Source: a virus. From it: a stretch of 31,363 nt of DNA. The first letter of the stretch is position 1; the number at the start of each line of letters is the position of its first letter. Below the pieces are notes generated by a model that saw nothing but the letters and a program-made list of their open reading frames with translations, had not been told where the DNA came from and ran no database searches. Below are positions 1 through 31,363 of this stretch, one piece after another. The stretch is from positions 1 through 31,363 of the IMG/VR virus record IMGVR_UViG_3300045988_116134; one strand, written 5' to 3'. Position numbers and translations under genes: made by a program.

Positions 1-141
1 ATATCTTTACGATGACAAGATTGTTATTTATTTTAATGGCTCTAACAGTGCGAATACTGTAGATTATGCGACTGTTTGTGAAGATTTAAAAAAATTTGAA
101 GCAGAAGAAAAAGTTCGCATACGGAACGCTATGCCCTGCCA
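1..141. repeat. Terminal overlap: bases 1-141 are identical to 31223-31363 (circular contig closure)
   Basis: Direct comparison of both ends found no mismatch. The integrase ORF reads continuously across the junction. Confidence 0.95.
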
Positions 142-211
142 TAATGCTCAGCATACGAACTACATTATATCCAATGTGGCTTGTGTGTTCGGAATGATAG
201 CTAGACGATAA
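1..211 (+). CDS. Large serine recombinase (integrase), C-terminal end; continuation of 29844..31363 across the circular junction
   Basis: The frame starting at base 2 (YLYDDKIVIYFNGS...) is the same frame as the ORF open at 31363. The stop TAA is at 209-211. The joined ORF is 529 aa. Confidence 0.9.
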   Translation, partial: YLYDDKIVIYFNGSNSANTVDYATVCEDLKKFEAEEKVRIRNAMPCHNAQHTNYIISNVACVFGMIARR

Positions 212-227
212 GTCTAGCTATTTTTTT
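198..227 (+). terminator. Rho-independent terminator after the integrase
   Basis: TAGCTAGAC-gataa-GTCTAGCTA forms a perfect 9-bp stem followed by T7. The integrase stop codon lies in the loop. Confidence 0.75.
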
Positions 228-268
228 ATAATTTTTTTAAAAAAATTAAAGAAATTTTGAAAAAACAC

Positions 269-297
269 TTGACTTTCTACACTAATTAGTGTATAAT
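269..297 (+). promoter_or_regulatory. Sigma-A-type promoter of cassette 1
   Basis: TTGACT (269-274), 17-nt spacer, TATAAT (292-297). Confidence 0.7.
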
Positions 298-306
298 ATA
301 ATCAAA

Positions 307-340
307 GATAAGGAAAGGAAATAAAAAAACAATCCTTATC
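307..340 (+). promoter_or_regulatory. Inverted repeat in the 5' leader (candidate operator or RNA hairpin)
   Basis: GATAAGGA (307-314) - N18 - TCCTTATC (333-340), just downstream of the predicted transcription start. It is identical in copy 2. Confidence 0.45.
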
Positions 341-367
341 AAAAAATAAAAAAGTGAGGAAAATAAA

Positions 368-604
368 ATGAAAGTTGAAATCAAAAACAATCGAATCTAT
401 ATGAATGGTGTTTTGGTAACGCCTAACACCAACGGAACTAATGGCAAGACAGTTCAAGGAACTTCAGCTAAAGGTTTATGGTTCAAAGGTATTGTAGATG
501 GTAAGTCCTATACCATCTACAAGAGAGATCTAATGAAGCCTGGTGCTGACCCTTACGAGGTTCACAACGTATTCTTCAATTACTGTAGAAACGAGGTTGA
601 GTAA
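368..604 (+). CDS. Hypothetical 78-aa protein, first gene of cassette 1
   Basis: ATG is preceded by a GTGAGG Shine-Dalgarno (SD) sequence. The stop overlaps the next start (TAATG). I recognise no family. Confidence 0.65.
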   Translation: MKVEIKNNRIYMNGVLVTPNTNGTNGKTVQGTSAKGLWFKGIVDGKSYTIYKRDLMKPGADPYEVHNVFFNYCRNEVE

Positions 605-1044
605 TGAACGTGAAGAAAACCATTGAAGAGGCAGTAGCGTTCAACTGTAAGAAATTGAGCCTACCTAAGCCTACTGTTAACTATGAACCACCTACAGAAT
701 TTAACACACCGACCACAAAGGCCGGTGTGGACCCAAAAAAGATTAACACTATAGGCGTAAATACTTCAACAAAATGGGAAAGTCCTATGGAAATTTGGTG
801 GGTGATTTCCCACGAAATGCGGCATCTGTGGCAAATTCAAACTAACTACTGTAAGTTAGTTAAACAAAAATACTCTAACTTGCAAGATTATGCTAAGCGT
901 CCTGAAGAAGTAGACGCCAATGCTTGGGGAATTTATGTTACTGCGATTAAATTTCAATCTCGTCCACTGCTAGAAAACGTGTATGGTCAAGATGTGTGGA
1001 AATTAATCGCAAAGAGGTTTAATGAAATTATTGAGGGAGATTAA
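604..1044 (+). CDS. ImmA/IrrE-like (COG2856/DUF955-type) zinc metallopeptidase, 146 aa
   Basis: HExxH motif in VISHEMRHLW, plus a downstream EEVDANAWG resembling the E-x-x-AN-x-FA signature of the family. Translationally coupled to the upstream ORF. Confidence 0.55.
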   Translation: MNVKKTIEEAVAFNCKKLSLPKPTVNYEPPTEFNTPTTKAGVDPKKINTIGVNTSTKWESPMEIWWVISHEMRHLWQIQTNYCKLVKQKYSNLQDYAKRPEEVDANAWGIYVTAIKFQSRPLLENVYGQDVWKLIAKRFNEIIEGD

Positions 1045-1049
1045 AAAAA

Positions 1050-1241
1050 ATGACTTTAAAAGAATTAAGAATTAAAAAGGGACTAACTCAAGCGGAACTT
1101 GCGGAGCAAACTGGCCTTAGCATTAGACTCATACAAAAATATGAGCAAAACGCTCAAGATCTAAATCGAGTCTATGCAATTACAATTTATAGACTCGCGA
1201 AAACACTTGATTGTAGATATGAAGATTTATTAACAATTTAA
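1050..1241 (+). CDS. Small XRE-family helix-turn-helix protein, 63 aa
   Basis: LKELRIKKGLTQAELAEQTGLSIRLIQKYEQ is a canonical XRE HTH. There is a GAGGGAGA SD upstream. Confidence 0.85.
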   Translation: MTLKELRIKKGLTQAELAEQTGLSIRLIQKYEQNAQDLNRVYAITIYRLAKTLDCRYEDLLTI

Positions 1242-1248
1242 TTTAAAA

Positions 1249-1278
1249 TAACTAGACGATAAGTCTGGCTATTTTTTT
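1249..1278 (+). terminator. Degenerate copy of the integrase terminator, downstream of the HTH gene
   Basis: TAACTAGAC-gataa-GTCTGGCTA followed by T7. The stem has one A.C mismatch and one G.U pair. Confidence 0.55.
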
Positions 1279-1318
1279 ATAATTTTTTGAAAAAATTAAA
1301 GAAATTTTGAAAAAACAC

Positions 1319-1347
1319 TTGACTTTATACTCTAATTAGTGTATAAT
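1319..1347 (+). promoter_or_regulatory. Sigma-A-type promoter of cassette 2
   Basis: TTGACT (1319-1324), 17-nt spacer, TATAAT (1342-1347). Confidence 0.7.
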
Positions 1348-1356
1348 ATAATCAAA

Positions 1357-1390
1357 GATAAGGAAAGGAAATAAAAAAACAATCCTTATC
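1357..1390 (+). promoter_or_regulatory. Leader inverted repeat, copy 2
   Basis: GATAAGGA - N18 - TCCTTATC, identical to 307..340. Confidence 0.45.
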
Positions 1391-1418
1391 AAAAAATAAA
1401 AAAGTGAGGAAAGTAACT

Positions 1419-1610
1419 ATGAAAATCAAGCCTGAAAATTTAGCAAAAACTCTATTAAAAAGAGCATATCAAAATGATTTTGACGCAGAACAAGAAAAAA
1501 GCATTAATAATGTGCTTGACAGAATCAAGGAAAGTGCAGAAGCTAAAGGCAGTACCTTTGCTGATGATTATGCCGAATTTTATCAATTGTTGCTTAATCT
1601 TGCTGATTAA
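1419..1610 (+). CDS. Hypothetical small acidic helical protein, 63 aa
   Basis: ATG at 1419 lies 9 nt after the GTGAGG SD. The ORF-track start at 1404 is a GTG inside the SD itself. The protein is rich in D/E (DFDAEQEK, ADDYAEFY). Confidence 0.65.
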   Translation: MKIKPENLAKTLLKRAYQNDFDAEQEKSINNVLDRIKESAEAKGSTFADDYAEFYQLLLNLAD

Positions 1611-1621
1611 GTAACAAAAGC

Positions 1622-1656
1622 AAAAAAAGGCTACTCAATCGAGTAGCCTTTTTCTT
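1622..1656. terminator. Bidirectional terminator between cassette 2 and the endolysin
   Basis: AGGCTACTC-aatc-GAGTAGCCT forms a 9-bp stem, flanked by A7 upstream and TTTT downstream. It sits between convergent genes. Confidence 0.8.
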
Positions 1657-1667
1657 ATGCTTTATAA

Positions 1668-2621
1668 TTAATAAATGTAATAACTTCTGCCTGCGTTGTC
1701 GGAGTCAAGTAACTTTGCGTACTTGCAGCCTTTATACTTTCCACTTTCAATAGTGCAGATAATTCTGCACTTGTGACTTGATTCGATTTTTGTATCAGTC
1801 TCAAACTTTTTTTCAAACTTATCAAGTCTACGCACTCTAGTACCAGCCTTGATAGTGATAGTCTTGTAGTTAGAGTGACTGTAACTACTTCCTAAATGGC
1901 TGCCGGCCATCCAACCTACTGTGTTGCCGGCCTTGACTTTAACCCATCCGGCTCCGTCATCAGATAGTACCGTTACTGTTTTACCTTTTTTTAAAGTTTT
2001 AAGTTTTGCACTAGCATTACCGATTGGGTCCTTAAAACCGTACTTATACAGTCCTGCATTACCTTGTAGTTTAAATTTCTCTTTTTTCTGTAGTTTCTTA
2101 GTTACAGTTTTCGCCAACTTGCCTAATCGACCATAGAGCCAATTGCCTGGGCAACTCTTATTATCAAACCATCTATGGACAGTTAGCACCATTTCATCAG
2201 ACTTAGGCTTGTAGCTTAGCGACTTGCTTTTACTATTGAACCACAGTAGCTTCTTCTTGTTGTTTCTCTTGCAAATATCAACACACAAATTCACAAGAGA
2301 TTTGTATACTTTACGATTCATAGCATAAGGTTCTTCAAGTCCACTAGCACATTCAATGGTAATAGCCCTCTGGTCGTTTGCGTTACTAGAAGAACACCAA
2401 CTACGGTTTTTCTCCTCAACAACAAGTGCTACTCTACCATCTGTGCCAATACCATAGTTGCAACTTGCCTCTCTTGATGGGCTTGTAAAGCAATTACAAA
2501 TAGATTCAGCTGACAACTGACCAACCACACAATGTGGTGTGATCCTGTCAATGGTGTGGGTTCTCTGTCCTGAATGATTTGGACTTAATTTAGTTACACT
2601 TACAAGTTTACTGTTACTCAT
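1668..2621 (-). CDS. Endolysin: N-acetylmuramoyl-L-alanine amidase (Amidase_2/PGRP-like) with a C-terminal SH3b-like wall-binding region
   Basis: N-terminal motifs (ITPHC, SCNYGIG.DGR, AITIE, SCPG) fit amidase_2. The C-terminal GWVKVKAGNTVGWMAGSHL is SH3b-like. The gene follows the holin. Confidence 0.85.
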   Translation of the reverse strand: MSNSKLVSVTKLSPNHSGQRTHTIDRITPHCVVGQLSAESICNCFTSPSREASCNYGIGTDGRVALVVEEKNRSWCSSSNANDQRAITIECASGLEEPYAMNRKVYKSLVNLCVDICKRNNKKKLLWFNSKSKSLSYKPKSDEMVLTVHRWFDNKSCPGNWLYGRLGKLAKTVTKKLQKKEKFKLQGNAGLYKYGFKDPIGNASAKLKTLKKGKTVTVLSDDGAGWVKVKAGNTVGWMAGSHLGSSYSHSNYKTITIKAGTRVRRLDKFEKKFETDTKIESSHKCRIICTIESGKYKGCKYAKLLDSDNAGRSYYIY

Positions 2622-3079
2622 TATTCATCCTTACTTTCTTCTGCGTCTGTTTTCTTTTCAACTGTTACTTTTAACCGTTTAATGATATTTGTCAAAAATT
2701 TAGGAATTGGAGTGCCAATTTCAGCCAAATTTTCGAGGATTGAGATTAACTCATTGATGATAAACCAAATCGTTACCACTAAACCGATATAGTAGCTTAG
2801 TTTAATATCAGTCCCTAATAGCATTAGAGCCTCTGAGATTATGTAATCTGCGATAATAGCAACTGCTACAGTTGCAAGATAACCGACCTTTTTTAAGATG
2901 CCAATGACACCGATACGGCTATTAAGTGTATGACTAACATATGCTTGAGCCATGCCTGACAAGTAATCAATAATCATTACTACTATTAGTACAATAAGTG
3001 GTACTAACAAGATATTAAGATAAGCAGCTATTGCTGCTGATACAGCTGTAAAAATTCCTTGTAAAAAATTCATTTTCAT
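2621..3079 (-). CDS. Holin (phage_holin_4_1 / TcdE-like family)
   Basis: Starts MKMNFLQGIF and has several TM helices. IDYLSGMAQA...GILKKVGYL matches the family core. The ATG at 3079 overlaps the stop of the upstream gene (ATGA). The longer ORF-track start is unlikely. Confidence 0.8.
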   Translation of the reverse strand: MKMNFLQGIFTAVSAAIAAYLNILLVPLIVLIVVMIIDYLSGMAQAYVSHTLNSRIGVIGILKKVGYLATVAVAIIADYIISEALMLLGTDIKLSYYIGLVVTIWFIINELISILENLAEIGTPIPKFLTNIIKRLKVTVEKKTDAEESKDE

Positions 3080-5100
3080 TTTTTTAACTCTCCTTCCTTT
3101 GTCATTAAATAAGTTAATGCTGTAAATTCGGCGTCTGAATATTGATAAAAGCCTTCGTCTGCTGGATGTACGCAATCTTTACAATACTCAACTGTTTTTT
3201 CAGACCTTTTGTTTACTTTTGTATTTTCCATTGTCATATTGTGTAATACATCGACTTGACAACTCATTTGCACAAAAGTTACGTAATCGTAACTATTAGC
3301 AATCTCTTGATATAGTTTGTTTAAGTCATATACATATTTATTTTGGCGAACCTGTGGCATTGTGTTACCATACGATTTGCGATAATGAGGGTACATATAA
3401 TGATAGCTTTCAAGTATGATTTTGCAATTTGGAAAACCTATGTGTGTGTTTTCAATCAACTTTTTGGCTCTCGTTTTCAAGTCAGACCAATTAAATTTAC
3501 TTGCAAAAGCACCGTTTTCGTAATCGTTCCAACCTAGCAGAATTACAAGATAATCAAGTTGTGTTTCGTTCAAAGCGTTTTGGACAAAATGTTTCATTGA
3601 GATATTGTTGTAGCTATCAACCCAAAGATAGTTGTTTGGGTATGCAGATGGTAAAGTATTAGGATTTTCGGTGTAGTTTGCCCAGCTATATCCACCTGTT
3701 CCAGTGAATTTATTACCGCTACCTTGACCAATTGACCTACCAATTAGCTTTGTGTCTGTTAAAGTAGTTTGACTTATTAAGTTAGCAGTTTCACCACTCC
3801 TTACTGCCATACCTGTAAAGCTATCACCAAGATACATAATGCGTCTTGTAGTATTAGCAAGTGCTGATATGTCAGCAACATAGATTTTAACTCTTTTACT
3901 GTCAATCACCTTGCCAAATCTGTCTAAAAGTTGAAATAATGGTAAATCGTTAGGTTTTCTCAAAGTCTCATCTGTGTAGTCAGCAGGACATTTGATAGTA
4001 ATTTTGTCACTATATTCTGTAATATATCCTGACAAATTGACAAGTCTTACATTATATTTGTTCTCAACATATTCATAGCTGCTGTAGTACATCCCATATT
4101 TAAATAGTTCAAGTGTCCCGCCTTTTTGAATATAAAAAGCGTCCGGTAAATCAAGTTTACAAATTTCGTTTGCTAATGCATATCTTGTGTCATTTTCTGC
4201 GATTGTATTAATACTTTTTCCTTTGATATGTGCTTCTGCAATCTTACTAAAGTCCGTACCACCGTACCAAAGCCAAATAATGTACTTATATCCAGCGACA
4301 GGACTAAATATAATTTTGTTTTTGGTATCTGCAATAGGTTTGACAAACTTATCGTTAGTATCATATTCAAAAACACTAGCATATAATGTTGGTCTATCCG
4401 TTGTAATTATCACATTGCTATATTGTGATAGGTCGAGTTTATTTGTTATGAAAGCTGACCCATCTTTTTCTTCGCCGGTTGCTTTGTCAATTGAACCAAT
4501 TTTATAATTGTAATGTAGATTGTAATAGCCGGTCGAAGTTGTAGATATGTCTGTCGCATTTTGCTTTATGTTAGTTTCAGACGTGATAAGTCTATTGATA
4601 ATATCATCAGCACTTTTAAGCTTGTCAATATTATCAACAAGTGTCTGTACTCTATCAGCTTTATCTTCAATGTCTTTGATTTCGATTAGTGCGTCAAGCA
4701 ACTTTCCAAACTCTCGACTTGCAACAATTTCTGATTCATCAGAGATTACAGACTCAGCAACTTTCACAATAAAAGTTGCTGAAGTTACAAACTGTTGATT
4801 GTCTTGCAAGACAACTTCGCAATTCAGTAGTCCCGGCGTATCCAACATAATCTTAGTTAATTCAACTGTGATAACATTATTTGTTGTATTAACTACAGCA
4901 GTATTGACTGCTTTAGTTTTGTTATTAATACTTGCTTTGACTGTCGCTACATAGTTACTAGATAAGGTGATAGTATTTCCATTTTCTGTGAGAGTGATGT
5001 CGATAAATCTCGTCTTGCTGTCGCCCTGATGGGCATTGAGTACCGTAAACGCTCTAGTGTCATTAACATCTAGAGTGATTTTTTGATGTTGCAGTTGCAT
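3076..5100 (-). CDS. Receptor-binding/baseplate protein: BppU_N-like N-terminus plus C-terminal SGNH/GDSL hydrolase
   Basis: N-terminus KITLDVNDTRAFTVLNAHQGDSKTRFIDITL is BppU_N-like. SGNH blocks are present: YLGDSFTG, LGWNDY, DCVHP (DxxH). The position is after Tal. Confidence 0.7.
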   Translation of the reverse strand: MQLQHQKITLDVNDTRAFTVLNAHQGDSKTRFIDITLTENGNTITLSSNYVATVKASINNKTKAVNTAVVNTTNNVITVELTKIMLDTPGLLNCEVVLQDNQQFVTSATFIVKVAESVISDESEIVASREFGKLLDALIEIKDIEDKADRVQTLVDNIDKLKSADDIINRLITSETNIKQNATDISTTSTGYYNLHYNYKIGSIDKATGEEKDGSAFITNKLDLSQYSNVIITTDRPTLYASVFEYDTNDKFVKPIADTKNKIIFSPVAGYKYIIWLWYGGTDFSKIAEAHIKGKSINTIAENDTRYALANEICKLDLPDAFYIQKGGTLELFKYGMYYSSYEYVENKYNVRLVNLSGYITEYSDKITIKCPADYTDETLRKPNDLPLFQLLDRFGKVIDSKRVKIYVADISALANTTRRIMYLGDSFTGMAVRSGETANLISQTTLTDTKLIGRSIGQGSGNKFTGTGGYSWANYTENPNTLPSAYPNNYLWVDSYNNISMKHFVQNALNETQLDYLVILLGWNDYENGAFASKFNWSDLKTRAKKLIENTHIGFPNCKIILESYHYMYPHYRKSYGNTMPQVRQNKYVYDLNKLYQEIANSYDYVTFVQMSCQVDVLHNMTMENTKVNKRSEKTVEYCKDCVHPADEGFYQYSDAEFTALTYLMTKEGELKK

Positions 5101-5102
5101 AT

Positions 5103-6299
5103 TTATTTCTCCTTTTTAAATAAATTTGCTAAAGATTTTTTAGGTGTGCCTAACTCGATAGTTGTATATCGCTCTAATAGAGAGTCAAATACTACTTTAG
5201 TTACTTTTGCCTTTGCAGTCGATTGCAAAGTTGGAAAATATACTGATACAATATCACACAACGCTATATTCTTCATTTCTTCGAGTTCGCTTTCTGTTGT
5301 AATAGTTAAAGATACCTTCGGTACTGTCAATTGATTTGCTTTAGAATACGCTTCTGTTGCATTGTAAATGTTAAGATAAACGGTTGCGCCCGGCGTGTTC
5401 ATATCCATTTTTTTAGATTTAAGTGTCTCCGTTAAATCCAATTCTAAAATTTTTCGGTGAAAAGTTATGTCACTAATAAGAGGGTACACATAAGGTCCGC
5501 CGTTCCGGTGAAGGTTAAGAATTCCGTATACGATTTCATTCGTTGAAGTATCTTTGCTAAGCTCAACTTTCACATACGGATAGATGTGTGTGTACATTTT
5601 CTCTATATTCTTTTCTTGCTGAAAAGATTTAAGGTTAACGCCATATTTAATTACAAGATCTTTTTCTGTTCCTCTTGACTTCAAAAAACTAATATCAAAG
5701 TTATTCCATTTGAATTCTCCTTTAAAAATTTGCAATAGTGATTTGGAATCGTCACCAAGAAAATCTCCAATTGTGCGAATGGAGTGTATATCTACTTTGT
5801 CTGATTCTGTTGTAATGTCACTTGCAAAAATAAATTCTTTGTCTTTAAATATTGCACCATTTTCAAAATTTTGACTATATACAAAATCAAAAATTTCTTT
5901 CGGTGTGCCGGTGTGCACACCGTATGAAAAATGACTGTCTGTAGCTAAATAATATCCACCTTGAATTAAATTGTAATTCAAAAAATAATGAATATGCCTG
6001 CCGGCAAAAGTTCTCTTTCTGTCCGTAATCGTTGAATTTTCTGAATATAGTTCAAAAATCTGTGGGACCTGCTGAGGGTTAGCCTTTAACTTGACAAATT
6101 TTCCGACTTCAACTTTTTTTGATAGTGGGTCATTATCGGAGATAACTACAGTAATTGAGCATTCAAAAATGCCATTTCTTTCTTCCGTGACGGTGCATTC
6201 TGTACATGTTGTTAAAACTCCTAGACCGTTTGTGTTAAGCAATTCTTCTTTTGTAGAGTTTTCGCTGTACAAAATTGGTAACACTATAATCGCCTCCAA
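5103..6299 (-). CDS. Tail-associated protein (Tal; prophage tail endopeptidase family N-terminal region)
   Basis: Position after Dit. The N-terminus NGLGVLTTCTECTVTEERNGIFECSI is typical of siphovirus Tal / minor structural protein. Confidence 0.7.
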   Translation of the reverse strand: MEAIIVLPILYSENSTKEELLNTNGLGVLTTCTECTVTEERNGIFECSITVVISDNDPLSKKVEVGKFVKLKANPQQVPQIFELYSENSTITDRKRTFAGRHIHYFLNYNLIQGGYYLATDSHFSYGVHTGTPKEIFDFVYSQNFENGAIFKDKEFIFASDITTESDKVDIHSIRTIGDFLGDDSKSLLQIFKGEFKWNNFDISFLKSRGTEKDLVIKYGVNLKSFQQEKNIEKMYTHIYPYVKVELSKDTSTNEIVYGILNLHRNGGPYVYPLISDITFHRKILELDLTETLKSKKMDMNTPGATVYLNIYNATEAYSKANQLTVPKVSLTITTESELEEMKNIALCDIVSVYFPTLQSTAKAKVTKVVFDSLLERYTTIELGTPKKSLANLFKKEK

Positions 6300-7024
6300 T
6301 TCGGGATGATTTTGACTTTTGTCCCTGAACTAGCTTGAACACTAATAGAATTTAAGCCAGTTGAGAGGGTCGGAAAATACACGCCATTTACACATTCGTT
6401 ATGAATTTCGCTATTCATAATACAATTTCGATTTTCTGTGTCGATAATGGCAGAACCGGTGATGTTTTTGACCGTAAAAGTGCGTCTGTTCGCGTAGAAT
6501 GTAATTGTCTTATTTTCTCCCTCGACAGAAATTAAAATTTTGGGATATGATATTTCTTGCTCAGGATTGTAAAGTGTTATTGGTGCTATAAGAGTAGCAC
6601 TACTAACATCAATAGCCTTTTGCCCCTCGTAAGAGTACAAAAACGGTTCACAAGTGAATTTTACGGTAGTCCTCATAATACCGGCATTACCGGCTAGTAA
6701 ATCAGATATATCAGTAACTATAGCGTTATAGAAACAACCTTCCATATAATCTAGATATAGTTGACTATATTCAGTACCGATAAACCATTCAGATAGCCTT
6801 TTTCCTAGCTCTGCAATATTTAGCTTGCAGAGCGTAGGAAGAAAGGCAATCTGTTCTTCAAGCTCAATTGAATTATACGACAAATTATTTTTAACAACTT
6901 TCTTGCTTCGTCCTGGGATGTCAACTAGTTCAATGTTTGGCATCGCAAACTTGCGTTTCTTCTGTTCTTCAACCACTCCGCCAAGTTCGCTTAACCAATT
7001 GTCCTTGAATTTTAAATCAAACAT
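6284..7024 (-). CDS. Distal tail protein (Dit, siphovirus tail component)
   Basis: Lies immediately downstream of the tape measure. The size and N-terminus are typical of the family. Confidence 0.65.
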   Translation of the reverse strand: MFDLKFKDNWLSELGGVVEEQKKRKFAMPNIELVDIPGRSKKVVKNNLSYNSIELEEQIAFLPTLCKLNIAELGKRLSEWFIGTEYSQLYLDYMEGCFYNAIVTDISDLLAGNAGIMRTTVKFTCEPFLYSYEGQKAIDVSSATLIAPITLYNPEQEISYPKILISVEGENKTITFYANRRTFTVKNITGSAIIDTENRNCIMNSEIHNECVNGVYFPTLSTGLNSISVQASSGTKVKIIPNWRRL

Positions 7025-7029
7025 CTATA

Positions 7030-10000
7030 TCACCACGCTTTCTGCTGCTGAGCAATATCGGCAGCTAGCAGTTCTGACATTCTTCTAGTGATAGATTGTA
7101 AATCGCTATCACTATAATTATTAAAATTATCAACATTAAGATTAAAAGTCATACCGTTTGAACCTTGCTGATTTGCATTTGACTGCAAAACATTGCTATC
7201 AGCTACAAGCTGACCGCTTGAGTTTGTTGCAATACCGGCTACTGCAGGTGTCAGAGTTGGCATATCAAAACTGCTGTAGGCGTCGACTACTTGTCTCATT
7301 TGGTCTTTCGCGTTTGCTACAACACCTTTAGTGCTGTCTGCAATACCAACACCGATACCTTCACCAACAAATCGGCCGACCTCATCACGCATAACTGTTG
7401 AAGGTGAGTGGATGCCGAAGAAGTCTTTGATTCCGTCAACTACTCCGTCAACAAAACCTGAGATTTTGTCTTTAATCCATTTTACACAGTTTTTAATACC
7501 GCTCCACAAGCCTTGTACAACATTTTTACCAATGTTCCACATTTCTTTACCCAATGACGCTAAGCCTTTGACAATCGCAACAATAATTTGAGGTAGATTT
7601 TTAACAAGTTCCACAAGCATTTTTGGGATCGCTTTGACAATACCCATAAATAACTGTACGGCGCCTTTAATCAGTGTTGGTAAGTTTTTAATCAATGTTT
7701 TTACAATAGTAATAATAATTTTTGGTATCTGTGGTATTAGCTTTGTAATAAAAATTGGGATTGCTTTAATTAAGCCCATCATCAGCTGAATGCCACCTTT
7801 AATAATCGCGTCAATGCTATTAATTAAACCGTTTACAATGCAAGTAATAATTCTTGGTAGATTTTTTACAATTGCCGAAATTATCTTAGGTATTGCTTTG
7901 ATAATGCCCATTAACATTTTAATTGCACCGTTAATTATTTGTGGCACTGCATTAGTTAATGCAGTGACTATTGAGTCTATCATTGTCGGTAAAGCGGTTA
8001 AAATAGCGTCAATCACTTGTGGCAGGGCGTCAACAATACCCAACAACATATTAATCACACCACTAATAATATGAGGTAAACTTTCCATAGTTGTGTTATA
8101 AATTTGATTAATAAATGTTGGGAAATAGTTAATAAAAAATGCAAGTAACTGTTGCACAAGTTGATTAGCACTAGTAATGATCGATTGTATAAATCTCGGA
8201 ATTTGTTGAGTTAACGAAGTTATCAGTTGAGGAACAATTTTAACCACTGTAGCAGTTAGCTTTGGGATTGCTTGTAATATGCCATTTGCTAGAGTAGTAA
8301 TTAGTGACATACCTACATTGATAATTTGAGGCAATGCTTGTATTAAGTTGCTTAAAATAGTATTGACTAATTTGCCTATTGCGTTGCCAAATTCTTTGTC
8401 CGAACCTTTAACACCTGTTACCATACCCTTTAAAGCCGGAATTACATCACTTGAAACAGTCTGAACCATATCTCTGAGCGGACTTTCAGCATTTTCAAAA
8501 ATTGAAATTTGAAAATCTTGGAAAGTAGACGATAGAATTTTCATATCACCGTCCAAGTTGTCAATCATTCCGTTAGCCATTTCTTCAGCTGTACCGTTAC
8601 AGCTTTTTAATGCAGACGAAAGATTGTTAACATCTGTTTCACTACTGTTCATTAATGCCATCCAGCCCGAAATAGCCTCAGTGCCTGCAATCTTCTTCGC
8701 ATAGTTAGTTTGTTCCTCTGCGGTCAATCCTCGCCATGCTTGCCTTGACTCATTAATAACATCAGATAGTGCTCTAGCTTTGCCGCTAGAATCATAAAAT
8801 TGTACACCAAGTTTCTCTGTTAATGTTCCTAGTGCACCAAGACTCTTATCTGATGCGCCAGCGTCTGTTGATAGTCTTGTTATAATAGCTCTTAGAGATG
8901 TACCTGCCTGAGTTGATTTGATACCATTGTTAGCCATTAAACCGATTTGCTCGCCAACATTTTCAACATTATATCCAAGTGAGCCAGACAAGCTGGCTAC
9001 ATATTTAAATGTTTCGCCCATTTTGCCAACGTCGGTATTCGCTGATGTTGCGGTTTTTGCTAACACATCAGCAAAATGGTCTGCTTCACTTGCCTTGAGC
9101 CCAAAGGCAGTCATTGCGTCTGTAACAATGTCAGAAGTAGTTCCTAAGTCTTCGCCGCTTGCAGCCGCCAAGTTCAAAACACCACTTAATGCTGATGTAG
9201 ATTGTTCTACATTCCAACCGGCCATTGCCATGTACTCAAGTGCTTGTCCTGATTCTTCAGCCGTAAAAACTGTACTTGCACCCATTTTTTTCGCTGAGTC
9301 TGTTAGTTTATCAAGTCCTGCTTTGTCCGTATTCGCAATACTAGCAACCTTTGACATTTGAGCTTCAAAACTCTTGCCAGTGTTGATTGTTTCAGTAGCA
9401 AGACTTTTTAACCCTGATACTGCTGAAGATATACCACTTGAAACCAAATTTGCAACTGCACCTTTAAAAATTGTAAAACCACTTTTAGCGTCTTTGGCTT
9501 TCTTTCCTGCGTTTTCTACTGCATCGCCGACATCCTTAACAGAAGTTTTGCTCGTCTTAGATTTTTCGCCGACTTTTTTAATTTCATCACCGGTTTTGTT
9601 TGCTTTTTTTCCTGCACTATCAAATTCGTTTCCTACATTTTGAAGATTTGATTTTGCATTTTTTGCTTCTGCACCGGTTTTTTGCAAGTCTGTGCTTGTG
9701 TCTTTAATTTCTTCATCAGCATTACTAGACTTAGTGCCAGTTTCTTCTACCGCTGAACTAAATTTCTTTAATTCACCTTGAGTCTTTGCGACTTCACGCT
9801 CAAATGCTCGATACTGTCCCTCATCAATTTCTCCTTGAGTAAATTTATCTTTTATCTGTTCTTGTACATCTGATAGTAGCTTAAGTTTATCTTTAGCACT
9901 GTTGACTTGCTTTGCAAGTAATTCTTGTTTTTGTCCCAGCAGAATAGTGTTCGTTGGATCAAGTTTTAATAATCTTTCAACTGTTTTTAGCTCAGTTTGT

Positions 10001-10098
10001 AAATTCCTCGATTCTTTGTCAACATCTTTAAGTGCAGTGGATAGAGCTGTTGTATCAGCTCCAAGTTTGACTGTAATTCCTTTAATTGATGATGCCAA
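7030..10098 (-). CDS. Tape measure protein, 1022 aa
   Basis: Coiled-coil N-terminus, a central TMP core (GALEYMAMAGW), and a long hydrophobic LPxII-type degenerate repeat region. Position follows the chaperones. Confidence 0.9.
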   Translation of the reverse strand: MASSIKGITVKLGADTTALSTALKDVDKESRNLQTELKTVERLLKLDPTNTILLGQKQELLAKQVNSAKDKLKLLSDVQEQIKDKFTQGEIDEGQYRAFEREVAKTQGELKKFSSAVEETGTKSSNADEEIKDTSTDLQKTGAEAKNAKSNLQNVGNEFDSAGKKANKTGDEIKKVGEKSKTSKTSVKDVGDAVENAGKKAKDAKSGFTIFKGAVANLVSSGISSAVSGLKSLATETINTGKSFEAQMSKVASIANTDKAGLDKLTDSAKKMGASTVFTAEESGQALEYMAMAGWNVEQSTSALSGVLNLAAASGEDLGTTSDIVTDAMTAFGLKASEADHFADVLAKTATSANTDVGKMGETFKYVASLSGSLGYNVENVGEQIGLMANNGIKSTQAGTSLRAIITRLSTDAGASDKSLGALGTLTEKLGVQFYDSSGKARALSDVINESRQAWRGLTAEEQTNYAKKIAGTEAISGWMALMNSSETDVNNLSSALKSCNGTAEEMANGMIDNLDGDMKILSSTFQDFQISIFENAESPLRDMVQTVSSDVIPALKGMVTGVKGSDKEFGNAIGKLVNTILSNLIQALPQIINVGMSLITTLANGILQAIPKLTATVVKIVPQLITSLTQQIPRFIQSIITSANQLVQQLLAFFINYFPTFINQIYNTTMESLPHIISGVINMLLGIVDALPQVIDAILTALPTMIDSIVTALTNAVPQIINGAIKMLMGIIKAIPKIISAIVKNLPRIITCIVNGLINSIDAIIKGGIQLMMGLIKAIPIFITKLIPQIPKIIITIVKTLIKNLPTLIKGAVQLFMGIVKAIPKMLVELVKNLPQIIVAIVKGLASLGKEMWNIGKNVVQGLWSGIKNCVKWIKDKISGFVDGVVDGIKDFFGIHSPSTVMRDEVGRFVGEGIGVGIADSTKGVVANAKDQMRQVVDAYSSFDMPTLTPAVAGIATNSSGQLVADSNVLQSNANQQGSNGMTFNLNVDNFNNYSDSDLQSITRRMSELLAADIAQQQKAW

Positions 10099-10103
10099 TA
10101 CGC

Positions 10104-10771
10104 TCAGCCCCTTTCATATTCTTCTATCTCAGATACATAACTGCGATATTCTTGCTCCGAAATAACACCTTCCTCGTATCTTTTTTTTACGATTGGCAGC
10201 GCTTTCTTCGCTATCTTATAAGCCGATTCAGGGTCTTCCCATTTTCCACCTTTACGGACCGTATCAAATCGGTCATAAGACCGAATGAAATTCAAGCACA
10301 TCCCGATGGTGAGGTTGTCCATGTCAACGGTGTTCAGCCCTCTAACGGTTAAACACGCTAACAGCTCTTCTGTTGTCATTGTGTCGCCGTTAGAACTTGA
10401 CCCAACACCGTTTACGCGTTTTTTCTATCGATTTTTAAGTCATTAGATAAGATTTCTTCAATCTGAGAGAAAATATCAAAAACCGGAAATTCTTCAAATG
10501 AGTCAAGCCATTCAAGTGGTTCAGGAATTGAGTTATCGGCGTTCTTCGCTAAGGTCCAAAGAATGTTGTACATTACTTCAAGATTGAATTTTTCAATATC
10601 GTAACTAATTACAGTATCTTTGCCTTTAATCTTTCTAGTCTGTATTGCTTCTTCCATCTGTGCAAGTTCGGCAAGGAATTCCTTGCCGAACTGCATTTTA
10701 TATCGTAGCATTACTGCTCCACTATTTCTGAATCTTACTTTCTTGCCATCGATTGTGATTGTTTTTTCCAT
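10104..10771 (-). CDS. Tail assembly chaperone G-T fusion made by a -1 programmed frameshift
   Basis: The downstream ORF (10104..10379) is in the -1 frame relative to G and stays open from the slippery site. The shifted reading is KKRVNGVGSSSNGDTMTTEE... Confidence 0.7.
10412..10771 (-). CDS. Tail assembly chaperone (G-like)
   Basis: 119 aa, located between the major tail protein and the tape measure. Confidence 0.75.
   Translation of the reverse strand: MEKTITIDGKKVRFRNSGAVMLRYKMQFGKEFLAELAQMEEAIQTRKIKGKDTVISYDIEKFNLEVMYNILWTLAKNADNSIPEPLEWLDSFEEFPVFDIFSQIEEILSNDLKIDRKNA
10418..10424 (-). promoter_or_regulatory. -1 ribosomal frameshift slippery heptamer A_AAA_AAC
   Basis: The zero-frame codons are aga AAA AAC gcg TAA, so the heptamer sits 1 codon before the G stop. 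Confidence 0.7.
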
Positions 10772-11334
10772 TACGCAGCAACCTCCTCGGTAGGAAGTGG
10801 CACCTGATCTAGTAGTTCCATACCGTCAAATTCTGCTTTAACAAGATTGTCAGACATTCTTTTTCTAGCAGCAAGCTCAAATTCTGTTTGCTTAAAATCG
10901 AACTTGCCGTTTTCGCTTGTTGAACCGGACAGCTTAGGGCGTGATGCTTGACAGTTGTAGTATACAGTAGTCTTGCCTTTGCCGTCTGTGGTTTCTTCGA
11001 TAATTAAATAAGCAAAACAAGGCTTTGTTGAGCCTGCATATTCCGCCGTACCTTTAGTGTGCTTCTTATCGCCAAGCCAAACTTCTTTCACCTTGTCGAT
11101 AGCGTCAATAATAGTAGTCTTAATTGAGTATCCACCATTTTCTTCCTGAGAGTAAACACACTGACCATCAGCAAAAACTTCTGATGTGTCGCCTTGTGGA
11201 TCGGCTTCAAAAGAACTACATCCGGCTTCCGCTGAGTCTAACCATGTGATTTTTTCGTATGTGTCTTTTGCTTTACCTTCTGTCCAAGTGGTAGTTAGTA
11301 GAGCATAACCGTTTTTTACAATCGTCTTTTTCAA
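10771..11334 (-). CDS. Major tail protein (phi13-like family)
   Basis: Called from position and size. The preferred start is the TTG at 11334, 7 nt after a strong AAGGAGGA SD. The ORF-track start at 11376 is also a TTG but has no SD. Confidence 0.65.
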   Translation of the reverse strand: MKKTIVKNGYALLTTTWTEGKAKDTYEKITWLDSAEAGCSSFEADPQGDTSEVFADGQCVYSQEENGGYSIKTTIIDAIDKVKEVWLGDKKHTKGTAEYAGSTKPCFAYLIIEETTDGKGKTTVYYNCQASRPKLSGSTSENGKFDFKQTEFELAARKRMSDNLVKAEFDGMELLDQVPLPTEEVAA

Positions 11335-11362
11335 TTTGTTTTCCTCCTTGTATAATAAAAAA

Positions 11363-11689
11363 TCAGGCACTTGCAAAGTAGTAAATTACTTCGCAAACGC
11401 CTTCGTCCTGTATATATATTTCGCCGCTTGTATCATAAGTTCCACAAGCGGCATTTAATATTTCTTCAACTTTCTTTGTTGTTTCTGTATCTCTTTTATC
11501 AAAATATACTTCTAAGGCAATAGTTTCTTCCTTGTAAGCGATTGAACCATCAGCACAAGTACACTCAACCTCGTCTGTGGTCCATATCGTATAAGGTAGA
11601 TTTTGCTTTTTACTAAATGACAAATGAGCACACGCTATTTTATTATTTTTTAATTCTTTGATAACCTCTTTAAGTTTCGTTTTGCTCAT
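11363..11689 (-). CDS. Putative tail terminator / tail completion protein (by position)
   Basis: ATG at 11689 follows a GAAAGG SD. The gene lies between the gp10-like gene and the major tail gene. Confidence 0.4.
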   Translation of the reverse strand: MSKTKLKEVIKELKNNKIACAHLSFSKKQNLPYTIWTTDEVECTCADGSIAYKEETIALEVYFDKRDTETTKKVEEILNAACGTYDTSGEIYIQDEGVCEVIYYFASA

Positions 11690-11694
11690 TTTAA

Positions 11695-12087
11695 TCAACC
11701 TTTCAAAATTTCTTCAACATCATTTATAAATTTAGGTACGATTTTTTCTTCTGCACTACCGATGTGGGGATAGGCTTTAACTCTACCCACTCCACCTTTT
11801 TGAGCGTGACCTTTTTCAAGCAGATGTGTCAGCTGGTAATCTGTAGCATTGTGCACGATAACGGTATAATGACCATTTTGTTTTACTTTTTTGAGTCGCC
11901 AGCCTTTTTTATAATCACCAGTTTTGACCGGTGAAGTGCTTTTTAGTTCGTCGCGCAAAATTTTCGCATCGTCTTGAATAACTTGTTCAAGTTCTTCAGT
12001 AACTTCTTCGGTGTAGGTGTTCATCTGCTTTGCAATTTCATCAGCAAAACTACTAACATCAATATTCATTCTGTACACCGTCAACAA
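11695..12087 (-). CDS. HK97 gp10-family head-tail/neck protein
   Basis: SPVKTGDYKKGW and THLLEKGH are typical of HK97-gp10-like proteins. An alternative ATG start exists at 12069. Confidence 0.7.
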   Translation of the reverse strand: MLTVYRMNIDVSSFADEIAKQMNTYTEEVTEELEQVIQDDAKILRDELKSTSPVKTGDYKKGWRLKKVKQNGHYTVIVHNATDYQLTHLLEKGHAQKGGVGRVKAYPHIGSAEEKIVPKFINDVEEILKG

Positions 12088-12376
12088 GTTTCGTTGATAG
12101 ATATAGTTCTAACTTATCTTTAGTTTTTTGATAAGTTCGATAAATGTAGTAAACTTTATCATCAACTTTGATTTTATTCTCACCGTTGTAGTCAACTGCG
12201 AAAACTAAAATCATCAGCTGAGGCTTTAGCCCTGCTTCACTCGCCTTGAAAAATTCACTTTGATTTACAGATTTTTTGTTACAGAAAATTTGTTTTTCTG
12301 CTGTAATGATTTTTTCGTTGCCTAGTTCGTCAAAGTCAATTCTTTCACTGACTAAAGTTGCGACAGAATCAAACAT
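12059..12376 (-). CDS. Head closure / head-tail joining protein
   Basis: ATG at 12376 follows an AAGGGGTGG SD and overlaps the upstream stop (ATGTTTGA). The call rests on position and size. Confidence 0.6.
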   Translation of the reverse strand: MFDSVATLVSERIDFDELGNEKIITAEKQIFCNKKSVNQSEFFKASEAGLKPQLMILVFAVDYNGENKIKVDDKVYYIYRTYQKTKDKLELYLSTKLVDGVQNEY

Positions 12377-12644
12377 TACTGTCCACCCCTTTGCGATTTG
12401 CAATTGCGTCCCTTAATTTTTCATATTGTTGAATAAATCTATCGTCGCCGTCGCCAAAATTTCCTTTGCAGTAAAAAACAATCGCTTGAGTGATTAACGC
12501 AGAATTAGTTGAAGATATTGAAACTCCTGCACCTTGTAAATCCAAAGTGCAGGAGTCAATTAACATAGATATTTCACTGTCAAATACATCTGCTGTAAGT
12601 CGCAACGATAATTTGACCGCCTTAATAATGTCTTGTGAGGCCAT
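12369..12644 (-). CDS. gp6-like head-tail connector protein
   Basis: AVKLSLRLTADVFDSEISMLIDS fits the Phage_connect_1 pattern. The gene follows the capsid gene. Confidence 0.7.
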   Translation of the reverse strand: MASQDIIKAVKLSLRLTADVFDSEISMLIDSCTLDLQGAGVSISSTNSALITQAIVFYCKGNFGDGDDRFIQQYEKLRDAIANRKGVDSNV

Positions 12645-12664
12645 TATTTAACCTCCTTAATCAA

Positions 12665-13858
12665 TTACGCAGATTTTTTAACTAGCTTAACTAGACTATC
12701 AGTTCTAACTGCTTTACCATCAGCAAGCATAACCATATCTAGTACCTTGTTATGGGTATCATTGTCAATGTAGATATTAGTTGTAAGACTTAGTGCCTCA
12801 TTAAATACATAGTCTTTAAAATCAAAGATAGCGGCAAATGTAATGTCACTAGCTGGACTATCTGTATAACTCTTGATAGCGTCCTCACTAATTGTATTTA
12901 CATTTCTGCCCAGTAGCTGGAACTGTGGCTTACCATCTAAACCAAGGTTCACACGAGCGATAGGCTGACCGTTAGAGTCTGTCATGCCGAGGAACTGGAA
13001 GAATGTTGCACGAGTCATAACATATTCAGCTGATTCGCTATATACATCTTCGACTAGTGTTTCTGCACTAATTAGAGTTTTATAATCTAGTTTGCCTGCT
13101 TTAGTCACATTAACAACCTTGCTAGTTGTTTCTGTTAAGATACCTTTAGGACATCCAGTACCGGTACCGTTGATAATAGCCTTATCAATCATCTTTACCA
13201 TCGCCTGAGCCATTAAATCTGTAAACTGGCTTTCGAAGATTTCAAGACTTGTAACCTGCATAAACAGTGAGAATGAAACTTTGCAGTTGAGCTTGTGAGC
13301 CATAAATGTAATCTTGCTTGTTTCAACTTTCTGCTTGTCGGCGCCTTTGTCTTCATCAACCCAACTCGCTACCGGCTTAACTGCTAAAGTTGGGAAAGCA
13401 ATAGCTGATTCATAATTAGTTTTAAATACCTTAGCGTAAAATGTACCATAGTTTTCAAGTTTGGTAATAATCTGTTCATATAGAGTTGTCGGAACGATAG
13501 AGCCGGCAGTGCTAGAAGTTGTTACTTCGTTTTTGAACTTAGCCGGAATTTCTGTGCCGTGCTGAACAAAATTCATAAATGCTTTTCTATATTCAACGCT
13601 TGCAAAAATGTTAGCAGGTCCTTCGTCGCTTTCGCCTGCATTGCCGGCAAGTGGCAGTGGCGCAGGTGTCTGCTGGTTGTCTAGCGCCTTCAAACTTGCC
13701 TGCACCTGTGCAAACTTTTCAAATTCCTTGTCAAGGTTTTCAATTTTTGCAACAAGCTCACTAGCCTTGTCTAGTTCGCCGTTTTCATTCGCTTTGTTAG
13801 CTTCATTGATTAGATTTGCTCTCTGTTCGAGATAGTCTTTTTTATTCTTAAATTTCAT
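12665..13858 (-). CDS. Major capsid protein, HK97 family
   Basis: 397 aa with a coiled-coil delta-like N-terminus. It follows a ClpP-like protease. Confidence 0.9.
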   Translation of the reverse strand: MKFKNKKDYLEQRANLINEANKANENGELDKASELVAKIENLDKEFEKFAQVQASLKALDNQQTPAPLPLAGNAGESDEGPANIFASVEYRKAFMNFVQHGTEIPAKFKNEVTTSSTAGSIVPTTLYEQIITKLENYGTFYAKVFKTNYESAIAFPTLAVKPVASWVDEDKGADKQKVETSKITFMAHKLNCKVSFSLFMQVTSLEIFESQFTDLMAQAMVKMIDKAIINGTGTGCPKGILTETTSKVVNVTKAGKLDYKTLISAETLVEDVYSESAEYVMTRATFFQFLGMTDSNGQPIARVNLGLDGKPQFQLLGRNVNTISEDAIKSYTDSPASDITFAAIFDFKDYVFNEALSLTTNIYIDNDTHNKVLDMVMLADGKAVRTDSLVKLVKKSA

Positions 13859-13859
13859 T

Positions 13860-14528
13860 TTAAAATTCCTTTCTCTGCTTTAAATTAAGCAGTTCAATTT
13901 TTAGTTGATTTTCTTTCTTTTTCTTCTGCATTTTTGCGATTTTTTCCGGTGCAATCATTCCACCGACTGATGCAACAAAAGATAAGTTAGCGTTGTTGCT
14001 ATTTTGCTTATTTTCAATAATTTTGTCACAAAATCCCTTTTCAACCGCCTCTTCTGCTGTAAGCCAAGTTTCTTTATTCATTAACGCAAGTAGCTCACTT
14101 TCTGCCATACCAGTTTTTAGCCTGTAGGCATTTGAAATTGATTTGTTGCATTTTTTCAAAACTTCAGCTTCGTGCTGATGATCCCGGTTGTCCCCGTAAA
14201 GACCACTTGAAACATTGTGAATCATCATTAACGCAGTTGGTGCGATTTCACTATAACCGGCACAAGCGATAACACTTGCAGCACTTGCCGCAATACCTAC
14301 GATTTTGATAGTAACATTACCTTCGTAGTTATTGAGCAGTTGAAAAATTTCGCTTGCAGTGAACATATCACCACCACCGGAATTGATATTAACTGTAACG
14401 TCATCCCCGTTAGCGTTCTTTAGTTCACTAGCGATACGATGAGCACTCGTGCAATCCTCGCCGAAGAAGTTATAAATCCATTCTTCCGAATTATTGACGA
14501 TTGGACCTTTAACGTTAATCTCTGTCAT
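13860..14528 (-). CDS. Prohead maturation protease, ClpP-like (S14)
   Basis: INSGGGDMFTASEI, GIAASAASVIA and MMIHN are characteristic ClpP-family motifs. Confidence 0.9.
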   Translation of the reverse strand: MTEINVKGPIVNNSEEWIYNFFGEDCTSAHRIASELKNANGDDVTVNINSGGGDMFTASEIFQLLNNYEGNVTIKIVGIAASAASVIACAGYSEIAPTALMMIHNVSSGLYGDNRDHQHEAEVLKKCNKSISNAYRLKTGMAESELLALMNKETWLTAEEAVEKGFCDKIIENKQNSNNANLSFVASVGGMIAPEKIAKMQKKKKENQLKIELLNLKQRKEF

Positions 14529-15757
14529 TATTCATCACCTCCTTCGTCGTCACCGTTTGGAGTCGGTTCAGGGTCAACTACTGTTGCCGTATCAAGTCGG
14601 CGAATAGGATTATCGCCACCCGGTACCGGACCAAGTCCAAGAGTTTCTCGCCATTCGTTAACTGTCAATGCGCCTCTATCTACCAAATTCATAAACTGCA
14701 ACTTGCTAGATAATGATGCGCCTTGTAAATTAAATGAGCCGACAGAAATTTTATTTCCTGAACCTCTCTGCCTTCTAGTAAATAACTTTCTTGTCATTTC
14801 TTCTTGCAGCGCCTTGATAAACGGTTCTATCTCTGCTTCATAGTACGCATTTTCTTCATCTTCATTTGCAGTTGCCTGCAATATTTTTTCAGACATTCCA
14901 AATAAAGATAAAATTCTCATCCTTGTCTTTTCCATCTGTGTTGCATTCGGTACATAGTCTTGTGCATTAATCTGAGTAGCGTCTGCTTTGGCGTCCACCG
15001 CAGCTACGCCCACAGAATCACTAGAAATATTCAAGTAATTATCAGCAAACTGCTGTGCGTTAGTTTTTAAATCTTCGTCACGCATAGCAGTTGTGTACTT
15101 CAACAACCAACGAATTACCGAGCTGTTCTTGATAGCATTGATAATGCCTCTATCTGTAGTTTCCACAACTTCCATTAATGGGGAAAGTGACTTGGCTCTA
15201 CTTGTACCAAAAACATCGTCAAAGGCAAAATCACCACGAATATGAATAATATCTCTATCAGATACGGAAAGTCTCTTTCCTCTTGAAAAATTAAATGTGT
15301 AATACAAATTTCCTTGTTTGTCCGTATCTGCTGTAGCAGATAAGCAAGAAATTGGGAAGAGTTCACAAGGCATATCATTTTCATCACGTAAGATAAGGAT
15401 ATGTAAATTCTGTGTAAGGTCCATAATCGCTGAACACTTCTTGAGAAAGTCTGTAATGCACATATACCGGTTCGGTTCTTCGAGTAGAAATCTCATATAC
15501 GGTTCAGGGTTAATTTGTAACACCTTATTACCGTTTTCATCCGTCGAACTTCTTATGTGGTTGATAGTAAGTTTTGCTATTCTTTTTGCTTTTGCATTAA
15601 TGCAAGAACGAACAATATCATTTTCATAAGGACTAAAGCCCCAAGTCGAAAATACATTGTTATCCTTGATTACATCAACTCTGCTAATTTTTCTAACCTT
15701 GCCGGTAAAAAAATTCTTGAATCTATCAGTTATCTTCAATATCTCACCACCTTTCAA
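14528..15757 (-). CDS. Portal protein, HK97 family
   Basis: NPEPYMRFL, IIHIRGD and LTVNEWRETLGLGPVPGGD are typical of the family. The real start is possibly the TTG at 15739, after an AAAGGTGG SD. Confidence 0.9.
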   Translation of the reverse strand: MKGGEILKITDRFKNFFTGKVRKISRVDVIKDNNVFSTWGFSPYENDIVRSCINAKAKRIAKLTINHIRSSTDENGNKVLQINPEPYMRFLLEEPNRYMCITDFLKKCSAIMDLTQNLHILILRDENDMPCELFPISCLSATADTDKQGNLYYTFNFSRGKRLSVSDRDIIHIRGDFAFDDVFGTSRAKSLSPLMEVVETTDRGIINAIKNSSVIRWLLKYTTAMRDEDLKTNAQQFADNYLNISSDSVGVAAVDAKADATQINAQDYVPNATQMEKTRMRILSLFGMSEKILQATANEDEENAYYEAEIEPFIKALQEEMTRKLFTRRQRGSGNKISVGSFNLQGASLSSKLQFMNLVDRGALTVNEWRETLGLGPVPGGDNPIRRLDTATVVDPEPTPNGDDEGGDE

Positions 15758-17493
15758 CAGAACATCATTCCAAGATGATATTTTTTAAAATCTTTCCACT
15801 TGTCAACTGCAAGTTCTGCAAGTTCAGCAAGTTCTAAAGCTTTAACAACTTTAGCTTGTGCTACTGCTGAAGTATGTATTTCAAACTTCATAAATTTAAA
15901 AATGTCGGGATTGATATTGATACCGGAGAGGTATCTTGCCAAAAAATTTGGTAATTCTTTTTGCAAAATGAAATATAAATATTTTGAATTTATACCTTTG
16001 GGCTTAATTATTCCGAACTTAGTTTCAAGAGTGGAGCTCTTGCCTAAGTATCTAATAGTTTTATCAGTAGCCGAAAACTGTAAATATAAAGTGCCTTTTG
16101 AATACACTTGATTTTTCTTTACTCTTTCAATTTCTGCAACATCATAAAGTTTCACGACCTCGGAAGGCTCATTTTGTAATTCTTCAGCTATGGCAACCAT
16201 TGACTGATACGCAATCCAATTTTTGTTAACTTCCTCAAGCGGATTTTTATCAAGATAATTCAAAAACGGCATTATACTATTTTGATATTCTTCTTCCAGC
16301 TCCGGTGTAGCAAATTCAAAATCTTGTATCATTTCAGCAATTTCTCTTTCTTGTTTTTGAATTTGCAAATCAATATTTACAAGTTCCTTAACTGTTTCAC
16401 CGATTGGTGGTAAAGGTTCAGGCTCATAATTATCAACATATCTTGGTATATTCAAGTTATAGTCATTTTCGATAATCTGTCGCAAATTTACTAGGCTAGC
16501 AAACTTATTAACAGTTCTTCTGTTACGATAAGTTTCTACTATCCTTTCAATTTGTTCTGAGGTCATTAAATTTTGTTTGCCATTCTTTTTAAAATCTTTG
16601 CTAGCGTCTATAAATAAAATCTTGTTATCTTTTTTTGCTTTATCAAAAACAATAATACAAACCGGTATTTGAGTATTAAGAAATAGCTTGTCCGGCACTC
16701 CGATTATTGCTGATATTAAATTATTATCAACAAGTTTCTTTCTAATTTTCCCTTCAGCTGCACCTCTGAATAACACGCCGTGAGGCAGAATATAGAAGGC
16801 TTTGCCGTTGTCATTTAATCTTGATAAGCCATCTATCACAAAAGCATAGTCGCTTTTTGCTTTTGGCGCTAGCTCATAACCGGTGAACCTTTCGTCTGTA
16901 ACCGGTTTCCAAGAGAGGGAATAAGGTGGGTTAGATATTACGCAACTTACTTTCTGTTCTTCATAGCCACCGGCAACAGTTATATTGCTATATTTTTCGC
17001 CTTGTGCGAGTTTATAAACTTTTTCAACCTTGTTTTCTAGAACATTTTTTTGCAAAACAGTCGCTTTTAAATTTCTAATACACAAATTTAAAAGTAAAAT
17101 TGGTATGCTCATTTGGGAGAGCTCTTCACACTGATAATTTATATTATTATAGTCTGCTGAAACTGTCAGAGCACCGGTACCACTACAAATATCAATAATA
17201 TTTTTCGTTTTTGGCATTAATCTCGAGATTAATGTACACAAGCAGTCGGGTGTGTAGTCTTGTTTCAATGCGTTTCTGTTTGTGTTATTCTCCTGAAAAT
17301 AATCTCTTAAGCAGTCATTCTTATAGTCAAAATCGTATTGAAGTAATTTATCACAGAGCTTGTTTTTTTCACTTTCATTCATCAATTTTGAAAGTAATAC
17401 TTTTGGCAATTCAAAACTTTCATTGATTCCAAAAATTTCGTTGATAATTGCAGTATCAAGTTTCTTTTTCTCTCTAAAATCAAAAACAAACAT
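15754..17493 (-). CDS. N6-adenine DNA methyltransferase (HsdM-like) fused to a single HsdS-like target recognition domain
   Basis: DICSGTGAL (motif I), SNPPYS (motif IV) and an HsdM-type C-terminus (NLNIPRYV). These are followed by a coiled linker and a TRD-like ~150 aa (NSKYLYFILQ...NINPDIF). No nuclease domain is present. Confidence 0.85.
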   Translation of the reverse strand: MFVFDFREKKKLDTAIINEIFGINESFELPKVLLSKLMNESEKNKLCDKLLQYDFDYKNDCLRDYFQENNTNRNALKQDYTPDCLCTLISRLMPKTKNIIDICSGTGALTVSADYNNINYQCEELSQMSIPILLLNLCIRNLKATVLQKNVLENKVEKVYKLAQGEKYSNITVAGGYEEQKVSCVISNPPYSLSWKPVTDERFTGYELAPKAKSDYAFVIDGLSRLNDNGKAFYILPHGVLFRGAAEGKIRKKLVDNNLISAIIGVPDKLFLNTQIPVCIIVFDKAKKDNKILFIDASKDFKKNGKQNLMTSEQIERIVETYRNRRTVNKFASLVNLRQIIENDYNLNIPRYVDNYEPEPLPPIGETVKELVNIDLQIQKQEREIAEMIQDFEFATPELEEEYQNSIMPFLNYLDKNPLEEVNKNWIAYQSMVAIAEELQNEPSEVVKLYDVAEIERVKKNQVYSKGTLYLQFSATDKTIRYLGKSSTLETKFGIIKPKGINSKYLYFILQKELPNFLARYLSGININPDIFKFMKFEIHTSAVAQAKVVKALELAELAELAVDKWKDFKKYHLGMMFC

Positions 17494-17506
17494 CTGTTTT
17501 GCCTCA

Positions 17507-19201
17507 CTAAATTAGGGTCATATATTCATCACGATTATTACACAGAACGGTATAGGCATCTAGCAATGCTGCTGTACCATCAATTCTTCTTGTAGCCTTA
17601 CTAGTTTTAGCCGGCTGAATATTGCCGTTAATATCTTCATCAATAGCGGTGTTAGATAAACACCACTTGTCTATTGGATTATTATTGTAAACAATCAATT
17701 TCTTTTGCAAATCGGCTTTTAGGTTTTTCATAGGGTTTGACAAAGTTTTCTTGCCTTGAATAACCGGCACCATAACATTGCCGAAGGTGTTTTCCATTTC
17801 GTCAACCCAATAGACGGCAGACCAAGAATCATAACCGACTTTGTAGATATATATATCAAGTTCGTTTTGAACTTCCGCAAACCATTTTGTTACACACTTT
17901 GCATTAATTTTATTGCCGGGCGATAATCTCATATAGCCTTTATCTACCCAAATATCATAAGGAATTCTATCTTCCTTTACTTTCTTGTCAAGCAAATCAG
18001 CAGGGATCCAGTACATAGACAAGCAATAAATATGTTCATCGCCTGGAACACAGAAAAGCACTTTGGCTGCTGTAAGGTCGGTAGTACTTGATAAGTCAGC
18101 ACCGCCAATGCCGTACCTTGGCTTTAGTTCTTTAACATCGAATGTTTTCTCATTGTTGAGTTCCTCGAAGGTCAACCAACTTTGTACAGAAGTTTCAGGA
18201 ATGTTGAATTCCTTGCACAAAAGGTTTTTAACAAGTTCGGTCTTGTTCTTTGCTTTATCAACTTTATCTCTTAATGTAGATAATTTTTTGATGGTGCCAA
18301 GTCCAGGATTTGCCTTCTTCCAGCAATTTGGGTTGGTCCATTCCTCGCGTTTGTCTAGTTCGTAGATAACATAAAGGCTGTGTTCGTCTTTAAAACCATT
18401 ATCATCAAACAAACCATTAATAGCATTTTTGGCATCGTCATATATATCATCATATATGTCATTTCTGATGGTTCCGGCGGTAGTAGTAATTAAAACAAGA
18501 GGTTGTTCTCGTCCGGCAGTACCATCTGACATAATGTCGAATAAGGCTCTGCCATTCTTCCACTGGTGAAGTTCGTCCATCAGGCAACAATGCACATTTA
18601 AGCCATCTAAGGTATCACTATCGGATGCCAACGGCTTAAATATTCCACAGTTGTATTCTTCTGAGGAAAGTTCATTATGCAAAGTCTTGATTTTCTCAAG
18701 TAGAAATTCAGACTTGCGGACCATTCGTTTTGCTTCTTGCCAAATTATTTTTGCTTGGTCCTTCTTCGTCGCTACTGCGTACACTTCCGGACCCAGTTCG
18801 CCATCTGCGATTAACATATACAAGCCGACTATTGAGGCTAGTAGAGATTTACCATTTTTCTTAGCGACGATTAAAACAGATAGATTATATTTTCTAAGTC
18901 CGTCAATTCCAACAAAGCCAAATGTAGCAGCTAACCATGCCTTTTCCCATAACTCAAGTTTGACAAGTTGACCACCAAATTTACCCTTAGAATTTCTACA
19001 AAAATTTTCAGCAAATTCTAAAATATGATTGGCTTTTTTGTTGCTATAAAAATACTCGCCAGGGTGTTCAACATCCCAAGCGAGTTTCTTATATACTGTT
19101 CTGACTTTCTCTGATACGACTTCTTCTCCGCTCTCAATTTTGGCCCAGTATTCTAAAATTGGGTTATAATTTAGAGGGTATTTTTTAAATTTTTGACTCA
19201 T
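17507..19201 (-). CDS. terL: Terminase large subunit (Terminase_1 family)
   Basis: VAKKNGKS Walker A-like motif, LMDELH, a C-terminal nuclease region, and the expected position. Confidence 0.92.
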   Translation of the reverse strand: MSQKFKKYPLNYNPILEYWAKIESGEEVVSEKVRTVYKKLAWDVEHPGEYFYSNKKANHILEFAENFCRNSKGKFGGQLVKLELWEKAWLAATFGFVGIDGLRKYNLSVLIVAKKNGKSLLASIVGLYMLIADGELGPEVYAVATKKDQAKIIWQEAKRMVRKSEFLLEKIKTLHNELSSEEYNCGIFKPLASDSDTLDGLNVHCCLMDELHQWKNGRALFDIMSDGTAGREQPLVLITTTAGTIRNDIYDDIYDDAKNAINGLFDDNGFKDEHSLYVIYELDKREEWTNPNCWKKANPGLGTIKKLSTLRDKVDKAKNKTELVKNLLCKEFNIPETSVQSWLTFEELNNEKTFDVKELKPRYGIGGADLSSTTDLTAAKVLFCVPGDEHIYCLSMYWIPADLLDKKVKEDRIPYDIWVDKGYMRLSPGNKINAKCVTKWFAEVQNELDIYIYKVGYDSWSAVYWVDEMENTFGNVMVPVIQGKKTLSNPMKNLKADLQKKLIVYNNNPIDKWCLSNTAIDEDINGNIQPAKTSKATRRIDGTAALLDAYTVLCNNRDEYMTLI

Positions 19202-19581
19202 ATTTCATCACGAGAATTTACGAAATCGTCCAAAAAATCAATTTTTTCTGTTGGTTTTTCAACTGCCTTTGGTAACATATCATCTAGTTGTTTGATGAAT
19301 TTTAGGTAGTTGCCGGTCATGGTATTGTACAAATCTGCTTCCGGTCTGCGTCTAGAATAAGGAGTTTGATTTTCGGATTGGCTGAACATTTCCGTTGTAC
19401 CATTTTCTTTCAAATCTTCGGCAAGATATTTCAGTGTTATTCGAGTGAAAGCGGCATTTTCGATTAGTCCCGGAAGTAGGTCTTTTCGCTTGATATCGAT
19501 ATCTCTGTAAACTTCTTCAAGTCGCTTTATTTCTTTTTTGATCTCCCTTTGTTTTTTCTTAGTTAGATCAACTTCTGCCAT
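19198..19581 (-). CDS. terS: Terminase small subunit, P27 family
   Basis: 127 aa, overlaps the terL start, and has an HNH gene just upstream. The sequence pattern is LIENAAF...YLKFIKQL. Confidence 0.8.
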   Translation of the reverse strand: MAEVDLTKKKQREIKKEIKRLEEVYRDIDIKRKDLLPGLIENAAFTRITLKYLAEDLKENGTTEMFSQSENQTPYSRRRPEADLYNTMTGNYLKFIKQLDDMLPKAVEKPTEKIDFLDDFVNSRDEI

Positions 19582-19606
19582 ATCTGCTCAACTCCTTTCT
19601 GAAAAA

Positions 19607-19655
19607 GGGGAGGGGGGTCATACGCACGACCTGCGTCTTTTATCGAGCCCCTCCC
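19607..19655 (-). other. GC-rich nested hairpin followed by C+T5 on the minus strand, directly upstream of the terS SD
   Basis: GGGAGGGG pairs with CCCCTCCC (8 GC-only bp). An inner ACGCA/TGCGT stem sits in the loop. This is the only strongly GC-rich island in an AT-rich intergenic region. Confidence 0.6.
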
Positions 19656-19687
19656 TCGGTTCCACAATGGTAAATTTTGGTAAAAAA

Positions 19688-19996
19688 TTAAGGGGGGACT
19701 ATGAAATTTCCCTCCTTATCGAAAAAATATTTTCTTTCTTCTCTTTGAAAAACATTATGCAACTTGTCGTGACATTCTTTGCAAACCCATTCGAGGTTGT
19801 TCTCATTCAATGTCACATTTGGGTTGTTGATGTTCTCAGGTGTTAGGTGTTCTTTGTGGTGAACTATATAACCAAGCTGTTCTTTACATTCTTGACACAA
19901 GCCACCATCTTCCAACATTCTGTTTTGAATGAATGTGTCTCTACATTTCTTCCATCTTGATGATGAATAAAATGCCTTTGCAAATTCTTTAGCCAT
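19688..19996 (-). CDS. HNH endonuclease (packaging-associated)
   Basis: CQEC...HHKEHL...N...CKECHDKLH. The ATG at 19996 follows an AGAGGTG SD. The gene is adjacent to the P27 TerS. Confidence 0.88.
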   Translation of the reverse strand: MAKEFAKAFYSSSRWKKCRDTFIQNRMLEDGGLCQECKEQLGYIVHHKEHLTPENINNPNVTLNENNLEWVCKECHDKLHNVFQREERKYFFDKEGNFIVPP

Positions 19997-20123
19997 TTGC
20001 AACACCTCTTGCCATGACGGTTTAGGTGTGACCTCAAACCAGCCTAAAGGCCACACCCTATTGAGTCAACTATTAAGAAAACTATGAGTTGAAATCAATC
20101 AGTAGGCTTACTACCTTTTGATC

Positions 20124-20146
20124 TCATTATGATAATATCATAATGA
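20124..20146. promoter_or_regulatory. Perfect 23-bp palindrome TCATTATGATA-A-TATCATAATGA
   Basis: Two 11-bp arms with no mismatch, in the intergenic region upstream of the HNH/terS late genes. Confidence 0.6.
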
Positions 20147-20148
20147 AA

Positions 20149-20172
20149 TAGAACTTGTAGAACAAATAGAAC
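20149..20172. repeat. Three TAGAAC direct repeats with 9-bp periodicity
   Basis: TAGAAC occurs at 20149, 20158 and 20167, immediately next to the palindrome. Confidence 0.55.
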
Positions 20173-20175
20173 ATA

Positions 20176-20601
20176 TTAAAAATATTTAATAGTTCTTTGT
20201 ACCTTCATTCTCAAAGCTGCCTCACTACGATTGCTACTATAGTTTCCTAGCTGCTGATGAATTTCTTTCCAACTTTCGCCTTTCTTGATGTAATGTCTTA
20301 CTGCATATCTTACTGTACTATCTTCAATGTTATCAATTAATTTATCAATCAACGTTAGTGTGTCAATTATTGTCGTTATCTTGCTATCAATTAATGCTAG
20401 TTTGTGTCTATCTGCTGATGTTAGTTTATGACCCTCAATTTCAACCGGTACAGACAGATACGGATATTCTGTCGATGAGCCTTTGACAGTGTCAGTGATA
20501 GTCTTATTTTCAATCTCTTCTTTCTCATCTTCTAAGTCTAGCTTTTCTGCTTTTAGTCCCGGATATTTGTTCTTAAGTGTTCTGAGTTCTGCAAGTGTCA
20601 T
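20176..20601 (-). CDS. Putative late-gene transcriptional activator (ArpU/RinA-like, sigma region-4-type C-terminus)
   Basis: Position just upstream of HNH-terS. The C-terminus VRHYIKKGESWKEIHQQLG..S..AALRMKVQR looks like a region-4 HTH. There is a strong AAAGGAG SD. Confidence 0.4.
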   Translation of the reverse strand: MTLAELRTLKNKYPGLKAEKLDLEDEKEEIENKTITDTVKGSSTEYPYLSVPVEIEGHKLTSADRHKLALIDSKITTIIDTLTLIDKLIDNIEDSTVRYAVRHYIKKGESWKEIHQQLGNYSSNRSEAALRMKVQRTIKYF

Positions 20602-20627
20602 AATTTTCTCCTTTACCGCTGTACCAA

Positions 20628-20882
20628 TTATTTAATCTTACCTAGATACTTCTGACCTTTCCACTGTCCATAAGTCAGTCTAGTATCGTTCTGATGGTTA
20701 TACATTTTCAGTCGATGTACTTCCACACAAAGATGGTCTTTAAAGTTACTTTTCTTGTTTCTCTGTTTAGCCAAATGTGGATATGTTAATTCTCTGCACT
20801 TGTCACACATTCTGTTCTTACTGTTTCTAGCGGTGAAGATGTCACCACAAAGCATACATTCTTTCTTGATTCTTTCACTCAT
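20628..20882 (-). CDS. Small zinc-ribbon-like protein
   Basis: CMLCGD...CDKC. The ATG at 20882 follows an AAAGGAG SD. Confidence 0.55.
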   Translation of the reverse strand: MSERIKKECMLCGDIFTARNSKNRMCDKCRELTYPHLAKQRNKKSNFKDHLCVEVHRLKMYNHQNDTRLTYGQWKGQKYLGKIK

Positions 20883-20919
20883 TTTGACTGCTCCTTTTTT
20901 TGCGTTCAACCGCAAAACG

Positions 20920-21168
20920 CTATTTCTGTACTTGTGTTCTTGCAAGTACGATATATTTTTCTATCTCTTCTCTTGCTTCAGCAAAACCACGACAGACTAC
21001 GCAGTAGTAGCCTTGATTTGCTAGTTCAGTTAACCATTTGTTTTGCAAATCGGTAGTTTTGTTCTTACCCCATTTCATTTCGATATACAGCCCGAAAAAG
21101 CCCCCTCTAGCCACCGGTAGAAATAAATCAGGCACACCAGGCTTAACACCTTCACATTTTAGATTCAT
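20920..21168 (-). CDS. VRR-NUC (PD-(D/E)xK) nuclease domain protein, apparently N-terminally disrupted
   Basis: GVKPGVPDLFLP...GLYIEMKWG...NQGYYCVVCRG matches the VRR-NUC core. It has a poor SD, while an 18-codon stub with a good SD lies upstream at 21173..21229. Confidence 0.6.
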   Translation of the reverse strand: MNLKCEGVKPGVPDLFLPVARGGFFGLYIEMKWGKNKTTDLQNKWLTELANQGYYCVVCRGFAEAREEIEKYIVLARTQVQK

Positions 21169-21247
21169 AGCCTCAAGTTTGTTTCTGCTGTTCTGCCTCT
21201 GTTGAGGCTATTCCTTTATATTTTGTCATTCTCAAATTCCTTTCTTC

Positions 21248-21475
21248 TTACCAATTTTCTACTATGCTGTAAATTCCACAACAGTTAAAAGTTTTGCAGT
21301 ACCACTCACAACTTTCCTTGATACATTCTTTCTTCAAGATCGGACAAATTTTCCCTTGCTTTTTTACTAATGTGTGTTTTACTTCTGTCTCTTCGTTTTC
21401 AAGAGCACAAATATTCAATTTACATTCAGTGCCGGACCTTGACACACACTTTAAATTTGGAAATTTACATTTCAT
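21248..21475 (-). CDS. Cysteine-rich small protein (75 aa, 11 Cys)
   Basis: ATGA overlap with the Rep stop. I recognise no family. Confidence 0.5.
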   Translation of the reverse strand: MKCKFPNLKCVSRSGTECKLNICALENEETEVKHTLVKKQGKICPILKKECIKESCEWYCKTFNCCGIYSIVENW

Positions 21476-22215
21476 TGTTTTAGCCTTCCTTTTTCGTAAA
21501 ATATTGATGAATTAAAAAAAGTAAATGAATAACTACAAGCCCAACTATCGTCTAACGGACAGTAATCAGATACAAGCGTATAGCCTTTTTGAGGTACATC
21601 AACAATTTCGCCTTTTTCGAGCTTTGCAAATCGCCTTTTCCCACATTTTACAACCTTGATTTCCGGCTTGGTGAGATTTCTGCTTGTCATTAATCGCTTA
21701 GAACCTTGTATATCTTTGCGTATGTATTCAGCCAGCTTGAAAAATTGACCATCTTCGTAAAGTGGTTGAAGATTAATGCCATTTTTCCATTTCCACTGTT
21801 CACGAGCGATTTTGACTATCTCAGCAGATAAGATAATGTGCAAGTGCCAGTTTTTCCCACGCACGCCACACTCAATAAAGCCTATGTACTTGACCTCTAA
21901 GCCGTTTTTCTTTGCGTGGTACTTAGTGCGGTTTATAAACTTGTTGACTTCTTTCCTAAATTCACTTTCGGTGAAAGTTTCGGTTGGAGCGGACAAACGC
22001 ACAAAGTAATCACCAGCTGAGAAGTTGCAACAGATAAGTCTCTGAGTGTTCTTAATTGCTCTTATCTTATTTGCTTTCTGTTGCTGTTCTTTGGTTTTGC
22101 AAATATTCTTGCCTCTTGCAACATTCTTTTTGTTGCGAGGCTTCAAACTTTTAATGTATTCAATTTCAGCCAAGTATCCGCTTTTGACAGTTCTCTTATA
22201 GTAATACATTTCCAA
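21472..22215 (-). CDS. HUH-superfamily rolling-circle replication initiator
   Basis: YFVRLS (motif 1-like), WHLHIIL (HUH) and LAEYIRKD (YxxK catalytic Tyr) occur in the canonical order. Confidence 0.65.
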   Translation of the reverse strand: MEMYYYKRTVKSGYLAEIEYIKSLKPRNKKNVARGKNICKTKEQQQKANKIRAIKNTQRLICCNFSAGDYFVRLSAPTETFTESEFRKEVNKFINRTKYHAKKNGLEVKYIGFIECGVRGKNWHLHIILSAEIVKIAREQWKWKNGINLQPLYEDGQFFKLAEYIRKDIQGSKRLMTSRNLTKPEIKVVKCGKRRFAKLEKGEIVDVPQKGYTLVSDYCPLDDSWACSYSFTFFNSSIFYEKGRLKQ

Positions 22216-22223
22216 TTCCTTTT

Positions 22224-22241
22224 ACTTTTTTATTTTTGAGT
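22224..22241 (-). promoter_or_regulatory. 18-mer ACTCAAAAATAAAAAAGT (sense to the minus strand) upstream of Rep
   Basis: Identical to 25873..25890 and a 17/18 match to 29817..29834. A related variant occurs in both moron leaders. Confidence 0.5.
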
Positions 22242-22254
22242 TTTTATATATTTT

Positions 22255-22306
22255 CCTCGCTTAATTAATTACTTAAGCGGGAGGTACAAGGGCATTTCAG
22301 CCCTTG
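22255..22306. promoter_or_regulatory. Two adjacent hairpins upstream of Rep (candidate replication origin)
   Basis: CCTCGCTTAA/TTAAGCGGGAGG (with a 2-nt bulge) and CAAGGGC-atttca-GCCCTTG. Confidence 0.4.
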
Positions 22307-22323
22307 CGTTTTTTCTTAAAATC

Positions 22324-22527
22324 CTATTTGCTTTGTTTTGCTTCCGCTCCGCAGTTTGGACAATAATTGCCTGTTTTGTATCCGTTTCCTGTTCTAACTG
22401 CAAATACTTTGTATCCGCAGTTAGAACATTTAAAATAAATGCCAACTCTTGTTATTCTTTCACACTCAAGGTGATACCCAACTTTTTCCCAAGTTGCTAC
22501 TTTTTTCACTTCGTCAAGCCTCCGCAA
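22324..22527 (-). CDS. Zinc-ribbon protein, 67 aa
   Basis: CSNCGY...CPNCG. Confidence 0.55.
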   Translation of the reverse strand: MRRLDEVKKVATWEKVGYHLECERITRVGIYFKCSNCGYKVFAVRTGNGYKTGNYCPNCGAEAKQSK

Positions 22528-23485
22528 TTTTTTGAATTAAATCACTTTTTGCAAATAGCAAGTTCGCAATAGCGATAGCTAACTTCTTCCTTGTCTGTTC
22601 ATCAGCAACTAAAGCAATTAAACTCTCAATCTTTGCGATTGTTGTTTGTAGATTGTCAAACTGTATCTTTAAATTAATAAGATTTTCGTCAATTGTAGAA
22701 GTTGACTTCTTAGAAGATTGTTCAAGTTCAGCAATCTTGTTTTCGTATTCTTGCTGATTCTGCAACATTTCTTGCTTTAACTTTAGCGCCAGTTCTTTGT
22801 TCTGCTTTAGTTCCTTTGCAGTTGACTGCAAATCTTCTTCGTGCTTTTCACGCTCAGCAGTTAAAGCCTTGTCGATTTCTGCTGAGAGCTTCTCAGCTAC
22901 TGCATCATCAATCGCAGTAGCTGACTTTTCTCTCTGCTGTACTAATTCAGTTTCTAACTGCTTGTTCTTATTTTCTAAGTTCGCAACAAGTTCACTGTTC
23001 TTCTTGCTATCCACTTTAGCTTGTTTGAGCTCTTCTGCTTGTTGTTCAAAGTTGAAAGAGAGTTGCTCACCTCGTCCCTGGAGCCTCTTAACTTCTTCTT
23101 TAAGTTCTCTGACTGTCATATCCTCAGCAGATTCAGTAATTTCTTCTCTGTCAAGTGCCGAAACTTGACTTATTAATTCAAGCTTGGTGATGCCTAAACT
23201 TTCGTTAGCCTCAATAAACTTGTTACCAAGTTTTTCATATGTACTGATGTAGGCGTAAGCCTGACGGCTCTTAATTCCTGCTTTTTCTTCTGTATATTGT
23301 TCAAAAGTAGAACAACCCAGTGAAAGATAAAGTTTTTCATCTCTCATTGTCTTTAGATTTTGACAAACATTAACTAATGCAGTTGCTAGCATTCTCTGAT
23401 TAAGCATTATGCTTGCGTGCAAGGCATTTGCTCTTTCTTCCTTTGTTTCTGCCAATGTGGCAGTGGTGTTAATTAATTCATTCAT
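22514..23485 (-). CDS. Putative DNA-binding protein with a long coiled coil
   Basis: N-terminus MRDEKLYLSLGCSTFEQYTEEKAGIKSRQAYAYI is HTH-like. The C-terminal ~200 aa are E/K/Q-rich coiled coil. Confidence 0.5.
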   Translation of the reverse strand: MNELINTTATLAETKEERANALHASIMLNQRMLATALVNVCQNLKTMRDEKLYLSLGCSTFEQYTEEKAGIKSRQAYAYISTYEKLGNKFIEANESLGITKLELISQVSALDREEITESAEDMTVRELKEEVKRLQGRGEQLSFNFEQQAEELKQAKVDSKKNSELVANLENKNKQLETELVQQREKSATAIDDAVAEKLSAEIDKALTAEREKHEEDLQSTAKELKQNKELALKLKQEMLQNQQEYENKIAELEQSSKKSTSTIDENLINLKIQFDNLQTTIAKIESLIALVADEQTRKKLAIAIANLLFAKSDLIQKIAEA

Positions 23486-25170
23486 TAACTTGCTTTCCTT
23501 TCTTTTTTGAGATTTTTACTGTTGTGAATAAATTCTAAAAATTCATCCATAAATTTTTTGACTTCTGCCGGTGCTGAAGCATTGTTTTTTGCTCGGCACT
23601 GTATCAATTCATCGTTAAGTGAGATTTCAACGGTGCAGTAAGCCTTGTCCGGCTCTGCCACCTTTCTCACTACTAGTAAGATTGTTTTTCCTTTGAGGTA
23701 TTTTTCACAATAATTTGTGTAAACGCAATTATTTTGTTGTTGGGCTTCCTCATACACTTCATCAATTGAGACAAGCGGACGAATAATAAGTCCTTTACTG
23801 CTGTAAGTGTATTTCTTCTTGTACTTCTTAAGCAATTTGTTAAACTTGCTTAGTTTCTGTTCTAACTTTGCTTTTCTTTCTTCGTCCTCTTTTTGTTGAA
23901 GCATTTGGACTGCACTATCGTGAGCAGTTTTAAAATTTGAAGGAAATAGGGTGTTTTCGTTATCTTTGTCAATATTCAATCTATCTAGTAGTATTAGATA
24001 GTCGTTATAATCACGAAAAGTTTCTAAATTTTGTTGCTTGAAGTATTTAACAATCTTATGATAGCTACGATACTTATGTAGCAAGTCAAGTTGTTTTTGA
24101 TGATAGATAATATCTGTGCTTCTGAGGTAGTACGCGTCTGTTACAGATATTTTATTTCTGATAAAGAATAATTCTTCTATGATGGCACTTTGGGTTCTTG
24201 CAAGTGGGTTGGGAATTTTCTTTTTGATTTTTCTTAATTCTGCTTTGTTACATTTGAAAACTTCCGCTACTGTTGATTTTCTGAAATTGAAAATTCCGCC
24301 TTTGAATTTAGAACTATAATAGTGAGAATATCCATTCTTGAAGTTTACAAACTGTCTAACTACCATTTCGAAGCCTTCAAGCAATAATTTCTCCAGTACC
24401 GGATATTTGTTACTGTAATATAAAAACAAGACAAGCAACTTGTCTTCATCACAAACACCCGGCTCAAAATTTCTGTATTTGTCTAACTTTGAATATTTTA
24501 AACTAGTGTTTTTTAAGTTACTATCATTAAAATAGAAATAGTGAGTAGGCTTGTCTCTATAATGGCCAAAGAGGTCATAGCGGCTCATTTTTGGTTCTCT
24601 GATTTTGTCAACTTGATAAAAATAGTGCTTTGAATTGTTAACATTATCAAAACTACAGTACCGGCTATCAGGATATTCACCCCAATAAGGCTCATAACAG
24701 TAAGCACGCCCTAATATGAGGCTTTCACCATTTCTCAAGAAGACTCTCTTATCTTCTGAATAAGTAATTCTTGGTTCATTTGATGTAGGAATGTCATAAT
24801 CGATACATATATAAAAACTACGAATGAAAGCACCACCGGCTTTGCTCTGTAGAATTACTATGTATCCGTTCTGCTCAAGCGTTTTTCTGCCTCGCCAGGC
24901 ATCATATTTCTTGACTTGCTTGTAGCAAGAAGGGCACATTCTCACATCTCTGTGCTTCCGTTCTGCGACAAGTTCAATTTTGTGATTATATTCGTTGTCA
25001 ACAAGTCTTCCTGTCTGTTTTTTGTAATACTTTTTACAGGCGGTACAGTAAAAACCATTCTTGTCTGCGAAAGCATAGTTGTTACACAGCTCTTTCTTTA
25101 TATCTTCCTCAAAAGTTCGAGGTAATACAGGTGGGTTGTGCATTACCATCTCAATAGTTCTCTTGTTCAT
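23485..25170 (-). CDS. PcfJ-like domain protein with an N-terminal zinc-finger-like region
   Basis: The C-terminus QQNNCVYTNYCEKYLKGKTILLVVRK...AYCTVEI...IQCRAKNN fits my memory of the PcfJ domain. The N-terminus has CTACKK...CPSC. Confidence 0.5.
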   Translation of the reverse strand: MNKRTIEMVMHNPPVLPRTFEEDIKKELCNNYAFADKNGFYCTACKKYYKKQTGRLVDNEYNHKIELVAERKHRDVRMCPSCYKQVKKYDAWRGRKTLEQNGYIVILQSKAGGAFIRSFYICIDYDIPTSNEPRITYSEDKRVFLRNGESLILGRAYCYEPYWGEYPDSRYCSFDNVNNSKHYFYQVDKIREPKMSRYDLFGHYRDKPTHYFYFNDSNLKNTSLKYSKLDKYRNFEPGVCDEDKLLVLFLYYSNKYPVLEKLLLEGFEMVVRQFVNFKNGYSHYYSSKFKGGIFNFRKSTVAEVFKCNKAELRKIKKKIPNPLARTQSAIIEELFFIRNKISVTDAYYLRSTDIIYHQKQLDLLHKYRSYHKIVKYFKQQNLETFRDYNDYLILLDRLNIDKDNENTLFPSNFKTAHDSAVQMLQQKEDEERKAKLEQKLSKFNKLLKKYKKKYTYSSKGLIIRPLVSIDEVYEEAQQQNNCVYTNYCEKYLKGKTILLVVRKVAEPDKAYCTVEISLNDELIQCRAKNNASAPAEVKKFMDEFLEFIHNSKNLKKERKAS

Positions 25171-25191
25171 TTTCTTTAACCTCCGAAAAAA

Positions 25192-25563
25192 TTAAAGAAA
25201 ATCAAGAAGGTTAACTGGTCCTTGTTGGCCCGGCTCTTCTTTTGGTTCTTCAACCGGTACAGTAGCTTGAGTTTCTACTACTTCATCAGTAACAAATTCG
25301 TAGAATTTCTTGACCCAATTCCATACGGTTCTATCTTCAATCATCGCGTAGCCGTTTTTGGCTTGTTTCTTTGCTTTACTTCTGACACTGCTGATACAAT
25401 CAGATAGTGTCTTGTTCATTACCTTTTCAGCGTTTTCTGCACTGGTAATGTAGTTATCTATGATATAGCTAGCAATTCTTACTGCTGTATCGTCTTTCAT
25501 TCTGTCAGCTTCTGTATCAATCTTGTTGATAGCCTTCTGTATGATTTCATTTTCCGTGCTCAT
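25192..25563 (-). CDS. PcfK-like family protein (the family that includes the Cas9 inhibitor AcrIIA9)
   Basis: IASYIIDNY...KTLSDCISSVRSKAKKQAKNGYAMIEDRTVWNWVKKFY fits the family pattern as I recall it. It lies adjacent to a PcfJ-like gene, as in pCF10-type elements. Confidence 0.45.
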   Translation of the reverse strand: MSTENEIIQKAINKIDTEADRMKDDTAVRIASYIIDNYITSAENAEKVMNKTLSDCISSVRSKAKKQAKNGYAMIEDRTVWNWVKKFYEFVTDEVVETQATVPVEEPKEEPGQQGPVNLLDFL

Positions 25564-25573
25564 AGTTTCTTCC

Positions 25574-25825
25574 TTATTCTTTAATGATTTTCTTTGTTAT
25601 TAGATAATTAACTGTCAACTCTTCAAACTTTTCTCGTTCCTCATCAGAGATGGGGTAACGAGTAGCCAGTCCATTTTTAAACTTGTACCGCTCATATATT
25701 TTTCTTATATATGAGTTGTTCAAATTCAGTTGATACCCATACGGGTTATCAGTTAAAAAAATAGGACAACCTTTGCAAGTAACATCGATATTCTTCTGTA
25801 CGATTTTATCTATATTACTTGACAT
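25574..25825 (-). CDS. Hypothetical protein, 83 aa
   Basis: ORF with an AAAGGA SD. I recognise no family. Confidence 0.5.
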   Translation of the reverse strand: MSSNIDKIVQKNIDVTCKGCPIFLTDNPYGYQLNLNNSYIRKIYERYKFKNGLATRYPISDEEREKFEELTVNYLITKKIIKE

Positions 25826-25872
25826 TCGGCTATCCTTTCTTTATAATTTAAGTGACGGTTAATAAACCGCTC

Positions 25873-25890
25873 ACTTTTTTATTTTTGAGT
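25873..25890 (-). promoter_or_regulatory. 18-mer ACTCAAAAATAAAAAAGT, second copy
   Basis: Exact copy of 22224..22241, upstream of the 83-aa gene and flanked by hairpins. Confidence 0.5.
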
Positions 25891-25923
25891 GTGAGGACTA
25901 TCAAATAATTTTGGTGGTCCTCA

Positions 25924-26235
25924 TTATTTTTTTGCAATCAACTGCAAAAACACACTATTCTTAATGTTAGTATCTTCTTGTAGTTTGATTCCAAAAATCT
26001 TCTCAAATGCTTCTTTGTTGCTCTTGACTTGCAATCTTGCTACGCAGTATCTGATAGCATTTCTCACTGCCTGCCAAGTTCTAACTTTGTATTTGCGCTG
26101 AATTTCCTTGTACAAACCTTCCATAGGCTTGTGCGGGTGTTCATGCAAGATGTTAACAGCTTCAAGTATGTATCCGTACCCCTTGAAATTCGGAGTTATT
26201 CCGATACTACACAATATCTTTTCTGTTTCATTCAT
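25924..26235 (-). CDS. Stand-alone Spo0A C-terminal (Spo0A_C) DNA-binding domain protein, 103 aa, no receiver domain
   Basis: Aligns by eye to B. subtilis Spo0A residues ~160-260: IGITPNFKGYGYILEAV vs IGVPAHIKGYLYLREAI; AVRNAIRYCV vs VERAIRHAIE; KIFG vs SLFG; NSVFLQLIAKK vs NSEFIAMVADKL. The ATG at 26235 follows a GGAGAA SD. Confidence 0.85.
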   Translation of the reverse strand: MNETEKILCSIGITPNFKGYGYILEAVNILHEHPHKPMEGLYKEIQRKYKVRTWQAVRNAIRYCVARLQVKSNKEAFEKIFGIKLQEDTNIKNSVFLQLIAKK

Positions 26236-26518
26236 TTTTCTGTTCTCCGTATATTTGTAATGCATTTTCATATGATTCTTCAATTATTTTGAGCATATCG
26301 CTTGCACTAAATTTTTGACAAAAAGTCAAAAATAACTGAGTCGTTAGTCCAACAAGTTCGTTCTTAGTTCCAAACATTGACGTAGCACAGAACATTTGCT
26401 CTGCGTTGTCGTCGAGAATTCCTGTAACTAGCACGAAAGAGTCATTCTTATTCCTTATTGACTTGTCGACTTCTTCGTGTATTACTTTGTGTTTTAATTC
26501 ATCCATTGTGTTTATCAT
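26228..26518 (-). CDS. Hypothetical protein, 96 aa
   Basis: The ORF's stop overlaps the next start by 8 nt. Confidence 0.5.
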   Translation of the reverse strand: MINTMDELKHKVIHEEVDKSIRNKNDSFVLVTGILDDNAEQMFCATSMFGTKNELVGLTTQLFLTFCQKFSASDMLKIIEESYENALQIYGEQKNE

Positions 26519-26556
26519 CCTTTCTTTGATTTTCTTCTAGTTGTCTGTCTTTATTT

Positions 26557-26874
26557 TCATACATTTTTAATTTCCTCACCTTCAACTTTATGTTCCAACT
26601 CTTCAGCTTCCTTGCCGGTGGCTTCATAGACGCACTTGTCACAAAACTGGTTTTTTGTGATTGCGTAATCGTACTTGTTATAAGAGCTTTTAAACTCTCT
26701 AACATAATCTTTCACCATCTTCGGTACTGTATAAGTTAGCAGGATATACAGTGCCGGAAGTAAGAAGATACCGCCGTACTTAGTGTTAATGCTTATATGA
26801 CAGCTAAGACTTATAACTACTATCGCCATCATTAACAGTAAAAAGCCTATTAGCTTAATCTTTTGCTTCTTCAT
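26557..26874 (-). CDS. Small membrane protein (2 predicted TM helices)
   Basis: LIGFLLLMMAIVVISL and IFLLPALYILLTY are hydrophobic segments. Confidence 0.55.
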   Translation of the reverse strand: MKKQKIKLIGFLLLMMAIVVISLSCHISINTKYGGIFLLPALYILLTYTVPKMVKDYVREFKSSYNKYDYAITKNQFCDKCVYEATGKEAEELEHKVEGEEIKNV

Positions 26875-27229
26875 TTTCTTGTACCTCTGCCACTTCTAAG
26901 ATGTCCTTGAATTCAAGAGTTCCATCTTCAAGTTGCTTTTTATAATTGAGATTGACGATTTCATTCTCAAGCTCATCAATCTTAGTCTTGTAGGTATCTT
27001 CAACTATCTTAATATCGTTTTGGGCTGCATTAAGTTGCTTTGACAAGTTAATGTTTTCTTGGCAAAGTTTTAAATTTTCTTCAGCGAACTTTTGTTTGCC
27101 TTCTACAATATCAAGAAGATACTTATCATATATCTTCCTGATTTGGGCTTCCTTGTCCCACTGTGATGTTACTATCACTACAATGATTAACAGTATCATC
27201 ATTACTACTATTCCTAACGTGTTCAACAT
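26855..27229 (-). CDS. Single-pass membrane protein with a coiled-coil domain
   Basis: Starts MLNTLGIVVMMILLIIVVIV after an AAAGGAAG SD, followed by heptad-like E/K/L-rich sequence. Confidence 0.55.
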   Translation of the reverse strand: MLNTLGIVVMMILLIIVVIVTSQWDKEAQIRKIYDKYLLDIVEGKQKFAEENLKLCQENINLSKQLNAAQNDIKIVEDTYKTKIDELENEIVNLNYKKQLEDGTLEFKDILEVAEVQENEEAKD

Positions 27230-27334
27230 AATCTTCCTTTCTTTGCGAGTAGTAACTGCAAGCAATGCCTCTGTCTCGGCTCTGACAGTAGATGTGCCTA
27301 CACTTACTGCAATTACCAGTTCCTTTTATCTTCA

Positions 27335-27523
27335 TCATTTTATTTCGATTCTTTCCACGCTTGATAAAGATAAGATAATCGTTCCTCTAGTGCGAGATAT
27401 TACATAAGTTTTATCGTTTATGTATATTTTTTGAACATTATCGGTGTACTCTGTTGGTTTTTCGAAATATACAACAGCTATTTGTGTTGGCTGATCGTTT
27501 TCGACGCAATCTACTCTATTCAC
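27335..27523 (-). CDS. Hypothetical protein, 62 aa (GTG start)
   Basis: AAGGAGGAAG SD lies 8 nt upstream. GTGA overlap with the preceding small ORF. Confidence 0.5.
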   Translation of the reverse strand: MNRVDCVENDQPTQIAVVYFEKPTEYTDNVQKIYINDKTYVISRTRGTIILSLSSVERIEIK

Positions 27524-27669
27524 TTTTTCACTTCCTCCTTTCTTAACATTGCCTCTAACAAGACTTTTGCTAGGTTTTCAGTTTGCTTTTTATCAAGTTT
27601 CACTGCTGAAGGTTCTTGCACTGTTACAAACTGACCGTCAGCAGTTCTCTTTGCAATCAAAGGTTGCAT
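27520..27669 (-). CDS. Hypothetical 49-aa protein (below the ORF-track size cutoff)
   Basis: Hand translation gives MQPLIAKRTADGQFVTVQEPSAVKLDKKQTENLAKVLLEAMLRKEEVKK. There is a GGAGGTGAG SD, and the stop is coupled to the next start. Confidence 0.5.
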   Translation of the reverse strand: MQPLIAKRTADGQFVTVQEPSAVKLDKKQTENLAKVLLEAMLRKEEVKK

Positions 27670-27684
27670 TATCTCACCTCCTGA

Positions 27685-27834
27685 TTAAGAAGCCTTTGGT
27701 GGCTCTTGTTCTGTGCTTTCTGCCTTAGCTGATTCCAGTCCGGCAATAAAGCCAAGAATGTACTGAAGATTGTTTTCCGGAATTTGAACTAGTTTTTCAA
27801 CCATTTTTTCAGCATTTTCTTTTTTTGTAGTCAT
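27685..27834 (-). CDS. First early-operon protein, 49 aa (Cro position, no obvious HTH)
   Basis: The ATG at 27834 follows a GAAAGGAG SD. The longer ORF-track start would run through the operator palindrome. Confidence 0.5.
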   Translation of the reverse strand: MTTKKENAEKMVEKLVQIPENNLQYILGFIAGLESAKAESTEQEPPKAS

Positions 27835-27852
27835 AATAAATACTCCTTTCAC

Positions 27853-27871
27853 AAAGGATTTGTAATCCTTT
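27853..27871. promoter_or_regulatory. Palindrome AAAGGATT-TGT-AATCCTTT in the early leader (candidate operator)
   Basis: Perfect 8-bp arms, located between the leftward -10 element and the first SD. Confidence 0.5.
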
Positions 27872-27884
27872 CTCAACTGATTTT

Positions 27885-27913
27885 ATTATATATCATTGTA
27901 AATCATTTGTCAA
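27885..27913 (-). promoter_or_regulatory. Early lytic promoter (leftward), full consensus
   Basis: The minus strand reads TTGACA - 17 nt - TATAAT. Confidence 0.75.
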
Positions 27914-27946
27914 CGGATTTTTGCAAAAAAATTAAATAAAAATGCG

Positions 27947-27975
27947 TTGACAACTGATTTTATATATAGTATAAT
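27947..27975 (+). promoter_or_regulatory. Repressor promoter (rightward), full consensus
   Basis: TTGACA (27947-27952) - 17 nt - TATAAT (27970-27975), then an AAGGAGGTGAG SD and the ATG at 27997. Confidence 0.75.
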
Positions 27976-27996
27976 GATATTAAAGGAGGTGAGATA

Positions 27997-28362
27997 ATGA
28001 CTACTGCTGATAAAATTAGAAGAGTGCGAAAACATTTCAAACTTTCTCAAACAGAGTTCGGCGAGAAGCTCGGTGTATCTGTTAACTTTATTGGTAATCT
28101 TGAACAAGGCAGAACAGAATTAAAGCCTTTAACGGCTCAGCTAATAAGTAGAGTTTTCGACGTCAATCCTTTATGGCTGGAAACCGGTGAGGGCGAAATG
28201 CTTATTGAGACTGATAGAGTTATTACTGATGAACTGTCGAAAAAATACAAATTGACGAACTTACAAGAAAAAGTTTTACTTAAGTATCTAAATTTAGATA
28301 CTAAACAAAGAGAAATAGTTGCTCAAGCAGTAGAGTTGTTGGCCAACGATTCTAAAGACTAA
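27997..28362 (+). CDS. CI-like XRE-family repressor, 121 aa, no S24 peptidase domain
   Basis: KLSQTEFGEKLGVSVNFIGNLEQGR is an HTH. The gene is divergent from the early operon. Confidence 0.85.
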   Translation: MTTADKIRRVRKHFKLSQTEFGEKLGVSVNFIGNLEQGRTELKPLTAQLISRVFDVNPLWLETGEGEMLIETDRVITDELSKKYKLTNLQEKVLLKYLNLDTKQREIVAQAVELLANDSKD

Positions 28363-28370
28363 AAGAAAAA

Positions 28371-28408
28371 TGGGAAGGACAAATTTGTCCTTCCCATTTT
28401 GTTATTTT
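28371..28408. terminator. Bidirectional terminator after the repressor gene
   Basis: TGGGAAGGACAAA/TTTGTCCTTCCCA is a 13-bp palindromic stem. A T-rich run lies downstream and an A-rich run upstream. Confidence 0.8.
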
Positions 28409-28418
28409 TATAATGCTT

Positions 28419-28544
28419 TCATTCTCTGTAAATCATCACTATGTACTTGTATATGCGTTCGAGTTGAGAAACTTTCGCAACTTTTGCGACAATCTTAATA
28501 AGTTCAACGATGTTTTTAACGAGTTTTGTCTTTTTGCCAAGCAT
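28419..28544 (-). CDS. Unannotated 41-aa basic amphipathic peptide gene
   Basis: Hand translation gives MLGKKTKLVKNIVELIKIVAKVAKVSQLERIYKYIVMIYRE. A GGAGGT SD lies 7 nt upstream. The gene has its own promoter and ends at the bidirectional terminator. Confidence 0.5.
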   Translation of the reverse strand: MLGKKTKLVKNIVELIKIVAKVAKVSQLERIYKYIVMIYRE

Positions 28545-28603
28545 AATAAAAACCTCCGACATAGTTATTTTGTACGGCACAAATGATACTATATCTTGCT
28601 TAG

Positions 28604-28632
28604 ATTATACTTTTGTATTTTCCACAATTCAA
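28604..28632 (-). promoter_or_regulatory. Promoter for the 41-codon gene
   Basis: The minus strand reads TTGAAT - 17 nt - TATAAT. Confidence 0.55.
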
Positions 28633-28773
28633 CAAGTAAATTTTTCCATTTATTTTTAATTCTTTTTGTTTTATTTTGTTTCTTTTTATAGTATAATTAA
28701 ATTAGATATTATATATTAGTGCTTACATATATATAATAAAAAAACTTTTGCGAAATAAAAAGGAGCTTAAAAA

Positions 28774-29805
28774 ATGAAGAAAAAGAAATCAGCATTAAAC
28801 ATTGCAGGGATCATCTGTATATCAATCGGAATTATCGGGCTATTGGGACTATTTACTGAGAACGACAAGTTGAACTTGTTTCTTGGCTCAGCTTTTTTAA
28901 TTGTGCTTGGCTTTATTTTTATTGCAATTAACAAATTTACTCATAAAGACAGTAAAAATAACACATCTAATAACATCAATTTACAAAATCAACAACAAAT
29001 TAATAATAGCATTACTGCTGTACCGATTCAGGAAGAAAAGAAAGAAATCAAGAGCTTTACGCTTGATGAAGCTATTAATGTATATTGTTGTACTGAACAT
29101 AGTAGTTGTCCTGCTGTCTATGACTATAAGCAGTACTTTACTGATGCTTTTAACTGCATTGCGGATCATGTAGCAGAACATAAGACTATATTGAGTAATG
29201 ACAAAGTATTGAGAAAGAAAGAATTACACAATCCAATTGTGAATTATAAGAATATAACTAAAACTACTAACTGTAATAAGATTAAGAATTTTGTTGCAAT
29301 TGACTGCGAAACAACCGGACTCAAGGTTGGAGGCAATGACATCATCGAACTTGCAGCAGTTAAGTTTGTTGATTTTAAACCAACAGAAAAATATCATACA
29401 TATTTAAAGCCAAGAAATCCAATCCCAGCTGATGCAACTGCCATTAACCACATCACCGACGAGATGGTGGCTAATAGTCCGCTTTTTGCACAAGTATGTG
29501 CAGATTTTCAAAATTTTGTGCAAGATTTTGCAATAGTTGCTCACAACGCAGGTTTTGATATGAAGTTTCTTCACGTTAGTGGTCTTGATTTATCAAAACA
29601 CACTGACAAGGTTTATGATACTTATACATTAGCAAAAAACAAAATTAAAGGCTTAGATAGTTATAAGCTATCTAGCTTGTGTGAGGAGCAGAACATACAA
29701 TGTAGTAACTATCATACTGCACTTGCTGATGCACTAGCGTGTGGAATACTCTTTGTCGATATTATTAAGATTGTCAAAGAAGTTAAAAATGTAGAAGAAT
29801 TATAA
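28774..29805 (+). CDS. Membrane-anchored DEDDh (DnaQ-like) 3'-5' exonuclease, 343 aa
   Basis: Two N-terminal TM helices (IAGIICISIGIIGLLGLF, LGSAFLIVLGFIFIAI). ExoI is AIDCETTGL, ExoII is VAHNAGFDMKFL, and ExoIII is YHTALADA (H-x4-D). Confidence 0.8.
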   Translation: MKKKKSALNIAGIICISIGIIGLLGLFTENDKLNLFLGSAFLIVLGFIFIAINKFTHKDSKNNTSNNINLQNQQQINNSITAVPIQEEKKEIKSFTLDEAINVYCCTEHSSCPAVYDYKQYFTDAFNCIADHVAEHKTILSNDKVLRKKELHNPIVNYKNITKTTNCNKIKNFVAIDCETTGLKVGGNDIIELAAVKFVDFKPTEKYHTYLKPRNPIPADATAINHITDEMVANSPLFAQVCADFQNFVQDFAIVAHNAGFDMKFLHVSGLDLSKHTDKVYDTYTLAKNKIKGLDSYKLSSLCEEQNIQCSNYHTALADALACGILFVDIIKIVKEVKNVEEL

Positions 29806-29816
29806 ACGTTAAAAAT

Positions 29817-29834
29817 ACTCAAAAATAAAAAGGT
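29817..29834 (+). promoter_or_regulatory. 18-mer variant ACTCAAAAATAAAAAGGT upstream of the integrase
   Basis: 17/18 match to the minus-strand copies, in sense orientation relative to the downstream gene. Confidence 0.45.
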
Positions 29835-29843
29835 GAATTAAAA

Positions 29844-31363
29844 ATGAATGAAAAAATTAACGCGGTGATTTATGCTAGATTTTCTAGCCACAACCAACAA
29901 GAGCAGTCTGTTGACGGTCAAGTCCGTTACTGCACTCAGTATGCAGAAGCTCACAATATGCGAATAATCGGCACATATGTTGATAGAGCCATGTCCGGAA
30001 CTAATGATAACAGACCCGACTTTCAGCAAATGATTAAGGACAGTGAAAACAAGCAGTTTCAGGTGGTCCTCGTTTGGAAGTTTGACCGTTTCGCTCGCAA
30101 TAGATATGATAGTGCTTTTTATCGTAGAGCATTAAAAAATAACGGTGTTACTGTCACATCAGTGACGGAAAGCGTGGGTGAAGGCTCAGAGGCTATTATA
30201 CTTGAGGCTATCCTTGACGCCATGGCAGACGCTTACTCTAAGCAGTTAGCAGAAAATGTTAAGCGTGGAATGAGAGAATCAGCGTTAAAATGTCAGACCA
30301 TCGGCGGGTGTACTCCACTTGGCTATGATGTAGTTAATAAAATGTATGTAGTCAACAAAGAAGAAGCCGAAATCGTTAAGTACATTTACAGGGAGTACGC
30401 AGACGGCAAAGGCAAGAAAGAAATCATAACTGAGCTAAATAACAGAGGCTACAAGACTAAGAGAGGCAAGAAATTTACAATCACAAGCTTGTCGCAACTG
30501 TTAAAAAATAAAAGGTATATCGGTATCTATGTATATAAGGATATGGAAATCAAAGACGGTATTCCGACGATTATTGACGAAGAATTATTTTATAAAGTTC
30601 AAAAAGTGGCGCTAAGAAATAAGCGTGATGCCTCACGCAAGAAAGCAAAGGTTGAGTATCTGCTGAGCGGTAAACTGTTCTGCGGCCACTGTGGTGAAGC
30701 TATGTTGGGTGAATCTGCTGTAAATCATAGTGGATATAAGTACTACTACTATGTATGTGGCAGCAGAAAGAAAAAATTGAGAATTTGTGACAAAAAGAGA
30801 GAAAAGAAAGAAGGCATTGAAGAATACTGTGTTCGTCAGGCTCTCAGCTTTTTCTCTGACAGAAAGAATTTGCAGTTGATTGCAAGAAAGGTTGTAGATT
30901 TATACAACTCAGAAATTGACAACGGACAAGTTGAAGTTCTAGAGCAGAATAAGATTAAGCTAGAAAAACAACTTGATGAACTTACTAACGCTCTTGTTAA
31001 AACATCAAATGTTAGAGTTTTATCAAAACTAAATGAACAAATTAATACTATTGACGAGCAACTATCTACTATAGATATAGAAATAGCAAGAGAAAAATCT
31101 CTTGCTACGGCTAAAATGTCTGTAGATGATGTTGTTGGATTTGTAGAAAGTCTGATCCGAGGAGGTGACATTAAGGATAATAAATTTAAAAAACAAATTA
31201 TTAATGTATTAATTAATAGGATATATCTTTACGATGACAAGATTGTTATTTATTTTAATGGCTCTAACAGTGCGAATACTGTAGATTATGCGACTGTTTG
31301 TGAAGATTTAAAAAAATTTGAAGCAGAAGAAAAAGTTCGCATACGGAACGCTATGCCCTGCCA
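29844..31363 (+). CDS. Large serine recombinase (integrase), N-terminal 506 codons; continues at base 1
   Basis: Starts MNEKINAVIYARFSSHNQQEQSVDGQ (catalytic Ser region). Other features are VVLVWKFDRFARN, a recombinase domain, a CGHCG...C zinc-ribbon region and a coiled coil. The ORF has no stop before the window end, so it is missing from the ORF track. Confidence 0.92.
   Translation, partial: MNEKINAVIYARFSSHNQQEQSVDGQVRYCTQYAEAHNMRIIGTYVDRAMSGTNDNRPDFQQMIKDSENKQFQVVLVWKFDRFARNRYDSAFYRRALKNNGVTVTSVTESVGEGSEAIILEAILDAMADAYSKQLAENVKRGMRESALKCQTIGGCTPLGYDVVNKMYVVNKEEAEIVKYIYREYADGKGKKEIITELNNRGYKTKRGKKFTITSLSQLLKNKRYIGIYVYKDMEIKDGIPTIIDEELFYKVQKVALRNKRDASRKKAKVEYLLSGKLFCGHCGEAMLGESAVNHSGYKYYYYVCGSRKKKLRICDKKREKKEGIEEYCVRQALSFFSDRKNLQLIARKVVDLYNSEIDNGQVEVLEQNKIKLEKQLDELTNALVKTSNVRVLSKLNEQINTIDEQLSTIDIEIAREKSLATAKMSVDDVVGFVESLIRGGDIKDNKFKKQIINVLINRIYLYDDKIVIYFNGSNSANTVDYATVCEDLKKFEAEEKVRIRNAMPC
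31223..31363. repeat. Terminal overlap, second copy
   Basis: Identical to 1..141. Confidence 0.95.

Follow-up and report, generated by a model that had tools for sequence, protein, structure and literature searches.

Two near-identical non-coding blocks, each followed by small genes, lie next to the integrase gene of a temperate phage. Are they products of assembly or of a chance duplication, or do they define a regulated accessory locus, and what would such a locus encode? We analyzed this question in the whole stretch of 31,363 nt, hereafter the window, which represents a 31.2-kb circular temperate phage with a 141-bp terminal overlap. The genes behind the first and second block (modules 1 and 2) are referred to as slot A and slot B.

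Extent and content of the duplicated module

A repeat search of the window identified a 145-nt direct repeat (222-366 and 1272-1416; 94% identity without gaps, spacing 1050). Gapped alignment widened it to approximately 197-366 and 1248-1416, the two copies differing by about six substitutions and, within the T/A tract, by a 1-nt indel. Both analyses bore out the near-identity of the blocks that had first been read from the letters alone. The module contents named in the original prediction, a hairpin followed by T7, a promoter, an inverted repeat and a GTGAGG Shine-Dalgarno sequence, were present in both copies. The ORF list placed three ORFs behind copy 1 and a single 63-aa ORF behind copy 2, also as claimed. 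The features are summarized in Table 1.

Table 1 Features of the two modules, their cargo and the neighboring genes, with positions in the window.
Feature	Position	Strand	Remarks
Integrase ORF, 3' end	1..211	+	Frame-2 translation ...GMIARR*; stop TAA at 209-211 in hairpin loop
attP crossover region, CTGCCA core	133..146	.	Inside int ORF; core = 3' end of host tRNA-Gln
Module 1 intrinsic terminator	196..227	+	11-bp stem, GATAA loop, T7; −15.9 kcal/mol, z −6.4
Module 1 A/T-rich tract, UP-element-like	228..268	+	Conserved in 18 module variants
Module 1 sigma-70-type promoter, TTGACT-17-TATAAT	269..297	+	11/12 match
Module 1 candidate operator, TACACTAATTAGTGTA	278..293	.	Perfect 16-bp palindrome; overlaps −10
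Module 1 leader inverted repeat, GATAAGGA-N18-TCCTTATC	307..340	+	−8.8 kcal/mol, z −3.9
Module 1 Shine-Dalgarno sequence, GTGAGG	354..359	+	Invariant in alignment; ATG at 368
Slot A gene 1, 78-aa protein	368..604	+	Small beta-sheet and C-terminal helix; AF2 pLDDT 93
Slot A gene 2, 146-aa HExxH zinc-metallopeptidase-like protein	604..1044	+	IrrE/SprT-like fold, DUF6782-like
63-aa XRE-family HTH, last gene of slot A	1050..1241	+	Pfam HTH_19/HTH_3/HTH_26, E ~1e-10
Module 2 terminator	1249..1278	+	Weakened hairpin, then T7; −9.9 kcal/mol
Module 2 promoter, TTGACT-17-TATAAT	1319..1347	+	11/12 match
Module 2 candidate operator, TACTCTAATTAGTGTA	1328..1343	.	One arm mismatch
Module 2 leader inverted repeat / 5' RNA hairpin, GATAAGGA-N18-TCCTTATC	1357..1390	+	
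Module 2 Shine-Dalgarno sequence, GTGAGG	1404..1409	+	Read from sequence; ATG at 1419
Slot B gene, 63-aa ORF	1419..1610	+	No family match
Bidirectional intrinsic terminator	1622..1655	.	Closes slot B and lysin gene; −21.2 / −23.5 kcal/mol per strand
Endolysin (Amidase_2 + SH3)	1668..2621	-	Pfam and PHROG matches; last gene of lytic train
Large serine integrase, main body	29841..31363	+	Pfam Resolvase + Recombinase + Zn_ribbon_recom

The contig is of a metagenome style and its terminal overlap has k-mer length (141 bp), which would suit an assembly artefact; a recent private tandem duplication without function is a related explanation. Copy 1 was identical in assemblies L160, L161 and L165, and copy 2, including its private differences, in L160, L161, L162, L163 and L166, these being assemblies of different samples and studies. 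Both copies were reproduced base for base in at least five independent assemblies, and two modules occurred in at least 13 related loci with differing cargo. Judged by the independent assemblies, the artefact reading is refuted, and we give it and the private duplication a negligible chance. Nor is the duplication local and recent, as had been supposed: two modules are a conserved architecture across the whole phage family, found in the window and in the prophages L124, L134, L135, L142, L160-L165 and L167-L174.

Hairpin 1 comprises 11 pairs at 196-222, with T7 at 221-227, and its loop holds the integrase stop codon, as had been noted. In the circular form, the module 1 terminator is predicted to end int; in the lysogen, it would stop read-through from the host tRNA. 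Hairpin 2 begins about 10 nt past the HTH stop codon, also in relatives. Its stem (~1249-1270) has decayed as described, with one mismatch and one G-U pair leaving six clean pairs. An Rfam scan of positions 1-1800 returned sub-threshold, terminator-like matches only and no family for the leader.

Integration site, relatives and cargo turnover

The capsid protein was closest to those of Clostridia phages (~40% identity), and related loci carried the labels Ruminococcus sp. or Acutalibacteraceae. Megablast of 25 kb of the window matched no phage record. The predicted host is a gut Clostridia bacterium of the Ruminococcus/Acutalibacteraceae type. Streptococcus, considered as a host on account of ~80% promoter similarity to PH10, phiARI and Dp-1, was dropped on the basis of the capsid, the empty megablast result and the labels of the relatives.

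The integrase ORF of 534 codons spans the circular junction and resumes at window positions 142-211, past the 141-bp overlap. Integrated relatives read tRNA-Gln ...CCTCTGCCA followed by TAATGCTCAGC..., matching the window exactly from ~136 onward. As the crossover lies inside the 3' end of int at tRNA-Gln, module 1 of a lysogen is located ~60 nt from the prophage end, beside the lysin gene. The proposed position at a lysin-proximal prophage end was thus confirmed in integrated relatives. Both slots lie on the plus strand, convergent with the lysin gene. The likeness to Listeria acrIIA loci in the original prediction holds for this position; the host being a Clostridia gut bacterium, the analogy is positional only. 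The hairpin or the repeat as an attP or pseudo-attP was ruled out, since positions ~136-141, to which the crossover maps, are not part of the repeated block.

A search of related phages for the module flanking other cargo was positive. Across relatives, about 10 families of orphan genes move between slots A and B. Slot A contained genes for proteins of 78 + 146, 78 + 150 + 104 + ZnR-HTH, 50 + 280 or 161 + 103 + 283 aa; slot B contained 63, 163, 50 + 143, 99 + 61, or IS200 + 50 + 114. The 163/161-aa and 50-aa families occurred in either slot, and the 50-aa and 143-aa families are small and very acidic. In L136, the gene behind the module is ParB-like and full-length (131 aa). Slot A of L130 holds a truncated ParB-like remnant, an AcrIC5-like gene and a 127-aa gene. 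The AcrIC5-like protein of 68 aa belongs to Pfam family PF22147 (1e-21, 77 bits, cutoff 27) and matched PDB 7YHR (3e-9). Its gene lies between the module and an HTH 53% identical to that of the window, one gene before this HTH. This link to anti-CRISPR proteins is one sister locus, on a 3.5-kb contig.

Cassette loss by recombination between the repeats had been proposed, but a precise deletion from copy 1 to copy 2 was not found among the relatives. The decayed variants L132/L137 and L133/L138 arose by illegitimate deletion, with destruction of the promoter. In some genomes, both copies had a private variant in common (TTGGCT in L142, GGAGGTAAC in L174 and TTAGCGTA in L173). Homogenization of modules within genomes was a non-significant trend (87.4 vs 84.3%; 295/5040 permutations).

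The 78-, 146- and 63-aa cargo proteins of the window matched no known Acr, anti-defence or defence family in Pfam, PHROG, PADLOC, NCBIfam and PDB sequence searches, the PADLOC models covering known defence systems only. PDB sequence searches also gave nothing significant for the 78-, 146-, 163-, 280-, 143- and 104-aa proteins. The 78-aa protein had no match of any kind in Pfam, PHROG, PADLOC or NCBIfam, and its AF2 model had no significant fold match in the PDB; the 78-aa unit recurs as a repeat within giant proteins. In the 146-aa protein, HEMRH and EEVDANAW are invariant, with a Glu ~27-30 residues downstream of HExxH. Its match to DUF6782 was weak (20.7 bits, Pfam cutoff 27), and PF06114 (ImmA/IrrE) was not matched. 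The AF2 model (pLDDT 84) resembled IrrE N-terminal-like and SprT-like viral proteins in BFVD (E 3e-4 to 1e-3, TM ~0.6), and the best PDB fold was abylysin (E 0.35). Homologues with 55% identity are not accompanied by the window HTH and belong to long series of small genes of the early type. The 78-aa and 146-aa genes were rejected as a conserved pair, as distant homologues of the latter have an unrelated upstream gene. The single 63-aa gene ascribed to copy 2 exists as an ORF, but it is what an in-frame N-terminal deletion of residues ~3-102 left of a 163-aa gene; the 163-aa form is encoded at L124 2189-2680 and shares its C-terminus with the ORF in the window.

Candidate regulator and operator

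The 63-aa XRE HTH closes slot A, just before hairpin 2, in the window and in all two-module relatives, in agreement with the terminal small HTH of the original prediction. It is a candidate Aca-like autorepressor of both modules. The nearest solved relatives were R-M controller proteins (E 0.004-0.07). Comparison with Aca11 gave no alignment or similarity, and PDB matches to Aca3 (E 0.31) and Aca1 (E 0.48) were in the twilight range of 0.3-0.6, ranked below generic XRE matches. PADLOC and NCBIfam returned generic HTH matches, with weak ones to capH and antitoxin HTH models, and a search of IMG/VR for related loci with the HTH gave generic XRE matches only.

The leader inverted repeat had been taken as the site recognized by this HTH; the DNA from +4 to +37 would then be a roadblock operator. 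The repeat has two matches in the window, both in the modules and 0 expected by chance, and compensated arm changes in relatives are as compatible with a DNA palindrome as with an RNA stem. In L124, the promoter of the HTH-encoding operon (h1) lacks the repeat; h1 of L173 contains a decayed version, and neither L130 nor L131 carries one. The half-site centers are 26 bp apart, which would be unusual for a dimer of a 63-aa XRE protein, and a better-placed palindrome overlaps the −10 region in every copy. We consider a roadblock operator very unlikely, and this part of the original prediction was not upheld.

The leader repeat appears to fit a 5'-terminal RNA hairpin better than a DNA operator. 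The 8-bp hairpin extends from about +3/+4 to +36/+37, ends 27 nt before the ATG and is kept in 14 of the 17 module variants. Two of its eight pairs are changed on both sides, giving two compensated stem alleles; this covariation is essentially one event and was reached in 30/500 shuffles. The hairpin most likely acts on the RNA, as a 5' stabilizer or an Aca-type RNA site, and would be dispensable. The IR-bearing leader was also considered as a widespread motif and rejected, since GATAAGGAAAGGAA-N-TCCTTATC gave one chance match in a coding region (L123) in IMG/VR.

From the sequences compared here, the likeliest operator is the 16-bp palindrome overlapping the −10 region (TACNCTAATTAGNGTA), which the first reading had missed. 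It has two matches in the window, both in the module promoters, with no third site and 0 expected by chance. The palindrome is kept as TACNCTAATTAGNGTA in all relatives and copies whose HTH is at least 81% identical. L130 and L131, with divergent HTHs, have different palindromes (TATACGC-N6-GCGTATA and TATACGCCTA-A-TAGGCGTATA, respectively). A palindrome at this position occurs in every module copy and changes together with the HTH, this co-variation comprising three classes only. Most copies of the palindrome are imperfect, and the right arm shares bases with the −10 hexamer, so that part of the conservation may reflect promoter constraint.

Interpretation and relation to known systems

We estimate a probability of roughly 60% that the two blocks are copies of a self-contained expression socket defining a regulated two-slot, likely anti-defence accessory locus. 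The socket would consist of an intrinsic terminator, an A/T-rich tract, a near-consensus sigma-70 promoter, the candidate operator, a 5' RNA hairpin, and an A-rich spacer with a Shine-Dalgarno sequence. An HTH dimer may bind the palindrome in both promoters, resulting in an early burst of expression followed by negative feedback, and slot B, which lacks a regulator gene, would be controlled in trans by the same protein. This is the mode in which Aca proteins govern acr-aca operons and anti-defence operons next to them. The cargo is most likely anti-defence, proof by homology being confined to the AcrIC5-like gene of the sister phage L130. The shared sockets could also provide homology for cassette exchange and for homogenization within a genome.

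The slots may instead be ordinary lysogenic-conversion morons, whose prophage-expressed genes benefit the lysogen through superinfection exclusion, defence or fitness factors; the HTH would then be a housekeeping autoregulator with no anti-defence role. The prophage end near att is the classical position of morons (Hendrix/Juhala concept), as for the toxin genes of streptococcal prophages. The locus lies there, opposite the lytic strand and with its own promoter and terminators, and the window cargo is orphan, without a PADLOC defence match (known systems only). Against this stand the AcrIC5-family gene in the same slot of the sister locus, and the many small and very acidic cargo proteins (50-aa and 143-aa families), as is typical for inhibitors that mimic DNA. 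A terminal HTH together with a promoter palindrome and a 5'-UTR hairpin moreover corresponds to the published acr-aca architecture (PMC13551039, PMC12658196). We regard the moron reading as unlikely.

The 146-aa HExxH protein and the 63-aa HTH were also evaluated as a pair of the ImmA/ImmR, CapP/CapH or Xre-COG2856 toxin-antitoxin type, in which a signal would lead to cleavage of the repressor and the module would control induction or abortive infection, not anti-defence. The two genes are adjacent and co-directional, the Glu downstream of HExxH is spaced as in IrrE/ImmA, and both the predicted fold and the weak capH and antitoxin matches of the HTH point in this direction. PF06114 is lacking and DUF6782 is sub-threshold, however; the HTH follows unrelated genes in other loci (a 280-aa protein in L134, L135, L139 and L167, a 127-aa protein in L130, and also in L174), the protease homologues occur without this HTH, and a CI-like repressor, separate from the locus, is already encoded by the phage at 27997-28362. 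Such a pair is improbable.

Returning to the regulated two-slot locus, a bolder version appears doubtful to us, in which the block is a portable socket and recombination landing pad for swapping anti-defence cassettes, with a scaffold that crosses bacterial classes. The scaffold would be common to Ruminococcus-type and mitis-group Streptococcus prophages, only the operator palindrome being exchanged to match the local HTH. The socket of the window would perhaps be coupled to the IrrE-like mini-protease, whose substrate could be the Aca-like repressor or an XRE-type defence regulator of the host; upon cleavage, anti-defence genes would be derepressed in response to a signal.

Clostridia of the Ruminococcus type are plentiful in the gut; few of their phages are tractable, and we know of no characterized anti-defence genes from them. 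Type I-C is the commonest cas operon type reported in gut assemblies (PMC11324757). The conserved 63-aa HTH, the recognizable promoter socket and the two slots, with about 10 orphan families including an AcrIC5 homologue, offer a handle for guilt-by-association searches. The practical value would lie in candidate inhibitors and a candidate new Aca family for Clostridia. The locus may also illustrate, in a compact and natural form, how a single regulator coordinates two insulated operons by means of duplicated promoter-operator-leader units.

We compared the locus with known systems. The R-M controllers C.BclI, C.Esp1396I and C.AhdI, to which the nearest solved HTH relatives belong, are small XRE dimers that autoregulate via palindromes overlapping their own promoter. 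Unlike these, the locus has no R-M genes, and the similarity is at the generic XRE level. ImmR/ImmA of ICEBs1, DdrO/IrrE and CapH/CapP each combine an XRE repressor with an IrrE-like metalloprotease. The window shares with them an HExxH...E gene adjoining an XRE HTH and a predicted fold resembling IrrE N-terminal-like proteins, but its protease is much smaller (146 aa), without PF06114, and the pairing is not conserved in relatives.

A moron is a gene with its own promoter and terminator between the lysis genes and the att site (Juhala/Hendrix 2000). The window likewise contains terminator-promoter-gene(s)-terminator units at the lysin/att end, the late genes occupying the other strand, with the three terminators and two promoters of Table 1 and cargo that is variable or absent in relatives. 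Here, however, the units share a standardized regulated socket and a candidate trans-acting regulator, as a fixed pair of slots. By its position, its orientation and its strong promoter of a constitutive type, the locus would suit morons expressed in the lysogen just as well.

Mitis-group Streptococcus prophages (PH10 ORF54-52, phiARI) have a promoter scaffold ~80% identical over ~87 nt, with a hairpin and T-run, AAAACNCTTGACTTTCT, a spacer palindrome and TATAATATAATCAA(A)GATAAGGAAAGG. It also lies beyond the lysin gene on the opposite strand and precedes small ORFs ending in a ~59-aa HTH. The differences are the palindrome CGGTATACCG, a single module, a host of another class, and AAGGAAAGGAGG itself serving as Shine-Dalgarno sequence without a second arm; the HTH is Aca11-like (37% identity over 38 aa) and unrelated to that of the window.

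The AcrIC5 family (PF22147; 7YHR) is represented in slot A of L130, near an HTH homologous to that of the window, and not in the window. AcrIC5 homologues are widespread in Firmicutes (PMC7913775). Elsewhere the family is linked to aca1 in Pseudomonas and to an AP2 protein in Cryptobacterium (10.1101/2023.05.22.541795), not to an HTH of the window type.

The closest architectural likeness proposed at the outset, to acr-aca operons, was supported by the strong promoter, the variable small cargo, the small HTH in last position, the shared palindrome and the prophage location. In a Streptococcus prophage, Aca11 binds inverted repeats in two near-duplicate promoters, acrIIA25.1-aca11 and acrIIA3-AP2 (PMC12658196), and Aca1/2/4/12/14 exert multi-operon control with 5'-UTR RNA hairpins (PMC13551039). 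One Aca repressing two near-duplicate promoters is thus an already published idea (Aca11; Aca1/2/14). As in these systems, a palindrome is present, by sequence, across the promoter of each module, and a putative RNA site, the inverted repeat right after the transcriptional start, ends ~20-30 nt before the start codon. Module 2, with a near-identical promoter and the candidate operator, would drive the adjacent, HTH-less slot B. A known Acr gene is absent from the window and present at the sister locus L130 only. The locus, known here from sequence alone, further differs in its Clostridia gut anaerobe host and in an HTH unrelated in sequence to Aca11 and not convincingly related to Aca1 or Aca3. 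It also differs in that the window repeat includes the complete upstream terminator and thus delimits whole insulated cassettes.

A repeated block at the lysin-side prophage end

The window begins and ends with the same 141 bases, an overlap of k-mer length, which indicates a circularised assembly and hence a circular contig of 31,222 bp. The phage was probably present in the sample as an excised or replicating circle. The minus strand carries a 26-kb lytic gene train ending with a holin and an Amidase_2+SH3 endolysin. The plus strand encodes a CI-like HTH protein, a DEDDh exonuclease and a 534-aa large serine integrase (int), the ORF of which spans the circular junction. The exonuclease gene lies just upstream of int, and its product has an N-terminal membrane segment and a C-terminal RNase_T/DnaQ-like domain; a membrane-anchored enzyme of this type is an unusual partner within a lysogeny module. 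The major capsid protein is nearest to those of Clostridia phages (Terrisporobacter, Butyrivibrio and Ruminococcus; approximately 40% identity), and close relatives carry the label Ruminococcus sp. or Acutalibacteraceae MAG. No phage record was matched by the first 25 kb of the window in a megablast search.

Alignment confirmed that the two plus-strand blocks are a real duplication, as originally predicted, differing by approximately six substitutions and one 1-nt indel. Each copy contains a hairpin followed by T7, an A/T-rich tract, a TTGACT-17-TATAAT promoter (11/12 match), the inverted repeat GATAAGGA-N18-TCCTTATC (two matches in the window, 0 expected by chance), and GTGAGG followed by ATG. 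The hairpin of copy 1 has 11 pairs (−15.9 kcal/mol) and holds the int stop codon in its loop, and that of copy 2 contains a single mismatched position and a G-U pair (−9.9 kcal/mol). Downstream of copy 1 are three ORFs of 78, 146 and 63 aa (slot A), the last encoding an XRE-type HTH protein (hereafter HTH). Copy 2 is followed by one 63-aa ORF (slot B), a strong bidirectional terminator and, in convergent orientation, the lysin gene. Copy 1 was found identical in the related contigs L160, L161 and L165, and copy 2, including all its private differences, in L160, L161, L162, L163 and L166. As these assemblies stem from different samples and projects, an assembly artefact was ruled out.

In integrated relatives, the 3′ end of the host tRNA-Gln(CTG) gene (...CCTCTGCCA) is joined directly to TAATGCTCAGC..., which is the window sequence from about position 136. 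Thus, the crossover lies inside the integrase ORF, and integration splits off the last ~22 int codons to the opposite, lysin-side end of the prophage. In the lysogen, these codons, hairpin 1 and module 1 are located at that end, approximately 60 nt from the tRNA gene, in agreement with the predicted lysin-proximal position. Hairpin 1 would shield the promoter from tRNA read-through in this arrangement. Other relatives (L137, L139 and L142) use tRNA-Met(CAT) instead. A tRNA 3′ end is an unusual target for a serine integrase.

Positions of the features in the window and in related sequences
Feature	Sequence	Position	Remark
Terminal overlap	Window	1–141; 31223–31363	
attP crossover	Window; L160; L165	133–211; 2519–2660; 2519–2650	CTGCCA 3′ end of tRNA-Gln(CTG)
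int stop codon	Window	209–211	
Block, copy 1	Window	~197–366	
Block, copy 2	Window	~1248–1416	
Promoter scaffold	Window	232–319	
16-bp palindrome	Window	278–293	Copy 1
Leader inverted repeat	Window	307–340; 1357–1390	+4 to +37
Alternative arm–SD pairing	Window	333–359; 1383–1409	
78-aa gene	Window	368–604	
HTH gene	Window	1050–1241	
Slot B ORF	Window	1419–1610	
Endolysin gene	Window	1668–2621	
DEDDh exonuclease gene	Window	28774–29805	
163-aa gene, full form	L124	2189–2680	
146-aa homologues	L126–L129	~4195–6700	200-kb gut scaffolds
IS200/IS605-type element	L167 (example of L167–L172)	3728–4415	
Scaffold matches	L001 (PH10); L002 (phiARI0923); L003 (Dp-1); L004–L122	60–165; 60–165; 2490–2560;	

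Variable genes between fixed modules

Approximately 30 related loci were gathered by searches with the hairpin, the upstream tract, and homologues of the 146-aa protein and of the HTH. Every locus long enough to judge had two hairpin-led modules (the window, L124, L134, L135, L142, L160-165 and L167-174), and a single module was seen in L130 and L131. The first module is placed after the tRNA gene or the int end, and the second begins ~10 nt past the stop codon of a conserved 63-aa XRE HTH protein (81–100% identity). Gene content between the fixed modules and the HTH varies. Slot A encodes proteins of 78+146 aa, 78+150+104 aa plus a zinc-ribbon-HTH, 50 (acidic)+280 aa or 161+103+283 aa; in L130, it holds a 5′-truncated ParB-like remnant with genes for 68-aa and 127-aa proteins, and in L136 the module is followed by a full-length ParB-like 131-aa gene. 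In slot B, the cargo is the 163-aa gene, a 63-aa remnant of it, 50+143, 99+61, or 50+114 preceded by an IS200-type insertion. Neither the 163/161-aa nor the 50-aa family is confined to one slot. The same modules thus flank different genes, and the expected cargo turnover was borne out. Some loci are decayed: the L132/L137 promoter is truncated at −35 and joined to the interior of the 163-aa gene, and in L133/L138 nearly the whole locus is deleted. In L167–L172, module 2 is split precisely between its T-run and its promoter by an IS200/IS605-type element with a Y1 transposase and GC-rich hairpins on both flanks, which parts the terminator from the promoter.

Module sequences did not group by position; the best matches to copy 1 of the window (94%) are the modules that precede slot B in L134 and L135. 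Private variants are common to both copies within L142, L173 and L174 (TTGGCT; TTAGCGTA plus AAGAAAAAC; GGAGGTAAC). These sequence patterns point to exchange and occasional homogenisation of modules. The excess of within-genome module similarity is a trend only (87.4 vs 84.3%, 295/5040 permutations). No clean copy 1 × copy 2 recombination derivative was found among the related loci. With this kind of deletion the HTH would be lost and slot B would escape repression, an outcome that may be counter-selected.

The 68-aa protein of L130, a sister locus, belongs to the AcrIC5 family (Pfam PF22147, E 1e-21, 77 bits against a cutoff of 27) and matches PDB 7YHR (E 3e-9). The operon ends with an HTH gene whose product is 53% identical to the window HTH. 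AcrIC5 orthologues are spread across Firmicutes and Actinobacteria and serve as guilt-by-association bait in Clostridia (PMC7913775; 10.1101/2023.05.22.541795). Except for the ParB-like N-terminal domain in L136, the other cargo families are orphan in Pfam, PHROGs, PADLOC, NCBIfam and PDB.

The model of the 78-aa protein is a small beta-sheet with a helix (AF2 pLDDT 93), for which a fold search gave no significant structural neighbour. This unit recurs 5–13 times in giant proteins of 0.4–2.7 kaa with weak or strong Pfam matches to Tudor/SH3-like and fn3; its stand-alone form is rare. In the 146-aa protein, HEMRH is invariant and an EEVDANAW motif lies ~27–30 residues downstream. Its confident model (pLDDT 84) is similar to viral proteins of the IrrE N-terminal-like and SprT-like types (E 3e-4 to 1e-3, TM ~0.6) and, weakly, to minigluzincins. 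We read it as a putative minimal zinc-metallopeptidase-like protein. Such a protease together with the HTH could form an ImmA/ImmR-type pair, but this reading is weakened because the protease-HTH pairing is not conserved. Homologues of the HExxH protein with 55% identity occur in L126–L129 within long same-strand runs of small orphan genes, adjoining PemK, SSAP/Sak, SSB and PDDEXK genes and a tyrosine integrase; this setting is suggestive of an early or accessory region in a different mobile element.

In the slot B ORF, the first two codons of the 163-aa gene are joined in frame to its final 61, so this ORF is a deletion remnant; L124 has the full form. The last ~50 codons of this gene (YQNDFDAEQEKS...YQLLxNLAD) adjoin the bidirectional terminator in nearly all relatives and have survived the loss of the remaining locus in L133/L138. 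This persistence suggests a functional piece or a protected boundary.

A candidate operator at −10 and the leader hairpin

A perfect 16-bp palindrome, TACACTAATTAGTGTA, fills the promoter spacer and overlaps the −10 element, a feature missed by the original prediction. Copy 2 has it with one mismatch, and no further copy was found elsewhere in the genome. The pattern TACNCTAATTAGNGTA is kept in all relatives with the same HTH, changing only at two symmetric N positions. Where the HTH is divergent, a different palindrome occupies the same place: TATACGC-N6-GCGTATA in L130, and TATACGCCTA-A-TAGGCGTATA in L131, where the HTH is unrelated and forms the C-terminal part of a fusion with another domain. 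At the sequence level, this is the signature expected of an operator for a dimeric HTH protein. Aca operators occupy the same promoter position (PMC12658196, PMC13551039).

The leader repeat at +4 to +37, formerly proposed as the operator, was probably wrongly chosen: L124 has lost it from the promoter that drives the HTH itself, one module copy of L173 (h1) has it in decayed form, and L130 and L131 lack it. By these comparisons, it would be a weaker DNA operator candidate than the −10 palindrome. Elsewhere it is retained as an 8–9-bp stem that begins ~3 nt past the predicted transcriptional start site and ends 27 nt before the ATG. Its two alleles, GAUAAGGA/UCCUUAUC and GAUAAAGG/CCUUUAUC, differ at 2/8 pairs, both compensated; 96% of cells are paired, a value reached by 30/500 shuffles. 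Two readings fit, namely a 5′-terminal stabilising hairpin, a known type in Firmicute mRNAs, or a 5′-UTR RNA motif as in Aca operons. Motifs of the latter kind have been reported from several Aca operons, those of Aca1 and Aca2 included (PMC13551039). If the left arm is unavailable, the right arm (UCCUUAU) can pair with the SD region (GUGAGGA) at −5.1 kcal/mol, a possible translational switch.

From the observed anatomy, conservation and co-variation, we infer binding, repression and their timing as follows. Upon phage entry, both promoters would fire strongly; the HTH produced from slot A would then repress both, and slot B would thereby be controlled in trans.

Comparison with anti-CRISPR operons

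The promoter scaffold is common to different bacterial classes: it shares ~80% identity with non-coding sequence in mitis-group Streptococcus prophages and in the lytic phage Dp-1. Its 26-nt core TATAATATAATCAAGATAAGGAAAGG is present in >119 IMG/VR contigs, which vary in −35 regions, spacers and cargo; one cargo gene is a hicA. The scaffold of PH10-type prophages lies beyond the lysin gene and drives three small ORFs. The last encodes a 59-aa HTH with 37% identity to Aca11 over 38 aa, and the locus may be an unrecognised acr-aca11-like locus.

The window locus matches acr-aca operons feature for feature, with two exceptions: it has no recognised Acr, and its HTH showed no convincing match to the named Aca families compared (Aca1, Aca3 and Aca11). 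Sequence comparison revealed no similarity between the HTH and Aca11, matches to Aca1 and Aca3 were in the twilight range only, and among solved structures those closest to the HTH are R-M controller proteins. The acr-aca interpretation is partly supported: layout, position and cargo turnover agree with it, and its operator was probably misplaced. A serious rival is that the slots carry plain morons or lysogenic conversion genes. Neither the 78-aa nor the 146-aa protein is a known Acr, and an anti-CRISPR role of the window's own cargo is unproven. The main value of the locus is as a discovery handle for anti-defence genes in gut Clostridia phages, in which the HTH is a candidate new Aca family.

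In a Streptococcus prophage, Aca11 binds near-identical inverted repeats in two promoters, possibly derived from a duplication event (PMC12658196), and most Aca families are predicted to control neighbouring anti-defence operons as well (PMC13551039). One regulator acting on two promoters is therefore a principle already known from Aca11 and other Aca precedents; the novel features of this locus are the host group, the HTH family, the full terminator within the repeated unit, and the orphan cargo families.

Follow-up and report, generated by a model that had tools for sequence, protein, structure and literature searches.

Our analyses show that the three-gene operon at positions 368–1241 of the window, by which we mean the whole 31,363-nt stretch of viral DNA studied here, forms the first of two insulated accessory cassettes arranged in tandem, both of which consist of a terminator, a strong promoter with a palindrome, cargo and a further terminator. 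We consider that there is about an even chance that the locus is an Aca-like autorepressed accessory cassette, with a stand-alone zincin and an orphan 78-aa protein as candidate counter-defence cargo. Cleavage of the phage CI repressor and toxin-antitoxin or abortive-infection (TA/Abi) roles appear less likely than such a counter-defence cassette. Under the mechanism that we propose, a dimer of the small terminal helix-turn-helix protein (HTH63) would bind a 16-bp palindrome between the −35 and −10 elements of both cassette promoters, so that an initial burst of expression would be shut down, in the manner of the Aca proteins of acr-aca operons. The genes lying between the promoter module and HTH63 are exchangeable cargo, here encoding the 78-aa protein and the zincin. 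The zincin, which has a complete gluzincin set (H70, E71, H74, E102), would be an active Zn-peptidase cutting a protein in trans, most likely an immunity or regulatory protein of the host or of a rival element and not HTH63, while the co-translated 78-aa protein may serve as a modulator or adaptor of the zincin or as a second, independent effector.

Organization of the two cassettes

The elements of the region are the following (positions in the window).

128–141, no strand: attP crossover core (approximate), CTGCCATAATG, within the 3′-terminal part of the serine-integrase gene
196–222, plus: intrinsic terminator that ends the integrase unit and opens cassette module 1; conserved, heading every cassette
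222–366, plus: direct repeat copy 1 (terminator tail, A/T-rich stretch, promoter, operator, 5′UTR), 145 nt, 94% identical to 1272–1416
269–297, plus: cassette 1 promoter, sigma-70-type, TTGACT-17-TATAAT, 11/12 positions matched
278–293, no strand: perfect palindrome of 16 bp, TACACTAATTAGTGTA, within the promoter spacer and sharing 2 nt with the −10; putative HTH63 operator
307–340, plus: 5′UTR stem-loop, GAUAAGGA / UCCUUAUC, −8.8 kcal/mol, z = −5.0
368–604, plus: gene 1, orphan 78-aa protein (beta strands and a C-terminal helix), cargo
604–1044, plus: gene 2, stand-alone zincin of 146 aa (HEMRH at residues 70–74, E102), cargo
1050–1241, plus: gene 3, 63-aa XRE-type HTH (HTH_19, HTH_3 and HTH_26 at ~1e-10), cassette anchor and putative autorepressor
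1252–1268, plus: cassette 1 terminator
1272–1416, plus: direct repeat copy 2 (cassette 2 promoter, operator and 5′UTR module)
1319–1347, plus: cassette 2 promoter, including palindrome copy 2 (1328–1343, one mismatch)
1419–1610, plus: cassette 2 gene, 63 aa; its ATG at 1419 aligns with the cassette 1 start
1624–1653, no strand: bidirectional terminator common to cassette 2 and the convergent lysin gene
1668–2621, minus: lysin gene

The three open reading frames lie exactly where the initial annotation had placed them, and the tight coupling that it described is present in the sequence as a TAATG overlap (602–606) and a 5-nt gap (1045–1049); GAGG-type Shine-Dalgarno sequences precede each of the three ATGs by 9–10 nt. 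The promoter had been called constitutive-looking. It is indeed near-consensus, but it is not simply constitutive-looking because a perfect 16-bp palindrome occupies the space between its −35 and −10 elements. Good copies of this palindrome occur only twice in the window, both at the cassette promoters (chance expectation 0.34); the CI/Cro switch, whose operators are unrelated to that of the cassettes, has none. In the sister phage L007 the palindrome is still perfect despite changes on both sides, and promoter and palindrome are found together at every HTH63 locus where the fetched DNA covers the cassette-promoter region. A further palindrome match on the viral contig L098 is truncated and uninformative. 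The stem in the 5′UTR is kept through two-sided changes in sister cassettes and is missing from one of them, and an Rfam search of window positions 1–1800 returned terminator-like noise and nothing else. In L005 the counterpart of the cassette 2 protein forms the C-terminal portion of a protein of 163 aa.

Position in the phage genome and in lysogens

Positions 1–141 of the window are identical to 31223–31363, so that the genome is circular, with a length of 31,222 bp. Because of this circularity, the initial annotation was right in measuring the distance from operon to CI across the junction. It was also right about the CI-like repressor and switch near 27.9 kb: a 121-aa CI is encoded at 27997–28362, next to a divergent switch at ~27.87–27.99 kb. 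This CI consists of an HTH and a tail of ~55 aa, without an autopeptidase domain (S24-less), and beside it lies a gene for a defence-like protein combining a TM and a DEDDh exonuclease (PADLOC PDC-S48 at 3e-29). No Ant/Bro anti-repressor was recognised by PHROGs in the early region. The plus-strand order in the circular genome is CI, exonuclease, integrase and the 368–1241 operon, which shares the strand of the lysogeny genes.

Comparison with integrated prophages shows that homology begins at window position 136, abutting the 3′ end of tRNA-Gln(CTG), and that the sequence to the right of the attP core is, in lysogens, the tRNA-Gln-proximal prophage end. The operon is thus the first unit inside that end in integrated copies, between the tRNA-Gln/attachment site and the convergent lysin gene, which bears out the moron position proposed earlier; the zincin gene lies ~28 kb from CI, at the opposite prophage end. 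In agreement with moron-type insulation, the operon has its own promoter and terminators, is set between conserved phage genes and occupies a position predicted to be expressible from the prophage. The host prophage belongs to Ruminococcus and is found very commonly in metagenomes of the human gut; the collection lists an identical CI in 369 blocks, and every contig bearing this lysin also carries the operon. No close relatives were detected among GenBank phages by megablast (25 kb), and in a distant blastn search of GenBank phages the promoter skeleton in Streptococcus phages was the sole match.

A conserved HTH gene closes cassettes with exchangeable cargo

HTH63 homologues form 47 clusters, all of 63–65 aa, and HTH63 is the last cassette 1 gene in every case, whatever the cargo. 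The cassettes anchored by HTH63 contain at least seven cargo sets (protein lengths in aa).

78+146: window, L007
78+150+104+ZnR-HTH: L005, L120
50+280: L112, L124
161+99+283: L121
86+262+225: L116
132+AcrIC5-like+ZnR-HTH: L126
132+AcrIC5-like+92+275: L129

The clearest replacement is seen in L126, which is 95% identical to the window over 1422–3095 and 81–88% identical over the promoter module and HTH gene, but differs exactly across window positions ~385–1045, a clean exchange of the segment encoding the 78-aa protein and the zincin. Since sisters with the same backbone carry unrelated cargo instead, the zincin gene would be dispensable for the life cycle of that backbone. The 68-aa protein in the L126 slot matches AcrIC5 (PDB 7yhr) at E 3.3e-8, and a 338-aa protein beside the cassette promoter of L116 matches AcrVA2 (7ci1) at E 8.2e-9. 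None of the sister cargo scanned against Pfam, PHROG and PADLOC was assigned to a characterised family: ZnR-HTH matches only generic HTH models in PADLOC, three sister proteins match PHROGs of unknown function, and the 280-, 262- and 225-aa proteins match nothing among PDB sequences. HTH63 itself has no match among PDB sequences at E ≤ 1e-4.

Judged from comparisons with L007 and L005, all three genes of the operon are intact reading frames under purifying selection, with dN/dS of 0.31–0.43 for the 78-aa protein, 0.12–0.14 for the zincin and 0.04–0.08 for the HTH. In the same pairs, dS is 0.77–3.1 for the HTH gene and 0.12–0.36 for the zincin, a difference that fits cargo moving between diverged chassis.

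These observations speak against the dedicated protease-HTH pair that the initial annotation had seen here. The same HTH (81–100% identical) closes cassettes with quite different cargo, most of them devoid of any peptidase, which implies that the regulator works without one. Conversely, XRE HTH genes are not significantly enriched beside members of the zincin family (6/97 vs 10/284, p = 0.20), and a zincin 79% identical to ours occurs with neither the HTH nor the 78-aa gene. Co-inheritance thus fails, at odds with a type II toxin-antitoxin system of the Xre-COG2856 kind. An M78-type repressor partner would likewise be dedicated, co-inherited and equipped with a cleavable C-terminal domain; HTH63 is an HTH domain only. 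The part of the earlier proposals that fares best is the Aca-like autoregulator: a terminal gene for a small HTH protein predicted to bind DNA, an inverted repeat overlapping the promoter, and variable upstream cargo that includes known Acr families behind a conserved anchor all point to it. Given the anti-CRISPR homologues that occupy this slot in sister phages, we see the 78-aa protein and the zincin as a candidate counter-defence module instead of a classic ImmA/repressor pair. Such an argument from genomic neighbours is indirect, as hot spots may also harbour defence genes or other morons.

The zincin and the 78-aa protein

The HEMRH (residues 70–74) and EEVDANAWG (101–109) motifs noted in the 146-aa protein are both present. 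All 93 family members share H70, E71, H74, E102 and A105, and D104 and A107 are at least 90% conserved among them. The M78 family has a motif of the form E-x-x-A-N within the signature E-x-E-A-N-x-F-A, which the E[IV]DANA[WFY] motif of the zincin resembles; as in M78 peptidases, HExxH is followed by a downstream Glu in an E-x-x-A-N-type motif. In the AF2 model (pLDDT 81, one of five models being confident), an N-terminal helix (3–17), a three-stranded sheet (24–28, 40–42, 49–53), the HExxH helix (61–79) and the Glu helix (100–117) make up a zincin/gluzincin fold of the Peptidase_MA clan. The leading Foldseek matches in the PDB are all zincins, and those in BFVD comprise IrrE-N-like and SprT-like proteins as well as zincin domains from large phage proteins.

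The likeness to COG2856/ImmA-IrrE peptidases suggested initially holds in part, as a distant M78 link of a zincin-type metallopeptidase-like protein, but the window protein scores below the threshold of Pfam PF06114 (M78; 11.4 bits, E 0.28, cut-off 22) and is nearer to DUF6782 (PF20573; 20.7 bits against a gathering score of 27). PF06114 is matched by 20 of the 93 relatives at E ≤ 0.01, the phrog_87 metallo-protease by 15, and DUF6782 by 72 (best 1e-8), this last match covering only ~47 of 241 profile positions; P0007 has a precomputed PF20573 match. IrrE appeared neither among PDB profile matches at E ≤ 10 nor among the top 50 Foldseek PDB matches. The protein belongs to an uncharacterised family of stand-alone zincins of ~145 aa, which in its wider extent comprises ~400 clusters at 50% identity. 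Many members are lone genes on phage contigs of 100–196 kb, and in some phages they adjoin integrases (as in L034, L035 and L039), lysins or XRE genes; L072 has a coupled HTH-then-zincin pair that is ImmA-like in look. A conserved partner was also sought upstream of the zincin in the large-phage group, where the open reading frames proved spurious. Our literature search returned no papers on DUF6782 and no description of a metalloprotease anti-CRISPR or anti-defence protein.

The 78-aa protein, which the initial annotation did not recognise, has stayed an orphan: scans of Pfam, PHROG, NCBIfam and PADLOC returned no match, the homologues found for it are all close ones, and its confident AF2 model (pLDDT 89) gave noise against the PDB in Foldseek (best E 0.55). 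Small genes upstream of distant zincins were compared with it by hhalign; the best alignment spanned 20 columns at 55% probability, and we claim no relationship.

Alternative roles of the cassette

The lysogeny strand and moron-type insulation, together with the site at the prophage end, suit expression from the prophage equally well, which counts against our preferred reading and is compatible with a defence or exclusion module of the TA/Abi or Lit type. In such a module the zincin would act as a protease that is either latent and toxic or triggered by phage, with the co-translated 78-aa protein as its inhibitor or sensor and the HTH as an autoregulator, and the lysogen would be protected from other phages. 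The Lit zinc protease of e14 provides an earlier example of an Abi protease encoded by a prophage, and type II TA operons are typically autoregulated through an HTH protein. TAATG coupling of the 78-aa gene and the zincin would suit an enzyme-inhibitor pair, and the same phage has the defence-like exonuclease beside CI. We nevertheless regard this role as unlikely: PADLOC matches neither the zincin nor the 78-aa protein, the 79%-identical zincin lacks the putative inhibitor, many relatives are lone genes on large phage contigs, sister cassettes hold Acr homologues and not defence genes, and pneumococcal COG2856 proteins showed no toxicity when overexpressed (PMC4257102).

The other alternatives make a repressor the substrate. 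Cleavage by the zincin of the 121-aa CI, or of the repressors of rival prophages, would lead to induction and make the operon a detached piece of lysogeny control, with the zincin as an ImmA/IrrE-type anti-repressor. The CI without autopeptidase domain, the lack of an Ant/Bro protein recognised in the early region and the fact that no HExxH peptidase besides the zincin was noticed in the genome would fit this role, as would its M78-like motif (with M78 and phrog_87 matches in a minority of relatives), the gene order running from CI to the operon on the circular plus strand, the HTH-zincin pair of L072 and the integrase neighbours of other members; Listeria MpaR (PMC6872733) offers a reported precedent for repressor cleavage across elements. 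It is, however, quite improbable given that the zincin gene is apart from CI, at the other end of the prophage and under its own promoter with an unrelated operator, that same-backbone sisters do without it, that XRE adjacency is not enriched in its family, and that its single 146-aa domain lacks the C-terminal regulatory domain of ImmA/IrrE. Alternatively, HTH63 could repress both cassettes until stress triggers its cleavage by the zincin, releasing the payloads (the 78-aa and cassette 2 proteins) in a CapH/CapP-like switch. The same operator at both promoters and the protease-like fold of the zincin agree with this scheme, and CapH/CapP and ImmR/ImmA serve as precedents (bioRxiv 10.1101/2022.04.27.489752), but HTH63, a bare domain of 63 aa, is missing the sort of linker or tail at which ImmR, DdrO and CapH are cleaved, and the prevalence of HTH63 cassettes without a peptidase makes it highly improbable.

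Relation to known systems

In acr operons the aca gene is terminal and its product represses through inverted repeats (PMC6765145, PMC9410906, PMC8633003). Our locus resembles acr-aca loci (Aca1/Aca2-type, Listeria AcrIIA1 and clostridial loci) in its strong promoter, small unannotated cargo, terminal HTH and promoter-overlapping inverted repeat, and in having a conserved anchor with variable cargo, AcrIC5 and AcrVA2 homologues lying in or beside the sister slot. It also sits beside the lysis module, as do the putative acr loci of clostridial phages that were identified from AcrIC5 by guilt by association and lie next to an amidase gene (PMC10732046). Unlike those loci, its cargo includes a predicted enzyme and not small binders alone, and two tandem cassettes share one operator and are bracketed by 145-nt direct repeats. 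HTH63 is likened to Aca proteins by operon layout.

If the Aca-like counter-defence reading holds, HTH63 and its palindrome would provide a handle for guilt-by-association searches for anti-defence genes in phages of gut Clostridia, from which, to our knowledge, few such genes are known, and the zincin would be the first small stand-alone metalloprotease recognised as anti-defence cargo. A stronger version strikes us as rather doubtful: that the zincin, by itself or with the 78-aa protein acting as an adaptor, represents a new proteolytic effector of counter-defence that destroys a host immune protein (Cas or other), that HTH63 is a new Aca-like anchor of a hot spot with at least seven unannotated cargo sets, and that the ~400-cluster family is a widespread class of phage anti-immunity proteases. 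Whatever the function, an uncharacterised stand-alone zincin family, an orphan protein whose confidently predicted fold matches nothing solved, and a modular cargo slot bracketed by repeats are now defined.

The pairs ImmA/ImmR (ICEBs1 and phages), IrrE/DdrO (Deinococcus) and CapP/CapH (CBASS) each combine an M78/COG2856 protease with an XRE repressor. Our zincin shares with these proteases the HExxH with a Glu ~28 residues downstream in E-x-D-A-N-A, a mobile-element location close to an XRE HTH and weak profile links to PF06114 and phrog_87. It differs in not reaching the M78 threshold and in lying closer to DUF6782, in being a single domain without a regulatory C-terminal domain, in its tail-less HTH63 that also serves non-peptidase cargo, in the order of peptidase then HTH, and in the phage repressor not being adjacent.

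Zincin-like peptidase domains are the commonest among the early conflict effectors of phages and plasmids (PMC5512222). The MPTase domains of these polyvalent proteins and of ArdC (Iyer et al. 2017, PMC5512222) have the same minimal core and occur in phages and mobile elements, and the BFVD matches of our zincin include zincin domains inside phage proteins of 657–1143 aa; here the zincin is stand-alone, unfused to other effector domains. The closest solved structures are those of the similarly small minigluzincins (selecase MJ1213, proabylysin), with a family-profile match to selecase at E 1e-4 and Foldseek E-values of 0.02–0.09. They are archaeal and without mobile-element context, however, and the likeness is weak (TM 0.4–0.53), the sequence match being confined to the N-terminal 80 residues. 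Finally, the locus shares with moron or lysogenic-conversion cassettes a promoter and terminators of its own, a site flanked by the lysis genes and the end of the prophage, and an orientation opposite to the late genes, but it has a built-in operator and regulator instead of a plain constitutive promoter; the same skeleton is found in the S. oralis phage PH10.

Genome organization and operon anatomy

Because its bases 1–141 recur at 31223–31363, the window corresponds to a circular phage genome of 31,222 bp, on whose plus strand the CI gene is followed by those for an exonuclease, a serine recombinase and the three-gene operon. Its hosts are Ruminococcus/Oscillospiraceae of the human gut. The relevant features are:

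27997–28362, +, CI, 121 aa, HTH-only
28774–29805, +, membrane-anchored DEDDh exonuclease
29844..211, +, large serine recombinase (integrase), 529 aa, spanning the junction
128–141, predicted attP core CTGCCATAATG, inside the 3′ end of the integrase gene
196–222, terminator ahead of cassette 1
269–297, cassette 1 promoter, TTGACT-17-TATAAT
368–604, +, 78-aa ORF
604–1044, +, 146-aa ORF (zincin)
1050–1241, +, 63-aa HTH ORF (HTH63)
1252–1268, terminator closing cassette 1
1419–1610, cassette 2, a single gene driven by the second copy of the promoter module

The three operon ORFs lie exactly where the initial annotation had placed them, and the tight coupling it described, a TAATG overlap and then a 5-nt gap, is present in the sequence, with a GAGG-type Shine-Dalgarno 9–10 nt ahead of each ATG. 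All three genes are real, being kept as intact ORFs in related prophages; dN/dS values against the related loci L007 and L005 are 0.31–0.43 for the 78-aa gene, 0.12–0.14 for the zincin and 0.04–0.08 for the HTH gene. The module of promoter, putative operator and 5′UTR (222–366) is repeated at 1272–1416 (145 nt, 94% identity), these direct repeats flanking the operon on both sides. Cassette 2 ends at a bidirectional terminator common to the convergent lysin gene. The 5′UTRs of both cassettes contain a stem-loop (307–340 and 1357–1390; GAUAAGGA / UCCUUAUC, z = -5), preserved in sister loci despite two-sided changes (GAUAAAGG / CCUUUAUC) and missing in one cassette, L005_c1.

In integrated copies, the operon adjoins host genes (Rrf2, Cys/Met-metabolism enzyme) and is convergent with the lysin gene. 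Homology between the window and integrated prophages begins at window position 136, abutting the 3′ end of tRNA-Gln(CTG), which places the attP core within the terminal codons of the integrase gene. In the lysogen, the series of transcription units at the tRNA-Gln end of the prophage starts with the operon, ~28 kb from CI. The integrase, 529 aa long in the circular form, measures 519 or 500 aa in integrated prophages; integration therefore rewrites its C-terminus.

A conserved HTH gene closes cassettes with variable cargo

HTH63 homologues form 47 clusters, 81–100% identical and all of 63–65 aa. In sister prophages with covered flanks, the HTH gene keeps its place as the final gene of cassette 1, with the host/tRNA flank on one side and the lysin gene on the other, and the cargo upstream varies.

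Cargo upstream of the HTH gene in the window and related loci (protein lengths in aa)
Window, L007: 78 + 146
L005, L120: 78 + 150 + 104 + Zn-ribbon-HTH protein
L112, L124: 50 + 280
L121: 161 + 99 + 283
L116: 86 + 262 + 225
L126–128: 132 + 68 + Zn-ribbon-HTH
L129: 132 + 68 + 92 + 275

Our main new result is that HTH63 is the anchor of the cassette and not the partner of the peptidase. The operon had been taken for a second protease-repressor pair, an idea that we abandon since the same HTH ends cassettes with differing cargo, mostly without any peptidase. L126, which shares the window's backbone, is 95% identical over window 1422–3095 and 81–88% over the promoter module and HTH gene; the difference falls exactly across window ~385–1045, the segment of the 78-aa and zincin genes. 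Within the same genome pairs, dS is 0.77–3.1 for the HTH gene versus 0.12–0.36 for the zincin, as would be expected if cargo moves between diverged chassis, and the 145-nt direct repeats would offer a ready substrate for cargo deletion or exchange via homologous recombination.

Sister loci encode two homologues of known anti-CRISPR proteins in or beside this slot. The 68-aa cargo protein of L126–128 and L129 is a homologue of AcrIC5 (PDB 7yhr, E 3.3e-8), and an AcrVA2 homologue (PDB 7ci1, E 8.2e-9; phrog_6160) is encoded immediately upstream of the cassette promoter in L116 (396–1412), a phage with an HTH64-anchored cassette and a lysin unlike the window's. Along with the AcrIC5 homologue, the slot in sister phages (L126, 1402–2639; L129, 247–2112) encodes a 132-aa protein, in which inspection by eye showed a ParB-N-like GSHR motif, and a 200-aa protein that combines Zn-ribbons with a Lys/Glu-rich linker and an XRE HTH. 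In L112–L115 (about 3816–4319), the HTH63 gene is directly followed by an inserted IS200/IS605-type Y1 transposase gene, between the two cassettes.

Between its -35 and -10, the cassette 1 promoter contains a 16-bp perfect palindrome (278–293, TACACTAATTAGTGTA), which recurs with one mismatch in the cassette 2 promoter (1328–1343). The window holds no further good copy, and its CI/Cro switch has different repeats. In L007, the palindrome stays perfect with both sides changed (TACTCTAATTAGAGTA). Promoter and palindrome occur in all HTH63 loci whose cassette-promoter region was covered, lying ~90 nt ahead of the first cargo gene and, in most cases, a second time downstream of the HTH gene. Given this co-occurrence and the promoter-spacer position, the simplest reading is autorepression by an HTH63 dimer at this putative operator. 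In S. oralis phage PH10 (31113–31199), small ORFs 54–52, located between the genome end and lysA, are likewise preceded by this A/T-rich stretch, the TTGACT-17-TATAAT promoter and the AAGATAAGGAAAGG leader; the spacer inverted repeat differs from the window's, which suggests a cassette skeleton that is widely shared, with differing regulators.

The zincin and the 78-aa protein

Both proteins are named ‘hypothetical’ at NCBI. The 146-aa protein falls below the Pfam cut-offs for DUF6782 (20.7 bits, cut-off 27) and M78 (11.4 bits, cut-off 22), and had no match in PADLOC or NCBIfam scans. An exhaustive profile search nevertheless revealed a family of ~400 clusters at 50% identity, mostly stand-alone proteins of 140–160 aa. 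Residues H70, E71, R73, H74, Y96, E102 and A105 are invariant in 93 members, 72 of which match DUF6782, 20 M78 and 15 phrog_87 ‘metallo-protease’. The family profile matches the minigluzincin selecase in the PDB (1e-4). The AF2 model (pLDDT 81; one of five models confident) has the topology of a minimal zincin: helix, three strands, HExxH helix, Glu helix. Its Foldseek matches are all zincins, both in the PDB (proabylysin and selecase, E 0.02–0.09) and in BFVD (IrrE-N-like proteins, SprT-like proteins and, within large phage proteins, zincin domains, E 1e-4 to 1e-2). Family profile, model and Foldseek results together indicate a metallopeptidase fold with the full catalytic set and distant M78 kinship. 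This much of the earlier description as an ImmA/IrrE-like HExxH peptidase stands, but the Pfam M78 threshold is missed and the second domain present in ImmA and IrrE is absent.

At 25 distinct phage loci, members of the zincin family have heterogeneous neighbours: an integrase in L034 and L039, a serine recombinase in L035 and, in the L072 lineage, genes for a 205-aa protein and a 71-aa HTH that precede the zincin, with a 1-nt overlap, the set being convergent with a lysin gene. In contigs of 100–196 kb, many copies are lone genes opposed to their neighbours' orientation. An XRE HTH within two genes of the zincin was not significantly enriched (6/97 vs 10/284, p = 0.20), so the family does not constitute an obligate protease-repressor pair. 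In L001–L004 and L018–L032, a 56%-identical zincin belongs to a long series of small genes, unannotated and all on one strand, in a mobile element or phage also encoding Sak, SSB, a PD-(D/E)XK nuclease, a primase-helicase, PemK and a large methylase-helicase. What lies directly upstream of the zincin varies between copies: a 118-aa gene with an ATGA overlap in L001–L004 and five of the viral contigs, and other genes elsewhere.

No family match was found for the 78-aa protein. Its only homologues are near-identical, and all those with inspected neighbourhoods lie directly upstream of the zincin. In the confident AF2 model (pLDDT 89), beta strands precede a C-terminal helix, and no PDB structure matches it (best E 0.55). 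The 79%-identical zincin of another phage (L016/L017) has neither the 78-aa gene nor a downstream HTH, so that the 78-aa/zincin partnership is lineage-specific. In L017, an unrelated phage, a homologue of the Zn-ribbon-HTH protein is encoded three genes upstream of that zincin.

Possible functions of the cassette

The architecture is very probably that of an Aca-like autoregulated cargo cassette, matching the layout of acr-aca operons (PMC6765145, PMC9410906, PMC8633003). With a counter-defence or conflict role included, this is the best explanation as a whole, at roughly even chances. The earlier proposal of counter-defence cargo with an Aca-like regulator now has positive if indirect support, from the operon layout and from the Acr homologues in or beside the slot. 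Clostridial acr loci have been found by the same logic, beside an amidase gene (PMC10732046), and the module found most often in early conflict effectors of phages and plasmids is the zincin-like peptidase domain (PMC5512222).

A defence, toxin-antitoxin-like or abortive infection system would fit both a locus placed as a moron and a 78-aa gene so tightly coupled to the zincin, but seems unlikely given the lack of a PADLOC match, operon genes that are not co-inherited and the absence of toxicity of pneumococcal COG2856 proteins (PMC4257102). Somewhat less probable still is a protease that cleaves CI: this repressor has no autopeptidase domain, nor was any Ant/Bro protein recognised, but the zincin gene is far from CI, its operator is unrelated, and unrelated cargo replaces it on the same backbone. 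A switch resembling CapP/CapH is very unlikely, because HTH63 offers no tail for cleavage and mostly occurs without a peptidase.

HTH-autoregulated accessory cassettes at prophage ends are a known kind of system; what is new here is the anchor, the operator common to two tandem cassettes, the protease cargo and the orphan partner protein. For the discovery of anti-defence genes in phages of gut Clostridia, the locus offers a good lead that can be tested.

Other genes of the phage

Most genes of the early region are without annotation; it encodes a PcfJ-like 561-aa protein (23485–25170, -) and a rolling-circle-type replication initiator (phrog_3584; 21472–22215, -). Between CI and the integrase, the 343-aa protein encoded at 28774–29805 (+) combines an N-terminal membrane segment with a DEDDh exonuclease domain (PADLOC: DEDDh 9e-37; candidate system PDC-S48 3e-29) and is likely a prophage-encoded defence or exclusion gene product. 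Some sister prophages (L100) carry an extra 261-aa ion-channel gene at this spot.

Follow-up and report, generated by a model that had tools for sequence, protein, structure and literature searches.

A receiver-less Spo0A effector-domain protein with an altered recognition helix in a temperate phage of gut Ruminococcoides

Phages of the human gut carry spo0A genes reduced to the effector domain, without the receiver (Schwartz et al. mBio 2023, PMC10294663). The same work proposed, as a hypothesis, that the products of such genes mimic Spo0A, altered host sporulation being one of the effects considered. The steering of gut Bacillota sporulation by phages through borrowed regulators is a hypothesis, and the literature searched contains no experimental test of phage-carried receiver-less Spo0A proteins. 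In the databases, viral entries of UniProt such as A0A8S5TVN9 and A0A8S5TNE3 carry the label "Sporulation initiation factor Spo0A C terminal", and BFVD holds four uncultured-phage proteins with the same fold that UniProt names Spo0A C-terminal.

The whole stretch of DNA analysed here, hereafter the window, comprises the 31,363 nucleotides of the IMG/VR virus record IMGVR_UViG_3300045988_116134. It encodes a 103-aa protein that has the fold of the Spo0A effector domain and lacks the receiver. Like the phage-carried spo0A homologues of Schwartz et al., this protein is effector-only, phage-encoded, and found in the gut, with a host from a spore-forming lineage of the Bacillota. A preliminary description of the window had proposed that such a free effector domain lets the phage push or block host sporulation, and this general hypothesis is the one already published (Schwartz et al. 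2023, PMC10294663). With the Spo0A proteins of Bacillus and Clostridia the phage protein shares the six-helix fold with its helix-turn-helix (HTH), whereas it lacks the REC domain and the phospho-acceptor and is encoded by a phage. Its model superimposes well on the four BFVD proteins (Foldseek TM 0.78-0.82), yet the identity with them is only 20-22%. The clade to which it belongs differs from the other phage-carried Spo0A_C proteins by an R-N pair in place of E-R and by an additional residue in the turn of the HTH. What is new here is a recognition helix that, judging from the sequence comparisons, appears to have been re-specified, and this argues against taking mimicry at 0A boxes for granted. 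Labelling Spo0A_C phage genes as sporulation genes may thus overstate their role.

A stand-alone domain with the Spo0A effector fold

The gene is on the minus strand of the window, where it runs from an ATG at 26235 to a TAA stop codon at 25926-25924.

25924..26235, minus strand: stand-alone gene of the Spo0A_C fold, 103 aa, stop codon included (evidence from ORF, Pfam, PDB, and AlphaFold2 with Foldseek)
26244..26247, minus strand: Shine-Dalgarno sequence GGAG, 8 nt upstream of the ATG of the Spo0A_C gene (read from the sequence)

The start at 26235, which gives the 103-aa product, is supported by this Shine-Dalgarno sequence. An alternative TTG start upstream, at 26283, would lengthen the protein by only 16 residues, and 103 aa is also the length of six homologues (P0001 and P0004-P0008).

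The protein had been aligned by eye with the Spo0A C-terminal DNA-binding domain along its whole length, and the profile searches bear this out. Pfam Spo0A_C (PF08769) is matched with 56.3 bits (E 3.5e-15), the gathering score being 25, and the alignment places residues 5-103 on profile positions 2-103 of 104. A phmmer search of all PDB chains returned only 1fc3 (E 1e-5) and 1lq1 (E 9e-5), both of them crystal structures of the Spo0A effector domain, over residues 6-103; the identity to this domain is ~26% over its whole length. The conserved residues include G12, G19, Y22, Y42, V57, A60, I61, R62, F81, G82, and N93. The motifs said to flank the recognition helix are also real (I11-G12, P15, K18-G19-Y20, Y22, E25-A26, and F81-G82). 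The AlphaFold2 model, made from a 60-sequence alignment that included true Spo0A fragments, has a pLDDT of 94.7 and six helices (residues 3-10, 18-32, 38-49, 54-69, 71-81, and 93-102). When this model is compared with the PDB, Foldseek retrieves 1fc3 (TM 0.83) and 1lq1 (TM 0.79) with rmsd of 2.1-2.4 Å and probability 1.00, and no fold beyond these two, as the next match has E > 2.

The absence of a receiver was likewise confirmed. The protein is a single domain, with neither REC nor a phospho-acceptor Asp, and the three ORFs upstream of the gene (96, 105, and 136 aa) have no significant match to Response_reg or to any other Pfam family. Against the NCBIfam equivalog for Spo0A (TIGR02875) the protein scores 32.9 bits, below the cut-off of 200, and the PHROGs families that match it are listed as of function unknown. 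Among nine relatives, dN/dS is 0.03-0.12 with dS of up to 1.4, which indicates strong purifying selection on a functional, constrained protein.

The recognition helix and the sites it would read

For the comparison of the recognition helix with the rest of the family, an exhaustive phmmer search gave 173 cluster representatives at E below 1e-3, from which 213 domain instances were extracted and aligned to one HMM. The helix corresponds to residues 54-69, and R58-N59 occupy the positions of B. subtilis E213-R214. Three independent alignments agree on this register, with V57, A60, I61, and R62 as anchors. The frequencies in three columns, taken over the ~200 instances of the family outside the clade, are the following.

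Column of B. subtilis E213: E in 83% of the family outside the clade; R58 in the clade
Column of B. subtilis R214: R in 78% of the family outside the clade; N59 in the clade
Column of B. subtilis R217: R in 85% of the family outside the clade; R62 in the clade

Among 150 aligned family proteins, the column of residue 58 contains E in at least 90%. The E-R pair as such is found in 59 of the 64 stand-alone representatives (those of 135 aa or fewer) outside the clade, and the R-N pair is invariant in 15 relatives, i.e., in 11/11 clade members and 4/4 IMG/VR relatives. In the turn of the HTH, where 94% of the family have no insertion, the clade carries one additional residue, R52. Hence, the protein departs from the Spo0A signature V-E-R-A-I-R-H (B. 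subtilis 212-218) and reads V-R-N-A-I-R-Y instead; the Spo0A signature SRVERAIRHAIEVAW becomes QAVRNAIRYCVARLQ, with 4 of 15 positions identical. The likeness between AVRNAIRYCV and VERAIRHAIE pointed out in the preliminary description therefore holds for the V, A, I, and R that are kept and fails for the E-R pair, which is lost.

The nearest phmmer relatives outside the clade (P0011 and P0013) carry E-R, so that R-N is a derived change, fixed in the clade. True Spo0A proteins (E ~1e-4) are more distant from the phage protein than other stand-alone or tandem proteins are, and the gene is therefore not a recent truncation or capture of a host spo0A. As to the function of the replaced residues, in the 2002 structure 1LQ1 base-specific contacts are reportedly made by R214 with G2 and by E213 with the cytosines at positions 4 and 5 of the box, an assignment that here also draws on the conservation statistics. 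If these contacts are right, the base readout of the clade protein should change, because Glu is replaced by Arg and Arg by Asn.

These changes bear directly on mimicry. According to this explanation, the free effector domain binds the host 0A boxes without passing through the phosphorelay and switches on or blocks the Spo0A regulon, which lets the phage impose sporulation or prevent it. We regard this as rather unlikely for the protein of the window. The fold is the same, the scaffold of the helix is conserved (V57, A60, I61, and R62), and the host lineage sporulates. The VERAIRH signature is retained by the majority of the other stand-alone homologues from phages, which could act in this way. 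However, one finds the equivalents of E213 and R214 to be invariantly R and N in the clade, together with the insertion in the turn; the R-N pair is derived and fixed; and the protein is no recent capture of a host gene. The competition at 0A boxes suggested earlier is weakened by the same replacement. On the other hand, constitutive DNA binding, also put forward in the preliminary description, is a fair expectation, since the isolated DNA-binding domain of Spo0A binds its real targets without phosphorylation, a result that likewise favours mimicry (Rosenbusch et al., PMC3485338). The same authors state that Spo0A reads G2, C4, and G5 of TGTCGAA specifically.

The consensus TGTCGAA is observed twice in the window, for 3.3 expected, both times inside coding sequence, and it shows no conservation across ten relatives (from none to five boxes per relative, at non-homologous positions). 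The relaxed box TGNCGAA is mildly over-represented, with 21 copies against 13.7 expected (sd 3.7; 2 of 100 shuffles reach 21), and these copies are scattered through coding DNA. Boxes in the phage genome were thus rejected as targets for want of both consensus enrichment and conservation in relatives, and the earlier idea that the protein reads 0A boxes on its own genome loses weight. Two further searches were made for target sites. Of the 7- and 8-mers enriched in the intergenic DNA (1.6 kb), all were A/T-rich words, and around the switch a search for repeats yielded the repressor operators as the only candidate sites. The word CTTTTGCGA, of which there are exactly two copies, both between the repressor and exonuclease genes, was rejected as a binding motif: its one-mismatch copies are not above chance (13 vs 11.3). 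One of the two copies lies inside a small ORF encoding VAKVAKV, which explains the repeat in part.

The explanation that we prefer, and to which we give about an even chance, is that the protein is a regulator with a target other than the canonical 0A box. It would be a single-domain DNA-binding transcription regulator, expressed within the early lytic operon. Because there is no inhibitory receiver domain, it would bind DNA constitutively once made, and because two base-reading residues are changed, its binding site would differ from the canonical TGTCGAA. It would control particular phage or host promoters of its own in early infection or induction, and with an altered site it would be a regulator of the phage programme and not a simple stand-in for, or competitor of, the host Spo0A. 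Against this explanation stand the failure of the above searches to yield a candidate motif and the mild excess of relaxed boxes. A Spo0A-style contact with sigma-A at the promoter would be possible, because helix E keeps N73, F81, and G82, which match B. subtilis N228, F236, and G237, three residues that we take to lie within the sigma-A-activating region of Spo0A.

The conservation of these residues in helix E would also suit a protein-protein decoy, for which DNA is not needed: the domain would titrate a partner of the host Spo0A, such as region 4 of sigma-A or sigma-H, or else, at tandem sites, the effector domain of the host Spo0A itself. We consider this highly improbable. Within the clade, no part of the protein is conserved more strictly than the recognition helix, T53-V65 being near-invariant, which argues that DNA reading is under selection, and other positions of the sigma-A-activating region differ (S231 to A, S233 to E, and V240 to L). 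The presence of a Spo0A_C domain does not imply binding to 0A boxes, as the residues that should read the box have been exchanged in this clade. The contrast between the R-N variant and the canonical E-R phage homologues bears on the question of Spo0A mimicry versus mere use of the fold across the phage family.

Many members of the family are tandem receiver-less arrays of 2-7 Spo0A_C domains (P0011, P0016, P0021, P0033, and P0076). For example, P0033 has four such domains in 454 aa and P0076 has seven in 959 aa. The triple-domain P0011 (L075, 6557-7843) has canonical VERACRHAIE helices; its neighbours are the housekeeping genes asnB, rpmF, der, and plsY, and it is chromosomal and not part of a phage. 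In such proteins, the covalent linkage of Spo0A_C domains could replace the phosphorylation-driven dimerisation on tandem 0A boxes.

The early operon and a convergent RNA unit

The gene had been described as early, and it does lie within the early operon of a temperate phage. This operon is on the minus strand, and the Spo0A_C gene comes after a variable group of small ORFs and is immediately followed by a conserved block that consists of an 83-aa ORF, the genes of PcfK-like and PcfJ-like proteins, a 323-aa ORF, and the replication initiator. The operon starts at a switch with the following elements.

27885..27913, minus strand: consensus sigma-70-type promoter TTGACA-17-TATAAT (12/12 match), which heads the early operon
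27947-27975, plus strand: perfect promoter of the HTH_3 repressor, facing the early-operon promoter
27870, 27907, and 27947: three operator-like repeats around and between the switch promoters
27997..28362, plus strand: CI-like HTH_3/XRE repressor (Pfam HTH_3, E 2e-13), divergent from the early operon

The divergent layout of repressor and early operon is kept in 8 relatives. There are three different repressor types among the relatives, yet the Spo0A_C protein is the same. A similar placement is found in other phages, which are similar to one another and unrelated to the clade. In these, stand-alone Spo0A_C genes (P0217, P0228, and P0230) are part of the early replication/recombination operon, each directly after SSB and downstream of a divergent HTH_3 repressor, and one of the three adjoins a gene of the sigma-70 family. 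Because this placement is shared, Spo0A_C genes are present in the early operon of at least two unrelated groups of temperate phages.

The stop codon of the Spo0A_C gene is followed by a gap of 98 bp, which contains an antisense unit (25819-25934, plus strand) with two parts.

25819..25847, plus strand: perfect sigma-70-type promoter (12/12 match), pointing against the early operon
25853..25934, plus strand: predicted antisense RNA of ~80 nt, with a 5' hairpin, a U-rich linker, a terminator hairpin, and a U-run

This unit was found in all relatives, where the -35 element of its promoter is invariant and the -10 element is either TATAAT or TATACT. Its fold has an MFE of -28.5 kcal/mol (z = -6.5 vs shuffles). 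Among seven distinct relatives, 7 of the 20 base pairs show compensatory double changes and one pair is broken, in one sequence. The terminator stem exists in two completely different versions, each of them fully complementary, and the first hairpin shows a double change from G-C to A-U. In Rfam, no family reached its gathering score for the window, and the antisense unit had no meaningful match. From these features, the unit looks like an RNA of ~80 nt that is convergent with the early operon. The predicted 3' end of this RNA would cover the stop codon and the last codons of the Spo0A_C gene, only ~10 nt of the ORF.

The layout resembles that of the lambda OOP RNA opposite cII. In both cases a gene for a transcription factor of the early operon, here a predicted one, stands between the switch and the replication genes, and a short convergent RNA, here also predicted, lies over its 3' end. 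The analogy is one of layout only: there is no sequence or fold kinship with CII, and no CII-type sites were identified. Both Spo0A and CII activate promoters from a position at the -35 region. One special case of our preferred explanation, a regulator with its own target, is accordingly that the protein acts on the lysis-lysogeny decision in the manner of CII, i.e., that it would activate the establishment promoters of repressor and integrase while the convergent antisense RNA would keep its mRNA in check, in the way that OOP acts on cII. Its position past the switch and immediately ahead of the replication module would suit this role, and so would the conserved promoter-hairpin-terminator unit antisense to its 3' end, with its compensatory changes. 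Nevertheless, we find this special case distinctly unlikely. No direct-repeat sites are seen beside the weak plus-strand promoters, and the overlap of the RNA with the ORF is short. One would have to account for the association of the same Spo0A_C protein with three repressor types, and the other phages with stand-alone Spo0A_C genes (P0217, P0228, and P0230) have no such intergenic unit.

A fuller version joins the helix with the RNA. In it, the clade would have re-specified the Spo0A recognition helix (R for E213, N for R214, and the insertion in the turn) for a new site, and the product would be a phosphorylation-independent regulator, either of lysis and lysogeny or of the passage from early to late expression, checked by an OOP-like antisense RNA. 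We hold this combination to be quite doubtful; if it were true, it would be a circuit of the CII/OOP type made from the fold of a sporulation regulator.

Genome, host, and other features of the window

The ends of the window are an exact direct repeat, the prefix being identical to the suffix.

1..141 = 31223-31363: terminal direct repeat of 141 bp

Because of this repeat, the window is taken as a genome of 31,222 bp that closes into a circle, and the phage is a complete 31.2-kb temperate siphovirus. The genome carries a holin and an amidase endolysin, TerL, an HNH endonuclease, and a replication initiator of rolling-circle type, and it also encodes the PcfJ-like and PcfK-like proteins and a DEDDh exonuclease. 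The HNH endonuclease gene is upstream of a 127-aa ORF at the position of terS, and this ORF matches only a PHROG of unknown function. On the minus strand, at about 19600-19687, a hairpin that lies upstream of terS was dropped as a candidate terminator, with a fold z = -0.39 vs shuffles. A serine recombinase gene spans the junction of the circular genome. Homology with the prophage L001 stops at position 141 of the window, within the last codons of this gene, so that the C-terminus of the integrase is altered upon integration. We place attP at the 3' end of this gene, at ~141-181, and its counterpart in L001 at about 3531-3571.

Relatives of the phage, with 84-98% protein identity and the same layout, are represented by ten clusters of proteins from gut metagenomes and by four contigs of IMG/VR. 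The host junction is visible in six fetched relatives, and 6/6 are integrated at one site, beside DUF4358 and uvrD/pcrA. The prophage matches thereby give the host: the flank matches Ruminococcoides intestinihominis CLA-AA-H171 at 100% identity, and the G+C content of the genome of this species, 34.3%, is like that of the window. Spores are formed by two relatives of R. intestinihominis, namely R. bili and R. bromii. The host is thus a Ruminococcoides (R. bromii group), and its lineage is spore-forming as judged from R. bili and R. bromii. No close relatives were found among GTDB genomes, and the host is named from the prophage flank instead. A megablast of 19 kb against the INPHARED phages gave no match, and tblastn of the 103-aa protein gave one weak match (23% identity), in an unannotated human faecal phage. 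To the phages already known to carry receiver-less Spo0A effector domains, this case adds a complete genome with an identified, cultured host species, from the keystone starch-degrading R. bromii group.

Several other features of the window were recorded.

182-367 and 1242-1403, plus strand: two near-identical cassettes of ~150 bp, each with a terminator hairpin, a strong promoter, and a 5'-UTR hairpin
28419-28544, minus strand: small ORF of 41-47 aa (MLGKKTKLVKNIVELIKIVAKVAKVSQLERIYKYIVMIYRE), with its own promoter (28632-28604, minus strand) and RBS, converging on the repressor gene
28367-28400: perfect palindrome of 34 bp, a bidirectional terminator, at the end of the MLGKKTKLVKNIVELIKIVAKVAKVSQLERIYKYIVMIYRE ORF
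20920-21247, minus strand: VRR_NUC nuclease gene, apparently 5'-truncated (82 aa, profile positions 56-115)
20120-20150: near-perfect palindrome TCATTATGATAATATCATAATGA, in a 119-bp gap upstream of the HNH-TerL late genes

The promoter of the cassettes reads CACTTGAC...TGTATAAT, and their 5'-UTR hairpin reads GATAAGGAAAGG...CCTTATC. They precede plus-strand genes by attP, namely a 78-aa ORF, a 146-aa ORF, the gene of a 63-aa XRE HTH protein, and a 68-aa ORF; the 146-aa ORF resembles DUF6782, a putative metallopeptidase family, weakly and below the threshold. These genes look like morons expressed in the lysogen. At the place of the MLGKKTKLVKNIVELIKIVAKVAKVSQLERIYKYIVMIYRE ORF, L068 and L069 have a 46-aa gene, and other relatives have an ion-channel gene in the region. 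VRR_NUC is 133 aa long in L001 and L003, and it is shorter in the window because ~83 bp are deleted relative to L001 (14551-14634). The palindrome TCATTATGATAATATCATAATGA may be an operator of the late operon.

What the first reader, a model, noticed from the sequence alone, without database searches (positions are those of the whole stretch)
28774..29805. Membrane-tethered DEDDh exonuclease at the repressor-integrase (superinfection-exclusion) position
The 343-aa protein has a K-rich N-terminus, two TM helices and a low-complexity N/Q linker. A Cys-rich ~80-aa middle region follows, then a complete DnaQ-like exonuclease with all DEDDh motifs (DCE, HNAGFD, H-x4-D). By the positive-inside rule the nuclease would face the cytoplasm, held at the membrane. 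The gene sits between the CI-like repressor and the integrase. In Firmicute temperate phages this slot typically holds lysogen-expressed membrane-associated Sie or Abi genes such as the lactococcal sie2009-type genes. A nuclease anchored where incoming phage DNA enters could degrade free 3' ends of superinfecting genomes. I do not know of a described defence system with this architecture.
Basis: partly seen in the sequence, partly recalled or inferred. Interest (0 to 1): 0.8.

Follow-up and report, generated by a model that had tools for sequence, protein, structure and literature searches.

The report
Membrane-tethered exonuclease in prophage lysogeny slot
A prophage of a gut Ruminococcus carries a DNA-end-chewing enzyme anchored to the inside of the cell membrane, in the slot where related phages keep genes that shut out rival phages. 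It is probably an untested barrier against incoming DNA.

Summary
ORF 28774..29805 (+) encodes a 343-aa protein with a K-rich N-terminus, two TM helices, a disordered N/Q linker and an orphan ~80-aa middle element. It ends in a complete DEDDh exonuclease whose catalytic residues D177, E179, D262, H314 and D319 are invariant in 52 relatives. It lies between an HTH repressor and a large serine integrase, antiparallel to all lytic genes.

New here: the middle element plus exonuclease defines a rare family, only 37 clusters among 1.84 billion representative proteins. Its anchors are swappable: one or two N-terminal TM helices in about 59%, a TM2 domain at either end, zinc ribbons, or short amphipathic-looking N-termini. 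Most members sit just upstream of a tyrosine or serine integrase.

In an unbiased sample of sister phages only 2 of 16 carry it. The same slot otherwise holds an Ltp superinfection-exclusion lipoprotein, small membrane proteins, toxin-antitoxin pairs and nuclease/OLD-like genes. So it is patchy lysogeny cargo, not a replication gene.

The best reading is a lysogen-expressed nuclease that attacks the 3' ends of entering DNA. It is analogous to SNIPE and TREX1 but a member of neither. No function has been tested. Membrane anchoring is not universal, and the cysteines are not a conserved cluster.

The parts
27885..27975 (.). Divergent pair of perfect sigma-70-type promoters: the genetic switch. 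The + promoter (27947-27975) drives the repressor. The - promoter (27913-27885) drives the early lytic genes.
   Evidence: both are TTGACA-17-TATAAT, 12/12 matches
27997..28362 (+). Short HTH_3 (Xre/Cro-CI type) repressor-like protein, 121 aa, with no peptidase domain
   Evidence: PF01381, E=2e-13; phrog_8/phrog_4, transcriptional regulator/repressor
28367..28400 (.). Bidirectional intrinsic terminator. It ends the repressor transcript, so the exonuclease gene needs its own promoter.
   Evidence: 15-bp stem with 6 GC pairs and T-runs on both strands
28419..28544 (-). Small antisense gene (41 aa, basic) between the repressor and the exonuclease. It has its own promoter (28632-28604) and a GGAGG RBS. 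Context only; function unknown.
   Evidence: a small gene is also called at this place in the 92% relative L002; no Pfam hit
28760..28765 (+). Ribosome-binding site AAGGAG, 8 nt before the ATG of the exonuclease gene
   Evidence: read from the sequence
28774..28944 (+). Residues 1-57: MKKKK N-terminus and a two-helix transmembrane hairpin (the membrane anchor)
   Evidence: dN/dS 0.10
28945..29043 (+). Residues 58-90: N/Q/K-rich disordered tether
   Evidence: pLDDT below 50 at residues 63-75; composition
29044..29289 (+). Residues 91-172: family-specific middle element. It is a helical hairpin (97-105, 118-132) plus a long extended strap. Conserved positions are Y104, T107, H109, F126, K144, R147 and P154.
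   Evidence: no Pfam hit; no PDB sequence hit; no PDB fold hit; found in only 37 clusters of 1.84e9
29290..29805 (+). Residues 173-343 plus the stop codon: DEDDh (DnaQ/RNase T-type) 3'-5' exonuclease domain. Catalytic residues are D177, E179, D262, H314 and D319.
29844..31361 (+). Large serine recombinase (integrase), 38 bp downstream with no terminator between. It is probably co-transcribed. It runs off the window.
   Evidence: Resolvase, Recombinase, Zn_ribbon_recom; phrog_95 integrase, E=4e-121; no terminator found

Best explanation
This is a prophage cargo gene expressed from the lysogeny strand, probably co-transcribed with the integrase. Its product is a catalytically competent DEDDh 3'->5' DNA exonuclease. 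A two-helix anchor and a flexible tether of about 35 residues hold it on the cytoplasmic face of the membrane.

Confinement at the membrane would keep it away from the nucleoid and replication forks. It would also place it where foreign linear DNA first appears. When a superinfecting phage injects its genome, the nuclease would attack the free 3' end of the entering DNA. That would destroy cos ends or terminal redundancy, block circularisation, and expose the rest to host nucleases. The resident prophage, integrated and end-less, would be spared.

The variable anchor or adaptor module may set where the enzyme goes. The conserved middle element, with K144 and R147 invariant or nearly so, probably packs on the exonuclease and shapes substrate access.

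Shown here: the architecture, the catalytic motifs, the predicted topology, the genomic position, the patchy distribution and purifying selection. Inferred: expression in lysogens, DNA as the substrate, action at the entry site, and protection.
For: **Catalytic domain.**
- A complete and invariant DEDDh active site.
- The fold is closest to DNA-acting exonucleases: the DinG N-terminal exonuclease, the Cas2-DnaQ DnaQ domain, Pol III epsilon and ExoX.

**Anchor and topology.**
- Two predicted TM helices with positive charges on both cytoplasmic sides.
- Across the family, K+R are enriched after the last TM: 3.6 against 2.0 per 15 aa.
- The anchor is swappable. N-terminal TM helices occur in 46 of 78 members. 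A TM2 domain is N-terminal in P0145 and C-terminal in P0025. This suggests that localisation itself is under selection.

**Genomic position.**
- The gene sits on the lysogeny strand, antiparallel to all lytic genes.
- No terminator separates it from the integrase.
- In relatives it lies in a repressor-exonuclease-integrase row with gaps of 4-46 bp or overlaps.

**Distribution and slot contents.**
- Only 2 of 16 PcfJ-lineage sister phages with a visible integrase carry it.
- The same slot otherwise holds an Ltp Sie lipoprotein, small TM proteins, lipoproteins, PemK, RelB/ParE, HSDR_N-type and Mrr nucleases, and an OLD/GajA-like ATPase.

**Selection.** Purifying selection acts on every part.

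**Precedents.**
- SNIPE, a membrane-bound nuclease that cuts DNA during injection and has equally variable N-termini (PMC13190303).
- Sie genes between integrase and repressor in lactococcal phages (PMC7693887).
- Ltp (PMC3952083).
- A DEDDh-like prophage gene with exclusion activity in Pseudomonas phage Fc02 (PMC9936078).
Against: - There are no experimental data of any kind.
- About 41% of family members lack a predicted TM helix. Membrane tethering is therefore not obligatory, unless their zinc-ribbon or amphipathic N-termini localise them in another way.
- No convincing promoter was found directly upstream of the gene. The best candidates score only 9/12.
- Tight coupling to the integrase could mean that it is expressed at establishment or excision rather than constitutively in lysogens.
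- An exonuclease needs a free 3' end, and many phages protect their genome ends.
- Not every gene in the integrase-repressor slot confers resistance. Dub35A orf3-5 gave none (PMC7693887).
- No known defence model matches the whole protein.
Confidence: 0.45

Rival explanations
1. Same enzyme and location, but the main target is incoming single-stranded DNA from natural transformation or conjugation. The prophage would protect itself from being recombined out, or would exclude rival mobile elements, by degrading ssDNA as it emerges at the membrane.
For: The architecture and topology are the same as for the main model. DEDDh enzymes of this type commonly prefer ssDNA 3' ends; the ExoX, RNase T and ExoI structures among the fold matches are DNA complexes. 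From my own knowledge, transforming ssDNA enters Firmicutes 3' end first, and prophages are known to block competence (paratox in streptococci).
Against: It is not known whether the Ruminococcus hosts are competent. The sister-phage slot cargo includes an anti-phage protein (Ltp) rather than anti-competence factors. Conjugative ssDNA enters 5' end first.
Confidence: 0.12
2. Abortive-infection effector. The nuclease is kept harmless by sequestration at the membrane. On infection it is released or activated, for example by cleavage of the disordered tether or by membrane perturbation. It then degrades DNA indiscriminately and kills the infected cell.
For: A long disordered tether lies between the anchor and the enzyme. 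The median tether in the family is 61 aa. Toxin-antitoxin and Abi-like cargo share the slot.
Against: No partner sensor or protease gene is conserved next to it. An exonuclease alone is a poor executioner of circular chromosomes. Members without an anchor would be constitutively free.
Confidence: 0.12
3. Not defence. It is a phage housekeeping or lysogeny function coupled to the integrase. It might trim DNA ends or 3' flaps during establishment or excision, limit unintegrated rolling-circle replication intermediates, or act as a proofreading subunit.
For: The gene is very tightly linked to the integrase, with start and stop codons often overlapping. The phage has a Rep_ORF2/G2P-type initiator. 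Databases name such proteins Pol III epsilon-like or 'DNA polymerase exonuclease subunit'.
Against: It is linked to both tyrosine and serine integrases, which share no mechanism and need no exonuclease. It is absent from 14 of 16 sister phages that integrate without it. It lies outside the replication module and on the opposite strand. A membrane anchor is hard to reconcile with proofreading. NCBIfam scores are far below the epsilon and PolC equivalog cutoffs. Some members are antiparallel morons inside tail operons.
Confidence: 0.13
4. It acts on RNA or short oligonucleotides, like RNase T, Orn or Cap18. For example it could degrade signalling nucleotides or nanoRNAs near the membrane, as a counter-defence or a regulatory function.
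For: RNase T and the CBASS-associated Cap18 exonuclease are among the structural matches. DEDD dinucleases are associated with genomic islands in Clostridia (PMC11706625).
Against: The best sequence and fold matches are DNA proofreading-type domains: PolC, epsilon and DinG. The diDNases are NrnC-like DEDDy enzymes, whereas this protein has the DEDDh histidine motif and falls below the PF01612 cutoff.
Confidence: 0.06

Closest known systems
SNIPE (membrane-bound GIY-YIG nuclease that cleaves phage DNA during injection; PMC13190303)
   Same: It is a single polypeptide. The order of parts matches: a membrane anchor near the N-terminus, then a middle domain, then a C-terminal nuclease facing the cytoplasm. 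The N-terminal regions are highly variable across homologues. SNIPE has 59% with one TM, 7% with two and 34% with none; this family has 36%, 23% and 41%. The logic is self/non-self discrimination by location.
   Different: The nuclease is a DEDDh exonuclease, not a GIY-YIG endonuclease. The middle element is an orphan 80-aa hairpin plus strap, not DUF4041; no Pfam hit. It is encoded in prophage lysogeny modules of Gram-positive gut Clostridia. No interaction with tape-measure or host proteins is known.
Prophage superinfection-exclusion genes of Firmicute phages (Sie2009 of Tuc2009, PMC7693887; Ltp of TP-J34, PMC3952083)
   Same: It occupies the same genomic slot, between repressor and integrase on the lysogeny strand, and is membrane-associated. 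An Ltp-family gene occupies exactly this slot in a sister phage (L213).
   Different: Sie2009 and Ltp are small non-enzymatic membrane proteins or lipoproteins that block injection. This protein carries an enzyme on the cytoplasmic side. There is no sequence relationship.
TREX1 (mammalian ER-membrane-tethered DEDDh 3'-5' DNA exonuclease; own knowledge)
   Same: Both combine a DEDDh exonuclease with a TM anchor and a flexible linker, and the enzyme faces the cytosol. TREX1 clears cytosolic and viral DNA. TREX1 and TREX2 are among the fold matches. One family member (P0025) has a C-terminal anchor like TREX1.
   Different: Similarity is limited to the shared superfamily fold (16-19% identity). 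TREX1 is eukaryotic and usually has a C-terminal anchor. This is convergent, not orthologous.
Proofreading-type DEDDh domains: PolC exonuclease, Pol III epsilon, DinG N-terminal exonuclease, ExoX, Cas2-DnaQ
   Same: These are the best sequence and structure matches for residues 173-343. The catalytic motifs are identical.
   Different: There is no polymerase, helicase or Cas2 partner domain, and no epsilon C-terminal segment. Scores are below every equivalog cutoff. The TM anchor and the middle element are not found in those families.
PADLOC candidate PDC-S48 and CRISPR-associated DEDDh
   Same: The exonuclease domain matches these profiles: DEDDh at 9e-37 and PDC-S48 at 3e-29.
   Different: Only positions 4-174 of the 411-position PDC-S48 profile align, and 15-180 of the 512-position one. 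PDC-S48 proteins have the exonuclease at the N-terminus with a long C-terminal domain. This protein is the reverse and lacks that domain.
Other prophage or defence exonucleases: P2 Old (own knowledge), Ppl (PHP 3'-5' exonuclease, PMC12904381), Fc02 Olg1/Sie1 (DEDDh-like, PMC9936078)
   Same: All are exonucleases used for exclusion or defence, encoded by prophages or as single genes. Fc02 Olg1 is reported to contain a DEDDh-like region and to exclude phages when expressed.
   Different: The nuclease folds differ (Old is ATPase plus Toprim; Ppl is PHP). None is reported to be membrane-tethered. No homology to Olg1 was tested here.

Membership tests
DEDDh (DnaQ/RNase T) exonuclease superfamily, PF00929 | Exo I motif D-x-E | tested here: met
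   D177-C-E179; both invariant in 52/52 sequences
DEDDh (DnaQ/RNase T) exonuclease superfamily, PF00929 | Exo II aspartate | tested here: met
   H257-N258-A-G-F-D262; N258 and D262 invariant
DEDDh (DnaQ/RNase T) exonuclease superfamily, PF00929 | Exo III motif H-x4-D (the 'h' subtype, not Y-x3-D) | tested here: met
   H314-TALA-D319; invariant
DEDDh (DnaQ/RNase T) exonuclease superfamily, PF00929 | Profile score above the curated cutoff, and the fold | tested here: met
   PF00929 109.5 bits against 24. TIGR00573 105 against 71.5. Foldseek TM about 0.85 to DnaQ and epsilon domains, rmsd 2.0-2.8 Å.
DEDDh (DnaQ/RNase T) exonuclease superfamily, PF00929 | 3'->5' exonuclease activity | not testable with these tools
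   Needs an enzyme assay
Pol III epsilon / PolC proofreading subunit | Equivalog-level similarity, with a polymerase-binding C-terminal segment or fusion to a polymerase | tested here: not met
   dnaQ_proteo 105 against 222.7; PRK06807 133 against 335; PolC 128 against 873. The protein ends right after the exonuclease domain. It lies outside the replication module.
SNIPE | N-terminal membrane anchor with cytoplasmic C-terminal domains | tested here: met
   By prediction only
SNIPE | DUF4041 middle domain | tested here: not met
   No Pfam hit for residues 91-176, even at E<=10
SNIPE | GIY-YIG nuclease domain | tested here: not met
   The nuclease is DEDDh
SNIPE | Cleaves phage DNA during injection; binds tape-measure protein | not testable with these tools
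   Needs labelled-DNA injection and proximity-labelling assays
Sie-type prophage exclusion genes (Sie2009, Ltp) | Located in the lysogeny module between repressor and integrase, on the same strand | tested here: met
   An Ltp gene is in the same slot of sister phage L213.
Sie-type prophage exclusion genes (Sie2009, Ltp) | Membrane-associated | tested here: met
   By prediction only
Sie-type prophage exclusion genes (Sie2009, Ltp) | Sequence homology to a known Sie family | tested here: not met
   No Sie or Ltp family among the Pfam or PHROG hits
Sie-type prophage exclusion genes (Sie2009, Ltp) | Expressed in lysogens and blocks superinfection | not testable with these tools
   Needs a transcriptome and plaque assays
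PADLOC PDC-S48 | Full-length match to the profile (N-terminal exonuclease plus C-terminal domain) | tested here: not met
   Only profile positions 4-174 of 411 and 15-180 of 512 align
diDNase / NrnC-like DEDDy dinucleases (PMC11706625) | DEDDy-type (PF01612-like) domain | tested here: not met
   H-x4-D motif. PF01612 scores 23.0, below the 23.6 cutoff, and covers only residues 249-305.
CRISPR-associated Cas2-DEDDh | Fusion to or adjacency with Cas2 or cas genes | tested here: not met
   No Cas2 domain. The neighbours are a repressor and an integrase.

The most novel reading that the evidence does not exclude
This is the founding member of an uncharacterised single-gene immunity family of gut Clostridia prophages. 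A DEDDh 3'->5' exonuclease is carried on interchangeable localisation modules: TM hairpin, a TM2 domain at either end, or a zinc ribbon. Tethered at the cytoplasmic face of the membrane, it destroys the leading ends of any linear DNA entering the cell, whether from phage injection, transformation or conjugation. It would be an exonucleolytic counterpart of SNIPE that has converged on the TREX1 design. Self is distinguished from non-self purely by location and by the presence of a free end.
Probability: 0.4. Interest if true: 0.75.

Novelty: new variant of a known kind. Interest (0 to 1): 0.6.

Why it matters
**Generalising a recent principle.** If the model is right, it extends the idea that location alone can discriminate self from non-self. 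It would carry that idea from one Gram-negative endonuclease (SNIPE) to an unrelated exonuclease in Gram-positive gut commensals. It would also show bacteria and mammals (TREX1) converging on a membrane-tethered DEDDh enzyme to clear foreign DNA.

**A compact test system.** It is one gene of 343 aa with obvious catalytic and anchor mutants. It could test whether attack on DNA ends at the entry site is enough for immunity, and whether the swappable N-terminal modules set specificity.

**Practical relevance.** The exact protein was seen on 33 contigs and its 90% cluster has 123 members. It could therefore shape phage susceptibility and gene flow in the gut microbiome. It could also hinder genetic manipulation or phage-based targeting of these bacteria.

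**Annotation.** Database names such as 'DNA polymerase III epsilon/alpha subunit' for these genes are misleading.

Tried and rejected
1. **Megablast of 27000-31363 against annotated phages: no match**. tblastn found only exonuclease-domain matches covering at most 56% of the query.
3. **Viral-contig searches for the middle element.** The middle-domain alignment was too variable for pattern search. A back-translated EKVLRxxEIxNPI pattern found nothing in viral contigs.
4. **Is the middle region a zinc or Cys cluster? Rejected.** Only C112 and C128 are moderately conserved.
5. **Does the middle region have a known fold? No.** There is no Pfam hit, no PDB sequence hit and no Foldseek hit. Modelled in isolation, its strap loses confidence.
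6. **In TM-less relatives, is the upstream gene a split-off membrane partner? Rejected.** The 163-aa upstream product has no predicted TM helix and looks soluble and coiled-coil-rich.
7. **Is it a core gene of this phage lineage? Rejected.** Only 2 of 16 sister phages have it. The closest PcfJ relatives (L190, L191, L193, L194) are cut before the slot and were uninformative.
8. **Literature.** I found no paper on a TM-anchored DEDDh defence or on PDC-S48.
9. **Membership of the diDNase (NrnC-like) family: rejected on motif type**.
Full report
**1.

ORF 28774..29805 (+) encodes 343 aa. It has an AAGGAG ribosome-binding site 8 nt upstream of the ATG.

The C-terminal half is a DEDDh exonuclease:
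- Pfam RNase_T scores E=3e-31 over residues 174-324.
- TIGR00573 scores 105 bits against a cutoff of 71.5.
- PADLOC DEDDh scores 9e-37.

D177, E179, N258, D262, H314 and D319 are invariant in an alignment of 52 relatives.

A Kyte-Doolittle scan finds two strong hydrophobic segments, at residues 10-28 and 34-52. An AlphaFold2 model built on the family alignment has mean pLDDT 90.8. It shows helices 7-25 and 33-60, a disordered stretch at 63-75, and a very confident region from residue 91 to the end.

The charge pattern is MKKKK before TM1, FTENDKL in the loop and NKFTHKDSKN after TM2. It fits N-in/C-in, which places the nuclease in the cytoplasm. Even if helix 1 were a cleaved signal peptide, the C-terminal part would still be inside.

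dN/dS against a 92%-identical relative is 0.085 overall. It is 0.10 for the anchor, 0.10 for the middle element and 0.07 for the exonuclease. Every part is maintained by selection.

**2. Surroundings in the window.**

The window is a siphovirus-type temperate phage. On the minus strand it carries an amidase endolysin, a BppU-like baseplate protein, a tape-measure protein, the capsid, TerL, a Rep_ORF2/G2P-type initiator and a PcfJ-like protein.

The lysogeny genes are on the plus strand at the right end:
- Two perfect divergent promoters lie at 27885-27975.
- A 121-aa HTH_3 repressor-like gene follows at 27997-28362.
- A strong bidirectional terminator lies at 28367-28400.
- A 41-aa antisense gene follows, with its own promoter and RBS.
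- Then comes the exonuclease gene.
- 38 bp later, with no terminator between, a large serine recombinase starts and runs off the window.

The exonuclease and integrase genes therefore look like one transcription unit, separate from the repressor. No strong promoter was found in front of it; the best candidates match 9 of 12 positions. This is a weakness for the claim of constitutive expression.

The exact protein is in NCBI as WP_329979430.1 / MEE0005947.1, named '3'-5' exonuclease [Ruminococcus sp.]'. It was seen on 33 contigs. Near relatives come from Oscillospiraceae and R. flavefaciens.

**3. What the protein is made of.**

The exonuclease domain is closest, in both sequence and fold, to DNA-acting proofreading-type domains. 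These are the PolC exonuclease, Pol III epsilon, the DinG N-terminal exonuclease, the DnaQ domain of S. thermophilus Cas2-DnaQ, and ExoX. RNase T, TREX1/2 and Cap18 are more distant. Scores are far below every NCBIfam equivalog cutoff. It is a free-standing member of the superfamily, not an epsilon or PolC orthologue.

The middle element (residues 91-172) is a helical hairpin followed by a long extended segment. The positions that are invariant in the middle-domain alignment and conserved across all 52 relatives are Y104, T107, H109, F126, K144, R147 and P154. It has no Pfam match even at E<=10, no PDB sequence match and no Foldseek match.

Modelled alone, the hairpin stays confident but the extended part drops to pLDDT of about 60. 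In the full protein that part is above 95. I infer that it straps onto the exonuclease domain. I could not inspect coordinates to check this.

The 'Cys-rich' label is true of this sequence, which has 5 Cys. But only C112 (38/52) and C128 (29/52) are conserved, so it is not a metal cluster as such.

**4. It defines a small, specific family with swappable anchors.**

An exhaustive profile search with the middle element ran against 1.84 billion representative proteins. It found only 37 clusters at E<=1e-3. All 32 complete ones have the middle element followed by the DEDDh domain.

The part in front of the middle element is highly variable:
- one or two TM helices;
- a Pfam TM2 domain, N-terminal in P0145 and C-terminal in P0025;
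- zinc ribbons, as in P0132 and P0144;
- short 'MGIFDIFKxKK'-type N-termini that look amphipathic (my reading, untested).

Among 78 non-redundant members, 46 (59%) have at least one predicted N-terminal TM helix. Positive charges are enriched after the last TM, at 3.6 against 2.0 per 15 aa. The tether to the middle element has a median length of 61 aa.

The anchor is exchanged, and even moved to the other end, while the core is kept. This argues that localisation is the selected property. It also shows that a membrane anchor is not obligatory.

**5. Genomic position across relatives.**

Six relatives were looked up by exact sequence. Five lie directly upstream of an integrase and co-oriented with it, downstream of an HTH-type regulator (repressor-type in P0001, P0028 and P0055), and antiparallel to the lytic genes.
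- P0001 lies next to a serine integrase.
- P0028 follows an ImmA-like gene and precedes a tyrosine integrase.
- P0013 and P0026 precede a tyrosine integrase with gaps of 4-9 bp.
- P0055 follows an S24 repressor by 16 bp and precedes a serine integrase by 45 bp.
- The sixth, P0053, is in a non-prophage chromosomal spot.

I then added IMG/VR contigs and scored ORFs with my own HMMs. This gave 38 non-identical family proteins with context, not all of them independent.
- 19 have an integrase within 200 bp downstream, several with overlapping stop and start codons.
- 11 more have one within 4 kb on the same strand.
- 8 have none, and some of those contigs are cut.
- 21 of the integrases are tyrosine type and 9 are serine type.

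A few zinc-ribbon-type members are morons in tail operons. One lies just upstream of the tape-measure gene (L099). One is antiparallel inside the tail genes (L127).

**6. Is it core or cargo?**

I sampled sister phages without reference to the exonuclease, using an alignment of the PcfJ-like early protein. Of 16 loci that include an integrase, only 2 carry the family (L192 and L217).

In the others, the repressor-integrase slot holds:
- an Ltp-family lipoprotein (PF07553, E=1e-38, L213), the prototype Sie protein of S. thermophilus phage TP-J34 (PMC3952083);
- another lipoprotein (L219);
- small proteins with 1-3 TM helices (L196, L205/L209, L215, L222);
- an HSDR_N nuclease-like protein (L218);
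- a PemK/MazF toxin (L224);
- a TPR protein (L199).

Loci found through the serine integrase show similar cargo. They carry RelB/ParE pairs, a 3-TM protein between an S24 repressor and the integrase, and an Mrr nuclease with an OLD/GajA/AriA-like ATPase.

The slot is therefore a hypervariable cargo site dominated by exclusion, toxin and defence-type genes, and the exonuclease is one alternative occupant. More distant DEDDh genes also sit at accessory positions in clostridial phages. In C. difficile phiCD481-1 one lies on the lysogeny strand. In C. tetani phiCT9441A one lies at the attR end.

**7. Most likely mechanism.**

*Shown:*
- an intact DEDDh active site;
- a predicted cytoplasm-facing enzyme on a membrane tether;
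- a lysogeny-strand position coupled to the integrase;
- patchy distribution in a defence-rich slot;
- purifying selection.

*Inferred:*
- the gene is expressed in lysogens;
- the substrate is DNA;
- the enzyme meets injected DNA at the membrane and degrades its free 3' end, preventing circularisation or exposing it to host nucleases;
- the integrated, end-less prophage and the chromosome are spared, because they have no free ends and lie away from the membrane.

I put this at about 0.45.

*Variants and rivals:*
- action on transforming or conjugative ssDNA (0.12);
- a sequestered abortive-infection effector (0.12);
- a non-defence role tied to integration or phage DNA metabolism (0.13), weakened by absence from 14 of 16 sister phages and by linkage to two unrelated integrase classes;
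- an RNA or oligonucleotide substrate (0.06).

**8. Comparison with what is known.**

*SNIPE.* The closest functional analogue is SNIPE (PMC13190303), which has a TM anchor, a DUF4041 domain and a GIY-YIG nuclease. It is shown to cut lambda DNA during injection, and its N-terminal regions are equally variable. This protein shares the layout and the logic but neither the middle domain nor the nuclease fold, so it is not a member.

*Other comparisons.*
- It shares position and membrane association with Sie2009 and Ltp-type genes (PMC7693887, PMC3952083), but it carries an enzyme.
- It converges on the design of mammalian TREX1 (own knowledge; fold matches).
- PADLOC's PDC-S48 and CRISPR-associated DEDDh profiles match only the exonuclease domain.
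- A February 2026 review lists Zorya, Kiwa and SNIPE as the membrane-localised DNA-targeting defences. It lists Ppl as a PHP-type 3'-5' exonuclease defence. It describes no DEDDh membrane enzyme (PMC12904381).
- A DEDDh-like prophage gene of Pseudomonas phage Fc02 (olg1/sie1) has reported exclusion activity (PMC9936078).
- The diDNases of clostridial islands are DEDDy NrnC-like enzymes, a different family (PMC11706625).
- My literature searches found no description of this family.

**9. Verdict.**

It is a new variant of a known kind: prophage exclusion cargo, or defence by a nuclease localised at the membrane. It is not a categorically new system, and its function is untested.

Interest is 0.6. 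After SNIPE the idea is no longer startling. But this is a different enzyme class, in a different host group, with clean and cheap decisive experiments.

Noticed in passing
window 28419-28632 (- strand): A well-formed tiny gene (41 aa, basic, MLGKKTKLVKNIVELIKIVAKVAKVSQLERIYKYIVMIYRE). It has its own promoter (TTGAAT-17-TATAAT, 28632-28604), a GGAGG RBS, and the shared bidirectional terminator at 28400-28367. It lies antisense between the repressor and the exonuclease gene. A small gene is also called at this spot in the 92% relative L002. No Pfam hit; function unknown.
   Followed up: partly
window 25924-26283 (- strand): An early-region phage gene encodes a Spo0A C-terminal DNA-binding domain (PF08769, E=5e-15) without the receiver domain. 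It may be a phage decoy or mimic of the sporulation master regulator in a Clostridia host. The homologous genes in L002 and L003 carry the same Pfam hit.
   Followed up: partly
window 15754-17493 (- strand): A 579-aa N6-adenine DNA methyltransferase (N6_Mtase, E=8e-64, with Eco57I-like similarity) sits between the terminase large subunit gene (17507-19201) and the ORFs that precede the capsid gene (12665-13858). No restriction partner is evident. It is probably an orphan, anti-restriction methylase.
   Followed up: no
window 21472-25563 (- strand): The replication and early module combines a Rep_ORF2/G2P-type (rolling-circle-like) initiator with PcfJ-like (561 aa) and weakly PcfK-like proteins. 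These families were named from conjugative plasmids. This PcfJ module is shared by many gut viral contigs with very different lysogeny cargo.
   Followed up: partly
L099 5608-6753 and L127 5623-6642 (IMG/VR contigs): Zinc-ribbon-type members of the same exonuclease family are not at the integrase but inside tail-gene clusters. One lies directly upstream of the tape-measure gene. One is antiparallel to the flanking tail genes (a moron). The proximity to the tape-measure gene may be chance, or it may hint at a functional link.
   Followed up: no
L185 790-4264 (IMG/VR contig): Upstream of a related serine integrase lie an Mrr_cat nuclease protein (527 aa) and an AAA_15 / OLD-GajA-AriA-like ATPase (597 aa). 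A RelB/ParE pair follows. This looks like a compact defence cassette in the same cargo slot.
   Followed up: partly
window protein residues C303, C310, C323 (nt ~29680-29742) with H109/C112: Several cysteines inside the exonuclease domain are highly conserved in the family: C303 in 51/52, C323 in 40/52 and C310 in 33/52. H109 (42/52) and C112 (38/52) of the middle element are also conserved. They might form an inter-domain metal site. This could not be checked without model coordinates.
   Followed up: no
L010 6001-7038 (metagenome contig, P0053): One family member lacks a predicted TM helix and has an unassigned ~90-aa N-terminal domain. It sits in a non-prophage chromosomal location, between an ABC transporter and a GDSL lipase gene and next to an HTH gene. 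The family is therefore not strictly prophage-bound.
   Followed up: no
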